Source: Heterodontus francisci
Taxonomy: Eukaryota
Direction: 5' to 3'
Assembly: GCF_036365525.1 (NCBI RefSeq)
Contig: NC_090382.1
Location: forward strand, 107,480,372-107,544,371
Length of the DNA stretch: 64,000 nucleotides
Below, in pieces: positions 1-64,000 of this stretch; the first letter of the stretch is position 1, and every line of letters begins with the position of its first letter. The notes below the pieces were generated by a model that ran no database searches, had not been told where the DNA came from, and saw only the letters and a program-made list of their open reading frames with translations. A program made the position numbers and the translations under genes.

Positions 1-239
1 CATTCCAGAACAACTTTATCAAATCGTCCAATATTCTATTAAAAAAAAGTCAACTAATTGCCCTTAGTGCCTGTCTTCTATGTGTCCTTGCCTGTCTGAG
101 TGCTCCTACACAGTCTACCCTCATGGCTGCAGCATGGCTGGTGGAAGGCTGCTGACTTTCACTGGGCAAGACTGCAGATGGCCTTGCAGAATGCCCTTGA
201 GCAGCTCTGGGGTTAGAAGTCTATTTTATTTTATTAAAT

Positions 240-2300
240 TCTATTCTAATTCTTGGCTTCGGACTGCAGCACCTCGGCATGGGTGGCAGCAGTCTGGGCT
301 GGCTGGGCTGACAAGCAAGAGCACTGGCAGAGAGGCAGTTCTGGGAGCACGAACACTGCCATCCTGAAAGAGGCAAGCAGGTTCGTGCTCCATGGAGGCA
401 CAGCTACTGCCCCAGGGCGGCAGCTCACCAATCCCCCGAACAATCTGCTGGAGCACAGATTGCTGGACTGCTGTGAGACCATGAAAGTCCCTTTTTGAGC
501 ACTGGTATCCGCAGGCATGGTGACAGCAGTCTGAGCCGGCACGGCAACCAGCTGAGATTTGATGACCTCCGCCTGAGCTTCCACTGCGGCACTCAGACAT
601 TGGGTGGCTTCGGCCAGTGCTGCAGTGGAAAGTGAGAGGTCACCCATCAGATGCTGCAACACGGCTGGATCCACAAGTGTGGTCACGAGTTGGCCATCAG
701 TTCCATACCGGAAAGGATGGGCTCCAAGCTCTGTGCAAATCCCTGTGCCGAGTTGGAGCTGGATTTCTCCAAGCTCCTTGACAGTGACATCAGGCTATCT
801 GGCAGGCCTGCCAATGCACCAAGTATTTCAGTGTGCATTCCATCAGCCTTTTCCTGTACACTGTCTCATCAAAGTCCTCATCTGAGTCCTGTGCAACAGA
901 TCTCGTGTGTGACCTCGGCCTCCAGGCAGCTGGCATTCACACAATCCTTTCCACCTGCCTTGGCAGCAGCCCACTTGCGCCCGGTCACTCACCATGTGCC
1001 AGTCTATGTCACCTTCTGATGTATGTGCAGTCCCATAGTTGAGATGGTGGTTGCGAGTGAAAGATTAATTCACTGTGCTTCATCATCAACAATCTCTTGT
1101 CCCTCTTGGACATTGTGCTCCCGCACCACTGCCTTACCTGGTGGCAGTTCATGGGGGTCTGAAAGGAAGGCACGTGCCTAGGGATGGGGTGAGGGAAGGG
1201 GCAGGAAAGCAAGGGTTGCATGCTTACACCATCTGCAGCTTGTAAATCAGAAGACATTGTGGGATTAGGGGCAAGTGGGATGGGGGAAGGTGGATTAAGT
1301 AGGAACATACTGCCATCCGCTATAGTTTCTGCCCCCCATTATGCACAGACTCAGTCATTTCTGCTCCAGTGATGGTCAACACCATCTCCTCTATCAGGCT
1401 CAATGCAGCCATGCCTGTCCCCTGCCGGTTTGGTGTTGCTGTCTGTAATTATGCCCCACCTCATCCTACAAGAGAGAGAGAAGAATATCAATGAGTGTTG
1501 TGCAGTCTGGTTGGGTGCTGTGTCTGTCATAGTTGAATATCTGACAGTGTGTGGAAGCTGTGAGATGTAGGTGTGAGGTTTGCGGCAGTGCTAAGTATGA
1601 GAGGGTGAGGAGAGGCTATAAATGTGAGGTCTGAGTGATGGTTGATAGAGATTGCTGGTAATTGAGTGAAGTGGGGTGGTGAATGGAGCAGTGTGAGTTC
1701 ACTTGTCAGGAGATGGCATTTGAAGATAGCTGACCTTGACCACTCCTGTGAGGTCATTAAACTTCTTCCTGCACTGCATCGAGGTTCATGGTGTTAGGCT
1801 GCTTGAATTGATAGCATTGGCTATCTTCTCCCACTGCCTTTGCAGTGACTGTCTGGAGGGCCTCCTGACCCCCTGTGGATAGAAGACTCTCTCCCCCTGT
1901 CCACTTCATGCACCAAGCTGCTGTGTCAGAGAAAGTTGCGGCAGACTCTCTGCCCTATTGCACCATTTTCGCAGTTCTCCCTGCTCAGGGACTCTTTCCC
2001 CAGCCACTTCCAGCACCTGCTGCAGCCAGAATGCAACTCCCCTTTTAAGAGATGCAGGCTGGCTTTAAGTGGTGCCAACTCAGAGGTGAGAGAGCAAGCT
2101 TCCCACTGAGAGGAATGAGGTAAGGCTGTATGAGATCATGCTTGGAGTTCTGATGTTTGCTTGACTGATGATAAAAGTGAAGAGAAAACTTCAACAGTTA
2201 GTGACTCCACTGCATATTTGGCAGAACAAAGCAGGGAAACCAAGGTAAAAATTGGATAAGGCCCGAAAATGGGCAGAGGGATTGCAAGGCACATAAAATT
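240..2300 (-). mobile_element. Decayed PIF/Harbinger-type DNA transposon with spliced Myb/SANT-like ORF
   Basis: About 1735-1975 on minus translates QWEKIANAINSSSLTP*TSMQCRKKFNDL (Myb/SANT-like fold of Harbinger ORF2) with an in-frame stop; downstream Ala/Ser/Gln-rich ORF remnants at 246-1000. Confidence 0.6.
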
Positions 2301-2679
2301 CACGCCACCCTCTAATTTAAGTGATTGTAGCGGGCACCCCGCTGAGGTTTGTAGTCGCTCAGCAGAGCATTTAGCACTGGGCTGCCCGCTACAATCACTC
2401 TCACCTCTGAGTCAGAAGGTCATGGGATCGAGTACCAGTCCAGGGAGTTGAGCACAGTGCTGTGGGAATGCCCAGCTGTCGGAGGTGCCATCTTTTAGAT
2501 CAGATGCTAGTTTGAGGCCCTATCTGCATGGCATAGATTTGAAGACGAGTGGAGGAATTTCCCCCTATGTCCGACGGCCAGTATTTGTCCCTCAATCAAC
2601 ATCACTTCAAAGCAGATTATCTGGATAATATCACACTTTTGTTTGTGGGAGCTTGCTGTGCACAGATTTGCTGCCGCGT

Positions 2680-3966
2680 TTCCGGCCACAATGGGGAAGA
2701 GACCATCGCTCACCTCCTTCTAGAATGTGCCTTCACAAAGCAGGGGCAGGGGTTGCAGTGGTTTTTGTGAAGATTCATCCCGAGCAGCTCCATAACACAG
2801 GACTCTGTGCTCTATGGGCTGTTCCCAGGAACACACACCAAGATAAACAACAACTGCTGCCAGAGGACTTTCTTCCTCTTAGGCAGTTCCTCGGGATCGA
2901 GGATGATTTGCTTCCACTCCAGTTCGATGGGTTCTGAGATGGCTGATAAGTCCAATGCGTGATCTATGAGGGGCAGGTGGTGCTTGAAGGGTCAGGTAGA
3001 TGAGCAGTTTGGAAGTTTGTGTGCTCCCCTCCGATGTCTCGACTTTGTTTCTGCGTGTTTCCCACGAAGTCTCTCCCGAATGAGCTTTCTCCATCCAGGA
3101 CGGTCACGAGCCAGGGACTCCCACAAATTGACGGGGATGTTTGATCTCTTCAGAGATGCTTTGAGGACGTCTCTAAAGCGATTCCGCTGTCCTCCTGGGA
3201 GTCTCCTGACGTGACCAAGTTCGGAGTGGAACAGCTGCTTTGGGAGACTGGTGTCAGGCATGTGAACGACATGCCCCGCCCAGCAGAGCTGCCTTTAGGT
3301 GATTAGTGCCCTGATACTGGGCAGGTTGGCTTCGGAGAGGACGCTGCTGTTGGACCGCCTTTCTCACCACCGCATTTGGAGGATCTTGCGGAGCCCCCTC
3401 TCGTGGTACCTCTCCAGTGCTTTGAGGTGCCGGCTGTAGGTTGTCCAATTCTCCAAAGCATATAGCAGTGCAGGGATCACTGCTGCCCGGGAAACCATGA
3501 TCTTAGTCTCGGGAATGAGAGCCTGATCCTGCTGCTGAGGGCCATCAACTCAGTGAAAGACACTCTTTGGTCTGCCTGAGACTTTCCAGAGCAAAGAGAT
3601 GTTAACGACCAAGTGTTGCAGACTGGCACATTCCAAGGTCCAGGACTATGTGCTGAGGGACGCACCAAAGCTTGGGGCTGCCGCCACAAAGGCTGAATGG
3701 GGAAAGACCACTGTGTAAGGCCCTTCCACCATAGTGAACCAAGGAGCTAGAAACCACATAAAACCCCTCGGGCTCGAGCACCAGAGAATGTTTCACACAA
3801 AATGTAACTACAATGTAAATATAACCTTAACATCAAGTGTAGTGAGGCACCTCATATATTGTATTGAAAGAAAGTGATCTGTATCACACGTAATGTAATG
3901 TCCAATTTGAAGTGTTATGTAATGCATGTTTAAATAATTTATGAATAAACTATATTTTTGGAAAAA
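2680..3966 (+). mobile_element. L1/Tx1-like LINE 3' fragment, split by an RTE insertion
   Basis: NGEETIAHLLLECAFTK (C-terminal zinc-knuckle region) at about 2690-2740; resumes about 3520 and ends with AATAAA and an A-rich tail about 3944-3966. A related 3' end lies on minus at about 58195-58440. Confidence 0.6.
2868..3515 (-). mobile_element. RTE-clade LINE 3' fragment
   Basis: MPDTSLPKQLFHSELGHVRRLPGGQRNRFRDVLKASLK...WESLARDRPGWR...SRIGLISHLRTH is a typical RTE ORF C-terminus. Confidence 0.8.
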
Positions 3967-5029
3967 GTGCTTTGGGATGGCCGAAGAGCTTGAAAGGTGC
4001 TATCTCTATACAACTCTTTCTTTCTGGTCCCCAGTCCTCTTCCACCCTCTCCTTAGCATGTCCGTGAGTCACTTTGAACTGTAAGGAAATGGGAACAAGA
4101 TCCCAGTGGAAATGTCTGTCTTTTTGGAAAATGATTTCTCCTTCATGTCTCATATCACAACCCAACATGTCACAGTTCAGAGATATTAAGCAGAATTTTA
4201 ACTGCCCGGGGGAGGTATGTTCGGGTGCGAGCAAGGGGTTTAAAGGGCCGAAAAGCGGCACCGGGTCAGGAACCCGCCTGCAAGTGTGCAGGCGAGTGGG
4301 CAACCCCCCTGTGCAGCTGTCGGGTAAGGAATTAAAATATTCAAAGAGGCAATTAACCGAAAATTCACCCAACATTCTGGTTTTAACAGCCAGTGCATAG
4401 CTTTCCCGAGCTGTGTAGAGTCACCTGGGTCAATCAGGCAAGAGCTCAGTGGGAAGTACTTCTTTAGTGAAACTGACAGGCCGGGAAGCCTTCAAGCAGT
4501 GAAACGGAATAGCTGCAGCCCTGCATAAAGTGAGAGGCTGGTGCTCACAGCACTTCTTCTGAGAGTGTGCTATCACTGCTTGACAGGTGATTTCCAACTT
4601 CTTGGAAGTCTGTTCACCTGTCTTGGACTTTGCACACCTTGAGCTGCACTTCCCTGCTGTCAGTCTTCACCAGGGCATGGGAGCAGCTTATACAGCTCTA
4701 ACCTTGCACCTCTGATGAGGAACGAGAGGAGCAGCAGGAGCAACACCAGCTGCCTTTTCCTCAGCTACATGCCACTCCGCAGGACAGAGAAGATGGACAC
4801 CGAGATCCAGCTGGAAGGAGGTGAGACCCTCAACACAGGGTCCACAGGCAGAGACGATCAGCTCTCGTGACATGTGCGAGCACCAGTACCGCAGGTTTGG
4901 TAGCAGGTCACTGCTGACATCTGCAGCCTCCTGGAACAAGACCTCCTTCCCAGTGGAGCAGGTGGGCACGTATTGCCAATAACTGGCAAGGTGCCTGTCA
5001 CCGGAAGGCTCCCTCCCAGGTTCTCTTTT

Positions 5030-5875
5030 TTTAATTCATTTCATGGGATGTAGGCATCGCTGGCCAGACCAGCATTTATTGCCCATCCCGAAGTGTCCAT
5101 GAGAAGGTGGTGGTGAGCTGCCTTCTTGAACCGCTGCAGTCCATGTGGGGTAGGTACACCCACAGTGCTGTTAGGATGGGAGTTCCAGGATTTTGACCCA
5201 GGGACAGTGAAGGAACGGCGATATAGTTCCAAATCAGGATGGTGTGTGACTTGGAGGGGAACTTGCAGGTGGTGGTGGCCACGTGCATCTGCTGCTCTTG
5301 TCCTTCCAGGTGGTAGATGTCGCGGGTTTGGAAGGTGCTGTCTAAGGAGCCTTGGTGCATAGCTGCAGTGCATCTTGTAGATGGTACACACTGCTGCCAC
5401 TGTGCGTCAGTGGTGGAGGGAGTGAATGTTTGTGGACGGGATGTCAATAAAGCGGGCTGCTTTGTCCTGGATGGTGTCGAACTTCTTGAGTGTTGTTGGA
5501 GCTGCACCCATCCAGGCAAGTGGAGAGTATTCCATCACACTCCTGACTTATGCCTTGTAGATGGTGGACAGGCTTTGGGGAGTCAGGAGGTGAGTTACTC
5601 GCCATAGGATTCCTAGCCTCTGACCTTCTCTTGTAGCCACAGTATTTCTATAGCTACTCCAGTTCAGCTTCTGGTCAATGGTAACCCCTAGGATGTTGAT
5701 AGTGGGGGATTCAGTGATAGCATTGAATGTCAAGGGGAGATGGTTAGATCCTCTCTTGTTGGAGATGGTCATTGCCTGGCACTTGTGTGGCGCAAATGTT
5801 ACTTGCCACGTATCAGCCCACGCCTGGATATTGTCCAGGTCTTGCTGCATTTCTACACGGACTGCCTCAGTATTC
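5030..5875 (-). mobile_element. CR1/L2-group LINE 3' fragment (family A)
   Basis: QQDLDNIQAWADTWQVTFAPHKCQAMTISNKR...ILGVTIDQKLNWSS RT C-terminus, plus conserved 3' UTR ending aatgaattaaaaaa. Confidence 0.85.
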
Positions 5876-6720
5876 TCTGCCTCTCCCTGGAGTTCTACAC
5901 TCTCTTCTCCTGCAAGGAGAAAAAGCAGAGTTGCGAGTATGAGGCATGGTTTGTATGGAGAGGAGGGAAGGACAACATTTGTGGAGGGTGACTGTGAGGC
6001 ATGAGTGTGAAATGGCATAAAGAAGAGGGTGAGTGTAAGCGTTGGCTGTTCAGTTGATGTGAGTATTCTATTCCAACTAGCCAGGTGGTGAAGGGTAGAA
6101 CCGGAGCCTAGTCTTTACACTCTTCTAAGTTTTTATTTACAGGGATACACATTACAAACATGCACCTCCTAACCCAACAACCAGTTTCAGACTGTGCCTA
6201 TTTAGAGCAGCACGAGTTAATCCCCAGTTAATATCTACAACCTGAATACAAATAAGCACACAATTAATACACAATTAACAGTGAGGAGGTGCCTGGAGAG
6301 AGAGGAATGAGTGGAGTTGCAAGGTGCGTTGTGCTGAGGAGTGTTGCGCTGAAGAATGCTAGAAAGTCAGAGTATGGGACCTGAAAGTATTATGTAATGC
6401 ATCTTTCCTGTCCTCCGGAGGTCCTTGAACCTCTGGGGGCACTGTTTTCAGGTTGGAGGGCCCACGCTTCTGCTGCTCACTTCCTCAGTCACTTCCATCG
6501 ATGCCTGCTTGGTTTGAGAGGCTGGCTTCTTCCTCCCGGTCCTTGGGAAACATCACTTCATTCAGTCCCTCAGATCCCGCAGCAGGACCTCCAGGTAACA
6601 ATTCGAGACCCGGGATGGGGTGGGGGGGGAGTGGCCATAGGGGGTGGGGTGGGGATGGTGGGATGTTGGCGGGAAGTGTTCCCAGGTCTCCTTCAAATCC
6701 AGTCATTGTTGAAGTCTCAG

Positions 6721-7274
6721 AAATTTTTTTTTTAGAACATTACAGCGCAGTACAGGCCCTTCGGCCCTCGATGTTGCGCCGACCTGTGAAACCATCTGAC
6801 CTACACTGTTCCATTTTCATCCATATGTCTATCCAATGACCACTTAAATGCCCTTAAAGTTGGAGAGTCTACTACTGTTGCAGGCAGGGCGTTCCACGCC
6901 CCGACTACTCTCTGAGTAAAGAAACTACCTCTAACATCTGTCCTATATCTATCACCCCTCAACTTAAAGCTATGTCCCCTCGTGTTTGCCATCATCATCC
7001 GAGGAAAAAGACTCTCACTATCCACCCTATCTAACCCTCTGATTATCTTATATGTCTCTATTAAGTCACCTCTCCTCCTCCTTCTCTCCAACGAAAACAA
7101 CCTCAAGTCCCTCAGTCTTTCCTCGTAAGACCTTCCCTCCATACCAGGCAACATCCTAGTAAATCTCCTCTGCACCCTTTCCAAAGCTTCCACATCCTTC
7201 CTATAATGCAGTGACCAGAACTGCACGCAATACTCCAGGTGCGGCCTCACCAGAGTTTTGTACAGCTGCAGCAT
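6721..7274 (-). mobile_element. Young CR1 LINE 3' fragment
   Basis: Open 157-aa ORF2 end (LYKTLVRPHLEYCVQFWS...RGDLIETYKI...FFTQRVVGAWNALP); possible TSD gtctca at 6714-6719 and 7275-7280. Confidence 0.9.
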
Positions 7275-7889
7275 GTCTCATAACCTTTTCCAACATTTTA
7301 CCCACAACCGAAGTAAGGCTCACAGGTCTATAATTAATGTCCAGTTGAGCCATTCTGACCCTTGCCAGGGTCTCTTTAACTAGAAATGCTGCACGTCATC
7401 TCACCCGCCCTCTCTGATTAGCCAGGAAACCCGGAAGCGGGATTAGTAATGCCGTGGTTGAGTTGAAGAGTCTTGGCAAAGCCCTCATCAATTGCAAATG
7501 GTTTCCCAAACCACTCGTAGTCTTCCCATTGCGTGCAGATCTGCTTGGATAAAATTTGGCCCATTGTCCCCACATCTCACCTCACCCTCCCCCCTCATCT
7601 CCACACGCTGTTCCCAGTCTCCCAGTCAGCTTCACACACTATCTGCTCTTGTATTAACTCCATTTCACGTCTGCACAATTGTTAAACTGCCCATTTACTG
7701 ATTATTTAATTAGTACTGTTGTCAAACTCCAATTCACCCCATAATGTATTCCTTTCTACCATAAGCCTCTTCACAACCTTTCAATGACATTAGTTTTGTT
7801 TTCACATTGCCCCCAAAAACAGGTCAATTGATTGATGCAGCAAGATTGGGACAACATCCAGACGGGAGCAAGTAATATTGGCACCACAC

Positions 7890-8285
7890 GTAATTATGTT
7901 ACTGGACTAGCAACCCAGAGGCCTAGACTAGTTCTCTGGAGATATGAGTTCAAATCCCAACACGGCAGCTGGTGAATTTTAATTCACTAAATTAAATAAA
8001 TCAGGAATAGGAAAGCTACTTTCATTAATGGTGACCAGATACGACTGGATTGTTGTAAAAATCCATCTGGTTCATTAATGCTCTTTACAGAAGGAAATCT
8101 GCCGTCCTTACCCGGTCTGGCCTTTATGTAACTCCTGTCTCACAGCAATGTGATTGAGTCTTAACCACCCTCTGAAATGGCCTAGCAAGCCACTTGGTTG
8201 TATTCAGGAATATGGCTCACCACCACCTTCTCAAGGGCAATTATCGATGGACTTGCCCGCATCCCGTGAATGAATTTTAAAAAAC
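7890..8285 (+). mobile_element. tRNA-derived SINE sharing its 3' tail with LINE family A
   Basis: B-box-like gagttcaaatccc; ends with ctcaccaccaccttctcaagggcaatta, the tail of family A LINEs. Other copies at about 29240-29510, 43090-43460 and 62600-62900 (-). Confidence 0.6.
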
Positions 8286-11039
8286 CACAAGTGCTAAGGA
8301 ATGACTGACTCCAATAAGAGAGAGCCTTGATATTCAATGGTTATACCAGTGCTGCATTCCTCACCATCAACATCCTGGTGGTCATCATTGACCAAAAACA
8401 CATCTGGACGAGCCACATAAATACTATGTCAACAAGAGCAGGTCAGAGGCTAGGAATTCTGTGGCAAGTGGCTCACCTCCTGACTCCATAAGGCTTCTCC
8501 ACCACCAACACTCCAAAAGTACGTAATTGTCTGTAAAGCTCTTTGAGACCTCCTGAGGTAGTGAAAGACTCTGCAGAAGTGGGAATTCTTCCTTTTTCGT
8601 CTTTCTGGACAGAGTCCAGGATCCTGGTCAGAGGCAAATCAGAGCCACATGAGAGTTCCTCTTCTACTGCACCGCATGCTTCTGGGCAAAACAAGGATGC
8701 TGTATTGCGGTTGCGGGAATGGTGTGTGACATTGGTGCTCTGTGTGCACGCAAGACCCATGCTCTCAGTACCTCACAAGGGCAAAGGTCACACCAAGTTT
8801 TCAAGAAATGTCTAGGGTAAATTCTGCACAAATTGGCTGCTGCGTTTCTCTACATTACAACAGTACTTCATTGACTGTAAAGCATTTCGGGACATCCTGA
8901 GGTTCTGAAAGGTGCTGTAGAAATGTAAATCCTTTTGCTGAGGAGAGACTCCTAGCATAGATTCCTCCTTAACAGGAGTGCAGATCAAGAATATAGGTTA
9001 GCTAGCCAGTTGGCAGCGACCCCCCCCCCTATCTTCCAGTCGTTATAGCCAATATTTTCTATGCCTGAGGCACATGGAGCAACAGGAGACTTGAGGTGGG
9101 CTACCACTACTGGAGGCAAAATCTAGCCCCCACCCAGCCCTATTAGGGACCCACTAGGCCCCGTGTATGGCAACACCATGGCTTTCCATTTCAGAAGGGG
9201 TTTTGGGCCAGGATATTCCGTCCTAGCGGAATCCTCGGCAAAGCGGGAAAGGAAGCTGCCCGCCATATGGATACAGTGCTTGACTCCAACCAGTTTCTGT
9301 TGTGTTCAAGCTGCCTCACTAACGATTTATTGGTAGGTTTGCTGTCCATTGCTTGGACAGGTGGTGAAGATCGGAAACTCGGTGCAGTCCAGCAGCCTCT
9401 TTGCTCCTGGCAGGAGTTTAAAGGAACAACAAAGACAATTTAAGCATGTTTGGTCCACGCTGTTTATAGAAAACAGCAATCAGGATGACAAAAGAAAATT
9501 ACAAGCGTTAGCAAAAGGGCCCCTTTTTTTTACAGGGACACAAATGACAAACTGCCAATTATAACTAAACTAAAGAACAACTGAACAAATTATATCTAAA
9601 TTCTCATGCAAACGCAAAATGCTACAGATGCTGGAAATCTGAAATAAAAATTGAAAATGCTGAAAATACTCGGCAGGTCTGGCAGTATCTGTGGAGAGAG
9701 AAACAGAGTTCATGTTTCGGGCTGATTAAATCATTACTCTCTCTCTGGATACACTGTGAGCTCACTCTGTGGGGGCACCTGCTTAACGCAAGCGAATGCA
9801 AGACAACTTTATGCAACCAATCTGCATCATTTAATCTTTTAGTCCCCACTATCATTCTGTTAAATCTGCACGAAACCCCCTCCAAGGCCAATATATCCTT
9901 CCTGAGGTATGGTGCCCAGATCTGAACACAGTTATTCCAGATGGAGTCCAACCAAAACTTTATATAAATGTAACGTTACCTCCACCCTTTTGTATTGCAG
10001 ACCTCTTGTGATTTCTCACCAGGAGTGATTTGGGGGCATATAATATGTTCACCCAAGAATAGGAGGGCACATTGTAATTCTATGTTGCCATTTGACCCAT
10101 AGCTGCATTTGGCACATGGGATGCCTGTTCTCCCCTAACAGCCAGACTTGCCATGGTGATGAAAGGACCATTTAAAGTTTAAAGGCCCCAATGACAGACA
10201 CCGAGCACTCCGTCTGTTCCCAAGTGTCCCTGGAGAGAGATAGAGCCGTGTCATCAGAGACAGAGCTCAGAGTGTCCCCGGACGTGGCTTATATTCCCTT
10301 GAGCTAAGAAGGTTGAGGCGGTAAAAATGATAGTAATTTGATAGGATAGAGGAAAACAATTTCCTCTGGTGATGGAGTCCAACACAAGGGGGGCATAACC
10401 TTAAAATTAGTGCTAGCCCATTTAGGAGTGAAATCCAGAAGCACTTTATAACACAAGGGGTATGGAAATCTGGAACTCTCTTCCCCCAAAAGGCTGTGTA
10501 TGTTGTGGTTTTATTAGAGCTGAGAGGACTCAGGTTGGTAGATTTTTTTGGGGGTAAGAGTATCAAGGTAATGGAACAAAGGCGGGTAAATCGAATGGAG
10601 GTGCAGATCAGCTGTGATCTAATTGAGTTATAGAACAGGTTTGAGCAGCTGAATGACCACTTCCTGTTCTTACATTCCCTTGAAACCTTTGCACAACAGC
10701 AAATAGCCTCAGGGAGAGAAGGAAATTAAAGAAAAAAATTCTCAGCTAGAACATTAAACAATTCATTAGAGTAAAGGAGAGTTGGTGGAGAGTCAGGGTA
10801 TAATTACCCAGAAACTAATGAGGGGAAGAACTGCAAAATACAAAATGCATTAGAGTGAAGCACTTCCTGTGCCCAGGAATCTCTGGTAATCTGAACTAAC
10901 ATTGGCAAGAAACCAGGAGAAAGAGACAAAGGCTGCACACATGCTTCTGTCAGGACAAGGCTTTGAGTGAAATGGTTTCTAAAAAAAAAACAATTGCGAA
11001 GGAAGATGGTGTCAGTGATGAAGGTGGTGTCAATGGGTC

Positions 11040-11410
11040 GTCCTCTCATCTCTGAATCAAGCCCCACTCCAGACACATGCACATAACCCAGGCTGAAACC
11101 TTCGGTGCAGTACTGAGGGAATGCTGCACTGCCAGAAGTGTCACCTTTCGGTTGAGACGTTAAACACAGGCCCCGTCTGCCGTCAGGTGGATATAAAAGA
11201 TCCCACAGCACTGTTACAAAGAATAGCAGGGAATTTCTCCCCTGACCAATAGTTATCTTTCAAATAACATCACTGAAGCAGATTATTTGGTCATTTATCA
11301 CATTGCTGTTTGTGGGAGCTTGCTGTGTAAATTGGCTGCTGTATTTCCTACATTACAACAGTGACTATACTTCAAAAGTACTTCATTGGCTGTAAAGTGT
11401 TTCATGAAGG
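11040..11410 (+). mobile_element. Deu-domain SINE (AmnSINE/SacSINE-like)
   Basis: Core gtgcagtactgagggaatgctgcactg...gagacgttaaac...atcccacagcac...gtgggagcttgctgtg. Other copies at about 2390-2680, 13990-14345 (-), 17530-17830, 36230-36690 (-), 49945-50220, 56830-57030 (-) and 57845-58190. Confidence 0.65.
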
Positions 11411-12052
11411 TGCTTTTTCTATAGAATCCACTTGATTTTTGTTCGATTCATTTTGATGGATTTGAGGATTGGATGGGTTCCACAATGGGCATGTGATCTG
11501 TTCCCCCGAGGTTACTGCCAGAAGTGGAAAGGCTGAAAGCTACACCCTATTTCCAATGCATTTAGGAATTCTGTAACGGAGGCTTTAGTGATTTTAGGAA
11601 TTGAGAGTCAGTTAGATCTACAATCTCAGCTGGTTCAAACTGGATTGAGTCCAGGATCCTGGTCACAGAGGAAATTCAGAGCCACGAGAGTTCCTCTTCC
11701 ACTGCACCACATGCTTCTGGACAAAACAAGGATGCTGTATTGTGGTGTGGGGGGAGGGGGGGAGGGTTGTGACATTGGTGCTCTGTGTGCATGCAAGGCC
11801 CATGGATCCAGAGTCCACGCTTAGTATCTCACACGAGCAAGATCACGCCATAGACATACAGTAGTTGAGAATCGCAGATTCTCACACGGAATTGTGAAAG
11901 AAAACAAGAAAGAACAAACCTGCAGTTCTATATTACCTTTCACAATGTCAGATTGTCCCAAACACCCCTTACAGCCAATGAAGTACTTTTGCAAGGAAAC
12001 ACGGCAGCCAATTTGACATATACTGGAGCACAGTTACACAGTCTCTATCTGT

Positions 12053-12318
12053 TGTTACAATCCGGCGGAGAGGGGTTGAAGGGCTCCCCTCTTGTCCCTC
12101 TCCTTGTTTGACCGCAACAGGGTTTATTTCCTTTATAAAGTTGATATGCTTGCCAATTCAGTGAGTGTTTAATTATTTACATACTGCGATCATAAAAAGA
12201 ACCAATCGAACGAGTTTTCTTGAGATTAACAAAGAATGAGGTTAGCTTTATTGTACTTAAACCAATCCAAGTAAAATAATAAACAACACTCCAACTTTCA
12301 CACATACACACTTGAGGA

Positions 12319-12361
<43 letters not shown>

Positions 12362-13147
12362 AACAGGTTACAGAGTGGGGAAGGATAGCTTGGTCAGATT
12401 AGGGTAAGGAGCAATAAAAAGGGATATACAGTCTCTGCAGCTTGGTGACTCGGCTGGTTTTTGGCTGAATTGGGTGGTCCTGAGGCTTCCAGTTTGCAAA
12501 TGTGGACAGCAGATTCAGTGTTTTTTCTGGAAACAGCAATGCAGATATTTTCCTTCACGAGGTCTCTGTCTGCAGCAGTGATAGGCCTAGGTGGTTATGG
12601 CCAGCAGGCAGAGTTCAAAACTTGCCAGGTGGACTGGAGAGAGAGAAAGCAAAAGGGAGAGACCCCATTTGGGCCTGCTCTGGTCAGTATCTAGTTGCTT
12701 GTCTGGTCTGTAGAGAGAGGAAAAACAGCTTAAACACACAGATGATGGGCCTGTCACATGACCGTCACCCAGTGTGTATCCCCTCTTACAACTTAATCAG
12801 TTTATGTTTAGGAATTCCCTTCTCTCAACCAGAGTCCCATTTTTCAAGTGATTAGATTTGAGCGGTTTGTCACCACCAGTTTAATATCCCAAGTGATTGC
12901 CTTAATGTCTTTTAACAGGGACAGGACAGGTGGTTCACTCAAAATTCCCAGGTCATTGTTCTTACTGGGGACTGAGCAGACACTCATCTCCACCTTGATG
13001 CATTGGAATGTCGGGTATAGTGATGCAAATTGTGACAGCCATCTTGGCTGCTAGCAGTCACCTTTATCTGTTCCTTTTTTCCTTCTTTAAAATTTAATTC
13101 AGGAATCCAGCTGGTGGATTAAAACATCATCATTCAGCATAGCACAC
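12053..13147. mobile_element. Solo LTR-like element containing a (CA)n microsatellite
   Basis: Starts TGTTAC, ends ...CA; shares blocks with the element at 21772-23440; (CA)n at about 12320-12358. Ends approximate. Confidence 0.4.
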
Positions 13148-13479
13148 TTTCTTAATACTGCCCTCTGTCCACTGTTCACCAGCAGATGTGAACTTAGTCT
13201 GTGTTAGTAAGATGTTTAATTGTGGAGGGGCATTCCCACTTGCTGGTGTTAATGTATACCCTAATACACTTAAACAGCCAGTGGCTGTCCTCAAATACCT
13301 TCAACCATAGATAGTTCACATCAGAAAGTTGCACGATTGTGAAGATGGGCTTCAGAGTAAAAGAAAGAAAACTTTGCCTTTATTATTTAACTCTAATTTA
13401 TATAGCACCTTTTACAACTCAGCACATCCCAAAGTACAGTCAATTAAATACTTTGAAGTGTAGTCATTGTTGTATTGTC

Positions 13480-13985
13480 CATCCTTCAAGGCGAAGATGA
13501 CCATGTCCATCATCTGGGGTGCTTGGTAGGGTTCCGGTGGGTACTTAGGTGACTGCTAAGGGTGATCTGTGCTGGAAGGTTCTGCTGCAAATAGTGCAGA
13601 TACCACAGACGATTGAGTTTTGGATGAGCAGCTGGCTCGGGATTTCCTCTCCCTGCGTTTTCTCTCCGCCTCTGATATGCGCTTGGTCTCGAAGGAGGCC
13701 GCATCCTTTTTTATTCATTTGTGCTAGGTGCAGGGATCCTGCACAAGCTTCCCCCAGGACTCGGGGTCGATATCAAAACTCCTAAGCAAAGTTTCAGAGG
13801 TGTCCTTGTAGTGTTTCCTTTGACTGCCATGACAGCGCACCCCAGACTGAGCTCTCCATAGAAGATTTTCTTTGGTAAGTGAGCGCCAGGCATTCTGGCT
13901 ACAGCACCAGCCCAACGCAGTAATGACTGTCTCAATATGGTGCAGGTGCTTTGCATGCCAGCTCGTGAGAGCAAGTCAGTGGCTG
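13480..13985 (-). mobile_element. RTE-clade LINE 3' fragment
   Basis: LRWAGAVARMPGAHLPKKIFYGEL...QRKHYKDT...FDIDPESW...LSSHLSTHR. Confidence 0.75.
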
Positions 13986-16744
13986 GTATTTTGTCATTGT
14001 TGTAATTCAGGAAACACAGCAGCCAATTTGCACACAGCAAAATCCCACAAGCAGCAATGTGATAATGACCAGATAATCTGTTTTAATGATGTTGATTGAG
14101 GGCATCGGGGAGAACAGCCCTGCTCCTCTTCAAAATAGTAGCTGTGGGATCTCATACATCCTCCTGAGAGGGCAGGCAGAGTCTCAGTTGAACGAATCAG
14201 CTGAAGGACGGCACTTCCAACAATACAGCACTCCCTTAGTACTGCACTGGGCGAGTCAGCCTAGATAATATGCTCAAGTCCCTGGACTGGGGTTCAAACT
14301 CAAGGCCTTCTTGACTCAGAGATGAGAGTGCTACCCACTGACCCACGACAGACATCACCTTCATTCACAATGGCTTTTGTAGAAAACATTTGACTCAAAG
14401 CCCAGTCTGGTTGAGTCATTTGTTCTGAAATGTGCAGGCTTTGTCTCTTTCCCCTGGTTTCTTGTTAATGTTACCAGGGATTACCAGAGATTGCTGGGCA
14501 CAGGAAGTGCTTCACTCTATTGTATTTTGTATGTTGCAGTTCTTTCCTTCATTAACTTCTAGGTAATTGTACCCTGACTCTCCACCAACTGCAGTTCTCT
14601 TTCATCGAATCTTACAGCTCAGAAGGAGACCATTCGTCCCATCGTGCCTGTGCCAGCTCTTTGAAAGAGCTATCCAATTAGTCCCAATTTTCCTATAACC
14701 CTGCAAATTAGTCCTCTTCAAGTTACTGTCCAATTGCCTTTTGAAAGGTCCTATTCAACCTGATTCCATTACCCTTTCAGGTAAAGTGTGCCAGATCTTA
14801 ATAATCTTCTGTGAGAAATAATTTCGCCTCATTTCCTCTCTTGTTTTTTCTGCCGATTATTTTAAATGTATGACCATTAGTTATGGGCCTACTTGCTCTC
14901 TGGAAACCCCTCACAATTTTGACTCACTCTATGAGGTCTCCCCTTAACCTTCTCTGCTCTAAGGAGAACAATCCCACCTTCTGTCATCTCTCCACATAAC
15001 TGAAGTTCTTCATCTCTGGTAAACCTCCTCTCCACTCTCTCCAAAGCCTGGTAAATATTCCAGTTGAGGATTCTTTCCTTAATTTCCTTCTCTCCCATGA
15101 CTGTCAGTGTTGCTTCCAGCTGTGATATGGTTTCAATGAACATAGGAACAGGAGGAGGCCATTCAGACCCTCTAGCCTGTTCCACCATTCAATTAGATCA
15201 TGTGAGATCTCTATTTTAACTTCATCGACTTGCCTTGGTTCCGTAACTTTTTCATGTCTTTGCCTACCAAAAATCTATCAATCTAAGTTTTGAAATTTTC
15301 ATTGGGGCATTACCATCTAGCCAAGGAGGCCTCCTTCATGTGTAGGCTTAGTCAATGAATGCCAGCAAGCTGTCTCAAGAAGAGTATTTGGCCTTGGATA
15401 GGGTGCAGAGTAGATTCACTAGAATGATACCGTGTATAAAAGGGTTAATTCTGAGGACGGGTTTCACAGACTAGGCTGGATTTCTTTTGAGTATAGGAGG
15501 CTGAAAGGTGATCTGATTCAAGCTCATTGAAATGAAAGAAAGATTCGATAAGGTGGATACAGAGAAGACATTTCCCCTGGTTGGGACAAGGGAGCACAAT
15601 CTTAAAATTAGAGCTAGACCATTTAGGAATGAAATCTGGAACAACTTTTCACACAATGGGTAGTGTAAATCTGGAACTCTCTCCCCAAAAGTTTATGGAT
15701 GTCGGGGGATGATTGGAGTGTTCAGGACTGAGATGGATAGATGTTTGTTGGGTAAGGGTATCAAGAGGAATGGAGGTCAGTCAGGTAAATGAAGTTGAGG
15801 TACAGATCAGCCATTCTATAACTAAGGAACAGAACAGACTCAAGGGGCCTTCTGGTCTACTCCTGTTACATTAGATCCCAGAAGGGTCAAAATCAGCCTG
15901 ATGGCTATCCAAAGACCCTTGGGGGAAGAAACATGTGAATGGACTTCGTTTAGTTTAGTTTAGTTTAGAGATACAGCACTGAAACAGGCCCTTCGGCCCA
16001 CCGAGTCTATGCCGACCATCAACCACCCATTTATACTAATCCTACACTAATCCCATATTCCTACCACATCCCCACCTGTCCCTATATATTTCCCTCCCAC
16101 CTACCTATACTAGGGGCAATTTATAATGGCCAATTTACCTATCAACCTGCAAGTCTTTGGCATGTGGGAGGAAACCGGAGCACCCGGAGGAATCCCACTC
16201 AGACACAGGGAGAACTTGCAAACTCCACACAGGTTGGAGGACAGAATCAGGTTTGACTGTGAAGATTAAGGGGGTAATGTAATCGAGGTGTATAAGGTGA
16301 TTAAAGGGGTTAATAAGGTAAGTAGAGAGAAACTATTTCCTCTTGTGGGGAAGTCCAGAACAAGGGGATATAATGTTAATATTAGAGCTAGCCAAGAAAC
16401 ACTTCTTCACACAAAGGATTGTGGAAATCTGGAAGTCTTTCACTGCAAAAGCTGATGAGGCTGGGAGTCAATTGGAAATTTCAGAACAGAGGCAGATAGG
16501 TTTTTGTTGGACAAGTATATCAAAGATTAAGGTAGCAAGGCAGTTAGATGGAGTTAAGATACAGATCTGATTGAACAGGCTTGAGGGGCTGAGTGGCGTC
16601 CTCCTGTTCCCATGTTCCTATGTCCTGCAGGCCAAACAAACTTGCCTGGACTCATTTTGCACACAGACCTTTTCATGATCAAAAGCAAATCTTCCAAGTT
16701 CTGAAAACAACTTGCACAGATCCTGTTTGTGGGTTTTTGTAATG

Positions 16745-16830
16745 TTAAACTGAAACAGGAAGTTGTGTGTCGGGGACTTTCCACTCCAGGTTGTTGCCAA
16801 GTGATGTGTTTCATGAAAGAGGAATGCAGT
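16745..16830. promoter_or_regulatory. Candidate distal enhancer (kB/ETS/IRF)
   Basis: AAACTGAAAC 16747-16756, ACAGGAAGT 16755-16763, GGGACTTTCC 16773-16782 and AAAGAGGAA about 16816-16824, in a non-repeat island between CR1 fragments. Confidence 0.4.
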
Positions 16831-19512
16831 AGGTGGAATCAAATTCCCAAGTACGGAGTCCAACTCTGAGGACCATGTTCATTGAATGATAGAACAAAGA
16901 AGGAGGCCATTCAGCCCATCATGCCTGTGCTGGCTCTTTGAAAGAGCTATCCAATTTGACCCCCTGATCTGTCCCCACTGCCCTGTGTTATTTTTTTTAT
17001 CCTTTTCAAGAACTTATCTAATTCCTTTGTAAAGTTACTATTGAATCTGCTTCCATCACCTTTGCAAACAGCACATTCCAGATTGCAACATCTGTTGTTG
17101 GTGGGACCGATTTTAACTCGGTCAATCTGGTAGAAGGCAGAATAGAAATATCAAATTCTGGAAATATTCAGCAGGTCTGGCAGCGTCTGTTGTGAGGGAA
17201 ACAGAGTTAATGTTTCAGGTCGATGACCTTTCCTCAAGGGGCAGGAGGGCAATGGCGGAGCTGTATTCACTGTTGCTGCACTTACAGCCCATTCTTGGTC
17301 AGATTCCGTCTGCTGCCATCTTTGCCGTGGACATCCGGTCATCATGTCTCGGTGGGTAGCTCTCTCGCATCTGAGTCAGAATGTTTTTTTATTCATTCAT
17401 GGGATGTGGGTGTTACGGCAAGGCCAGCATTTATTCTCCATCTTTAACTGCCCTTGAGGAGATGGTGGTGCTGACAACTGAGAGGTGAGGCCTTTTCAGA
17501 GGGCAGTTAAGAGTCAAACACATTCTTGTGAGATCAAGTCCCACTCCAGAGACTTGAGCGCATAAATTAAACTGATACTCCCAGTGTATACTCAGGGAAC
17601 GCAGCACTGTCAGAGGTGCCGTCTTTCAGATGAGATATTAAACCTCCATCCACTCTCTCAGGTGAACATAAACAATCCCACAGCCCTATTTAGAAGAAAA
17701 ACTGGTGGCCTGGGCCAATATTTCCCACATTGCAGCAGTGACTACATTTCAAAAGTTCTTCATTGGCTGAAAAGTGCTTTGAGATGGCCTGAGGTCATGA
17801 AAGGTTCTATATAAATGCAAGTTTGTTCTTCTTTCTTGATACGGAGTGATATCAAGATTAAAACAAATAAGTTTTACAATGCAATAGACGAGAAAGTATG
17901 ATGTGGACCCTTAAAAACAGGTGCATGTAATCTTGAAAATGAAATAAGGAAATATCAGGCTGGTTGAATAATTACCATGGAGGAAGCAGATAATGGATCT
18001 GACATTGCAGGAATAGTAACAAGGAAACGATGACCTGAAAGTCACTACAGTTAACCTCAGCAAGAAAAGCATATTAGAAAAAATAATGGCGATAAAGAGT
18101 GACAAATCCCCAGGACCTGATGGTTTCCACTCTAGGGTTCTACAGAAAGTTTGTGATGAAATTACAGATGCTTTAACCATAATCCTTTAAAGCTCTACAG
18201 TGTATAGTTTTGGTCTCCTTACCTAAGGAAGGATATAGTTGCCGTAGAGGGAGTGCAGCCAAGGTTCACCAGCCTAATTCCTGGGATGGCAGGATTTTCC
18301 TATGAGGAGAGACTGAGGAGACTGGACCTGTATTCTCTAGAGTTTAGAAGAATGAGAGGTAATCTCATTGAAGTATACAAAATTCTTACAGGGCTCAACA
18401 GGTTTGATGCAGGAAGGATGTTTCCCCTGGCTGGTGGGGGTTCTAGAACCAGAGGGCATAGTCTTAGAATAAGAGGTAGGCCATTTAGGGCTGAGATGAG
18501 GAGGAATTTCTTCACTCAGAGGGTGGTGAATATTTGGAATTGTCTACCCCAGAGAGCTGTGGAGGCTTAGTTATGAGTATATTTAAGACAGAGATCGATA
18601 GATTTCTAGATATTAAAGATATCAAGAGATACGGGGACATTGCGGAAGAATGGCATTGAGGTAGAAGATCATCCTTGATCCAGTTGAAAGGCGGAGCAGG
18701 CTCGAGGGGCCGGATGGCCTACTCCTGCTCCTATTTCCTATGTTCCTATCTTCTCTTGATTCAGGAATGCTTTAGATTGGAAAATTGCCATATGTAACTC
18801 AAATATTTAAGAAAGGTGAGAGAGAGGAACCAGGGAATTATAGATCAGTTAGTCTGGTGTCTCTAGTGGGGAAGTTATTGGAATCTATAATTAAGGACAG
18901 TGTGGCTGAACACTTATAGAAATTTGAGCTAATTACAGAGAGCCAACATGAATTTCTAAAGGATAGGCCATGTCCAATGAACATAATTGAATTTTTTGAG
19001 GTTGTAACTAAAGTAGTTGACAGGGACTGTTTAGTTTAGAGATACAGCACTGAAACAGGCCCTTCGGCCCACCAAGTCTGTGCCGACCATCAACCACCCA
19101 TTTATACTAATCCTATATTCCTACCACATCCCCACCTGTCCCTATATATTTCCCTACCACCTACCTATACAAGGGGCAATTTATAATGGCCAATTTACCT
19201 ATCAACCTGCAAGTCTTTTGGCTTGTGGGAGGAAACTGGAGCACCCAGAGAAAACCCACACAGACACAGGGAGAACTTACAAACTCCACACAGGCAGTAC
19301 CCAGAATTGAACCCAGGTCGCTGGAGCTGTGAGGCTGCGGTGCTAACCATTGCACCACTGTGGACTGTCTGTAGACTTCCAGAAGGCATTCAATACCTTT
19401 TCACATAAGAGACTGTTATCTAAAATTAAAGCTCATGGAATTGAAGACAAATTATTGACCTGGTTAGGAAACTGGTTAAGTGGTAGAAGACAGAGAGTAG
19501 GGACAATGGATA

Positions 19513-20159
19513 TGTTGGAGAAATCCAGATTATGCCAAATTGTTGAACAAATTCTCCGGACTCAGACTATGAGAATAAACACTTTATTTCATGATATCAT
19601 GGGGAGCACACCTTACCTAAAAAAAAAAAAAGAGAGAGAGTCCAATGCTTCTCCACAGAACAAAGGAAATCCACAATGGATATACAGTTACTCAGCCCAT
19701 CCCAGCTGGACACAATCCAATCAGAATGGTTATTGATTACATACATTACACATAGTACCAATTAAATTACTGATTAGGCATCATGTGGCAACGTGATCAG
19801 CTCATGCCAGCCCTGATCACCAATTGATGATCTCAGGCCCCATCAATTATCCTTGAGTCTTCCAACTGTCACTTTTAATTGGGCCTGCATTCCTGAGGGT
19901 GCCATGCAGTCTGCAGTTACACTGATAAGAGGGGCCCCTCTCGGTGTCTGTGTTATGCTGTACCAGGCTCAAACTGCAAGCTAACTAACCTGTCCCACAA
20001 TGCCTCGGGTAAATACTCCATTTTGTACCAATATGTAGCTATACTTTCAACTTATATATGAGAGTATATATATATATACACATATATTCACTAGGATTAT
20101 ATTAATCTACTTACTCAAATAACAGTTATAGAAGCAAAGCTCAGAAAACTTCTCCCACA
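19513..20159. mobile_element. Solo LTR inserted in CR1
   Basis: TG...CA ends with 9/10 inverted termini (tgttggagaa / ttctcccaca); flanks ggata and gggta form a near-perfect 5-bp TSD; the CR1 resumes on both sides. Confidence 0.6.
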
Positions 20160-20945
20160 GGGTATGTACTCAAATTGGAAGGAAGTCACTATTGATGTCC
20201 AATAAGGATCTTGTACTGGTGCCTCAGCTATTCACTATAGTTATTAATGACAGAGACAACACAATAGAGAGCCACATATACACATCTGCTAATGACACAA
20301 AGATTGGTAGCATGGTAAGTAGTGTAGTCGGGAGAATTAAATTACAAAGAAGTATTGATGGGATACGTGAGTGGCAAAACTGTGACAAATGGATTTCAAA
20401 TCAGGTCAGTGTGAGGTCTTCCATTTTGGACCAAAAAGAATACATCAATGTATTACTTAAATGATAAAAAGCTAGGAACAGTTTAGAGATTTAGTTGGTC
20501 CATGTGCACAGAACATTAAAATACTTTAGTCAGGTACAAAAAAAAATCAAAAAGGCCAGTAGAATGTTAGCCTTCAGAGGGTTGAAATATAACTACAGCT
20601 ATACAAAGCCCTGGTCAGACCACAGCTGCAATACTGTGTACAATTCTAGGCATCGGACCTTAGAAAATAAATATTGACCTTGGAAGGAGTGCAGTGCAGA
20701 TTCCACCAGAATGTTACCAGGGCTGCAGAGTTAGATTATGAGGATAGATTACGCAAACTTGTATTCCCCAGAATATTGATGGTTAAGGGGTCATTTGATT
20801 GATGTTTTTAGCATTTTGAAAGCAACTGATAGGATAGTTAGAAAGAAACTTTTTCTGCTGGTATGAGAGTCTAGGACAAGGGGACATAACCTTAAAATCA
20901 GAGCCAGGTCATTCAGGAGAGAAGTTAGGAAACACTTTGTCATAT

Positions 20946-21270
20946 AGGGTGGCACAGTGGCGCAGTGGTTAGCACTGCAGCCTCACAGCTCCAGCGACCC
21001 GGGTTCAATTCTGGGTACTGCCTGTGCGGAGTTTGCAAGTTCTCCCTGTGACCGCGTGGGTTTTCGCCGGGTGCTCCGGTTTCCTCCCACAGCCAAAGAC
21101 TTGCAGGTTGATAGGTAAATTGGCCATTATAATTTGCCCCTCGTATAGGTCGGGGAAGGTGGGGATGTGGTAGGAATATAGGATTAGTATAAATGGGTGG
21201 TTGATGGTCGGCACAGACTCGGTGCGCCGAAGAGCCTGTTTCAGTGCTGTATCTCGAAATTAAAATAAAA
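20946..21270 (+). mobile_element. V-domain tRNA SINE (HE1-like) with CR1-type tail, full length
   Basis: A box TGGCGCAGTGG, B box GGTTCAATTC, V-core gtgcggagtttgcaagttctccc...gggtgctccggtttcctcccaca. Near-identical minus-strand copies at about 15948-16230, 19030-19360 and 33700-34015. Confidence 0.8.
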
Positions 21271-21771
21271 TAAAGGATGGTAGAAGTGTGGAACTCTCAC
21301 AAAAAGCAGTAAATGCTGGCTCAAGTAATAATTTTGATGCTGAGATCAATAGATATTTGCTGGCCAATGGTAAAAAGGGAAATGGAGTCAAGGCGGGTGG
21401 AATAGAGTTAAGATGCAGATCAACCATGATCTTATTGAATGGTGGAATAGGCTTGAGGGGCTGAATGGCCTACTCCTGCTCCTATATTCTTTCTTTCTCA
21501 TTGCTACATGCGAATTGGGGTTATGTAATCCTGGACCAAGTGCAAGGACTCTCTAGCAGTAGTGGGCAAGAGAGACAAGGGCCGCTAAGGTATGTCCAGA
21601 ATTATATTGATGGGCCAGGGAGAAGCATTAGTCCTCCAAGGTCCTTAAAAATATTGTGGGTCACTGTGCCCTTTTCCAGGCTTTCTTCCCCTGTCTTCAC
21701 TATCAGCCCTGTGCACCATCATCCTACCCCTCATCGCCAGATCAATACTGTGAGGGCCTGGAATTGGCCAG

Positions 21772-23440
21772 TGTTATGACCAGGTGTGAAAGGAGTCTAG
21801 GGTTCCCTTTCAGCCTTCACCTGGTCTTACTATAACAGGGTTTAATTTTAAACACACCGTGTTTTTTAGCTCCCCCTTGATGAATCCTTGTTCACCGCTT
21901 TCCAATTATAAGGCAAAGAAATGAGCACAAACAGGCTTTCTTAGGTTGAAAGAAGAAAAGTTGAAATTTATTAAACTTAAATATAAACTCTAATTCGGTT
22001 GATGCCTACAGATACATGCCGCGCCCCACGCTAGCATGCATACGTGATACTCGCATGCAAATAGAGACAGAAAAGAGCCGAACAAAAATAAAGTGGAAAG
22101 GTTTGAGGCAATATCTGAAGAGTATTTGTTATGGTTCTTTGAGCTCATTGTAGAGTCCTTGATTGTAGGGAGATCTTGCTTTTCGTTGGGGCCCAGTATT
22201 CTTCTTAAACCTTGTTCACTGTAGGAGACTTTTCTCTCTTGGGATTCATGGGCTAGATTTTACATTGGGCGGTCAGGAGCTGGTCACCGACGTAAAAGCC
22301 AGTGGCGGACCTGATTCTGCCTAGCCTGGGGATCCGTCCTGCATTTTACAGATCCCCAGGCTTTAATTGTTCCGAGGAAGGAAGTCCCACCTCAATGAGC
22401 TGCCGGCCAATCAGCGGGCCGGCAGCTCTTAGTCCCAGCAGCACCACTGGGTGTGGTGGTCACTGCTGGGACTGCAGCCCAGCCGAGGATATGGAGCCAG
22501 GAGTCCAGGTAGGTTTGGGTTGCCAAGCTGGGGGTCATCGGTCGGGCCCTGACAAGGCAAGGGTGGTCGTTTGGGCGGGAAGGGGCTCATCCTGGGTCCT
22601 GGGGTGGTTGGGGAAGCAGGGGCGGCCCTCAATTGGGCACCCTGCGCCCAATTATCAGGGTCACCCCCGGGGCGTGGAGAGGCCAACAGCTTTTCCCGGG
22701 CGGCCTTTCCCAGCTCCAGGGCTCCTGCTTGCCACGCGTAAAATCTGTGTGGAGGCGGGCGAAGGCCCTTAGGTGGCTAGTAGTTGGCAACGTAAGCACC
22801 TTGATTGGCCTGGGGGGGTGGGGGAGTGGCCCATTTTTTGCCCACCCCCCCGCCCTACGTAAAGTGGGGTGGAGGCGGAAGCGGGTAGGGAAGGTCTCCT
22901 GGAGCCTCCCGCTCCATTTTACGCCACCCCCCACCCCATCCGGCTCGTTGGGGTGGCGTAAAATTCCAGTCCATGTGTCTTCAGTGGATTCAGAGGCTTG
23001 TGAGAAAGAGGTGGGAGCAAGCAGACAGGAGAGGCTGTGGCGAGCAAGCCAGCAGAGATCTTCTCAGTCCAGGAACATTCTGCTTTCTGCCCAAACTGTG
23101 TTGTACAATTTCAAAAAACTCAGGTTGCCCAGCAGGTTAGTCATGTGACTAGCTGGTTTGACCATGTCTGTTTGTGTATTTGGCCATCTTAGCAGTCAAC
23201 CTGGATTGCGAGCTCCCCCACCTTCATCGTCTGGTGATCAAAAGTCCATTGTGGATTGATTGTGTCAGGGAATGGCTGCTTTGCCCTTCCAAACACTGTC
23301 TGTTAATATGCAAATGTCTTTTCCAGCCACGGCTGATCTGTTTAACGAGTCTTCTTCACTCCAGTAACTGTTTAAAATCAATGTTCGTGACAAAGTTAAT
23401 GTGCCTCATTCTTGGCAGGTGGGGGCCGAGCATGACTACA
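21772..23440. mobile_element. Solo LTR-like element carrying a nested MITE
   Basis: Starts TGTTATGACC, ends ...catgactaCA; sequence is continuous across the 22250-22972 insertion. Confidence 0.5.
22250..22972. mobile_element. GC-rich Harbinger-type MITE
   Basis: Imperfect terminal inverted repeats gggctagattttac / gtaaaattccagtcc and a 3-bp TSD (cat or atg). Confidence 0.55.
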
Positions 23441-23444
23441 GTTA

Positions 23445-24700
23445 TAGTGGGATTCCCAATTGTAATGCTGTTATTTCACCTCCTATGTTCCTCAGTGCCA
23501 AGGCAGGTAAAGTCAATGTTTAATTCAGTCGGCGATAAAGGCATTAGTGTCGGTTTCCGAGTGCAGGGATCGCGATGCAATTGAGGTGACGCTGGCAACA
23601 CACAAACTTTGTGCTGCCGGCTCATCTCGATGATTGTGCCCTGCAGCCCATTGCTAAACCCGCAGCTGACTGGCTGCACGCTCAGCAGAGGACCCAGGTG
23701 CCTGAGTGTCTGGCACAAATTTCAGCTAACCTGCATTTCTTGAAGGCAGCCTGCACCTCTTCAAGGGGAGGTACATTGTGGCTGCAACACTGAGTGGAAC
23801 TGTCTCCAAAAGTGTTTGTAACAAGTCAGAATGCATAGCAATGGAACAGCAGGTCAGAGAGAATTCTCCCAGGTTTCCTAAAGAAATAGGAGCAAGTGGC
23901 CTCTGAGGTCCATGCAAGGAGTGTGGCCCCCAGGACCTGGCTGAGGTGCGCAAAAAAGTTCATTGACCTCACATGAGTGGTCAGGGTCAGTGAATGCATC
24001 TTCAAATGCCACCTCCTACCCACTGCACCACCAACCTCACACACTGCTCAATGAACCATATCCCCATCACTCACCCATCAACAATCTCTGGCAATCGGCA
24101 CTCATGCCCAACATTCAAATGTTCCACCTCATCCGCGCATATTTACCATTGCTGAAAGCCTCACACCCACATCGTGCAGCTTCCACATACTTCCAGCTAT
24201 TCAGCACATCACCCAAACTCATTGCAATGCACTCACTGGCACTCTTCCCCTCCCTTGCAGGAAAAGGTGGCATGTCACAGGAGGGAACAGCAGAGAACTG
24301 GCAGAGGATGGCACAGCCACATCTCCTGAGCACCTTGACTGCAAATTATTGGTGCAGCAGCGATTGATGCTGTTACGACCAGTGTCACTGAGAACATGCA
24401 GAATGGCAGTATGTTCCTGCCTAATGCACTTTCTCAAATCCTGCTATCTGGTATGAAGAACAAGCTCCAGATGGTGTGAGCATGGGCCTCTTCCTTTCCA
24501 CTCATCCCACCTCCCTCACCCCAACCCTTCCCCTCTGCTTTTATAGGTACTATAGAGATGGGATCAGCATGTGGTGATCATTGGGCATGAATGGGCCGCA
24601 GACAGGCCAAGGGAAGGGATAGCACCTATGTCAGCTCAATGGCGGGTGAGGTTGCACAAGAGTTCGGCTACAGAGGACTCAGATGAGGATCAGAAACTGT
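23445..24700 (+). mobile_element. Decayed Harbinger-type element with Myb-like remnant
   Basis: atggaacagcaggtcagagagaattctcccaggttt...gtggcccccaggacctgg...aaaaaagttcattgacctc, i.e. the same KKFxDL Myb motif as at about 1750-1780. Confidence 0.45.
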
Positions 24701-25860
24701 TTTAATTAATTTTTCTCTTGTTTTTGCTATCAGACAGCAGCTCTTCATTATTCTGCCATTCACACCTCCTCTAGACGCATCCTTTGTTTCTTTACTTGTC
24801 CCATGACCATTCCCTTCGTCCTTTAATCGCTACTGCCCTCCACCCTATCACAGACCTTCCCTTTCGTTCTTTTTCCAACCCTCCCCCATTTTACTTGCTT
24901 AAAACCGATTATACCTCGAAATTTTCCTAGTTCTGACAGAAGGTCATGGACCTGAAGCGTTAACTCTGATTCTCTCTCCACTGATGGTGCCTGTCCTGCT
25001 GTGTATTTGCAGCATTTTCTGTTTTTATTTCAACTTTCCAGCATCTGCAGTATTTTGCTTTTGTATTAGGTTAAAGGGGGACTCTAGCAGAATCTGTCAA
25101 GACTGTGAGTGGTCCTGACAAGGTAAATTATAACAACAACTTACATTTACACCGAACCTTTAAAGTAGCAAAACATCACAATATGCTTCACAGGAGTGTG
25201 AATCAGACTGGAGCTTGCAGCTGGGTATAAATTGGATAGACACTTGAAGGTGGGCCGAATGCCCTGTTTCTGTGCTGGTATAGTGTATGATTCCAAGAGA
25301 GTTCGGAAATATCAAAATTCAATTGAAGCTCAAAGTTACAATTTGCAAGGAATGTAAGAGGAAGAATATACTGACCACTTGGCTTTAACAAAAGGGAAAC
25401 GCTGTTTGACAAATTTATTAGCGATTTTGAGGATGTAGCTAGTCGGTTAGATAAAGGGGAACCAATAGATGTAGAATACTTTGATATCCAAAGGGTTTTC
25501 GATAGGGTGCCACACAGACGGTTAATACGCAAGATAATGGCTCATGGAGCTGAGGGTAATATATTCGCATGGTTAGATGATTGGTTAATGGACAGGAAGC
25601 AGAGATTAAGGATAAACAAGGCATTTTCAAGTTGGCAGGTTGTAACTAGTGGAGTGCCGCAAGGATCAGTGCTGGGGCCTCAGCAATTTGCAATCTATAT
25701 TAATGAATTAAACAAAGAGACACAGAGTGAAATATCTAAGTTTACTAGTGGGAATGTAAGCTGTGAGGAGGACACAGAGAGGCTGCAAAGAGATATAGAC
25801 AGATTAAGTTAGTGGGCAACAAGGTGGCAGATGGAGTATAATGTAGGGAAGTGTGAGGTT

Positions 25861-28747
25861 CTCCAGAAGCACCACCTCACCTTATCTCAAAGCTGTTCTA
25901 CTCCGCAGTTTCATTTCATCCTTCGTCTTATCCAACGCATTAACAAAAAACTTTTTTCTTGCTTTCAGATGTTAAGGAATGCAAGCTCCAGAAGCTGATG
26001 GGGACTAATGGCCCTCCAGATCCTTCTTCCCCTTCACTTCCCTCTGACCCCATCCCTTCTGATCTGACCCCTTGCCATGTATTCACCATACCCTCTGACC
26101 TTCCCCTCTCTGATGCTGAACATTCTGTACTCAGCAAAGGTCTCAGTTTTATCCCCTTACGCCCCCACCTCAATGAATTTCGTGCTCGGCATGATGTTGA
26201 GCTCTTCTTCCATCGCCTTTGCCTCCGGGCTCACTTCTTTGACCAGGAGTCCTCGCCCCAATCAGTAGACCCATTTACCCGCCTCCAGCATTCTCCCTCT
26301 ACCTGGACCCCTCCCTCTGGCCTCTTAACTGTTCTTGATCTTTTCATTGAAAACTGTCGGCGAGACATTGGTCATCTCAATTTATCTGCCCCCTTCACTC
26401 ACTCTTACCTGCCCACCTCTGAACTTGCCGCATTCTGTTCTCTCAGGTCTAACCCAGACGTTGTCATTAAACCTGCAGATAAGTGTGGTGCTGTTGTTGT
26501 CTGGCGTAATGACCTTTACCTTACAGAGGCTCAGCACCAACTCTCAAACACTTCTTCCTACTTTCCCCTGGACCATGACCCCACCAGCGAACATCTAGCT
26601 ACTGTCCACAGGACTGCCATTGACTTCATCTCCTCTGGAGATCTTCCCTATACAGCTTCCAACCTCATCGTCCCGCAACCCCAGACAGCCCGCTTCTACC
26701 TCCTTCCCAAAATCCACAAACAGGACTGTCCCGGCAGACCCATTGTTTCAGCCTGTTCCTGCCCCACTGAACATATTTCTTCCCATCTTGACTCCATCCT
26801 TTCTCCCCGGTCCAGTCTCTTCCCACCTACATCCGTGACTCTTCTGACGCCTAACGTCAATTTGACAATTTCCAGTTTCCTGGCCCTAATCGCCTCCTCT
26901 TCACTATGGATGTCCAATCTCTCTACACCTCCATCCCCCATCAGGACGGTTTGAGGGCTCTCCGCTTCTTCCTTGAACAGAGGCCCAACCAGTCCCCATC
27001 CACCACCACCCTTGTTCTCACATTGAACAACTTCTCCTTCAACTCCACTCACTTCCTTCAAGTAAAAGGTGTTGCTATGGGTACCCGCATGGGTCCTAGC
27101 TATGCCTGTCTTTTTGTGGCATATGTCGAACATTTCTTGTTCCAGTCCTACTCAGGCCGCCTCCCCAACTTTTTTCTGGTACATTGATGACTGTATTGGT
27201 GCCGTTTCCTGCTCCCACCCGAACTGGAAAACTTTATCAACTTTGCTTCTAATTTCCACCCTTCTCTCACCTTTACATGGTCCATCTCCGACACTTCCCT
27301 TCCCTTCCTCAATTTCTCTGTCTCCATCTCTGGGAATGGGCTGTCTACTAATATTCATTATAAGCCCACTGACTCCCACAGCTACCTCGACTACACTTCT
27401 TCACACCCTGCCTCCTGTAAGGACTCCATTCCATTCTCCCAGTTTCTCCGTCTCCGACGCATCTGCTTTGATGATGCAACCTTTCACGGCAGTGCTTCTT
27501 GATATGTCTTCCTTTTTCCTCAACCGAGGATTCCCCCCCCACTGTGGTTGACAGGGCCCTCAACCGTGTCCGGCCCATTTCTCGCACCTCTACCCTCACC
27601 CCTTCCCCTCCCTTCCAGAACTGCAACAGAGTTCCCCTTGTCCTCACTTTCCACCCCACCAGCCTCCAGATCCAAAGGATCATCCTCCGCCACTTCCACC
27701 ACATCCAGGGTGATGCCACTACCAAACGCATCTTCCCCTCCCTACCCCTGTCAGCATTCTGAAGAGATCATTCCCTCCACGACACCCTGGTCCACTCCTC
27801 CATTAGCCCCACCACTTTGTCCCTTCCCAAGGCACCTTCCCCTGCAATCACAGGAGGTGTAATACCTGCCCATTTACCTCCTCTCTCCTCACTATCCCAG
27901 GCCCCAAACACTCCTTTCAGGTGAAGCAGTGATTTACTTGTACTTCTTTCAATGTAGTATACTGTATTCGCTGCTCACAATGTGGTCTCCTCTACACTGG
28001 GGAGACTAAACGCAGACTGGGTGACTGCTTTGTGGAACACCTCCGCTCAATCCGTAAGCATGGCCCCAAGCTTCCGGTTGCTGTCCATTTCAACACTCCC
28101 CCCTGCTCTCATGCTCACATCTCTGTCCTGGGATTGCTGTAGTGTTCCAGTGAACATCAACACAAGCTCGAGGAACAGCATCTCATTTACCGATTAGGCA
28201 CACTACAGCCTGCCGGACTGAACATTGAGTTCAATAATTTCAGAGCATAACAGGCCCCCTTTTTTATGTTTAGTAATTTTATCTTTTTTTCTTTTTTATT
28301 TGGTTATTTTATTTTAGGTTTTTTAGTGTGTTTAGTTTGTTTCTACTGTGCCTACCTACTGTTTCTGTTTTTTTTAATTTTAATATTTGTGCTTGGAGTG
28401 CTTTGTGCTTTACAATCTATTCACACCCTTTCTGCACTAACGCTGTGTCTTTCAGCACACCATTAACATACCGTTTGCCTTTGCTCCATGACCTTCTGGT
28501 CAGTTATTCTCTGTGACCTTGTCCTATCAACACCTTCTCTTTTGTTATCTTTTGCCCCACCCCCGCTTTACTTGCTTAAAATCTTTTACATTTCTAATAT
28601 TTGCCAGTTCTGAAGAAGGGTCACTGACCTGAAACGTTAACTCTGCTTCACTCTCCACAGATGCTGCCAGACCTGCTGAGTATTTCCAGCATTTCTTGAT
28701 TTTATTTCAGATTTCCAGCATCTGCAGTAATTTGCTTTTATATTATA
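25861..28747 (+). mobile_element. Penelope-like retroelement (RT plus GIY-YIG endonuclease), frameshifted
   Basis: LSKGLSFIP, VVIKPADK, RFYLLPKIHK..PGRPIVS, MDVQSLYTSIPH, GVAMGTRMGPSYA, YIDD, KPTDSHSYL, Cys-rich linker CNHRRCNTC, then NVVYCIRCSQCGLLYTGET (GIY-YIG); flanked by TGAGGTT at 25854-25860 and 28748-28754. Confidence 0.9.
28605..28645 (+). ncRNA. Minimal hammerhead ribozyme-like motif in the PLE 3' region
   Basis: AGUU-CUGAAGA-A-GGGUC(acu)GACCU-GAAA-CG-UU-AACU: conserved core boxes, 5-bp stem II, palindromic ACGU stem III, 4-bp stem I. Confidence 0.6.
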
Positions 28748-29749
28748 TGAGGTTATTCACTTTGGTAGTAAGAATAGAACCGAAGAATATTTTTTAAAAG
28801 GTGTGAAACTCGTAATTTTGATGTTCAGAAGACTTGGGTGTACTTTTTACAAAGAACACAGAATGTTAGCATGCAAGTACAGCTAGCAATTAGGAAGGCA
28901 AATGACATGTTGGACTTCATTGCAAGGAGATTGGAGTACAAGAATAAAGAGATCCTCCTGCAATTGTATAGAGCTGTAGTGAGACTACACTCGGAATACT
29001 GTGTGCAGTTTTGATTTTGCATTGGAGGGAGTACAGCGAAGGTTCACTAGATTAATCCCTGGAATGAAAGTTTTGCCCTACGATGAGAGGCTGAGAAAAT
29101 TGTGTCTATATTCTCCGCAATTTAGAAAAATGAGAGGTAATTTCATTGAGACATACAAGATTCTGAGGGGGTTTGACAGGGTAGACACTGAGAGGTTGTT
29201 TCCCCTGGTCGGGGAATCGAGAACACGTGCGGAGTTGAAAGCTGGTCTCAGTAATGGTGCTATGAAGCTATCATTGATTGTCATAAAAACCCATCTGGTT
29301 CACGAATGACTTTTAAAGAAAGAAATCTGCCAACCTCACCTGGCCTGGCCTGGCCTACATGTGACTACAGACCCACAGCAATGTGATTGACTCTTAACTG
29401 CCCTCTGAAATGGCCAAACAAACCATTTATATGCTTAGTGCAATTATGCTTGGGCAACAATTCTGGCCTTGCCAGCAATGCCCACATCACATGAAGGAAT
29501 AAAAAAAAAATTGCACCAACCTACTTCATAACCTGGGAATTATCATGGGGAATTGTGGCTGCAAATTTTCAGTGAATTATACCATTCCATCACACAAAAA
29601 GTCCCTCAAAACCCTTGGCCTACACCTACTCTCATTATTTCATCCAGTGATTACATCAGATTCTATTAAATGGAAATTCTATGGAACTGGGTAATTATTC
29701 TGCTAAAAGTCCACAACCATCTAGGACACAATTGAATAAAAACAGACAG

Positions 29750-31330
29750 ACAAGGAAGACATTAGGAGGCGTGAACAACTGCTTAGTCAAAGGGTTTTAA
29801 GGAGCATCTTAAAGGAGGAGAGAGAGCTAAAGAGGCGGAGATGTTTAGGGAGGGAATTTCAGAGTTTAGGTCCTTGGCAGCTGAAGGCACAGCCACCAGT
29901 AATTAGAATCGGGTAGGTGCAAGGAGCCAGAGTTGGAGGAGCACCGAGATCTCGGAAGGCTGTTGGGCTAGTAGAGGTTACAGAGATAGGGAGGGGTGAG
30001 GCCGTGGTGGGATTCGAAAACAAGGATGAGCATTTTAAAACCGAGGCATTGTCAGATTGGGAGTCAATGTAGGTCAGCGAGCACAGGGAGTGATAGTGAA
30101 CAAGAGTTGCTGTGTGATGGAATATAGGCATATTAGGCTTAATGAAGTAGAATTTGGAAATAGTGTATTACACCACTTAGAAGTAAAGATTGAATAAATG
30201 GCCAGTTTTCACACCTCACTGAAATTCCCCTTTAAGAAGGTAGAGTTAAATATTTCAAGGTCCCTGTTAGAATAGAATTTCTGTTGCCAGGAAATTGGAA
30301 GATAAACACACACATTGAAATATCCTGTGTGGCCTCATTAAGAGGTAGCAATAAACTTAAATGGACTTACAGGAATAAGAGGTCAAGTAAACACAATTAT
30401 AAACATTTTGACCAGATAAAATCTCACAACTTCAAATTCCAGTAAAACATTAAGTGGAAATGGTAATTAAAGATATGGATTTTAAAAGGAACACAGGAAG
30501 GTCACATAAATGCTGGAAGTCAGATGACACCTTAGAAATAGTATAAAAATGAGAGGTTTTGAAAGCCAAGTTTAGTGGTGTTGTATCCTCAAACAACACT
30601 CCTCATCCTATGCCTTGCTTGGGGAATTTAAGGTAAAAGTTTACTTTAAATTTTGATGGATATTCTAAGATAATTTTGCTGTAACATTAGCAAGGTTAAA
30701 CCTTTGGATTCTATGTTAGAAATAAGAATGTGTGATTACATCTCTTAGTAATATTTGATATTGTGATATACTTACCCACTTAAGAAGTGTATTGCATGTT
30801 AAATTCTTTAATAAATCTATAAAAGTTAATAAGTCGTCTCATGTAGTATTCTATATACAACTACAGAAACCCTCTCTCTGTGTCACTTTAAGTGGAGAGA
30901 TACGTATTGAAAAGAGTTTCCCAGACCCTTATAATAGCTGGGATATTTATGGCTTAGCCATAAATATTAAGAATAGGCTATCCAAAAGATGGTAATATTC
31001 TCTGTTGGTTTTCTTTCTTTGAGGGAAAGCCAGTACAATTCTTTGGACTCAAATAAGTGTCTCAGAATTTGTCTGGTTTGAACTTGATTAAAGGAGATTT
31101 ATAGGGATGTACTCCTGATTTGGTTTAGTCCCTATAAGGGATTAAAGTCATAAATCACTTCAGCTGCACATTCGGACATGGGCAGCAGAGTTTTGGATGA
31201 GCTGAAGTTTACAGAGGGTAGCAGATGGGAGGCCGGCCAGGGGAGCATTGGAAAGGTGGAGTCTGGAGGTAACAAAGGCATGGATGAGGGTTTCAGGAGC
31301 TGATGGATTGATGCAAGGGGAGACTGGCGA
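29750..31330. mobile_element. L2-like LINE 3' fragment interrupted by a ~1.05-kb AT-rich insertion (about 30113-31170)
   Basis: ttaaggagcatcttaaaggaggag...gggaatttcagag...gattcgaaaacaaggatgagcattttaaa; resumes ggcagcagagttttggatgagctg. Related copies at about 36880-37190, 40390-40790, 45420-45830 and 53020-53140. Confidence 0.55.
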
Positions 31331-34300
31331 TGTTACACAAGAAGGACACAGTCATGTCATTTTTTCTGACCTTTATTCTTCTGTTTCTCCTTTACAACAA
31401 ATCCAAATCTTTTTTCTTTTACAAATCACATAAATCAGAAGCCACTCTCTTAGCTCATATTAATTTCGGAGCCTTTTTCAAAATCTGCCAATCTCCTGAG
31501 ATGGATTCAGCATTGTACCACAGGCAGCAATGACGTAGGTGTTGCTTCAGGTACACAAGTCATTGCCCAGAGCCCCTTGGGAGACAGCAATGGTCATTCC
31601 TACATAAGTGTACATTCGAGGCTAATGTCCCCGTTTCTTAACCTTATCCATCAACATTAACCCAACTATAGGCCATTACCTGCAGTAAACCTATATTTAA
31701 GCGATCTTTGTTATAATGTGCAAATCTTAAGCAACACACCTTTAAAATGCAAAGCCACGCAAACTTCATCAAGTGCAGCGATGATTGGTTAACTCTGATG
31801 CAATCCATGCCAACCCAAATTAAAATGGGTTAATAATCCAGGAAAAATCTACTGCTTTTCAGAAAAATTCAAGTTATAAATTTGTCACTGCCAAAAATAT
31901 TAAAATAGCAGTTACTTTTTTAATATAAGTTGCAAATCAGCAAAAAACAAGAGCCCCTAACACTAAATCGCCAGAAACGTTGTCCACTGCAATGCACTGT
32001 TATTCAAACTCAAGATTATAAAGCAAAAATTATGCAATGATATATGTTGTTTAAAGCTGGGACGAATCCAGAGACCCATCTTGCACTGACAGAAGAATTG
32101 AGAAAATTGTTTGCCAAACTGCCCAGTTCAACAGGGACGTCCTGTAATTGGTTGATTGCTTTGGAGGCCAAGATGTTAATGAGAGTCATGGTGTGACCTG
32201 TAAGAGGTGGTGAAATAGCTTTGGGTCACTTTATATGAAGGGCAGCCAATTATCGAGCTTAGGGCTTAACTTCCCACCGTTTCAATTAAAAAGCTAACTC
32301 CGGCCACAGCTCGTTGCCTCGGCAGATTATTTGGCAGATTAACAATGCTGTTTCTGGCAAACACCCAGCGTAGGATTTGATTGGTTTAGATTTGGCGTGT
32401 TGTCTCTATGAGAGGATCAACTGGAATGAACATAGAAGAGTTTTCACCCTTGAATATATATGCAATGAGAAAGTCAAAGTTAAACCTTCTGATCTCAACA
32501 ACGGTCAAGAACATTAATGCGTTTGCAGGGAATTTGTCTGCACAGGGCCTTAAAAGCTGTACAAATTTTGTCCAAATGGAGGATTAAGGAATTTCATCCC
32601 AACCCATTAATGTGTCATCACTAATATCGCACAGCACGATCCCAACCTGAACACTGGGTGAATTAGCCTCCCTACCTACCAAGCTCCGAATGGTTGAGGC
32701 CAGTGAACATTCTTTTCACCTCCTAGTTATTGTGTTCCTGTTCTGAAAAATCCCAAATTCCCCAAATCTCTCATGCGCATCAAACCTGTCATATCTGATG
32801 GCTCCAGTCCTGAGTTTCCCAATCAACTTCCAACTCAATGCATGAGGGAGAAAGGAATAGTGTGATAGTGTGAGATGAAGTCAGGTGGGAGGATGCCCAT
32901 GTGGAACGTAAACAGTGGCATGGACCAGTTGGGTCAAATGGCCTGTTTCTGTGCTGTATATTCTATGTAAATAGTCACATATTTCCCCTCAACGTTCTCT
33001 CAAGTTTATTCTAATGCATCAATCATAGACAAAACAGCATCACTGAGAAAAACACTGAAAACCCCAAGCGAACATCTCAGTGTTTCTGCAAGGCAAGTTT
33101 TGAATCTCCATGGAAAGGCTTGCAAATTCAACTTCCTTTTTCTATGATAAACCTATTATGTTTCGCAAGTTCTTCTTAAACATCTGAACTACACCCTTTA
33201 TATTTTTCAGACTATTATGAAAGATGACAGAGCTCTATATCTCCCTGGTACACGATGCATGATTAAGCCACTAACAGTCCCTCTTAATACCACATGCTTT
33301 TGTGAATTCAATTACTTTTTCTACTAGCTTTACTCCTGTCCCATATTTGAAGTTTTGCTTCTTCACCTGGGTTTGTCGATGGAAACAATTCTGTAGGCTT
33401 TTTTTAACTAATGCCCATTCTAGAATAAATTTCAAAAGGAATTGGATATATAAATTTGAAAAGGAAAAAAAAAATGAGAGGGATATAGGGAAAGAGCTGA
33501 AGGCAATGGGACCATTTGGCACTTTCAAGGAGCAAGCACAGGCACAATGGGCCGAATAGCCTCCTTCTATGCTATAAGATTCTTGAAATGACATCTTGGG
33601 TCTACTCAACAAGAATTGGATCTCACTGGCAACTGTGCAGAAGTTCACCTTTCATCTGTGAGATTAGATAAACGTGATTTAGGCATTGTTTTTTTATTCT
33701 AGAGATACAGCACTGAAACAGGCCCTTCGGTCCACCAAGTCTGTGCCAACCATCAACCACCCATTTATACTAGTCCTACATTAATCCCATGTTCCTACCT
33801 TCCCTTAATTCCCCTACCTATACTAGGAGCAATTTACAATGGCCAATTTACCTATCAACCTGCAAGTCTTCGGCTGTGGAAGGAAACCAGAGCACCCAGC
33901 GAAAACCCACACGGTCACAGGGAGAACTTGCAAACTCCACACAGGCAGTACCCAGAATCGAACCCGGGATGCTGGAGTTCTGAGGCTGCAGTGCTAACCA
34001 CTGCACCACTGTGCTGATCTCTTACAAAGGATTGGCAAAGTCAATTTACCTTCAAAGCTACTTCATGACTGTTCTCCTGAGCGATTAAGATTTAGCAGGT
34101 GGTAGACACAAGGTGAAACTGGCTCTTTATACCATTACCCTCCTTGGTGTCTGCTTTTCACCATGACTCTGTTCTTTTTTTATACCACACGTGGTTCATC
34201 GGAGAATAGAAATATCGAGAAGACTTTGTCAAGTTTTTATTTTCATGGCCTTTAGGTCATTTTTCTTTACTAAACATCTTGTGTATGTGAAAATACAGTA

Positions 34301-36105
34301 AAAAAAAAGACAAAAGCACTGACAGCCAATAGACTCAGATTCCCAACTCTGGAATTCCGGGAGGCTTCATCACATGACCTCCTACCTCCAGCCCTGCCCC
34401 TGCACACTTCCACCATTGGTCACCCAACATGACCATCCGCACACCCATCAGGAAACAAATAGGCTCTTAGTTACCCAATTGGATGATGCTTGAGAGTCAG
34501 TAAACAGGTTTGTTATCCCATCTCCACTTCAACTAATAAAGGCTCAAACAAAATGAAAAAAAAAGACACACAGAATTATTTTGAAATATACCTATGATTC
34601 TTCCCTGGGGTTTATTTGCTCATAGCAGTGTCCTGGTGATTACTCTTTAATTTTTGAAGCCTCCAAGACAATCCTGGAAGTTTGGCAACCCTACACTAGA
34701 ACGTTCCCATTCACTGCTCATAATACAAAGACTTGTTATTGGATTGAGGCATCATTGTTAGGTCTCATGAACAGGGCAGAGGCTTGACCCTGTATTTTTC
34801 TGTCAGCCAGATATAGGTGCTTCTATTGTCCAAAATAAAACACAAGAATAAAATTCCCTCCCTTTATTGCAAAATAATTTCCCCATCTACAGTTAGCAAT
34901 CACCATTAAGTAACAGATAAAGAGATCAAAAAGCAACATTATTGTTACGCAAGTTGACTATAGGCAATACTAGCTTAAGACAAAGTGATCAATAACCAGT
35001 CATACAGTATAATCTGGATGTTTCTGTAAGGTGTGGTAAAGTTTATTTTAGGGATATAAACTGGTACTGCTATAATTGGCTCAAACCTTGAATCCCAAAA
35101 TGTGGGGATGGGGATAAACTCACTTCGTGTAAAAAAAAAAATGTAAAGGAACAACTTTTAAATTAAATTATCTACTTTTGAATTTGGATGTGGGTGTTAC
35201 TGGCAAGGCCAACATTTATTGAGCATCCTTGGTTGGTCTTTGAGAAGGTGGTGGTGTGCCTTCTTCTTGAACCACTGCAGTCTGTGTGGTGACGGTGGGT
35301 TCACCGTGCAGTTAGGGAGTTCTAGAATCACTACCCAATATAAATGAAGGAACAAAGGTTTTAAGTTCAAATCGAGATGGTGTGCATGATTAATGAACAG
35401 GTCAGTATCTAAAGGAGTTCGGCAGATTAATGTAACAGTTGGGAACAATCATCAGGATTGAGTCCAAAAAGGGTCCCAACCTCAAACCATTCCAGATGCT
35501 GTGCATCACCAGAACCTTATTATTAATCTCAGATTCCATCATCCAGTTATTCGTTTTCCCTTGTACCAGTCTAGATCCCGTTTGGATTCCTGTGATTGAA
35601 CCACACCTGTGTGACATTTTACTATTCAGGCCTCCTGCCTTTCTCAATGAAATTGTTTTTTAAAAAAGGGTTTTTTAAAGCTTGTACAGAAAGTCCTGAA
35701 ATTCCGCAGGTATTGTTCTCCCGGTCTCCTGCCGTAACTCTGGCAGGAGTTCGGCAGAAACCCTGGGCTGGGGAGCTGTTGTACGCAGCCACATTTAGAC
35801 ACTCCCCCCAGAGAATGGGATTAGAGTATCCCTATGGAATTTCCTGTGGGAATATATCCTGTTTTTTGGGAGTAAAGTGAACAATGTCAAAGCTCAGGGA
35901 AATTTGTTTCTCTGTTAAAACACCAGGAAGGACAAATCTTTAGCAAGGATGGGAAGTACATTATCCAGGTAAAGGACCAGCTCTTAACAGTTATTGATCA
36001 TACCCTAGGTTAATTTAAAAAATCAGTATTTGCAATTAATGTATGATTGTGGAGCGAAGCCAGTCAGGATGTGCTTGTCTGTCCACCATGACTCCATCTT
36101 CAGCC

Positions 36106-36113
36106 TTAATCCA
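36106..36113 (-). CDS. CD74: CD74 last coding exon (…M-D-stop), followed by 3' UTR towards lower coordinates
   Basis: Acceptor ctatttctgtttcattacag|TG GAT TAA; a tiny terminal coding piece as in mammalian CD74. PolyA site not determined. Confidence 0.65.
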
Positions 36114-39100
36114 CTGTAATGAAACAGAAATAGTTTACGTGAGTTTAAAAATTACTCCCAAAATGTTGCTGTTTCAACAATTTTCTTAGCATCAGTTTCT
36201 TCTGGATTCTGTATGCAAACATTTTGTAAAGGTGTTTGCAAAAGAAAGAGTTGCATTCTATGCAGCGTCTTTCACGACCTCAGAACATCCCAAAACGCTT
36301 CACAGACGATGAAGTACTTTCGAAGTGTAGTCACTGTTGTAATATAGGAAATGCAGCAGCCAATCTGTGCACAGCAAGATCCCACGAACAGCAACGTGAT
36401 AATGACCAAATAATCCCAGTTTTACTGATGTTGCTTGACGGGTAAATATTGACAACAACACTAGGAATAACCCCCCTTGCTCTTGTTTAAAATAGTGCCA
36501 CGGGATTTTTTTACATTCAGCTGCGAGAGCAGATGGGGCCTTGATTTAACATCTCATCTAGGAAACAGCACCTACAACAGGGCAGCACTAGGAGTTTCAG
36601 CCTGGATTTTGTGCTCAATTTTCAGGATGAGAAAATGAACTCACAACCTTCTGACTGAGAGTCAAGAGTGTGACCCGTTGAGCTACAGATGACACAAATG
36701 CCCCACTTAGGTATTTCATTTGGACTGTGTTTGCATTTTCCATTGCCCACTAAGCATAAAGCTTTTGTGACACATTTACAATATTATCACTAATAGTGAG
36801 CAGAACAATTCCTTTCCCTATCCGCTAACACCCCACTCGCACTCCCGCCTTCCAGGGTTAAATTAGGAGGCCAGGTTGCACAGATAAGGATGGAAATTTT
36901 AAAATCAAAACATTGCTTAACTAGGAGCCAATGTCAGTCAGCAAGCAAAGGGGTCACTGGTGAATGGGAGTTGATGCAGGTTAGGAGGTAGGCAGCAGAG
37001 TTTTTGATGAGCTCAAGTGCAAAGGAGGGAAGATTGAAACAGCATTATACCATTCGCAATAGCTTGCTTGAGCATTAGAATGGTCATAACTAGAGGCATA
37101 AAAAGGAAATAGATGCAGTTTTCAGCAGTAGATGAGTAGAGGCAGGACAGATATGGGTGATATTACAGAGGTGGAAGTAGGCTGTCTAATTCATCCAATA
37201 AGGAATTCAGGAGAAACTTTTTTTTATTTGTTCCTGGGATGTGAGCATCGCTGGCCAGGCCAGTTTCTATTGCCCATCCCTAATTGCCATTGAGAAGGCA
37301 GTGGTGAGCTGCCTTCTTGAACCCCTGCAGTCCATGTGGGGTAGGTACACCCACAGTGCTGTTAGGAAGGGAGTTCCAAGATTTTGACCCAGCGACACCG
37401 AAGGAACGGTGATATCATTCCAAGTCAGGATGGTGTGAGGCTTATAGGGGAACTCACAGGTGGTGGTGTTCGCATCCACCTACTGCCCTGTCCTTCTAGG
37501 TGGTAGAGGTTGGGGGTTTGGAAGGTGCTGTCGAATGAGGCTTGGTGAGTTATGCAGAGTGGTTAGAACGTGGAACTTGCTATCTCGTGGAATAGTTGAG
37601 GCGAAATACCATAGATGTATTTAAAGGGAAACTAGATATGCACATGAAGGAGGAAGGAATAGAAGGAGATGCTGATAGTTTGAGATAAAATGAATGGCAC
37701 AAGACGAGGTTCATGGGGAATATAAATAGTGCATGGACCCTTTGGGCCAAATGGCCTCTTTCTGTGCTGCAAATTGTAAGTAACTTGAGGAACTTGTTAA
37801 AAAAAATCACTGGTTACTTACTTGCTGCCAAACCAGACATGTTCATATCATTAGCCTTTCTATAGCCTGAAGATTGAAAGAAACCATAACTGAACATGAG
37901 AAACTAACATTGCAAATAAAAGTGATAACTTGTTAGAACTTCAATAAAATCCAGTCTGCTCTAGGCAAGGTCCAATTCCTGATACACTATACATTTGAAT
38001 CTTTGATAGTGGAGGACAGTTGAATAATTTGAAGTTGAATCTATTTGGGGATCAGGGAACATTTATATAGAATGTTCCCTGAGGAACATAAATAGGTGGG
38101 TTGAACTCATGATAGAGTAGAGTGTACAAAGCCTGTGGCAAGAGATTGCTGGGTGGGTAGAGTCCATGATAGGGTAGAGTGTGCATGGGCTGTGGGAGGA
38201 ATAGGAGTAATGGATTGAATAGGCTTTTCCCAATCCATGCTTCATTCAGTTCTTTTGTTAGTGCATGTACAAGTGCAATAGTTCTTCCTAGTCTGGTGGC
38301 ATTGTAGCACCAAGTGGTTGTACAATCCGCAGACTGTAACACAAGTGTGCAGTGGCTCTACCCTTGTATCTCTGCAGGCAAATCTTTGCAAGATTACAGA
38401 ATGGTTTCACTGACACAATGGAGTATATGTGAGCTACAGTTTCAGTATTTGGATATGCACGTCACAGGCCTGAAGACAAGCATTGAAGAGTTGAAGAAAA
38501 TCCAGCTCTAGTCTAGGCTTTGGACCAAATGCTGGAAGGTGGGATTAGAATAGATGGATTGGTTACTGGTCGGCACAGACACGATGGGCCAAGTGGCCTC
38601 TTTCTGTGCCTTAAACTTTCTATGATTCTATTCAAGAGTCCAAATCATCCTAAAGGCCATCCTCAAAATGTATTCTGCTGGTTGCCATGGGCTGCAGTAG
38701 CATTTTGGGGTTCACTGTAATTGGCCTCAGTAGCTAAGAGTTTTCACTCCTGATCCCTGTTGGGTGACTTCTTCTGGAAGGTTCCAATGCATGGGCCTTG
38801 TGCGTGCCTGTCATTGGGCGTGGCTGAATTTGTATTCCCCTGAGGGGTGATCTGATTGAGGTGTTTAAAATTATTTGATGGGGTAAATACAGAGAAACTA
38901 TTGATCCTGATGGTGGGTGGGGGGAATCAAGAACAAGGGATCATAATCTTTAAAATTATAGCAAGACACATTTAGGAGTGAAATCAGCAAGAACATCTTC
39001 ACACAAAGAGTAGTGGAAATCTGGTACAGTCTCCCTACTAAATGTTGTGGATGTTGGGGGCCAATTGGAGCTTTCAAGTCGAAGACAGAGTTTTTTAAGG

Positions 39101-42100
39101 TAAGGGCATCAAGGAGTATGGAGCAGGAGTTGAGGTACAGATCAGCCATCATCTAACTGAATGGCAGAACAGGCTCCAGTGGCTGTTTGGACTCTTCCTG
39201 TCCCTTTAGTCCTTTCATTCATTCATGAGATGTGGGCATTGCTGCCAAGGCCAACATTTGTTGCCCATCCCTAATTGCTCTTGAGTGGGTGATGGTGAGC
39301 CACCTTCTTGAACCGCAACAGTCCATGGCCATGTGGTGTAGATACACCCACAATGCTGTTAGGGAGGGAGTTCCAGGATTTTAACCCAGTGACAGTAAAG
39401 GAACAGTAAATGTAGTTCAAAGGCAGGATGGTGTGTGGCTTGGAGGGGGATCATGCAGGAGGCGATATTCCCATGCGCCAGCTACATTTGTCCTTCTAGG
39501 CGGCAGAGGCCATGGGCTTGGGAGGTGTTACTGAAAAAACCTTGGCAAGTTGCTGCAATGTATCTTGTACACACTGTTACCACCGTGTGCCAGTGATGGA
39601 GGGAGTGAATGTTTGAGGTGGTAGATGGGGTACCAATCAAGCGGGCTGCTTTGTCCTGAATTGTTTAAAGCTTCTTGAGTTTTGTTGGAGCTGCACTCAT
39701 CCAGGCAAGTGGAGAGTATTCCGTCACACTCCTGACTTGTGCCTTGTAGATCGTGGACAGGCTTTGAGGAGACAGGAGGTGAGTCATATGCCTCACAGAA
39801 TTCCCAGCCTCCGACTTGCTCGTGTAGCCACAGTATGTGTGTGGCTGGTCCAGTTAAGTTTCTGGTCAATGGTAACCCCCAGGATGTTGATGATGGGGGA
39901 TTCAGTGATGGTAATGCCATTGAATGTCAAATAGAGATGGTTAGATTCTCTCTTGCTGGAAATGATCATTGCCTGGCACTTAAGTGGCACAAATGTTACT
40001 TGCCAGTTATCAGCCCAAGCCTGAATGTTGTCCAGGTCTTGCTACATGCGGGCATGACTTTCAGTATCTGAGGATTCATATCCTTCAAAAGGGGGATTTT
40101 TTAATCACATTCGTACGAACAGCAGATCAAGAAAACTAAAACGTACTTTCGCAGCCTTCTAATCGGTGACGAGTGGCTGTTCCTGGGATCTCAGTTCCAT
40201 TCAGGTAAGTGCACCAACAATATCCAGTGCTCGGCCAACACTGCTTTGACTCATAATTGCCCTTCTCATCACAACTGGGGCGGAAGGCTCCAGGAACAAT
40301 CTGCGTCTCCTGGTGACGCTTCTCACATTCAGTGGCAACTGAACAAGGGAAAATAATGATTGCGTATTAATGGTGCTCTTCATATCCCAAGCTTCTCTGC
40401 TTGTAGCCTGCCTTCCGGATTTTAAAATTCTCACTCTTCTTTTCAAATTCCTCCATGGCCTCACCCCTCCCTATCTCTGTAACCTCCTCCGGTCCTACAA
40501 CCTTGTGAGATCTCTGCACTGCTCCAGTTCTGGCCTCTTGCTCATCCTCAATTTTAATCACTCCACCAGTGGCGTCCATTCCTTCAGCTACCTGGACCAC
40601 AAGGTCTGGAATTCCCTCTCTGCCTCTCTACCTCTTATGCTCCTTAAAAGCTACCTCTTTGACCAAGCCTGTCCCAATATCTCCTTATGCGACCTAGTGT
40701 CAAATCTTGTTTGATGATCACTTCTGTGAACCCCCTTAGGATGTTTTACTATGTTAAAGACACTATTTAAACGCAATTTGTTATTGTCACTTCCTCCATG
40801 TTAAACTTGATACCTCTGGGACTCCTTTCAAGGCACACATAATTGGGAGATGTTGCTGGAGCTGGGATTTGTAACTATACTGACTCCATGCTCTCCTAGT
40901 CAAATTGAAGTCAATGGGAATCGGGGGAAACTCTCCACTGGTTGGAGTCTTACCCAGCCCAAAGGAAGATGGTTGGGGCTGTTGGAGGCCAATCATCTCA
41001 GCCCCACGTCATCACTGCAGAAGATCCTCAAGATAGTGTCCTAGGTCCAACCTTTAGTTGCTTCATCAATGATCTTCCCTCCATCATAAAGTCAGAAGTG
41101 GGGATGTTTGCTGATGATTGTACCATGTTCAGTAGCATTCGCAACTCCTTAGATCCTGAAGCAGTCTGTGTTCAGATGCAGCAAGACCTGGACAACATTC
41201 AGGCTTGGGCTGATAAGTGGCAAGTAACATTCACACCGCACAAGTGCCAGGCAATGACCATCCACAATAATAGCAAATCTAACTAGCTCCCCTTCAATAT
41301 TGCGGAATCTCCCACTATCAACATTCTGGAGGTTCCCATTTACCAGAAACCGAACTGAAACGGCCACATAAATACAGTGGCTGCAAGAGCAAGTCAGAGG
41401 CTGAGGATTCTGTGGCGAGTAACTCACCTCCTGACTCCCCAAAGCCTGTCCACCATCTACAAGGCACAAGGCAGGAGTGTCATGGAAAATTCTCCACTTT
41501 CCTGGATGAGTTCGGCTCCAACAACACTCTGGATTCTTGGCACATCCAGGACAAAGCAGTCCACTTGATTGGCACCCAATCCACCAACTTAAACATTCAC
41601 CCCCTCCACCACCGAAGCACAGTGGCAGCAATGTGTACCATCTACAAGATGCACTGCAGCAACTCACCAAGGCTCCTTCGACTGCACCTTCCAAACTCAC
41701 GACCTCTTTCACCTGGAAGAACAAGGGCAGCAGACAAGTGGGAACACCACCACCTGCAAGTTCCCCTCCAAGCCACACACCATCCTGACTTGGAACTATA
41801 TCGCTGTTCCTTCACTGTCGCTGGGTCAAAATCCTGGAACTCCCTTCCTAACAGCACTGTGGGTGTACCTACCCCACATGGACTGCAGCGGCTCAAGAAG
41901 GCAGCTCACCACCACCTTCTCAAGGGCAATTAGGGTTGGGCAACAAATGCTGGCCTGGCCAGCGATGTCCATATCCCATGAAATGAATACTAAAAAAAGG
42001 AAATGCAATATTCTGAAGGCAGGGAGAGAGAGAGGTTGTATCCCAACATTCACGGTAAAAGTGAAGAGGGCATTGAGCATGTCTCCAGGGTGATAACAAA

Positions 42101-45100
42101 GAACTTAAGAGTTCCCTCTTGAGAGGGTGTAGAGGTGAAAATTCGTGCCTTAATCAGTCAATGGTGCAGCATTCTAGAACATTGCTGACAGTTGTCCTCG
42201 TGTGAGCCATTCCTTTGGATTGTAGCTTTCCATGGAATAAGCAGGACAGTCTTGAATTCAACAACGTGGAGACTTGGTGAGAGCAGTCTCATACCTCTGG
42301 GATAAAGTGGAACCCCGAAACTGGGCAAAAGTTTCCCCTCACTCACATATGATGTGAAATGAGCTTCCAGCAATTCTTCAGACCCCTGATTAATAAGTTA
42401 ACAGAAGCCCAGCATTGAATAATAGAAATGAAAGATGAATTAATATTGTAGAATTTTCCTTGATGGACATCAGGGAATATTTATACAGAACTTCCTTTTT
42501 TCAGGAGATTAAATGGGTCGGTAGAGTCCATGATAAGGTGGAGTGTACATGGGCTGTGAAAGGAGATTAAATGGGTGGGTAGAGTCCATGATAGGGTCGA
42601 GTGTACCTGGGCTGTGGGAGGAGATTAAATGGGTGGGTAGAGTCCATGATAGGGTAGAGTGTACATGGGCTGTGGGAGGAGATTAAATGGGTGGGTAGAG
42701 TCCATGATAGGGTCGAGTGTACCTGGGCTGTGGGAGGAGATTAAATGGGTGGGTAGAGTCCATGATAGGGTCGAGTGTACCTGGGCTGTGGGAGGAGAAT
42801 AAATGGGTGGGTAGAGTCCATGATAGGGTAGAGTGTACATGGGCTGTGAAAGGAGATTAAGTGGGTGGGTAGAGTCCATGATAGGGTAGAGTGTACATGG
42901 GCTGTGGGAGGAACATGGCTGATTTGCTTTTCTATACCCATGCTTACACTACAACAGTGACTACACTTCAAAAGTACTTTATTGGCTGTAAAGTGCTTTG
43001 AGACATCCAGTGGTCGTGAAAGGCGTCATATACATGCAAGTCATTTCTTTTTTTTTGTTTGCAGGATCACACGCTAAATACGATACAGAGGTTATGTTAC
43101 TGGACTCGTAATCAAGACATTTGAACAACTAATCTCAGTAACGTGACTTCAACTCCCACTACAGCAGTCTGAACATTGGAGTTTAATTTAAAAATATAAT
43201 CCTGAAAGGAAACACTGGTCTCAGTAAAAGTGACCATGAAGCTGTTCGATTATCATTGAAACCCAACTGGTTCACTAACGCCCCTTCAGCAAAGGAAACC
43301 TGCCGTCCTTACCTGGTCTGGGCCTATCTGCGTCTCCAGTCCTACACCAACATGGTGGACTCTTAATTGCCTTCAGAAGTGGCCTATCAAGCCGCTCAGT
43401 TTCTTCAAAGAATATCACATGGAGTGCAGGGGTTCAAAGAAGAAGGCCTACCATCATCTTCGCTAACAACTCCCAAACCCAAGAATGCATCATTATCACC
43501 CCTACAAAAATGGTGTCTATTGCTGTTTGTGACCGAAGTTGACTTTCTTTACTTTTGCATTTGGCAAAGCACGTGTGGATAGAACCGCGTTAGCTTTGCT
43601 GAATTATCAAATGGTCATCAGTGATGATTCAGAGCTTCTTGTGTCAACTGGTGTCAGCTTGGCTTTGTGGCTGTAGAACCTCATGGTAGAGCCATACAGC
43701 TTTAAGCACAGGAGGAGGCTATTCAGCCCATCTGGTCTGTACCCTCTTTGCGAGACCAATCCAACCTAAAACAAACAGCCAGGTTTTCTCTTATCGCCCT
43801 GTATTTTCAACATCAAGTATTTATCCAGTTTTTTCTTAGAAGCAATTGTCCCTGCCTCAACAATTCCCAGTGAAAGAAATTCCCACACTCCAGCTATGCT
43901 CTGCGTAGAGACATTTCTCCTAAACTCTCTTGCCATTGACTCCCGAACAGTAGGAAACAATCTTTCCCCTTCTCTTCTCCAGTGCAAATAGTCCCAATGT
44001 CTCAAGCCTCTCCTCATAATCTTACTCATCCCCAGTATCATTTTGGTGAATCTAGCCTGTACACATTCTATGGCTTTAGCCTGAAGCCCCACGTGCATGA
44101 TACAACACTAATGAAAGGTCACTGATCTGAAATGTTAACTCTGCTTCTCTCTCCACAGATGCTGCCAGACCTGCTGAGTATTTCCAGCACTTTCTCTTTT
44201 TATTTCAGACTTCTAGCATCCGCAGTATTTTGCTTTTACAAAACTAATGGAGTCGTTTGCTAATCATAGCAATCAATCGCTATCAATGAGTCTACAACAG
44301 AGCTGGACATGACATGAGGAAAACCCCCACTGGTGGAGAGCTTAGAGAACCAAAGGTCCAAAGTCCAATCCGCCCAAGCACTTTACACTCACCTCATGTC
44401 ATGCCTCAAAATTACTCATAGACTGTAGCAATGGTGGTGATCTGCTTACTTCCCATGCCTCCCGGTCCTGCGCTTTCCTCTTCAGTTGCTCCTGAAAGCC
44501 TCCCATTTTTTAACTTCCATGAGAAATAAACAATATGACTAGGGAAAAAGTACATGATGTGGTTTCCCGTTGCCTCATTCACGTGTGCTTTAAAGGAAAT
44601 ACAAAGCCTCTTCCTGAAGGATCCTCTGCCCAAAGCAGCCATTGTCCCTCAAGGTTTCAGCTCTTCCACCATCACCATGGAAAATTCACTGGTTCCGCCT
44701 TTGGCCATGGCTCGTAACCCTGAGCATGGGGCAACTCACCTGGGCCAACTCACAAAAGGGCAGGAAAGACCACCCCCTGAGGTCACAAATGACCCTGCTC
44801 TCCTATTAGACCCCCATATATAATTTTCTGAAAGAAATCTATCTACTTTTCATGTGACTGAATCTATTCTGTCTCCTTCCACCATCACCCTAGGGAGCCT
44901 GTTCCATAGATTGACCACTCGTTTGCTGAAATATTATTGCTTCCAAGGATTAGTTTTGAATTTTTTCCCTTTCAAACACAGGCCATGCTCTCTGGTTCTG
45001 CTGTACTGGACAATCTGATTGTGTGTGAGTGAAGAGTTTCCTGACACCATTCCAAAATTTGTCCTCCACCCAGTTTGAAACTGTTCCCCTTGTGCTAGTC

Positions 45101-48100
45101 TCATGGTTTCAGACGCCCAACCAGTGAACCACACTGGCCGTTCTCAATCCTGTGTTTCCTATGGATGAAACATTAGTTGCCATAGTTACCCCGTGATGCA
45201 CGCACAACTTTGGGAGCTTGGCCCTCCTTAGGGTCAGTTGACAACGGCAGGTTGACCATCATTGGTTTCATAGCTAAGCTTGAATATATCCTTCGCCCTG
45301 TTGCAAACAGAAATGATACAGCAGTTTCAAACATGTAGCATAATATTATAGTGAAATATTCCTCACCATTTATTGAGAGCGCGTTGGGATGGGTTGACGT
45401 GATTCGCCTTCTACACCCTTCACCCTCGGTGCTCGCTGACCTACATCGGATCTCAGTCCTCAGCTTTTAAAATTCTCACCCTTGTTTTCAAATACCTCCA
45501 TGACCTTGTCCCTCCCCATCTCTGAAACCTCCTCCAGCCTCACAACCCTCTTGAGATATCCGCACTCCTCCAATTCTGGCCTCTTGCACATCTCTGATTT
45601 TAACTGACCTGCCATTGGCAGCTGTGCCTGCAGCTACCTGGGCTCTAAGCTCTGGAATTCCCTCCCTAAACTTCACCACCTCTTTATCTCTATCTCCACC
45701 TTTAAGACGCTTCTTAAACCTACCTCCTGGTCCCAGTTTTTGGTCAGCTGTCCTATTATCACTCTATGTGGCTCAGCGTTAAATATTGTCTAATAACGCT
45801 CCTGTGAAATGTCTTGGTATATTTTACAATAATAAATATTCTTTTTTTAACGTAAATTGTTTTATATCCATGAACAATTTAAAGGAAAACGTTATGGCAA
45901 CCAAGCAGCAAGTGATGTACTTGAGAATGTTCTGTGAGTTTTTGAGCGTGGGAATCGCTCAGCACTTTCACCCCAGGTTCATACACTGGACCTTGTAGTG
46001 GGATCACTGCACAGGCCTGGCAATGACCTCATGGAGTCTGGTAAATGGGATTTCGCCTGTTGCCAGTTTGAAAGGATCAAGAACATTTGGGCCAAGGAGG
46101 ATGAGTTGGCATAGGGAGCAAGATAAATGGGCATCTGGGAGATGTGGAGGTTGCTCGGAAGGAAGGAAGCTACAGCTGTTCTGGGAGTAGAGGCCACATC
46201 GTAGGATCATAGGATCATACAGCAAGAAGGAGGCTATTCAGCCCATCGTGCCTCTTTGAAAGAGCTATCCAATTAGTCCCATGCCCACAGCTCCTTCCCC
46301 ATAGATTTTTCCTTTTCAAGTATTTAGCCAATCCAGGGATGAGCTAATCACCAAATAATTTGTGTCTTTTTAGTGATGTTGGTTGAGGGATAAATATTGG
46401 TCAGGACACCAGGAGAACTCCCCTGCTCTTCTTCGAAATAGTGCCAAACGATTTTTTATGTCCACCTGAGAGACTACATTTTTAAAGTACTTCATTGGCT
46501 TTGGGACATTATGAGATTGCGAATGCACTATATCAATACAAGTCATGTTTTGTAGCATTGATCCCTTAACTGAAATAGATTATGTGCTTGTGACCTCATT
46601 TTGTGGTTGTGGGAACTTGGTGTACGCACATTGATTGCATTACGTTGAGTGTGGCTCACTTTGGGATTCCCCAAAGATATGAAAGGCACTACATAAATCC
46701 AAGTTCTTTCTTTTTTTTCTCCGCATACTGAAGGTGCGCTAGCTGAGTGGGATGACAGCTTCAGGAGAAGAGGCGATAGAGAGCGAGGGCAGAAATTGTT
46801 GAGCTATGTGTTTGAGAAAGAGAAAGAATAAAATATATGACTGATACGTACCACTGGGGATGGGTTTGGGTTCAGGTTCAGGCTGGGGTTTGGGTGCGCT
46901 GGTTGGTGGAGTCTTCTCTTGTATGAGTTGGAAGAGAAGCCAGTTTCGGAGCCAAGATTCAAAGTCCTGTAAACAGTGCAGTTAAAGACAAACAATATAT
47001 CACATGATCAGTACCTAAGAATTTGGAACGGGCTCCTTCAAACTGAATTGTGGGGTTACTTTAAACTGGAGAATGAAATTTATTGTACTTGTTAAGTATG
47101 GAAGCACCTCTCATATCAAACTCAAACACTGAATTGCAACAGTTTCCTCAGTAAAGTCTTTAAAATTATGAAGGGATTCGATAAATGCAGAAAATATGTT
47201 TCCACTTTATCATGCAAAGGGTGGTAGAAGAGTGGAACTCTCTTCCACATAAAAGCAGCAGATGCTAAAATCTGAGAGCGATAGATTATTGCTAGCCTGG
47301 GGGATTAGGGGTTATGGAGCCAAGTAAGATGGATGCTATTAAGATACAGATCAGCATGTTCTCACTGAATAGCAGAACAGGCCTGAGGGATTGAATGTTC
47401 CTGTGCTGTGGGAATCCAAAACTGGAGGAAATCAATGTAAGGCAGTCACTAATAAATTCAATAACGAATTGCTACAATTGTACAGGGTTTTGGTGAGACC
47501 ACATCTGGAATAAAGGCCAGCTACCCAACCCGAACACGACGGGACCCGATGACATGTGTTGGGGTCGGGTCGCACTTCCGGTTCTGGCACTTGGGCTCGG
47601 GTCGGGTTGGGTTGGGCCGGACACGCTCTATCACAGGCAAGTGGCTTCTCTGTTAATTTACTTTTTGGGCTTGAAAGGTGGTTTTGTTACAGTTATTTTG
47701 AGCTTATGCAGATCAGCAACAAAGTGAAAAACGGATGGTAGGTTCACTGACGGTCGGGTCAGGTCTGGGTCGGGTGCGGGAAAAAATGGAAGGACTCGGG
47801 CTGGGGCGGGCTCGGGGTTGGACGTGGTTCTGTCAGGCTCGGGTCGAGTTTAATTTGCAGACTCGACCAAGCCTTTAATCTGGAATACTGTGTGCAGTTT
47901 TGGTCTCCACATTTAAGAAAGGATATACTTGCACTGGAGGCGGTGCAGTGAAGATTCATTAAATTGGTTCCTAGGATGAGGGGGTTGTCCTATGATGAAA
48001 GGCTGAGTAAATTGGGCCTATACTCTCTGGAGTTTAGAAGAATGAGAGGTGATACAATTGAGACATACAATATTATGAAGGAGCTGGATAGGGCAGACTG

Positions 48101-51100
48101 AGGGGGTAGAGATTGTTTCTGCTGCTCAGGGAATCTAGAACACGGGGGCACAGTCTCAGGATAACGGACCAATCATTCAGGACTGAGATGAGGAGAAATT
48201 ACTGCACTTAAAGGGTTGTGAATCTTTGGAATTCTCTACCCTATTTGGTTGTGGATGCTCCATCATTGAATACATTTAAGGGTGGGATAGATAGATTTTT
48301 GGTCTCACAGGGAATCAAGGGATATGGGGAGCGGGCAGGAAAGTGGAATTGAAGCCCAAGATCAGCCATGATCGTATTGTGTAGCAGAGCAGGCTCGATG
48401 GGCCATACAGTCTACTCTTGCTCCTATTTTTTATGTTCTTGTGAATTCAGGAGGAAATTCTTTACCCCGAGAGGGTGAGAATTTGGAACTCGCTACAACA
48501 AGGAGTGGTTGAGGTGAATGGCAGAGATGCATTTAAGGGGAAGCTGGATAAACACATGAGGGAGAAAGGTATAGAAGGCTATGCTGATAGGGTGAGATGA
48601 GGTAGGGGTGGGAAGAGGCTTATGTGGAACATAAATGCTGGCATGGATCAGTTGGGCCGAATGGCCTGTTTCTGTGCTGCACATTCGATGTAATTCTTTA
48701 TAACGAAGCTGTATCAACCACTAACCTGCCAATCGGATTCCTTCATGCTCTCTTTCAGCAGGTTGAAGTTGGCGGCAAAGGTGCTGTTAAATTCTGGAAT
48801 TTCCTCAGTTGTGTTCTCCTTCTGTCATTGAAAGATCAAGAAAATGTCATACTTTGCCATCTCTTCTACCAAAGATATAGTCAGACCATTGTTCAATTAT
48901 GTTAAATCTCCCGCTAAAGTAAAGTTGGTGCCACATTCAAACAGTCTTAAAGTCCATCGAACACTTTGTCTTTTCTCATGGTTGGGAAATTTGGATAAAT
49001 GATCAAAACCTTCAATACCTTGGGCCATTTTTCTACATTCAAGTCATGATATGAAAACATGTTGGTGCTATAGAGCCATTCGGCCCATCATGTCTCTGCC
49101 AGCTCTTTGAAAGAACTATGCAATTAGTCCCTGCAAATTTTCCCTTTTGAAATCACTTCTAAAAACCTTCGTAAATCACTGGTTTGGCCCCACAGCTCAA
49201 TCTTCACTTTATGAAGGATGTTAAGGCCTTGGAAAGGATGCAGAGGAGATTTACTAGAATGGATTTGGGGTTTAATAATTTCAGTTATGTGGAAAGACTC
49301 GAGAAGCTGGGATTGCCTCCTTGGAGGGGAGAAAGTTAAGGGAACATTAAATCGAGGGGTTCAAAATTACGAATGATTTTAATAGAGTAAATAGGAAGAA
49401 ACTGATTCCACTGGCAGCAGGGTTGGCAACCAGTGGGCACAGATTTAAGTTAACTGGCAAAAGAAACAGAGGAAAAATGAGGAGTTTTGGTTTACACAAG
49501 TTGTTATGATCTGGAATGCACTGCCTGAAAGGGCTGTGGAAGCAGATTCAATAGTAACTTTCAAAAGGGAATTGGATAAATATTTGAAAAGGAAAAATTT
49601 GTAAGGCAATGGGGAAAGGGCAAGGGAGTGGGACTAATTGGATAGCTCTTTCAAAGAGCTAGCATAGGCATGATGGGCCAAACAGCTTCCTTCTGTGCTG
49701 GATCTCTGTATGATTCTACAATAGCTTGGAAAGATTCCCTCTAACAGTACCTTCAGCAGCTCCTGCACTTGTTCCAGCAAAGTCAAAGGTTTAGCGGAAG
49801 TGGGTTTCGGAGCCTGTGAAAAAAACAATCACAAAAACAAATAAGATTTTTATTATATATTTAACCATCATAAGCTGCTCGCAAATCAAGATACATCATA
49901 ATGTCCTGGACAGATCCTGGCTGCAGCATCACACATCAGGATATACTGGCTCAGTGGGTAGCACTAGTGCCCATAAGTCAGCAAGTTGTGGGTTCAAATC
50001 CCACTCCAGAGACTCAGATATAAAATCTAGCCTGATGTGCCCAGGACTGAGGGAACACTACAGTGTCAGAGGTGCCCTCGTTCGGATATAACATTGAACC
50101 AAGGCTCCTCTCAGAGGCAGATTACAATAGATCCCACAGTGCTATTTTGAAAACGAGTAGGGTTGTTCTCTGTTTAAGCCTCAGATGAGGCTGTGAAAGG
50201 TTCTGTGCAAGTACAAGCTCTTCCTTCTTCCCATTGTTTAACACACTGTGCAGGTGGTCGTGATCGAAAGCCCGAGTGCATCCACCCTAAAATAAACACC
50301 AGGTAAAAATAACTGAAAATGGGTGGGGATGCCCCAAATTGGTGAAATTAGATGTTCTGATCTTAGCTGAAGAAACTGCAGTCGGTTCCTCCTACTCCTC
50401 AATCAGTATATGAACAGGGCAATTGTGTTGCAGATTAAATGGAGAACTTTGAACAGTAAGAAACCCTGTTATCTGGAGGATTAGTGGCAGTATGAGTGCA
50501 GAAAATAATGGGGACATTACAAACATCCCACCTTACAAAGTTTCTCCAAGTCTCTCGGAGTCTGGATCCAGCACTTAATACAAGGTGGTACCACACCAAT
50601 CATTCAAGATCCTAACTGAGGGAACACCCACTTCACAGTGGTGGAGCTTGGCTTGACCGACTGCTATGGGGGGGAAGGGGGAGTAGAGGGCGTTGCTGCA
50701 TTTGATATTTGGCCAACTTGGCGGGGAGGGAAACTGAGTTGGGAATTGGGAACCATGGAGAATGCTGACTGAAACCAGTTGGAAAACAGAGCCAGAAAGC
50801 CACATGGGCCTGCAGGCAAACCTAGAGCCTGAAGACAGGAGTGGGCAGACAGAGGGAGGGAAATAGAGGAGTTCCTCCAAAGCTATGTTGGCCAACATCA
50901 AAATTATGACCTTTCCCTCCACTGACCCCTTAACCCCTTGCTATGCTGGTACTAGGTTGATTTGACTCCACCGAGCTTCCAGTAGGATTTAGGGCAAGGG
51001 GTCTGTTGGAACAGGAACCCCATTTCGGGACCCTTGTATTTACATAATGCTTTATCTCATTCTCAGAACATCTCCATGCCCCATGAGTTCGTTTTGAAGA

Positions 51101-54100
51101 TCAGTCACTGTTATTATGTTGGCCAAAATGCAACAACCAATGTAGCGCAGACCAAGATCCAGCAAAGAGAAAATCAGATGACTAGTCATTTAATGTGTCT
51201 TTGGTGATGTTTTTCCATTCACAGAAGTGAAAGTTCTTTTCTTTAATTTCTGAAAATTACCTTTGGTTGTTCCATCTTTGGGTCAATGTATGCAATGGGC
51301 ATGTCCATCATCATAGGCCTGATATGCATCATCGTTTTTGGCTCTGAAGAAATAAAATGCAATGAAATTTTTATTCGAACATCTTAGCGACAACACGGAC
51401 TTGGGAATCGTTCTTGTCCTGGAGTTTGGTTTTAGTTCAGCTTTGCGTCAGATTACTGTTGCTAACATTGTTTTCTCCACAATCTATTCACTGTTTGGTT
51501 AATGTTGTGTTATTCTGCCTCGAGGGCCCTCAGATTTATTTCGACTTTAACCAAAACAGTTCAATTTGAAAGATTGAAAAGGAAAGAGGATGTACGTACT
51601 GACGGGGCCCCTGCTTGATGAGTATTTGTTTTCAATTCTATCTGTTGTCTTCTGCAGATCCGTTATCTTGCCCTGTTGTTTCAGCAAGAACATAACAGAG
51701 ACAACTTGCCCAGCGATCAGCATAGCTGCCAACACGGTCACACCAGTCCAAAGGAGGCTTCGAGAGCATTTGCTGTTGCTGAAATATAGACCAGACAAGA
51801 TGGAAGAATGTCTTAACGCTCTATAAGGTCTAAAGGGCTGTCAAACTCTATCTGGATGTATTCCTGAAGATTCCATCACATGACCTTTTACCCTCCAACT
51901 GCTCCCATCTCCCACGTTCTACCGCTATTGGTCGCCCAACATGTCCATTCTTGCAGTGTTCCACCTTCCCACGGCCAATTGGGAAGTCAACAGACTCTTC
52001 GTTACTTGTTTGGATGATTGTTAACTGTCGACCAAACAGCCTTTGCTTACACACCCCCATCTCCAACATTTTTATAACTGAGAATAAAAGTGTTAAAAGA
52101 ATCTGGAGGTTAATCGTCAGTTCCTGCAAATTCCAGGGCAATCCTGGAGGGCTGACGCCCCTACTAAGGTCTCCCCTTGTCTTAACTCTAATCTTTCTTT
52201 ATAACTCAATCATCTAACAACTAGGGATTAGTCTTTTGGCTGCTCCCCATATCCCTTCCAGGACTGTTTGCCCCTGTGTCTGACCAGAGAATGAAAGTGT
52301 TTCAGTGTAACAGACTCAGATTCGTGATCTATTGATCAGGAGACACAGCTCAGCTCCCTATTTTTGCATTCATGCTGTTCTGCAATAGGTGGTTAAGTCT
52401 CCTCTCATCTCCAAATCTCTTTCAACCTCTCCTCTAGTTAGTTCATTACCATTCAATGAGTTACTGCAGCTGCCCATTCTTTCCCCCAATGTGTAAGATC
52501 TTGCATCTTGATCATGATTGAACTTGTTCTGTCAAGTATTATTGGATGTTGTCCAGTGGGATAATTCCTTGCCTGTTTCATTATACTGAAAATTATCTGA
52601 GAACTTGACCAATCGACATCGTGTTTCTAGAATTCAGGTTTTTGCAGGTCAAAGATTGGACTTGGTGATTTATTAAAAAAATACATATCAGTTTCAATGG
52701 ATAATTGTGGAACTGAGTCACAAAGGATCAAGAAAGTCCCAAGGATTTCTCCACTCAGCTAGTGCTAACAATGGACCATTGTCACAGTGGTACAAGGGGC
52801 AATGGTCACTGGGCTAACAAGGGGCAATGGTCACAGTGATACAAGTGGTAATGGCCACTGGAACAACAAGGGGCAAAGGTCAATGTGCTAACAATGGGCA
52901 ATAGTCATTGGGCTAACAAGGTACAATGGTCACTGGGCTAACAATAGGCAATAGTCACTGTGGTAACAAAAGGAAATGGTCAATGTGCTAACAAGGGGTA
53001 ATGATCAATTTGAGGAACACAGAACCCTTGGAGAGTTTTGGGCTGGAGGAGTTTACAGAGATGCTGGGGGTGGGTTGTGGGGGGTGTTGCCGTTGGGGGT
53101 GAAACCATGGACGGATTTGAACAGGAGGATGAGAATCCATTAGTTACAGGCCCAAGGTTATTTTTCGACTAGGTAATCAACAAGTGGCCATTTTGTTTGA
53201 TTTGTATGAAGCAGTTTCTTGAATAAGGATTGTGCTAATGACTCATTTTATATTTTACTAAGGATGTTATCAAAAATTGGACCATGACATGGAAATCCCC
53301 TCCTGTCTAAAAGTGAAACCATCACAACTGGCAGTCAGGGCTTCAGGAAACTTCCACTGCTCTGTAAAGTAATTCAAGGGACATCTAATCAATATTTGTT
53401 GCTTAACCAACATCAGTAAAACAGATATCCTGACCATTACCTCAGTGTTGTCGGTGGGACCTTGCAGTGTGCGCAAAATAGCAGTTGCATTTCCCTCATT
53501 ACAGCCGTGACTGCAATTCAGCAAGTATTTCATTGTCTGCAAAGTGCCTTAGGACATAACGAGATCGTGAAAGTTGCTATAGAAATGCAAGCCTCTCTTT
53601 CAACTAGAGATGGGCAGCAAATGATGGCCTTGATGGCATTACCCACATCCTAAACATGAATTTTAAAACATGCAATTATATAGTGTTTTATCATGCCAAA
53701 ATGTCTCAAACATGTTTCACAGTATGTATTAGGGAGTGACTTTATGCAGGCAACTGCCAGTTTATACCAGTATGTCAAAGACGCCAATATTTTGATCTGC
53801 TGTACTTGCTTGAGAAAAACCATCAAGAGCAGTCCATGAGACAAAGTAAGGGTAAGAAAATGATTTTAAAATGATCAAATGTCCTGGGTGACAAATCGGA
53901 GAGAATGTTTTTTTTTTAAATGAGGTAAACATTGTACCATTCACACTCCCTGCATCACCACATAACGGGTGGTCCTCGTCAAAGTGGACCGATCATCCAT
54001 TATAGAGCCCGTCCAATTCCATCCCATTAAGATAACTGAGCAGGTTCTATAATGTGTGGGGGTACAATTCGTTCTACCGGATTACTGTCCGTTTGGGAGG

Positions 54101-57100
54101 GAAGAGAGTTTACCCCAATGCTGTGAGTTTATAAGATCGACTTAAATATTCAAAGCGGTTATAGAATCATGTCGCGGGAGACGAGGCCACTTTGCAGGAG
54201 CGAGGCCTTCGGGTTAATTTAATTATAATCTTTAAATTATGTTGCGATGTGTATATATACTCATATTTTTTTTTCCAAAAAGGAAACCAGTATTAAGTGC
54301 CCAGGGTTCCACGAGATAGAATCTTATAGCACTGAAGAAGACCATTCGGCCCATTGCGCCTGTGCCAGCTCTTTGAAAGAGCTATCCAATTTAGTCCCAC
54401 TCCCCAGCTTTTCCCCCCAGAGTTAGTCCTCTTGTTCTGGTTGCTGTGCACTTATAAGGAACACACGAAGGGGATAACAGAGTAATTAGAATCAGAGACA
54501 ATAAAGATTTCCTCCACTCACTGAGCACCAAAAGGTGAAGGGATGAGTGGCTAAATTCAAGATATAGGAAACCATTATGAGTAAAGGGAAAAAAAATACA
54601 AGACTGTAGAACATAGAACAGTACAGCACAGTACAGGCCCTTCGGCCCACGATGTTGTGCCGAACCTTTAACCTATTCTAAGATCAAACTAACTACCTAC
54701 CCTTCATTCTACTATCATCCATGTGTAGGTATTTTCACAGCTGAATTCACCCTTATTAGAATTAAATTAAGATTTTTGATTAATCTTGTTGAGTAAATTA
54801 TTTACCAAAATTATTATACCCTCCTCAGTTTTCATAATTTCTATGCTGCAACCTTTGACAGAATTACAGCCATTTTAGAGTCATTGAAAGGCTTTTTATT
54901 TCTCGGAAACAATTCTCAAACAAAATGGCCACTTATTGATTACCCAGTCGAAAAATAATCTTGGGCCTCTGCTTAATGGATTATATGTGACTGCTCTGCA
55001 TTCTGTGGGGACAAACTTCATGGAAATTCCTTCCCGGACCAGATTAAAATAAGATATCTCAAAGAATAGCAGGGCGGCCATTTTGTTTGACATCAATCTC
55101 AGAGCTGGTTAATAAGACTGTGCTCGCATTAGCCCTTCCTGTTTTTGATGACTGCATTCTGGTTAGGAGCTGAGTACCTAATTTTATTTTAACCTGGTAT
55201 TAATGAAATCCGAGGGAGAGAGAAAGATTTTCAGGAAAGACGGGAGGTGCCAAATGCACCCCAATCTACGTTCAATACCAAACAAAGCTAATATAAGGTA
55301 GACTCAATGCACTTCTGTCCGCTGATCAATACCCCACCCTCCAAACTCATCCACTCCCCCAGAGCTAAAAGCCTTCCCAATACCAACCCAACCAAATCCA
55401 AATACCTCAATACTATAATATTTCAAAGCAAATCCCTTCTGGGACAATGGCAACTGAAGGTACCAAGATTCAACTAGAAATTAAAATGTTTGTAAGTACT
55501 TCAAAAAAAAAGTTTGTTGAAAAAATACGCACTCGTCCAAACTGGACGATCCGGTTTGTACCTGGAGTCAGATTCACCTTAATCTTAGGCATGACTGAAA
55601 GCTTTTCCCACCCAAAGGATTAAAGATACATAGAAAGTTCAGCAAGACCCTGGGGTCAGGAGGAAGAATCAAATTCAGCTAAAGACCTTGCTCCTGGCCA
55701 ATGCCCTTGCTCCTGGCCAATGCCCACACTGAACAATGCGTAATCAATAAGTGCTTTGTGTGTGTGTGTGCATGTGCGTATTTGTCTGTGTGGCACTGTG
55801 TGTGTCCGTGTCCATTCTTGTGGGGGATGTGCGTGTGCACGCATGTGGGTGTATGTGTCCGTGTGTTCATTTGCGTATATGTTTGTGTGGCTGTATATAG
55901 GTGTGTGTGAGGTAAGTGCAGCACTGAATTCACTTGCGATATCCCTTTTGTATTGACACTCACTGTCCGGGATCCCGAGTGAAAAATGCCTACTTATAGA
56001 TCATGAGGAAAGGAGTACATGTGAGGAAATGAAGACAAACCTCAGTGTCCTCAAACCATTAATATCAGCCTGGCTAAACCAATTAGAACAGAAATTTGTC
56101 AGAGAGAGAATAAATCAGGAGCTCCTCAAAGCTCACCAGTGACCTCTGTTGGAAGGATAGTGTGAGTGTGTGTGTGTGTATGTGTGTGAGTCTGAGTTTG
56201 TGTGTGAGTCTGAGTGTGTGGGCTTTATATGCATCAGTGAATTGGACAGACCATTTAAACCTGATAATGAATGATAAAACTGGGTGAGTGGTTGGGTTTG
56301 GGGGGGATTGATGTAAATTGATTGTGCGGAACTGTGCCACACTTCTGATCTTTTCCACAGCGCTAGTTTGATGTACAAAAGGGAGAGGATTGAGATTTAG
56401 CTTCAGGGAACACGGCAGACAATTTGTGCACAGCAAGATCCCACAAACAACAAGGTAATAATGACCAGATCAGAGAGGCTGACTCTTAAAGGACTCCAAT
56501 ATTTAAAACAAAAATAACTCCATTAAAAAAGTGAACAAAAAAAGTGAGCTCAGATATCACCCAAAAACTTTCAGATTCTGATCGAACTGCTGTTACCTTT
56601 TGACTTTAAGCACGTAAAATGGATGGTGTCACATATAAACTCTTGGTTGCCATCGTGTGGCCACTGAACTATCCCCAGAAAGTTTGAGAGCTGCCTTTTG
56701 TTCCCAGAACCTGGCTCAAGGTTTCAATTACACCTTGATGCAAAGATACAAGAGTTATAGCTGATAGAGAAAAGAATTACTGTCGCACCTTCCATGATCT
56801 CAGGTTATCGCAAGGAGTTTTACAGACAGTGATATTATTGAAGTGTAGTCACTGCTGTAATGTAGGGAACACGGCAGACAATTTGCACACAGCAAGATCC
56901 CACAAGCAACAAGGTAATAATGACCAGATAATTTTGTTTTTGTTGATGTTATTTGACCAGGAGACAAGGGAGCACGCCCCTGCTCTTCTTCAAATAGTGT
57001 CCCTGGGGTCTTTTACATCCACCTGAGAGATCAGATGTTTTACGTGCCTTAACCTATGGAGGCAAACACAACAAACCAACTTCCTTCACTGTCGTTGGGT

Positions 57101-57588
57101 CAAAATCCTGGAACTCCCTTCCTAACAGCACTCTGGGGGCACCTGCACCGCACGGATTGCAGCGGTTCAAGAAGGCGGGTCACCGCCATCTTCACAAGGG
57201 GCAAGCGACGGATGGGCAATAAATGCTGGCCTTGCCAGCGACACCCGCATCCGAAGAATGAGTTAACAAAAAAGACAATTCCCTGCAAGAGCCAGCAAGT
57301 AAGAGGCTGCCCCGTAACATCCTCAGGGGCCTCGCAGACTCCACTCTTCTAACTGGCTACACCTGCCAAAAATCCACTTGATTGTTAAAACACTAGACAG
57401 GAAAGCAAGTCTCTTCATTCTCTCACCAGAATTTCAACAAACAATTCCACACACATGAAAAAAAAATTGTTGATGCTCTGAACTTACCTCTGTCCAGTAG
57501 CCATTGTCCTGGTTTCCACATTGGAATTACTGACTAAATCTTGCTGCGAGTTATTCAGCAAAGAATTCTGTTGCTCGTCGGCCGACAT
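36106..57588 (-). CDS. CD74: CD74 / MHC class II invariant chain, complete spliced CDS (10 coding exons, 329 aa; 265 aa if the Tg exon is skipped)
   Basis: Exons 57488-57588, 51600-51778, 51261-51343, 49751-49813, 48726-48821, 46852-46966, 45190-45297, 40147-40338, 37822-37866 and 36106-36113 join through GT-AG introns into one open frame: MSADEQQNSLL...KCSRSLLWTGVTVLAAMLIAGQVVSVMFLLKQQGKI...MMHIRPMMMDMP...DWQDFESWLRNWLLFQL...CWCTYLNGTEIPGT...GLAAMD*. Domain order matches vertebrate CD74. Confidence 0.95.
37822..37866 (-). CDS. CD74: CD74 exon 9
   Basis: 45 nt, phase 1/1, (S)YRKANDMNMSGLAA; strong ggtttctttcaatcttcag acceptor and A|GTAAGT donor; contains a Ser-Gly as in the mammalian penultimate exon. 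Low sequence similarity, so called from splice signals and phase. Confidence 0.7.
39210..40075 (-). mobile_element. LINE family A 3' fragment in CD74 intron 8
   Basis: KCQAMIISSKRESNHLYLTFNGITITESPIINILGVTIDQKLNWTSH and the family A 3' UTR. Confidence 0.85.
40147..40338 (-). CDS. CD74: CD74 exon 8, thyroglobulin type-1 domain (p41-type alternative exon)
   Basis: 192 nt, phase 1/1: VATECEKRHQETQIVPGAFRPSCDEKGNYESKQCWPSTGYCWCTYLNGTEIPGTATRHRLEGCE; six Cys, QC and CWC motifs. Confidence 0.96.
40890..41998 (+). mobile_element. LINE family A 3' fragment in CD74 intron 7
   Basis: QDSVLGPTFSCFINDLPSIIKSEVGMFADDCTMF...QQDLDNIQAWADKWQVTF and the 3' UTR ending aatgaatactaaaaaaa. Confidence 0.85.
42504..42912. 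repeat. 58-bp minisatellite, 7 units
   Basis: ggagattaaatgggtgggtagagtccatgatagggtagagtgtacatgggctgtggga starting at 42504, 42562, 42620, 42678, 42736, 42794 and 42852; about 2 diverged units also at about 38090-38225. Confidence 0.95.
45190..45297 (-). CDS. CD74: CD74 additional linker exon 7 with a second CLIP-like motif
   Basis: 108 nt, phase 1/1, open frame (G)RRIYSSLAMKPMMVNLPLSTDPKEGQAPKVVRASR; acceptor catttctgtttgcaacag, donor G|GTAACT; similar to exon 3. Confidence 0.82.
46852..46966 (-). CDS. CD74: CD74 exon 6 (end of trimerisation domain and Pro-rich linker)
   Basis: DFESWLRNWLLFQLIQEKTPPTSAPKPQPEPEPKPIPS (human VFESWMHHWLLFEM); ctgtttacag acceptor, G|GTACGT donor. Confidence 0.93.
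47511..47877. mobile_element. hAT-type MITE inserted in a CR1 fragment
   Basis: 8-bp TSD ATCTGGAA (47503-47510 and 47878-47885), terminal inverted repeats TAAAGGC/GCCTTTA, and multiple subterminal acccga/tcgggt motifs. Confidence 0.8.
48726..48821 (-). CDS. CD74: CD74 exon 5 (trimerisation domain)
   Basis: 96 nt, KENTTEEIPEFNSTFAANFNLLKESMKESDWQ (human [32 protein letters not shown]); two N-glycosylation sequons. Confidence 0.92.
49751..49813 (-). CDS. CD74: CD74 exon 4
   Basis: 63 nt, APKPTSAKPLTLLEQVQELLK (human ...TEDHVMHLLQ); ttttttcacag acceptor, AAG|GTACTG donor; phase 0/0. Confidence 0.9.
51261..51343 (-). CDS. CD74: CD74 exon 3 (CLIP)
   Basis: KPKTMMHIRPMMMDMPIAYIDPKMEQPK is a Met-rich CLIP-like segment (human [20 protein letters not shown]); tttcttcag acceptor, AAG|GTAATT donor. 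Confidence 0.93.
51600..51778 (-). CDS. CD74: CD74 exon 2 (juxtamembrane Cys and type II transmembrane segment)
   Basis: SNSKCSRSLLWTGVTVLAAMLIAGQVVSVMFLLKQQGKITDLQKTTDRIENKYSSSRGPV aligns with human [37 protein letters not shown]; acceptor tatatttcag, donor A|GTACGT (phase 1). Confidence 0.95.
51830..52165. mobile_element. Old hAT-like MITE (related copy at about 34340-34695)
   Basis: Degenerate agggttg(g/c)caaccct-type termini and shared internal blocks (catcacatgacct, cattggtc, caatcctgga). Confidence 0.4.
52763..53010. repeat. ~25-bp degenerate minisatellite, about 10 units
   Basis: Consensus gctaacaaggggcaatggtcactgg. Confidence 0.85.
53230..53360. promoter_or_regulatory. Candidate intron-1 immune enhancer
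   Basis: AP-1 TGACTCA 53239-53245, kB GGGGATTTCC 53291-53300 (minus), IRF element AAAAGTGAAACC 53309-53320, kB-like GGAAACTTCC 53346-53355. Confidence 0.45.
55757..56220. repeat. (TG)n-rich low-complexity tracts
   Basis: Interrupted TG repeats at about 55757-55910 and 56160-56220. Confidence 0.8.
57488..57588 (-). CDS. CD74: CD74 coding exon 1 (cytosolic tail)
   Basis: GCA-ATG start; MSADEQQNSLLNNSQQDLVSNSNVETRTMATGQ; two leucine-based motifs (EQQNSLL, QQDLV; compare human DQRDLI); donor AG|GTAAGT, phase 2. Confidence 0.9.
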
Positions 57589-57599
57589 TGCGGACACTT

Positions 57600-57845
57600 T
57601 TCAACACAAACTCTGCCTGCTTGACTTTAGCGAGATACTTGTAGCACTGTCCACTCTGCACTGAAGACTTCTCTCTTATGCTGAGAGAGAGGTGTGTGCG
57701 CAGTGTGATCAAGGCTCTTTTTTTTAATCTCCACTCAGCTAACACCGAAGAGGAAGTTGGCACTGACTGGCTTGGAAAGTCCCTACCGTATTTAACAGAA
57801 CATACATCGATCTTAAATATAGGCACCTGGAGTGGTCAACCAGCC
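57600..57845 (-). promoter_or_regulatory. CD74 proximal promoter / 5' UTR
   Basis: Perfect kB site GGGACTTTCC (57774-57783, minus); PU.1/ETS box AGAGGAAGT (57749-57757); imperfect CCAAT/Y-like CTGACTGGCT (57763-57772); A/T tract at about 57718-57726; directly upstream of exon 1. Confidence 0.65.
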
Positions 57846-58479
57846 CTGGCTCAGAGAGTAGCAGTCTCTCCCCTCTGAGTCAGAGATTTGTGGGTTCAGG
57901 TTCCGCCACAGGGGCTTGAGTACATAACCCAGGGCTGACACCTCCCAGTGCTGCACTGTTGGAGGTGCCGTCCTTTGCATGAGACATTAAACCTGGCCAT
58001 CCTCTCAGGTGGACGTTAAAGATATGAAAAAGAGCAAGGGGAGTTCTCTCTAGTCTCCTGGGCAATACTCATCCTTGAACCAACATTTCTTTATTTTTAA
58101 ATCCAGTCATTTATGTCATTGCTGTTTGTGGGATCTTGCTGTGCACAAAACTGGAAGCTGTTACAACAGTGGCAACATTTCAAAAGTACTTCATTTTTAA
58201 AATTTCCAAAATATACTTTATTCATAAAAATCTGTAAAAAATACATTACCAAACAGTGCAAAGGAGATCAGTTTCCTTCAATACAATCATGAGTTGCCTC
58301 ACAACCCTTCCATTTCATTTGTCATGCCATATACACTTTTACATTTTACAGCAAATGAAAATTTTCCCGATACAGTTCGAGGGGTTTTCTATGGATCCAG
58401 CCCCTCCGTTCAGCTTGGTGGGGGGACCTTACACAGTGGTCTTTTTAGTGATATTGCTTGAGGGATAAATATTGGCCAG

Positions 58480-59190
58480 GATACCCCTCGAGCCTGCTCC
58501 GCCATTCAGTACGATCATAACTGATCTGATTGTGGCCTCAACTCCACTTTCCTGCCTGCCCCCCATAACCCTCGACTCCCTAGTAGTTCAAAAATCTGTC
58601 TTGAATATATTCAATGACCCAGCCTCCACTGCTCTCTGGGGAAGAGAATTCAAAAGACTAACGATTCTCTGAGAGAAGAAATTCCTCCTCATCTCCGTCT
58701 TAAATGGGCAACCCCTTATTTTGAAACTGTCCCCCTAGTTCTAGATTCCCCCACAAGGGAAACATCCTCTCAGCATCTACCCTGACAAGCCCATTCAGAA
58801 TCTCATCTTTCAATAAAATTACCTCTCATTCTTCTAAATTCCAATGAATTTGGCCCAACCTGCTCAACCTTTCTTCATTAGATAGCCCCTTTAACCCAGG
58901 AATCAATCTAGTGAACCTTTCTGAACTGCTTCCCTCCTTAAATAAGAAGACAAAAACTGTACACAGTACTCTAGGTGTGGTCTCACCAACGTCCTGAACA
59001 ATTGTAACAAGATTTCCTTACTTTTATACTCCATCCCCCTTGCAATAAAGTCCAACATTTCATTTACCTTCCTAATTACTTGCTGTACAACTTTTTGTGA
59101 TTCATGTAAGAGGACACCCAGATCCCTCTGTACCACAGCATTCTGCAGTCTCTCCCCATTTAAATAATATTCTGCTTTTCTATCCTTCCT
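58480..59190 (-). mobile_element. CR1 3' fragment
   Basis: YYLNGERLQNAVVQRDLGVL...LFRTLVRPHLEYCVQF. Confidence 0.8.
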
Positions 59191-60417
59191 ACAAAAACTC
59201 GAAAAACTGATGCCAAGATCCCCGTGTTGCTTCTTCTCCGGAAGGCCTGCCAAATCCGCTGCCAATAACCACTTAAGTGGGCAGCGGTGGGCCTTTCACA
59301 GGATCAAGGACCCTGGCGCTGGACAGCCTTGGAGAGCTGCCAGCTAATCAGAGACTGGCAGCTGCAGCGCCATCACGGAGGCGGAGGCTGATGCTGAGGA
59401 GCTCCTACCAGAGGCCAAGGAGCATCGCTGGACTCTGGCCACAGATACGTCAGGTGGGAGGGGTCATGGGAGAGGGGGGTGGGCAGCAAGGGGCAGGGGG
59501 TTGGCCCTCAGTGGGACCCCCGTTCCGATGCCAGGTCCCTTGTTCAGGCACTGTATGGGTTTAGGCCAGAGATTAGTCATAATCTCACTAAATGGGAGAA
59601 CAGGCTCGAGGGGCTAAATGGCCTAGTCCTGTTCCTATAGCACTGCAGGGTCAATTCAATGCTATGCTCCCCACTCTAAGGGATTGATAGGGCTGTAATG
59701 ATGCAATGCCATTCTGGGGCCCAGCTGCCTGCCCAGTGAGGCTGCGTCTGCAAGAATAGCTTCACCAATTTTACCCACCCAGCCTTTTCCTCCTCCCATC
59801 AGGGAATGTACTTACACTCTCAACAAGTAAATCTCTTTTTCAAAGCCTAGTTGGGTCAATAGGAAAAATCAGAGCCATTTTTTATACTTAGAACTTGGGC
59901 GTGGGTGGGGGTGAAATTGTTTGCTTGTGAGTTCTAATGCAAGCACGTCTCATTTCCCTGTCTGGCCTTGTTTAGTTTCTACTGAGTAAGAACATATGAA
60001 AGAACATAAGAAATAGGAGCTGGAGTAGGCCATTCGGCCCCTCAAGCCTGCTCTGCCCTTCAATAAAATCATGGCTGATCTTCTACCTCAACTCCACCTT
60101 CCTGCACTACCCCCATATTCCTTAATTCCCTTAGTGTCCAAAAGTCTATCGATCTCAGCCTTGAATATACTCTACGGCTCAGAATTGGTGATTCCTGGGG
60201 CAGAGAATTCCAAAGATTCATAACACCCCCTGTGCAGGAATTTCTCCTCATCGCAGTCCTAAATGGCTGAGCCCTTATCCTGAGACTGTGACCCCGTGTT
60301 CCAGATGCTCCAGTCAGGAGGAAACTGCCTCTCGGCCTTTGCTCTGACCAGCCACTTCAGAATTTTATATGTTTCAATTAGATCACCGATCACTCTTCTA
60401 AACTCCAGAGAATATAG

Positions 60418-62065
60418 AACAAAGATAATTACAGCACAGGAACAGGCCCTTCGGCCCTCCAAGCCTGCGCCGATCCAGATCCTCTCTCTAAACATGTCGC
60501 CTATTTTCTAAGGTTCTGTATCTCTTTTCTTCCTGCCCATTCATGTATCTGTCTAGATACATCTTAAAAGACTCCATCGTGCCCGCGTCTACCACCTCCG
60601 CTGGCAACGCGTTCCAGGTGCCCACCACCCTCTGCGTAAAGAACTTTCCACGCATATCCCCCCTAAATATTTCCCCTTTCACTTTGAACTCGTGTCCTCT
60701 AGTAATTGAAACCCCCACTCTGGGAAAAAGCCTCTTGCTGTCCACCCTGTCTATACCTCTCATGATTTTGTACACCTCAATCAGGTCCCCCCTCAACCTC
60801 CGTCTTTCTAATGAAAATAATCCTAATCTACTCAACCTCTCTTCATAGCTAGCGCCCTCCATACCAGGCAACATCCTGGTGAACCTCCTCTGCACCCTCT
60901 CCAAAGCATCCACATCCTTTTGATAATGTGGCGACCAGAACTGTACGCAGTATTCCAAATGTGGCCGAACCAAAGTCCTATACAACTGTAACATGACCTG
61001 CCAACTCTTGTACTCAATGCCCCGTCCGATGAAGGAAAGCATGCCGTATGCCTTCTTGACCACTCTATTTACCTGCGTTGCCACCTTCAGGGAACAGTGG
61101 ACCTGAACACCCAAATCTCTCTGGACATCAATTTTCCCCAGGACTTTTCCATTTACTGTATAGTTCACTCTTGAATTGGATCTTCCAAAATGCATCACCT
61201 CGCATTTGCCCTGATTGAACTCCATCTGCCATTTCTCTGCCCAACTCTCTAATCTATCTATATTCTGCTGTATTCTCTGACAGTCCCCTTCACTATCTGC
61301 TACTCCACCAATCTTAGTGTCGTCTGCAAACTTGCTAATCAGTCCACCTATACTTTCCTCCAAATCATTAATGTATATCACAAACAACAGTGGTCCCAGC
61401 ACGGATCCCTGTGGAACACCACTGGTCACACGTCTCCATTTTGAGAAACTCCCCTCTACTGCTACTCTCTGTCTCCTGTTGCCCAGCCAGTTCTTTATCC
61501 ATCTAGCTAGTACACCTTGGACCCCAAGCGCCTTCACTTTCTCCATCAGCCTGCCATGGGGAACCTTATCAAACGCCTTACTGAAGTCCATGTATATGAC
61601 ATCGACAGCCCTTCCCTCATCAATCAACTTTGTCACTTCCTCAAAGAATTCTATTAAGTTGGTAAGACATGACCTTCCCTGCACAAAACCATGTTGCCTA
61701 TCACTGATGAGCCCATTTTCTTCCAAATGGGAATAGATCCTATCCCTCAGTATCTTCTCCAGCAGCTTCCCTACCACTGACGTCAGGCTCACCGGTCTAT
61801 AATTACCTGGATTATCCCTGCTACCCCTCTTAAACAAGGGGACAACATTAGCAATTCTCCAGTCCTCCGGGACCTCACCCGTGTTTAAGGATGCTGCAAA
61901 GATATCTGTTAAGGCCCCAGCTATTTCCTCTCTCGCTTCCCTCAGTAACCTGGGATAGATCCCATCCGGACCTGGGGACTTGTCCACCTTAATGCCCTTT
62001 AGAATACCCAACACTTCCTCCCTCCTTATGCCGACTTGACCTAGAGTAATCAAACATCTGTTCCT
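60418..62065 (-). mobile_element. Young 5'-truncated CR1 LINE with an uninterrupted RT ORF, nested in an older CR1 (about 59990-62100)
   Basis: 521-aa open frame (KSPGPDG, NYRPVSLTS, DFSKAFD, GVPQGSVLGP, KFADD); 7-bp TSD AATATAG at 60411-60417 and 62066-62072. Confidence 0.93.
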
Positions 62066-62909
62066 AATATAGGCCGAGTCGACTCAATCTCTCCTCTTGA
62101 TGTAAAGCTAATGTCTGTCATTGCTGTGTGGGTGAAGCGTTGGAGTTGAGGGTGATTGTTAATGGACATTAATCCACAAGGCCATGAAACAGGGCACCAA
62201 GAGAAGGCAAGAAAATGAAATTTTTGCTCTACGGAGATTGACAGGGCCTCGATGGGCCGAATGACCACCTTCAGTGTCATAATGGCTCTATGACTCTATA
62301 AAAGAAATTACAAGACCTAGGGAGCCAGCATTTGCATACAGCACCCTACATCCAACATTATTCAACAAAAACATGTATTTTATATACCAACGTTAACATG
62401 GTAAAACATCCCAAGGCGTCTCACAGGAGCTTTACCGAACAAAATTTGATATTGAGATAGGTGCAGCTCTACCAAGATCTCAGTTAATTCCAGAGCAGAC
62501 TAGAAGGTTTGAATGGCCTCCTACTGTCCTTATTTTTTTTTTCAAACATTTATCAGCTTCCCCTACAGTTTCCTGTTGAATATTCCAGGTCATGGTTTTG
62601 TACAACTGAGTGGCTTGCGAGGCCATTTCAGAGGGCAGTTAAGAGTCAACTAGATTGCTGTGGATCTGGAGTCACAGGTAGGCCAGACCAGGTAAGGATG
62701 GCAGATTTCCTTCCCCAAAGGGCATTAGTGAACCAAATGGGATTTTACGACAATCGATGACAGTTTCATGGCATCATTACTGAGACTAGCTTTCAATTCC
62801 AGATTTCTCTTAATTAATTGAATTTAACTTCCTCCAGCTGCCATGATGGGATTTGAACCCGTGTCCCCAGAGTATTAGCTGGATTACCAGTCCAGTGACA
62901 TTGCCATTG

Positions 62910-64000
62910 TGTCCCTTGATATCAAGGCAGCATTTGACCGTGTGACATCAAGGAGCCCTAGCCAAATTGAAGTCAATGGGAATTAGGGGGGAAAGCTCTC
63001 CACTGGTTTGAGTCATACCTGGCACAAAGGAAGATGGTTGTGGTTGTTGGAGGTCAATCATCTCAGTCCCAGGACATCACTGCAGGAGTTCCTCAGGGTT
63101 GTGTCCTAGGCCCAACCATCTTCAACTGCTTCATCAATGGCCTTCCTTCAATCATAAGGTCAGAAGTGGGGATGTTCATTGATGGTTGTGCGATGTTCAG
63201 TACCATTCACAACTCTTCGTACACTAAAGCAGTCAATGACCATATGCAGCAAGACCTGGACAACATACAGCCTTGAGCTGTTAAGTGACAAGTAACATTT
63301 GCACCACACAAGTGCCAGGCAATGAATATCTCCAAGAAGAGAGAATCTAACCATCTCCCCTTGGCATTCAATGGCATTACCATTGCTGAATCCCCCACTA
63401 TCAACATCCTGGGGGTCACTATCGACCAGAAACTGAACTGGAGCAGCCACATAAATACTGTGGCTACAAGAGCAGGTCAGATGCGGGGAATTCAGCGGCG
63501 AGTAACCCATCTCCTGACTCCCCAAAGCCTGTCCACCATCTACAAGTCAGGAGTGTGATGGAATACTCTCCACTTGCCTGGATGAGTGCAACTCCTACAA
63601 CACTCAAGGTGTTCAACACCATCCAGGACAATGCAGCCCGCTTGATCGGCACCCCATTCATCACCTTAAACATTCACTCCCTTCGCCACCAATACACAGT
63701 GGCAGCAGTGTGTACCATCTACAAGATGCATTGCAGCAATGCACCAAGGCTCCTTAGACAGCACCTTTCAAACCCGCGACCTCTACCAACTAGAAGGACA
63801 AGGGCAGCAGATTCATGGGAACGCCACCACCTGCAAGTTCCCCTCCAAGTCCCACACCATCCTGACTTGGATCTATATCGCCGTTCCTTCACTGTCGATG
63901 GGTCAATATCCTGGCACTCCCTTCCTAACAGCACTGTGGGTGTACCCGCACCAGATGAACTGCAACGGTTCAAGAAGGCAGCTCACCACCACCTTCTCAA
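62910..64000 (+). mobile_element. LINE family A fragment running off the window end
   Basis: AGVPQGCVLGPTIFNCFIN...QQDLDNIQ...ILGVTIDQKLNWSSHINTVATRAG. Confidence 0.85.

What the first reader, a model, noticed from the sequence alone, without database searches (positions are those of the whole stretch)
45190..45297. Invariant chain with a second, duplicated CLIP exon
Seen in sequence: between the trimerisation exon and the Tg exon there is an extra 108-nt, phase 1/1 exon with good splice sites. Its peptide SLAMKPMMVNLPLST-DPKEGQ--APK aligns with the CLIP exon and the start of exon 4, MMHIRPMMMDMPIAYIDPKMEQPKAPK (shared [RK]PMMx[DN][ML]P, DPK, Q, APK). Established: mammalian CD74 has one CLIP and no exon here. 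From memory, an extended linker before the Tg domain has been reported in cartilaginous-fish CD74, so novelty must be checked. Inference: the linker arose by duplication of the CLIP exon, giving two groove-binding peptides per chain, one on each side of the trimer core. It might chaperone more, or different, class II dimers, or supply a differently released placeholder in a lineage thought to lack DM. Being symmetric in phase, the exon could be independently skipped.
Basis: partly seen in the sequence, partly recalled or inferred. Interest (0 to 1): 0.85.

Follow-up and report, generated by a model that had tools for sequence, protein, structure and literature searches.

The report
Shark invariant chain's CLIP-like extra exon
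The 108-base exon is a real, always-included part of the horn shark MHC class II invariant chain (CD74), shared by sharks, rays and chimaeras. It carries a conserved short motif that resembles the groove-blocking CLIP peptide, so it may be a second class II-binding element, but nobody has tested that.

Summary
Window 45297-45190 (minus strand) is a 108-nt, phase 1/1 exon with AG/GT sites. It is exon 7 of Heterodontus francisci CD74, matching RefSeq XP_067900139.1 exon by exon.

- **Expression:** Spliced contigs in four runs from three samples join it to exon 6 at exactly 46852>45297.
- **Distribution:** It is present in 61 of 63 chondrichthyan CD74 sequences, from about 20 species. These include Tg-less isoforms, nurse shark and elephant shark cDNA-derived proteins. 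It is absent from tetrapod CD74. It is therefore constitutive and older than the chimaera/elasmobranch split, not a skippable cassette.
- **Prior knowledge:** From memory, it is the "extended linker" reported for nurse shark Ii in 2012. That paper could not be opened here.
- **CLIP resemblance:** The exon-7 profile's best match anywhere in CD74 is the CLIP core (z 6.1, permutation p 0.0007; hhalign P 1.6e-4, probability 51%). The best within-protein hit lies in the CLIP exon in 17 of 20 sequences.
- **Constraint:** The 14-residue core evolves about 2.3 times slower than the exon's tail, and the region is predicted disordered, like CLIP.

Origin by duplication and binding to class II remain inferences; no class II sequence was available to model. 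The scan had not noted this before on other DNA.

The parts
45190..45297 (-). CD74 exon 7, the finding: 108 nt, phase 1/1. It encodes P0169 residues 213-248: a conserved core (GRRIYSSLAMKPMM), a CLIP-like stretch (AMKPMMVNLP) and a variable tail.
   Evidence: Sequence and splice sites; translation; exact match to P0165/P0169; spliced contigs; conservation.
51261..51343 (-). CD74 exon 3, the CLIP exon: 83 nt, phase 1 to 0. It encodes the MMHIRPMMMDMPIAYIDP core.
   Evidence: Pfam MHC2-interact covers residues 14-113 of P0169.
46852..46966 (-). CD74 exon 6: the last trimerisation-domain helix (DFESWLRNWLLFQLIQE) followed by a Pro/Thr/Glu-rich linker. It ends in phase 1.
   Evidence: The joint 46852>45297 is seen in contigs.
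40147..40338 (-). CD74 exon 8: thyroglobulin type-1 (p41-type) exon, 192 nt, phase 1/1, alternatively spliced. Isoform X3 lacks it.
   Evidence: Pfam Thyroglobulin_1.
51600..51778 (-). CD74 exon 2: transmembrane segment and membrane-proximal lumenal stalk.
57488..57588 (-). CD74 exon 1, coding part: start codon and cytoplasmic tail.
49751..49813 (-). CD74 exon 4: starts with APKP and begins the trimerisation domain.
48726..48821 (-). CD74 exon 5: trimerisation domain.
   Evidence: Pfam MHCassoc_trimer covers residues 135-193.
37822..37866 (-). CD74 exon 9: C-terminal tail. It is joined directly to exon 7 in the Tg-less isoform X3.
36106..36113 (-). CD74 exon 10, coding part: last two codons and the stop.

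Best explanation
Window 45297-45190 is constitutive exon 7 of the horn shark invariant chain gene (CD74/Ii). It is shared by all cartilaginous fishes examined and absent from tetrapods. It encodes part of an intrinsically disordered tether between the trimerisation domain and the thyroglobulin domain. Inside that tether sits a conserved short linear motif, consensus GR-K-I-F/Y-S-S-hydrophobic-A-M-K-P-M-M-x-x-L-P. The second half of the motif is related to the CLIP core (R-P-M-M-M-D-L/M-P) of the same protein. The most likely history is an ancient intragenic duplication of the CLIP-coding segment, with its donor site shifted so that the exon became symmetrical. This would predate the chimaera/elasmobranch split. 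The most likely function is a second class II-contacting segment. It could act as an extra or back-up groove placeholder. It could also be a built-in competitor peptide, released early in endosomal Ii degradation, that helps to displace CLIP in a lineage without DM. Shown here: the exon, its splicing, its constitutive inclusion, its age, the constraint on the core, its predicted disorder and the non-random similarity to CLIP. Inferred only: duplication rather than convergence, and any binding to class II. My sub-confidences: real constitutive exon 0.97; non-chance CLIP similarity 0.75; duplication origin 0.45; class II groove binding 0.3-0.35. The overall figure of 0.4 is for the whole statement, including the functional part.
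For: Exon and splicing. The GT..AG joint 46852>45297 appears in contigs of X1 (6 contigs), X2 and X5 (one 2841-nt contig). X8 shows no row in the joints table, but one 693-nt contig lies on both exon 7 and exon 6. Exon depth is thousands of times intron depth in X1 and X2. Constitutive inclusion: all three H. francisci isoforms carry it, including Tg-less X3, as do 61 of 63 chondrichthyan sequences. Age: it is present in sharks, skates, rays, Callorhinchus milii (NP_001279078.1, with cDNA-derived GenBank entries) and a second chimaera transcript. It is absent in pika, turtle, birds and frog and is an insertion relative to the human chain 8VRW_C. Constraint: the core has a mean site rate of 0.88, against 1.38 for the preceding linker and 2.0 for the exon's tail. 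The slowest sites are R214, S218, S219, M222, P224 and M225. Disorder: AF2 gives pLDDT below 50 and coil for residues 190-247, the same as for the CLIP region 80-131. CLIP similarity: shuffle p 2.5e-4. In a profile scan of the whole protein the top hit is the CLIP core, z 6.1, permuted-maximum p 0.0007 for 12 columns and 0.019 for all 22. hhalign gives P 1.6e-4 with probability 51%, and against the 206-column N-terminal profile the best hit is again CLIP, P 5.5e-4. Within species, p<0.01 in 10 of 20 sequences, with scores up to 60 in S. torazame and Hemitrygon. The best hit falls in the CLIP exon in 17 of 20. Both exons start in phase 1 with the motif 7-9 codons in.
Against: No binding evidence of any kind exists, and no class II chain could be obtained for modelling. 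The similarity rests on about 9-12 Met/Pro-rich residues. It is weak or absent in skates, Narcine, one unnamed shark and both chimaeras. The x-x-L-P part evolves fast across the whole group, at a rate of about 2.0. The most constrained residues (R214, S218, S219) lie outside the CLIP-like stretch. In the CLIP-aligned register the P1 position would be a conserved Ser, a poor anchor by mammalian rules (established knowledge, not tested in sharks). Nurse shark has Ser in place of the motif's Pro. The 3' phase differs between the two exons, they are four exons apart, the DNA similarity is marginal (p 0.03) and the introns show none. The species are related, so repeated significance is not independent replication.
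Confidence: 0.4

Rival explanations
1. Exon 7 carries a conserved short linear motif that serves another partner or step. It could be a processing site for endosomal proteases that starts C-terminal Ii degradation or frees the Tg domain. It could also be a chaperone, sorting or glycosylation site built on the invariant R and S-S. In that case the resemblance to CLIP is convergence or shared Met/Pro composition, not homology and not groove binding.
For: The slowest-evolving residues are R214, S218 and S219, which have no CLIP counterpart. The similarity fades in skates, Narcine and chimaeras. hhalign probability is only 30-51%. Exon phases differ at the 3' end, and nothing at the DNA level supports duplication. 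The CLIP exon itself repeats K/R-P-M-M twice, so such motifs may arise easily in this protein.
Against: Composition-preserving shuffles and column permutations still put the CLIP core as the single best match in the whole protein. The most conserved columns of the two segments coincide (P224 with P103, M225 with M104). Strong matches occur in both sharks and batoids. No alternative partner is suggested by any tool result.
Confidence: 0.35
2. Exon 7 is simply a flexible spacer, the published 'extended linker'. It lengthens the tether between the trimer core and the Tg domain or C-terminal tail and has no specific binding function.
For: AF2 predicts coil with pLDDT below 50. The tail of the exon and the preceding Pro-rich linker vary freely in sequence and length; for example, carpet sharks are 8-9 residues shorter.
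Against: A spacer would not keep a 14-residue core at rate 0.88, with near-invariant R, S-S, M, P and M, from chimaeras to sharks while its flanks run at 1.4-2.0. Nor would it be kept in Tg-less isoforms, where there is no Tg domain to space.
Confidence: 0.1
3. Exon 7 is a regulated cassette exon, like the Tg exon, that produces Ii isoforms with one or two CLIP-like segments.
For: It is symmetric in phase (1/1), so skipping keeps the reading frame. One Chiloscyllium punctatum model (P0166) omits it precisely.
Against: No RefSeq isoform in any species retrieved here skips it, although Tg and tail exons are variably spliced in the same gene models. P0166 comes from an older automated annotation.
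Confidence: 0.05

Closest known systems
CLIP region of mammalian CD74/Ii (human residues about 81-104; groove core M91-M99)
   Same: It is a Met/Pro-rich stretch in a disordered lumenal part of the same protein. It shares the core pattern basic-P-M/L-M/L-hydrophobic-x-x-L-P. In the alignment with tetrapods, the shark CLIP R-P-M-M-M-D-L-P lines up with mammalian T-P-L/M-L-M-Q-A-L-P, and exon 7 lines up with the shark CLIP.
   Different: It lies C-terminal, not N-terminal, to the trimerisation domain. It has its own conserved N-terminal half (G-R-K-I-F/Y-S-S) with no CLIP counterpart. No groove binding has been shown. In the aligned register, P1 would be Ser.
The 'extended linker preceding the thyroglobulin-like domain' of nurse shark Ii (Criscitiello et al. 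2012, Dev Comp Immunol 36:521; cited in PMC8010645)
   Same: It is almost certainly the same segment. The nurse shark protein from that work (P0185, UniProt H2BJQ...) contains it.
   Different: As far as I recall, the abstract describes it only as a linker. The paper (PMC3260380) could not be opened, so I could not check whether a CLIP-like motif was noted. Searches of the library found no such statement.
Thyroglobulin type-1 exon of CD74 (human exon 6b, p41 isoform)
   Same: It is a neighbouring phase 1/1 exon inserted at the same place, after the exon that ends the trimerisation domain. The shark Tg exon is 192 nt.
   Different: The Tg exon is a folded domain, is alternatively spliced, and is conserved in sharks and tetrapods. 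Exon 7 is disordered, constitutive and restricted to cartilaginous fish in the data here.
HLA-DM and CLIP self-release (N-terminal CLIP 81-89 accelerating its own release at low pH; Kropshofer et al. 1995, from memory)
   Same: These are the known ways CLIP is removed. Exon 7 could supply an in-built exchange or competitor element where DM is absent (PMC8010645, PMC4219347).
   Different: There is no sequence or structural relationship to DM. The link is purely a functional hypothesis.

Membership tests
CD74 / MHC class II invariant chain | Domain order: N-terminal tail, TM and CLIP region (Pfam MHC2-interact), then the trimerisation domain (MHCassoc_trimer), then an optional thyroglobulin type-1 domain. 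| tested here: met
   PF09307 E 1.3e-21, PF08831 E 2.8e-16 and PF00086 E 1.2e-15 on P0169, all above the curated cut-offs. The best PDB match is human Ii 8VRW_C, E 2.5e-41.
CD74 / MHC class II invariant chain | The window encodes this protein. | tested here: met
   Every exon of P0165/P0169 maps to the window on the minus strand at 91-100% identity per hit; the mismatches lie in overhangs beyond the splice junctions. Exon lengths and phases add up to 329 codons plus the stop.
[quoted passage not shown] | Sequence related to the CLIP core. | tested here: met
   Best profile hit in the whole protein, z 6.1, p 0.0007. hhalign P 1.6e-4, probability 51%. Best hit lies in the CLIP exon in 17 of 20 sequences. 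The match is short and weak in skates and chimaeras.
[quoted passage not shown] | Position between the membrane anchor and the trimerisation domain. | tested here: not met
   Exon 7 encodes residues 213-248, downstream of the trimerisation domain at 135-193.
[quoted passage not shown] | Occupies the peptide groove of class II dimers and survives as a class II-bound fragment after Ii proteolysis. | not testable with these tools
   No shark class II sequence could be obtained, so no complex prediction was run. No eluted-peptide data were available.
Exon duplication (exon 7 derived from exon 3) | Significant sequence similarity between the two exons. | tested here: met
   Protein level. DNA level is only marginal, p 0.03.
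Exon duplication (exon 7 derived from exon 3) | Same intron phases and similar flanking introns. | tested here: inconclusive
   The 5' phase is the same (1). The 3' phase differs (0 against 1), which needs a 25-nt donor shift. Flanking introns show no similarity (p 0.22 and 0.40), as expected after more than 400 million years.
Alternatively spliced cassette exon | Transcripts or isoforms with and without the exon. | tested here: not met
   61 of 63 sequences contain it. One more (P0212) has it garbled by a frameshifted model, and only P0166 omits it. Skipping junctions could not be counted from reads.

The most novel reading that the evidence does not exclude
Cartilaginous fish invariant chain carries two functional class II groove ligands per chain: classical CLIP below the trimer core and a second CLIP-derived segment above it. 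The second one acts as a built-in placeholder or exchange peptide that substitutes for part of what DM does in tetrapods. This arrangement has been kept for over 400 million years.
Probability: 0.27. Interest if true: 0.85.

Novelty: new variant of a known kind. Interest (0 to 1): 0.6.

Why it matters
How class II molecules shed CLIP and acquire peptides without DM is an open question for cartilaginous and ray-finned fishes (PMC8010645, PMC4219347). A conserved, constitutive, CLIP-like motif on the far side of the Ii trimer gives a concrete and cheap hypothesis to test, using two synthetic peptides and recombinant shark class II or one immunopeptidome. If it binds, it would change the stoichiometry and release model of the oldest known Ii. 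It would also show that CLIP-type sequences can be re-used within one chaperone. If it does not bind, the motif still marks an unrecognised functional site in a protein that has been taken into vaccine-adjuvant work (shark Ii, PMC6177389). The exon itself is not new: it is in RefSeq models and, from memory, in the 2012 nurse shark paper.

Tried and rejected
- **Representative-library search:** phmmer with the Tg exon was swamped by multi-Tg proteins. Only one useful CD74 came out (P0119), which then seeded the word-based searches.
- **Region-restricted search:** P0169 residues 207-250 returned only the protein itself from 3 candidates. This says nothing about relatives.
- **Pfam on single exons:** exon 7 alone gave nothing, but so did the CLIP exon alone, so the result is uninformative.
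- **PDB search with exon 6 alone:** no hit.
- **The look-up of encoding contigs:** No orthologous DNA could be fetched, so no dN/dS and no direct check of exon boundaries in other genomes. Boundaries in other species are inferred only from isoforms that join the segment to either the Tg exon or the tail exon.
- **Key papers not held:** Criscitiello 2012 and Dijkstra & Yamaguchi 2019.
- **Complex prediction:** not used. No shark class II alpha or beta chain was available as a session sequence, and the tool's reference option covers only microbes.
- **Read laying:** one call, kept to 2.2 kb (44800-47000) to avoid the repeat-rich 40.4-43 kb stretch. The downstream joint 45190>40338 and any skipping joint were therefore not observed directly. 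Contigs simply end at about 45193 with long loose ends.
- **No joined model:** Exons were searched by reference, and whole-protein work used database proteins returned by the tools.
- none, and no contig was taken for human.
- **Rejected readings:** a chance ORF in an intron (refuted by splicing and conservation) and TE-derived exonisation (the exon is orthologous across all chondrichthyans).
Full report
**1. What is in the sequence**

On the minus strand, one search shows a polypyrimidine tract and CAG. After these come 108 bases (45297-45190) and then GTAACT. The exon begins with two bases that complete a codon and ends with one base, so it is phase 1/1. Its 35 full codons translate without a stop, and the peptide contains ...IYSSLAMKPMMVNLPLSTDPKEGQAPK....

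**2. The gene**

A phmmer search with the thyroglobulin exon, given by reference, yielded one invariant-chain-like protein, P0119 from a skate. Word-based searches seeded with it and with an elasmobranch alignment returned CD74 from many cartilaginous fishes. One of these, P0165, and its cluster mate P0169 (XP_067900139.1, Heterodontus francisci isoform X1, 329 aa) map onto the window exon by exon. Identity is 91-100% per hit, and the mismatches lie in overhangs that run past splice junctions.

The coding exons, all with AG/GT sites, are:

| Exon | Coordinates (minus strand) | Note |
|---|---|---|
| e1 | 57588-57488 | start codon, cytoplasmic tail |
| e2 | 51778-51600 | transmembrane segment |
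| e3 | 51343-51261 | CLIP |
| e4 | 49813-49751 | trimerisation domain |
| e5 | 48821-48726 | trimerisation domain |
| e6 | 46966-46852 | last helix and linker |
| e7 | 45297-45190 | the finding |
| e8 | 40338-40147 | Tg domain |
| e9 | 37866-37822 | C-terminal tail |
| e10 | 36113-36106 | last two codons and stop |

The lengths sum to 990 nt, which is 329 codons plus the stop. I only added lengths and phases. Pfam finds the three expected Ii domains. The best solved relative is human Ii, 8VRW_C. In that alignment, shark residues 200-246 have no human counterpart and fall exactly between human residues 218 and 219, at the junction of the exon before Tg and the Tg exon.

**3. Is the exon used?**

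I laid four runs on 44800-47000.

- A joint that skips 1554 bases, with CT..AC ends on the plus strand (GT..AG on the gene strand), links 46852 to 45297. The joints table lists it in X1 (six contigs), X2 and X5 (a 2841-nt contig).
- X8 has no row in the joints table. Its one 693-nt contig nevertheless lies on both exon 7 and exon 6.
- The runs represent three samples.
- In X1 and X2 the word depth over e6 and e7 is 10^4-10^5, against about 10-70 in the intron between repeats. These runs therefore behave as RNA, although they are labelled only as a guess.
- Contigs stop aligning at about 45193 and continue as long loose ends, as expected at the donor site.
- The downstream joint itself lay outside the stretch and was not seen.
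- Organisms B and C differ from the window at 45238 and 45243. Both changes are non-synonymous and lie in the variable tail (L to S and T to S). There are none in e6.

**4. Constitutive, not a cassette**

- All three RefSeq isoforms of this species contain e7, including X3, which lacks Tg and joins e7 straight to e9.
- Across the session's 63 distinct chondrichthyan CD74 sequences, 61 contain the motif. One (P0212) has it garbled by a frameshifted model. Only P0166, an older automated Chiloscyllium punctatum model, omits it.
- The 63 sequences comprise RefSeq isoforms of about 20 species, the nurse shark protein, elephant shark proteins and transcript-derived skate and chimaera proteins.
- In the same models, the Tg exon and the tail exons are variably used.
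Read-level skipping could not be counted.

**5. Age and distribution**

- The segment is present in galeomorph and squalomorph sharks, skates, stingrays, manta, sawfish and electric ray.
- It is also present in Callorhinchus milii (NP_001279078.1, which has cDNA-derived GenBank entries) and in a second chimaera transcript.
- It is absent from pika, turtle, three birds and a frog.
- It therefore predates the split of chimaeras and elasmobranchs.
- Whether it was gained in that lineage or lost in bony vertebrates is open. No ray-finned fish, coelacanth or lungfish sequences were retrieved.

**6. Constraint and structure**

Site rates were estimated under LG+G4 on the 20-sequence alignment.

| Segment | Mean site rate |
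|---|---|
| TM | 0.41 |
| CLIP core | 0.60 |
| Trimerisation exons (e4, e5) | 0.84-0.97 |
| e7 core (residues 213-226) | 0.88 |
| Tg domain | 1.15 |
| Pro-rich linker of e6 | 1.38 |
| V-N-L-P (residues 227-230) and the rest of e7 | about 2.0 |

- The slowest sites in e7 are R214, S218, S219, M222, P224 and M225. Pairwise measures agree.
- AF2 with a 26-sequence alignment gives coil and pLDDT below 50 for residues 190-247, the same as for the CLIP region 80-131. The helices and the Tg domain are modelled with higher confidence.
- e7 therefore encodes a conserved short linear motif inside a disordered tether.

**7. The CLIP likeness**

- For the horn shark pair, the local score is 42 and the shuffle p is 2.5e-4.
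- I scanned the weighted chondrichthyan profile of the e7 core over every other position of the CD74 profile. The single best hit is the CLIP core (MAMKPMMVDLPK against MHLRPMMMDMPI), z 6.1.
- Column-order permutations reach that maximum in 0.07% of trials for the 12-column window, and in 1.9% for the unselected 22-column window.
- hhalign gives P 1.6e-4 and probability 51% for e7 against e3. Against the whole 206-column N-terminal profile it again finds CLIP, with P 5.5e-4 and probability 30%.
- Species by species, e7 against its own e3 has p<0.01 in 10 of 20 sequences. Scores reach 55-60 in two catsharks and a stingray. The best hit of e7 anywhere in its own protein lies in the CLIP exon in 17 of 20.
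- The likeness is weak in skates, the electric ray, one unnamed shark and both chimaeras.
- The species share ancestry. These results therefore show that the ancestral elasmobranch e7 was CLIP-like, not that the similarity arose many times.

**8. Duplication or convergence?**

Points for duplication:

- Both exons begin in phase 1.
- The motif sits 7-9 codons into each exon.
- The best-conserved columns coincide.

Points against, or neutral:

- e3 ends in phase 0 and e7 in phase 1, so a 25-nt donor shift would be needed.
- The two exons are four exons apart.
- Exon DNA similarity is marginal (p 0.03), and the introns show none.
- The apparent extension of the match into the first residues of e4 adds only 3-5 score units of Ala/Pro/Lys-rich sequence. 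I do not weigh it.
- The CLIP exon itself contains K/R-P-M-M twice.

I put duplication at about 0.45.

**9. How it may work (inference)**

- e7 lies about 22 residues beyond the last helix of the trimer core. CLIP lies a similar distance before the core. Either could reach a groove.
- Ii is degraded from the lumenal C-terminus (established for mammals). An e7-bearing fragment would therefore be freed early.
- It could act as a second placeholder, or as a competitor that helps to displace CLIP where DM is missing (PMC8010645; PMC4219347).
- In the CLIP-aligned register, P1 would be Ser219, which is a weak anchor.
- A different register puts F/Y217, the hydrophobic residue 220, M222 and M225 at P1, P4, P6 and P9. 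That register fits the conservation pattern better but differs from the alignment.
- None of this could be tested. No class II chain was available to the complex predictor.

The main rival is a motif for another partner or processing step centred on the invariant R and S-S, with only convergent likeness to CLIP.

**10. What is known**

- The gene models are public.
- The nurse shark Ii protein from Criscitiello et al. 2012 contains the segment (P0185).
- As I recall, that paper's abstract mentions an extended linker before the Tg-like domain in cartilaginous fish.
- That paper and Dijkstra & Yamaguchi 2019 are not held.
- Seven full-text searches found no mention of a second or duplicated CLIP in any fish Ii.
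- The scan's own notes hold nothing on it.

The exon is therefore known, while the CLIP-like reading appears to be new but is unverified against the two key papers.

**11. Limits**

- The reads evidence is from contigs, which show presence but not proportions.
- The Tg-side joint and any skipping joint were not observed.

**Verdict**

- Duplication and class II binding are plausible but untested.
- Independent skipping is unsupported.

Noticed in passing
window 60491-62083 (minus strand): There is a 531-codon open frame with a reverse transcriptase domain (Pfam RVT_1, E 4e-37). It is a LINE-type element about 3 kb upstream of the CD74 start codon.
   Followed up: partly
window 45465-45664, 40420-40618 and 29796-30046: The same interspersed repeat (77-80% identity) lies just upstream of exon 7 and just upstream of the Tg exon in the same orientation, with a third, inverted copy at about 30 kb. 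RNA contigs pile up on it at very high depth with many odd joints, so it is a widely transcribed repeat family and not part of CD74 mRNA.
   Followed up: partly
window 46200-46520: A second short repeat in the e6-e7 intron has at least nine partial copies elsewhere in the window (for example at 58439, 36420, 49571 and 54369). It also attracts deep contig coverage with hundreds of loose ends.
   Followed up: partly
window 42480-43025 (minus strand): Several frames carry near-identical 57-codon open stretches in tandem (SPPTA.VHSTLSWTLPTHL...). This is a tandem repeat of about 170 nt in the intron between exon 7 and the Tg exon.
   Followed up: no
window 45238 and 45243: Contigs from two other samples (organisms B and C) carry T>A and A>G on the plus strand. 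Both change amino acids in the variable tail of exon 7 (T to S and L to S). Exon 6 is identical in the same contigs. They may be alleles or a sister species.
   Followed up: no
CLIP exon, window 51261-51343, and alignment: The CLIP exon itself contains the K/R-P-M-M unit twice in most elasmobranchs (K-P-M-M-H then R-P-M-M-M). Shark Ii therefore has three such units, counting exon 7.
   Followed up: partly
P0185 (nurse shark), P0162/P0163 (carpet sharks), P0158 (electric ray), P0212 (elephant shark): There are several lineage quirks. Nurse shark has Ser instead of the motif's Pro (K-S-M-M). Orectolobiform exon 7 is 8-9 residues shorter. Narcine isoform X2 lacks the exon-4 segment. The UniProt elephant shark model A0A4W3HGV7 has the exon-7 core scrambled by an apparent frameshift relative to the cDNA-derived protein.
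   Followed up: no
window 37822-37866 and 36106-36113: The C-terminal tail keeps the M-S-G-L motif, which aligns with the mammalian S-G-L region. From memory, that region is the site of chondroitin sulfate addition in mammalian Ii.
   Followed up: no
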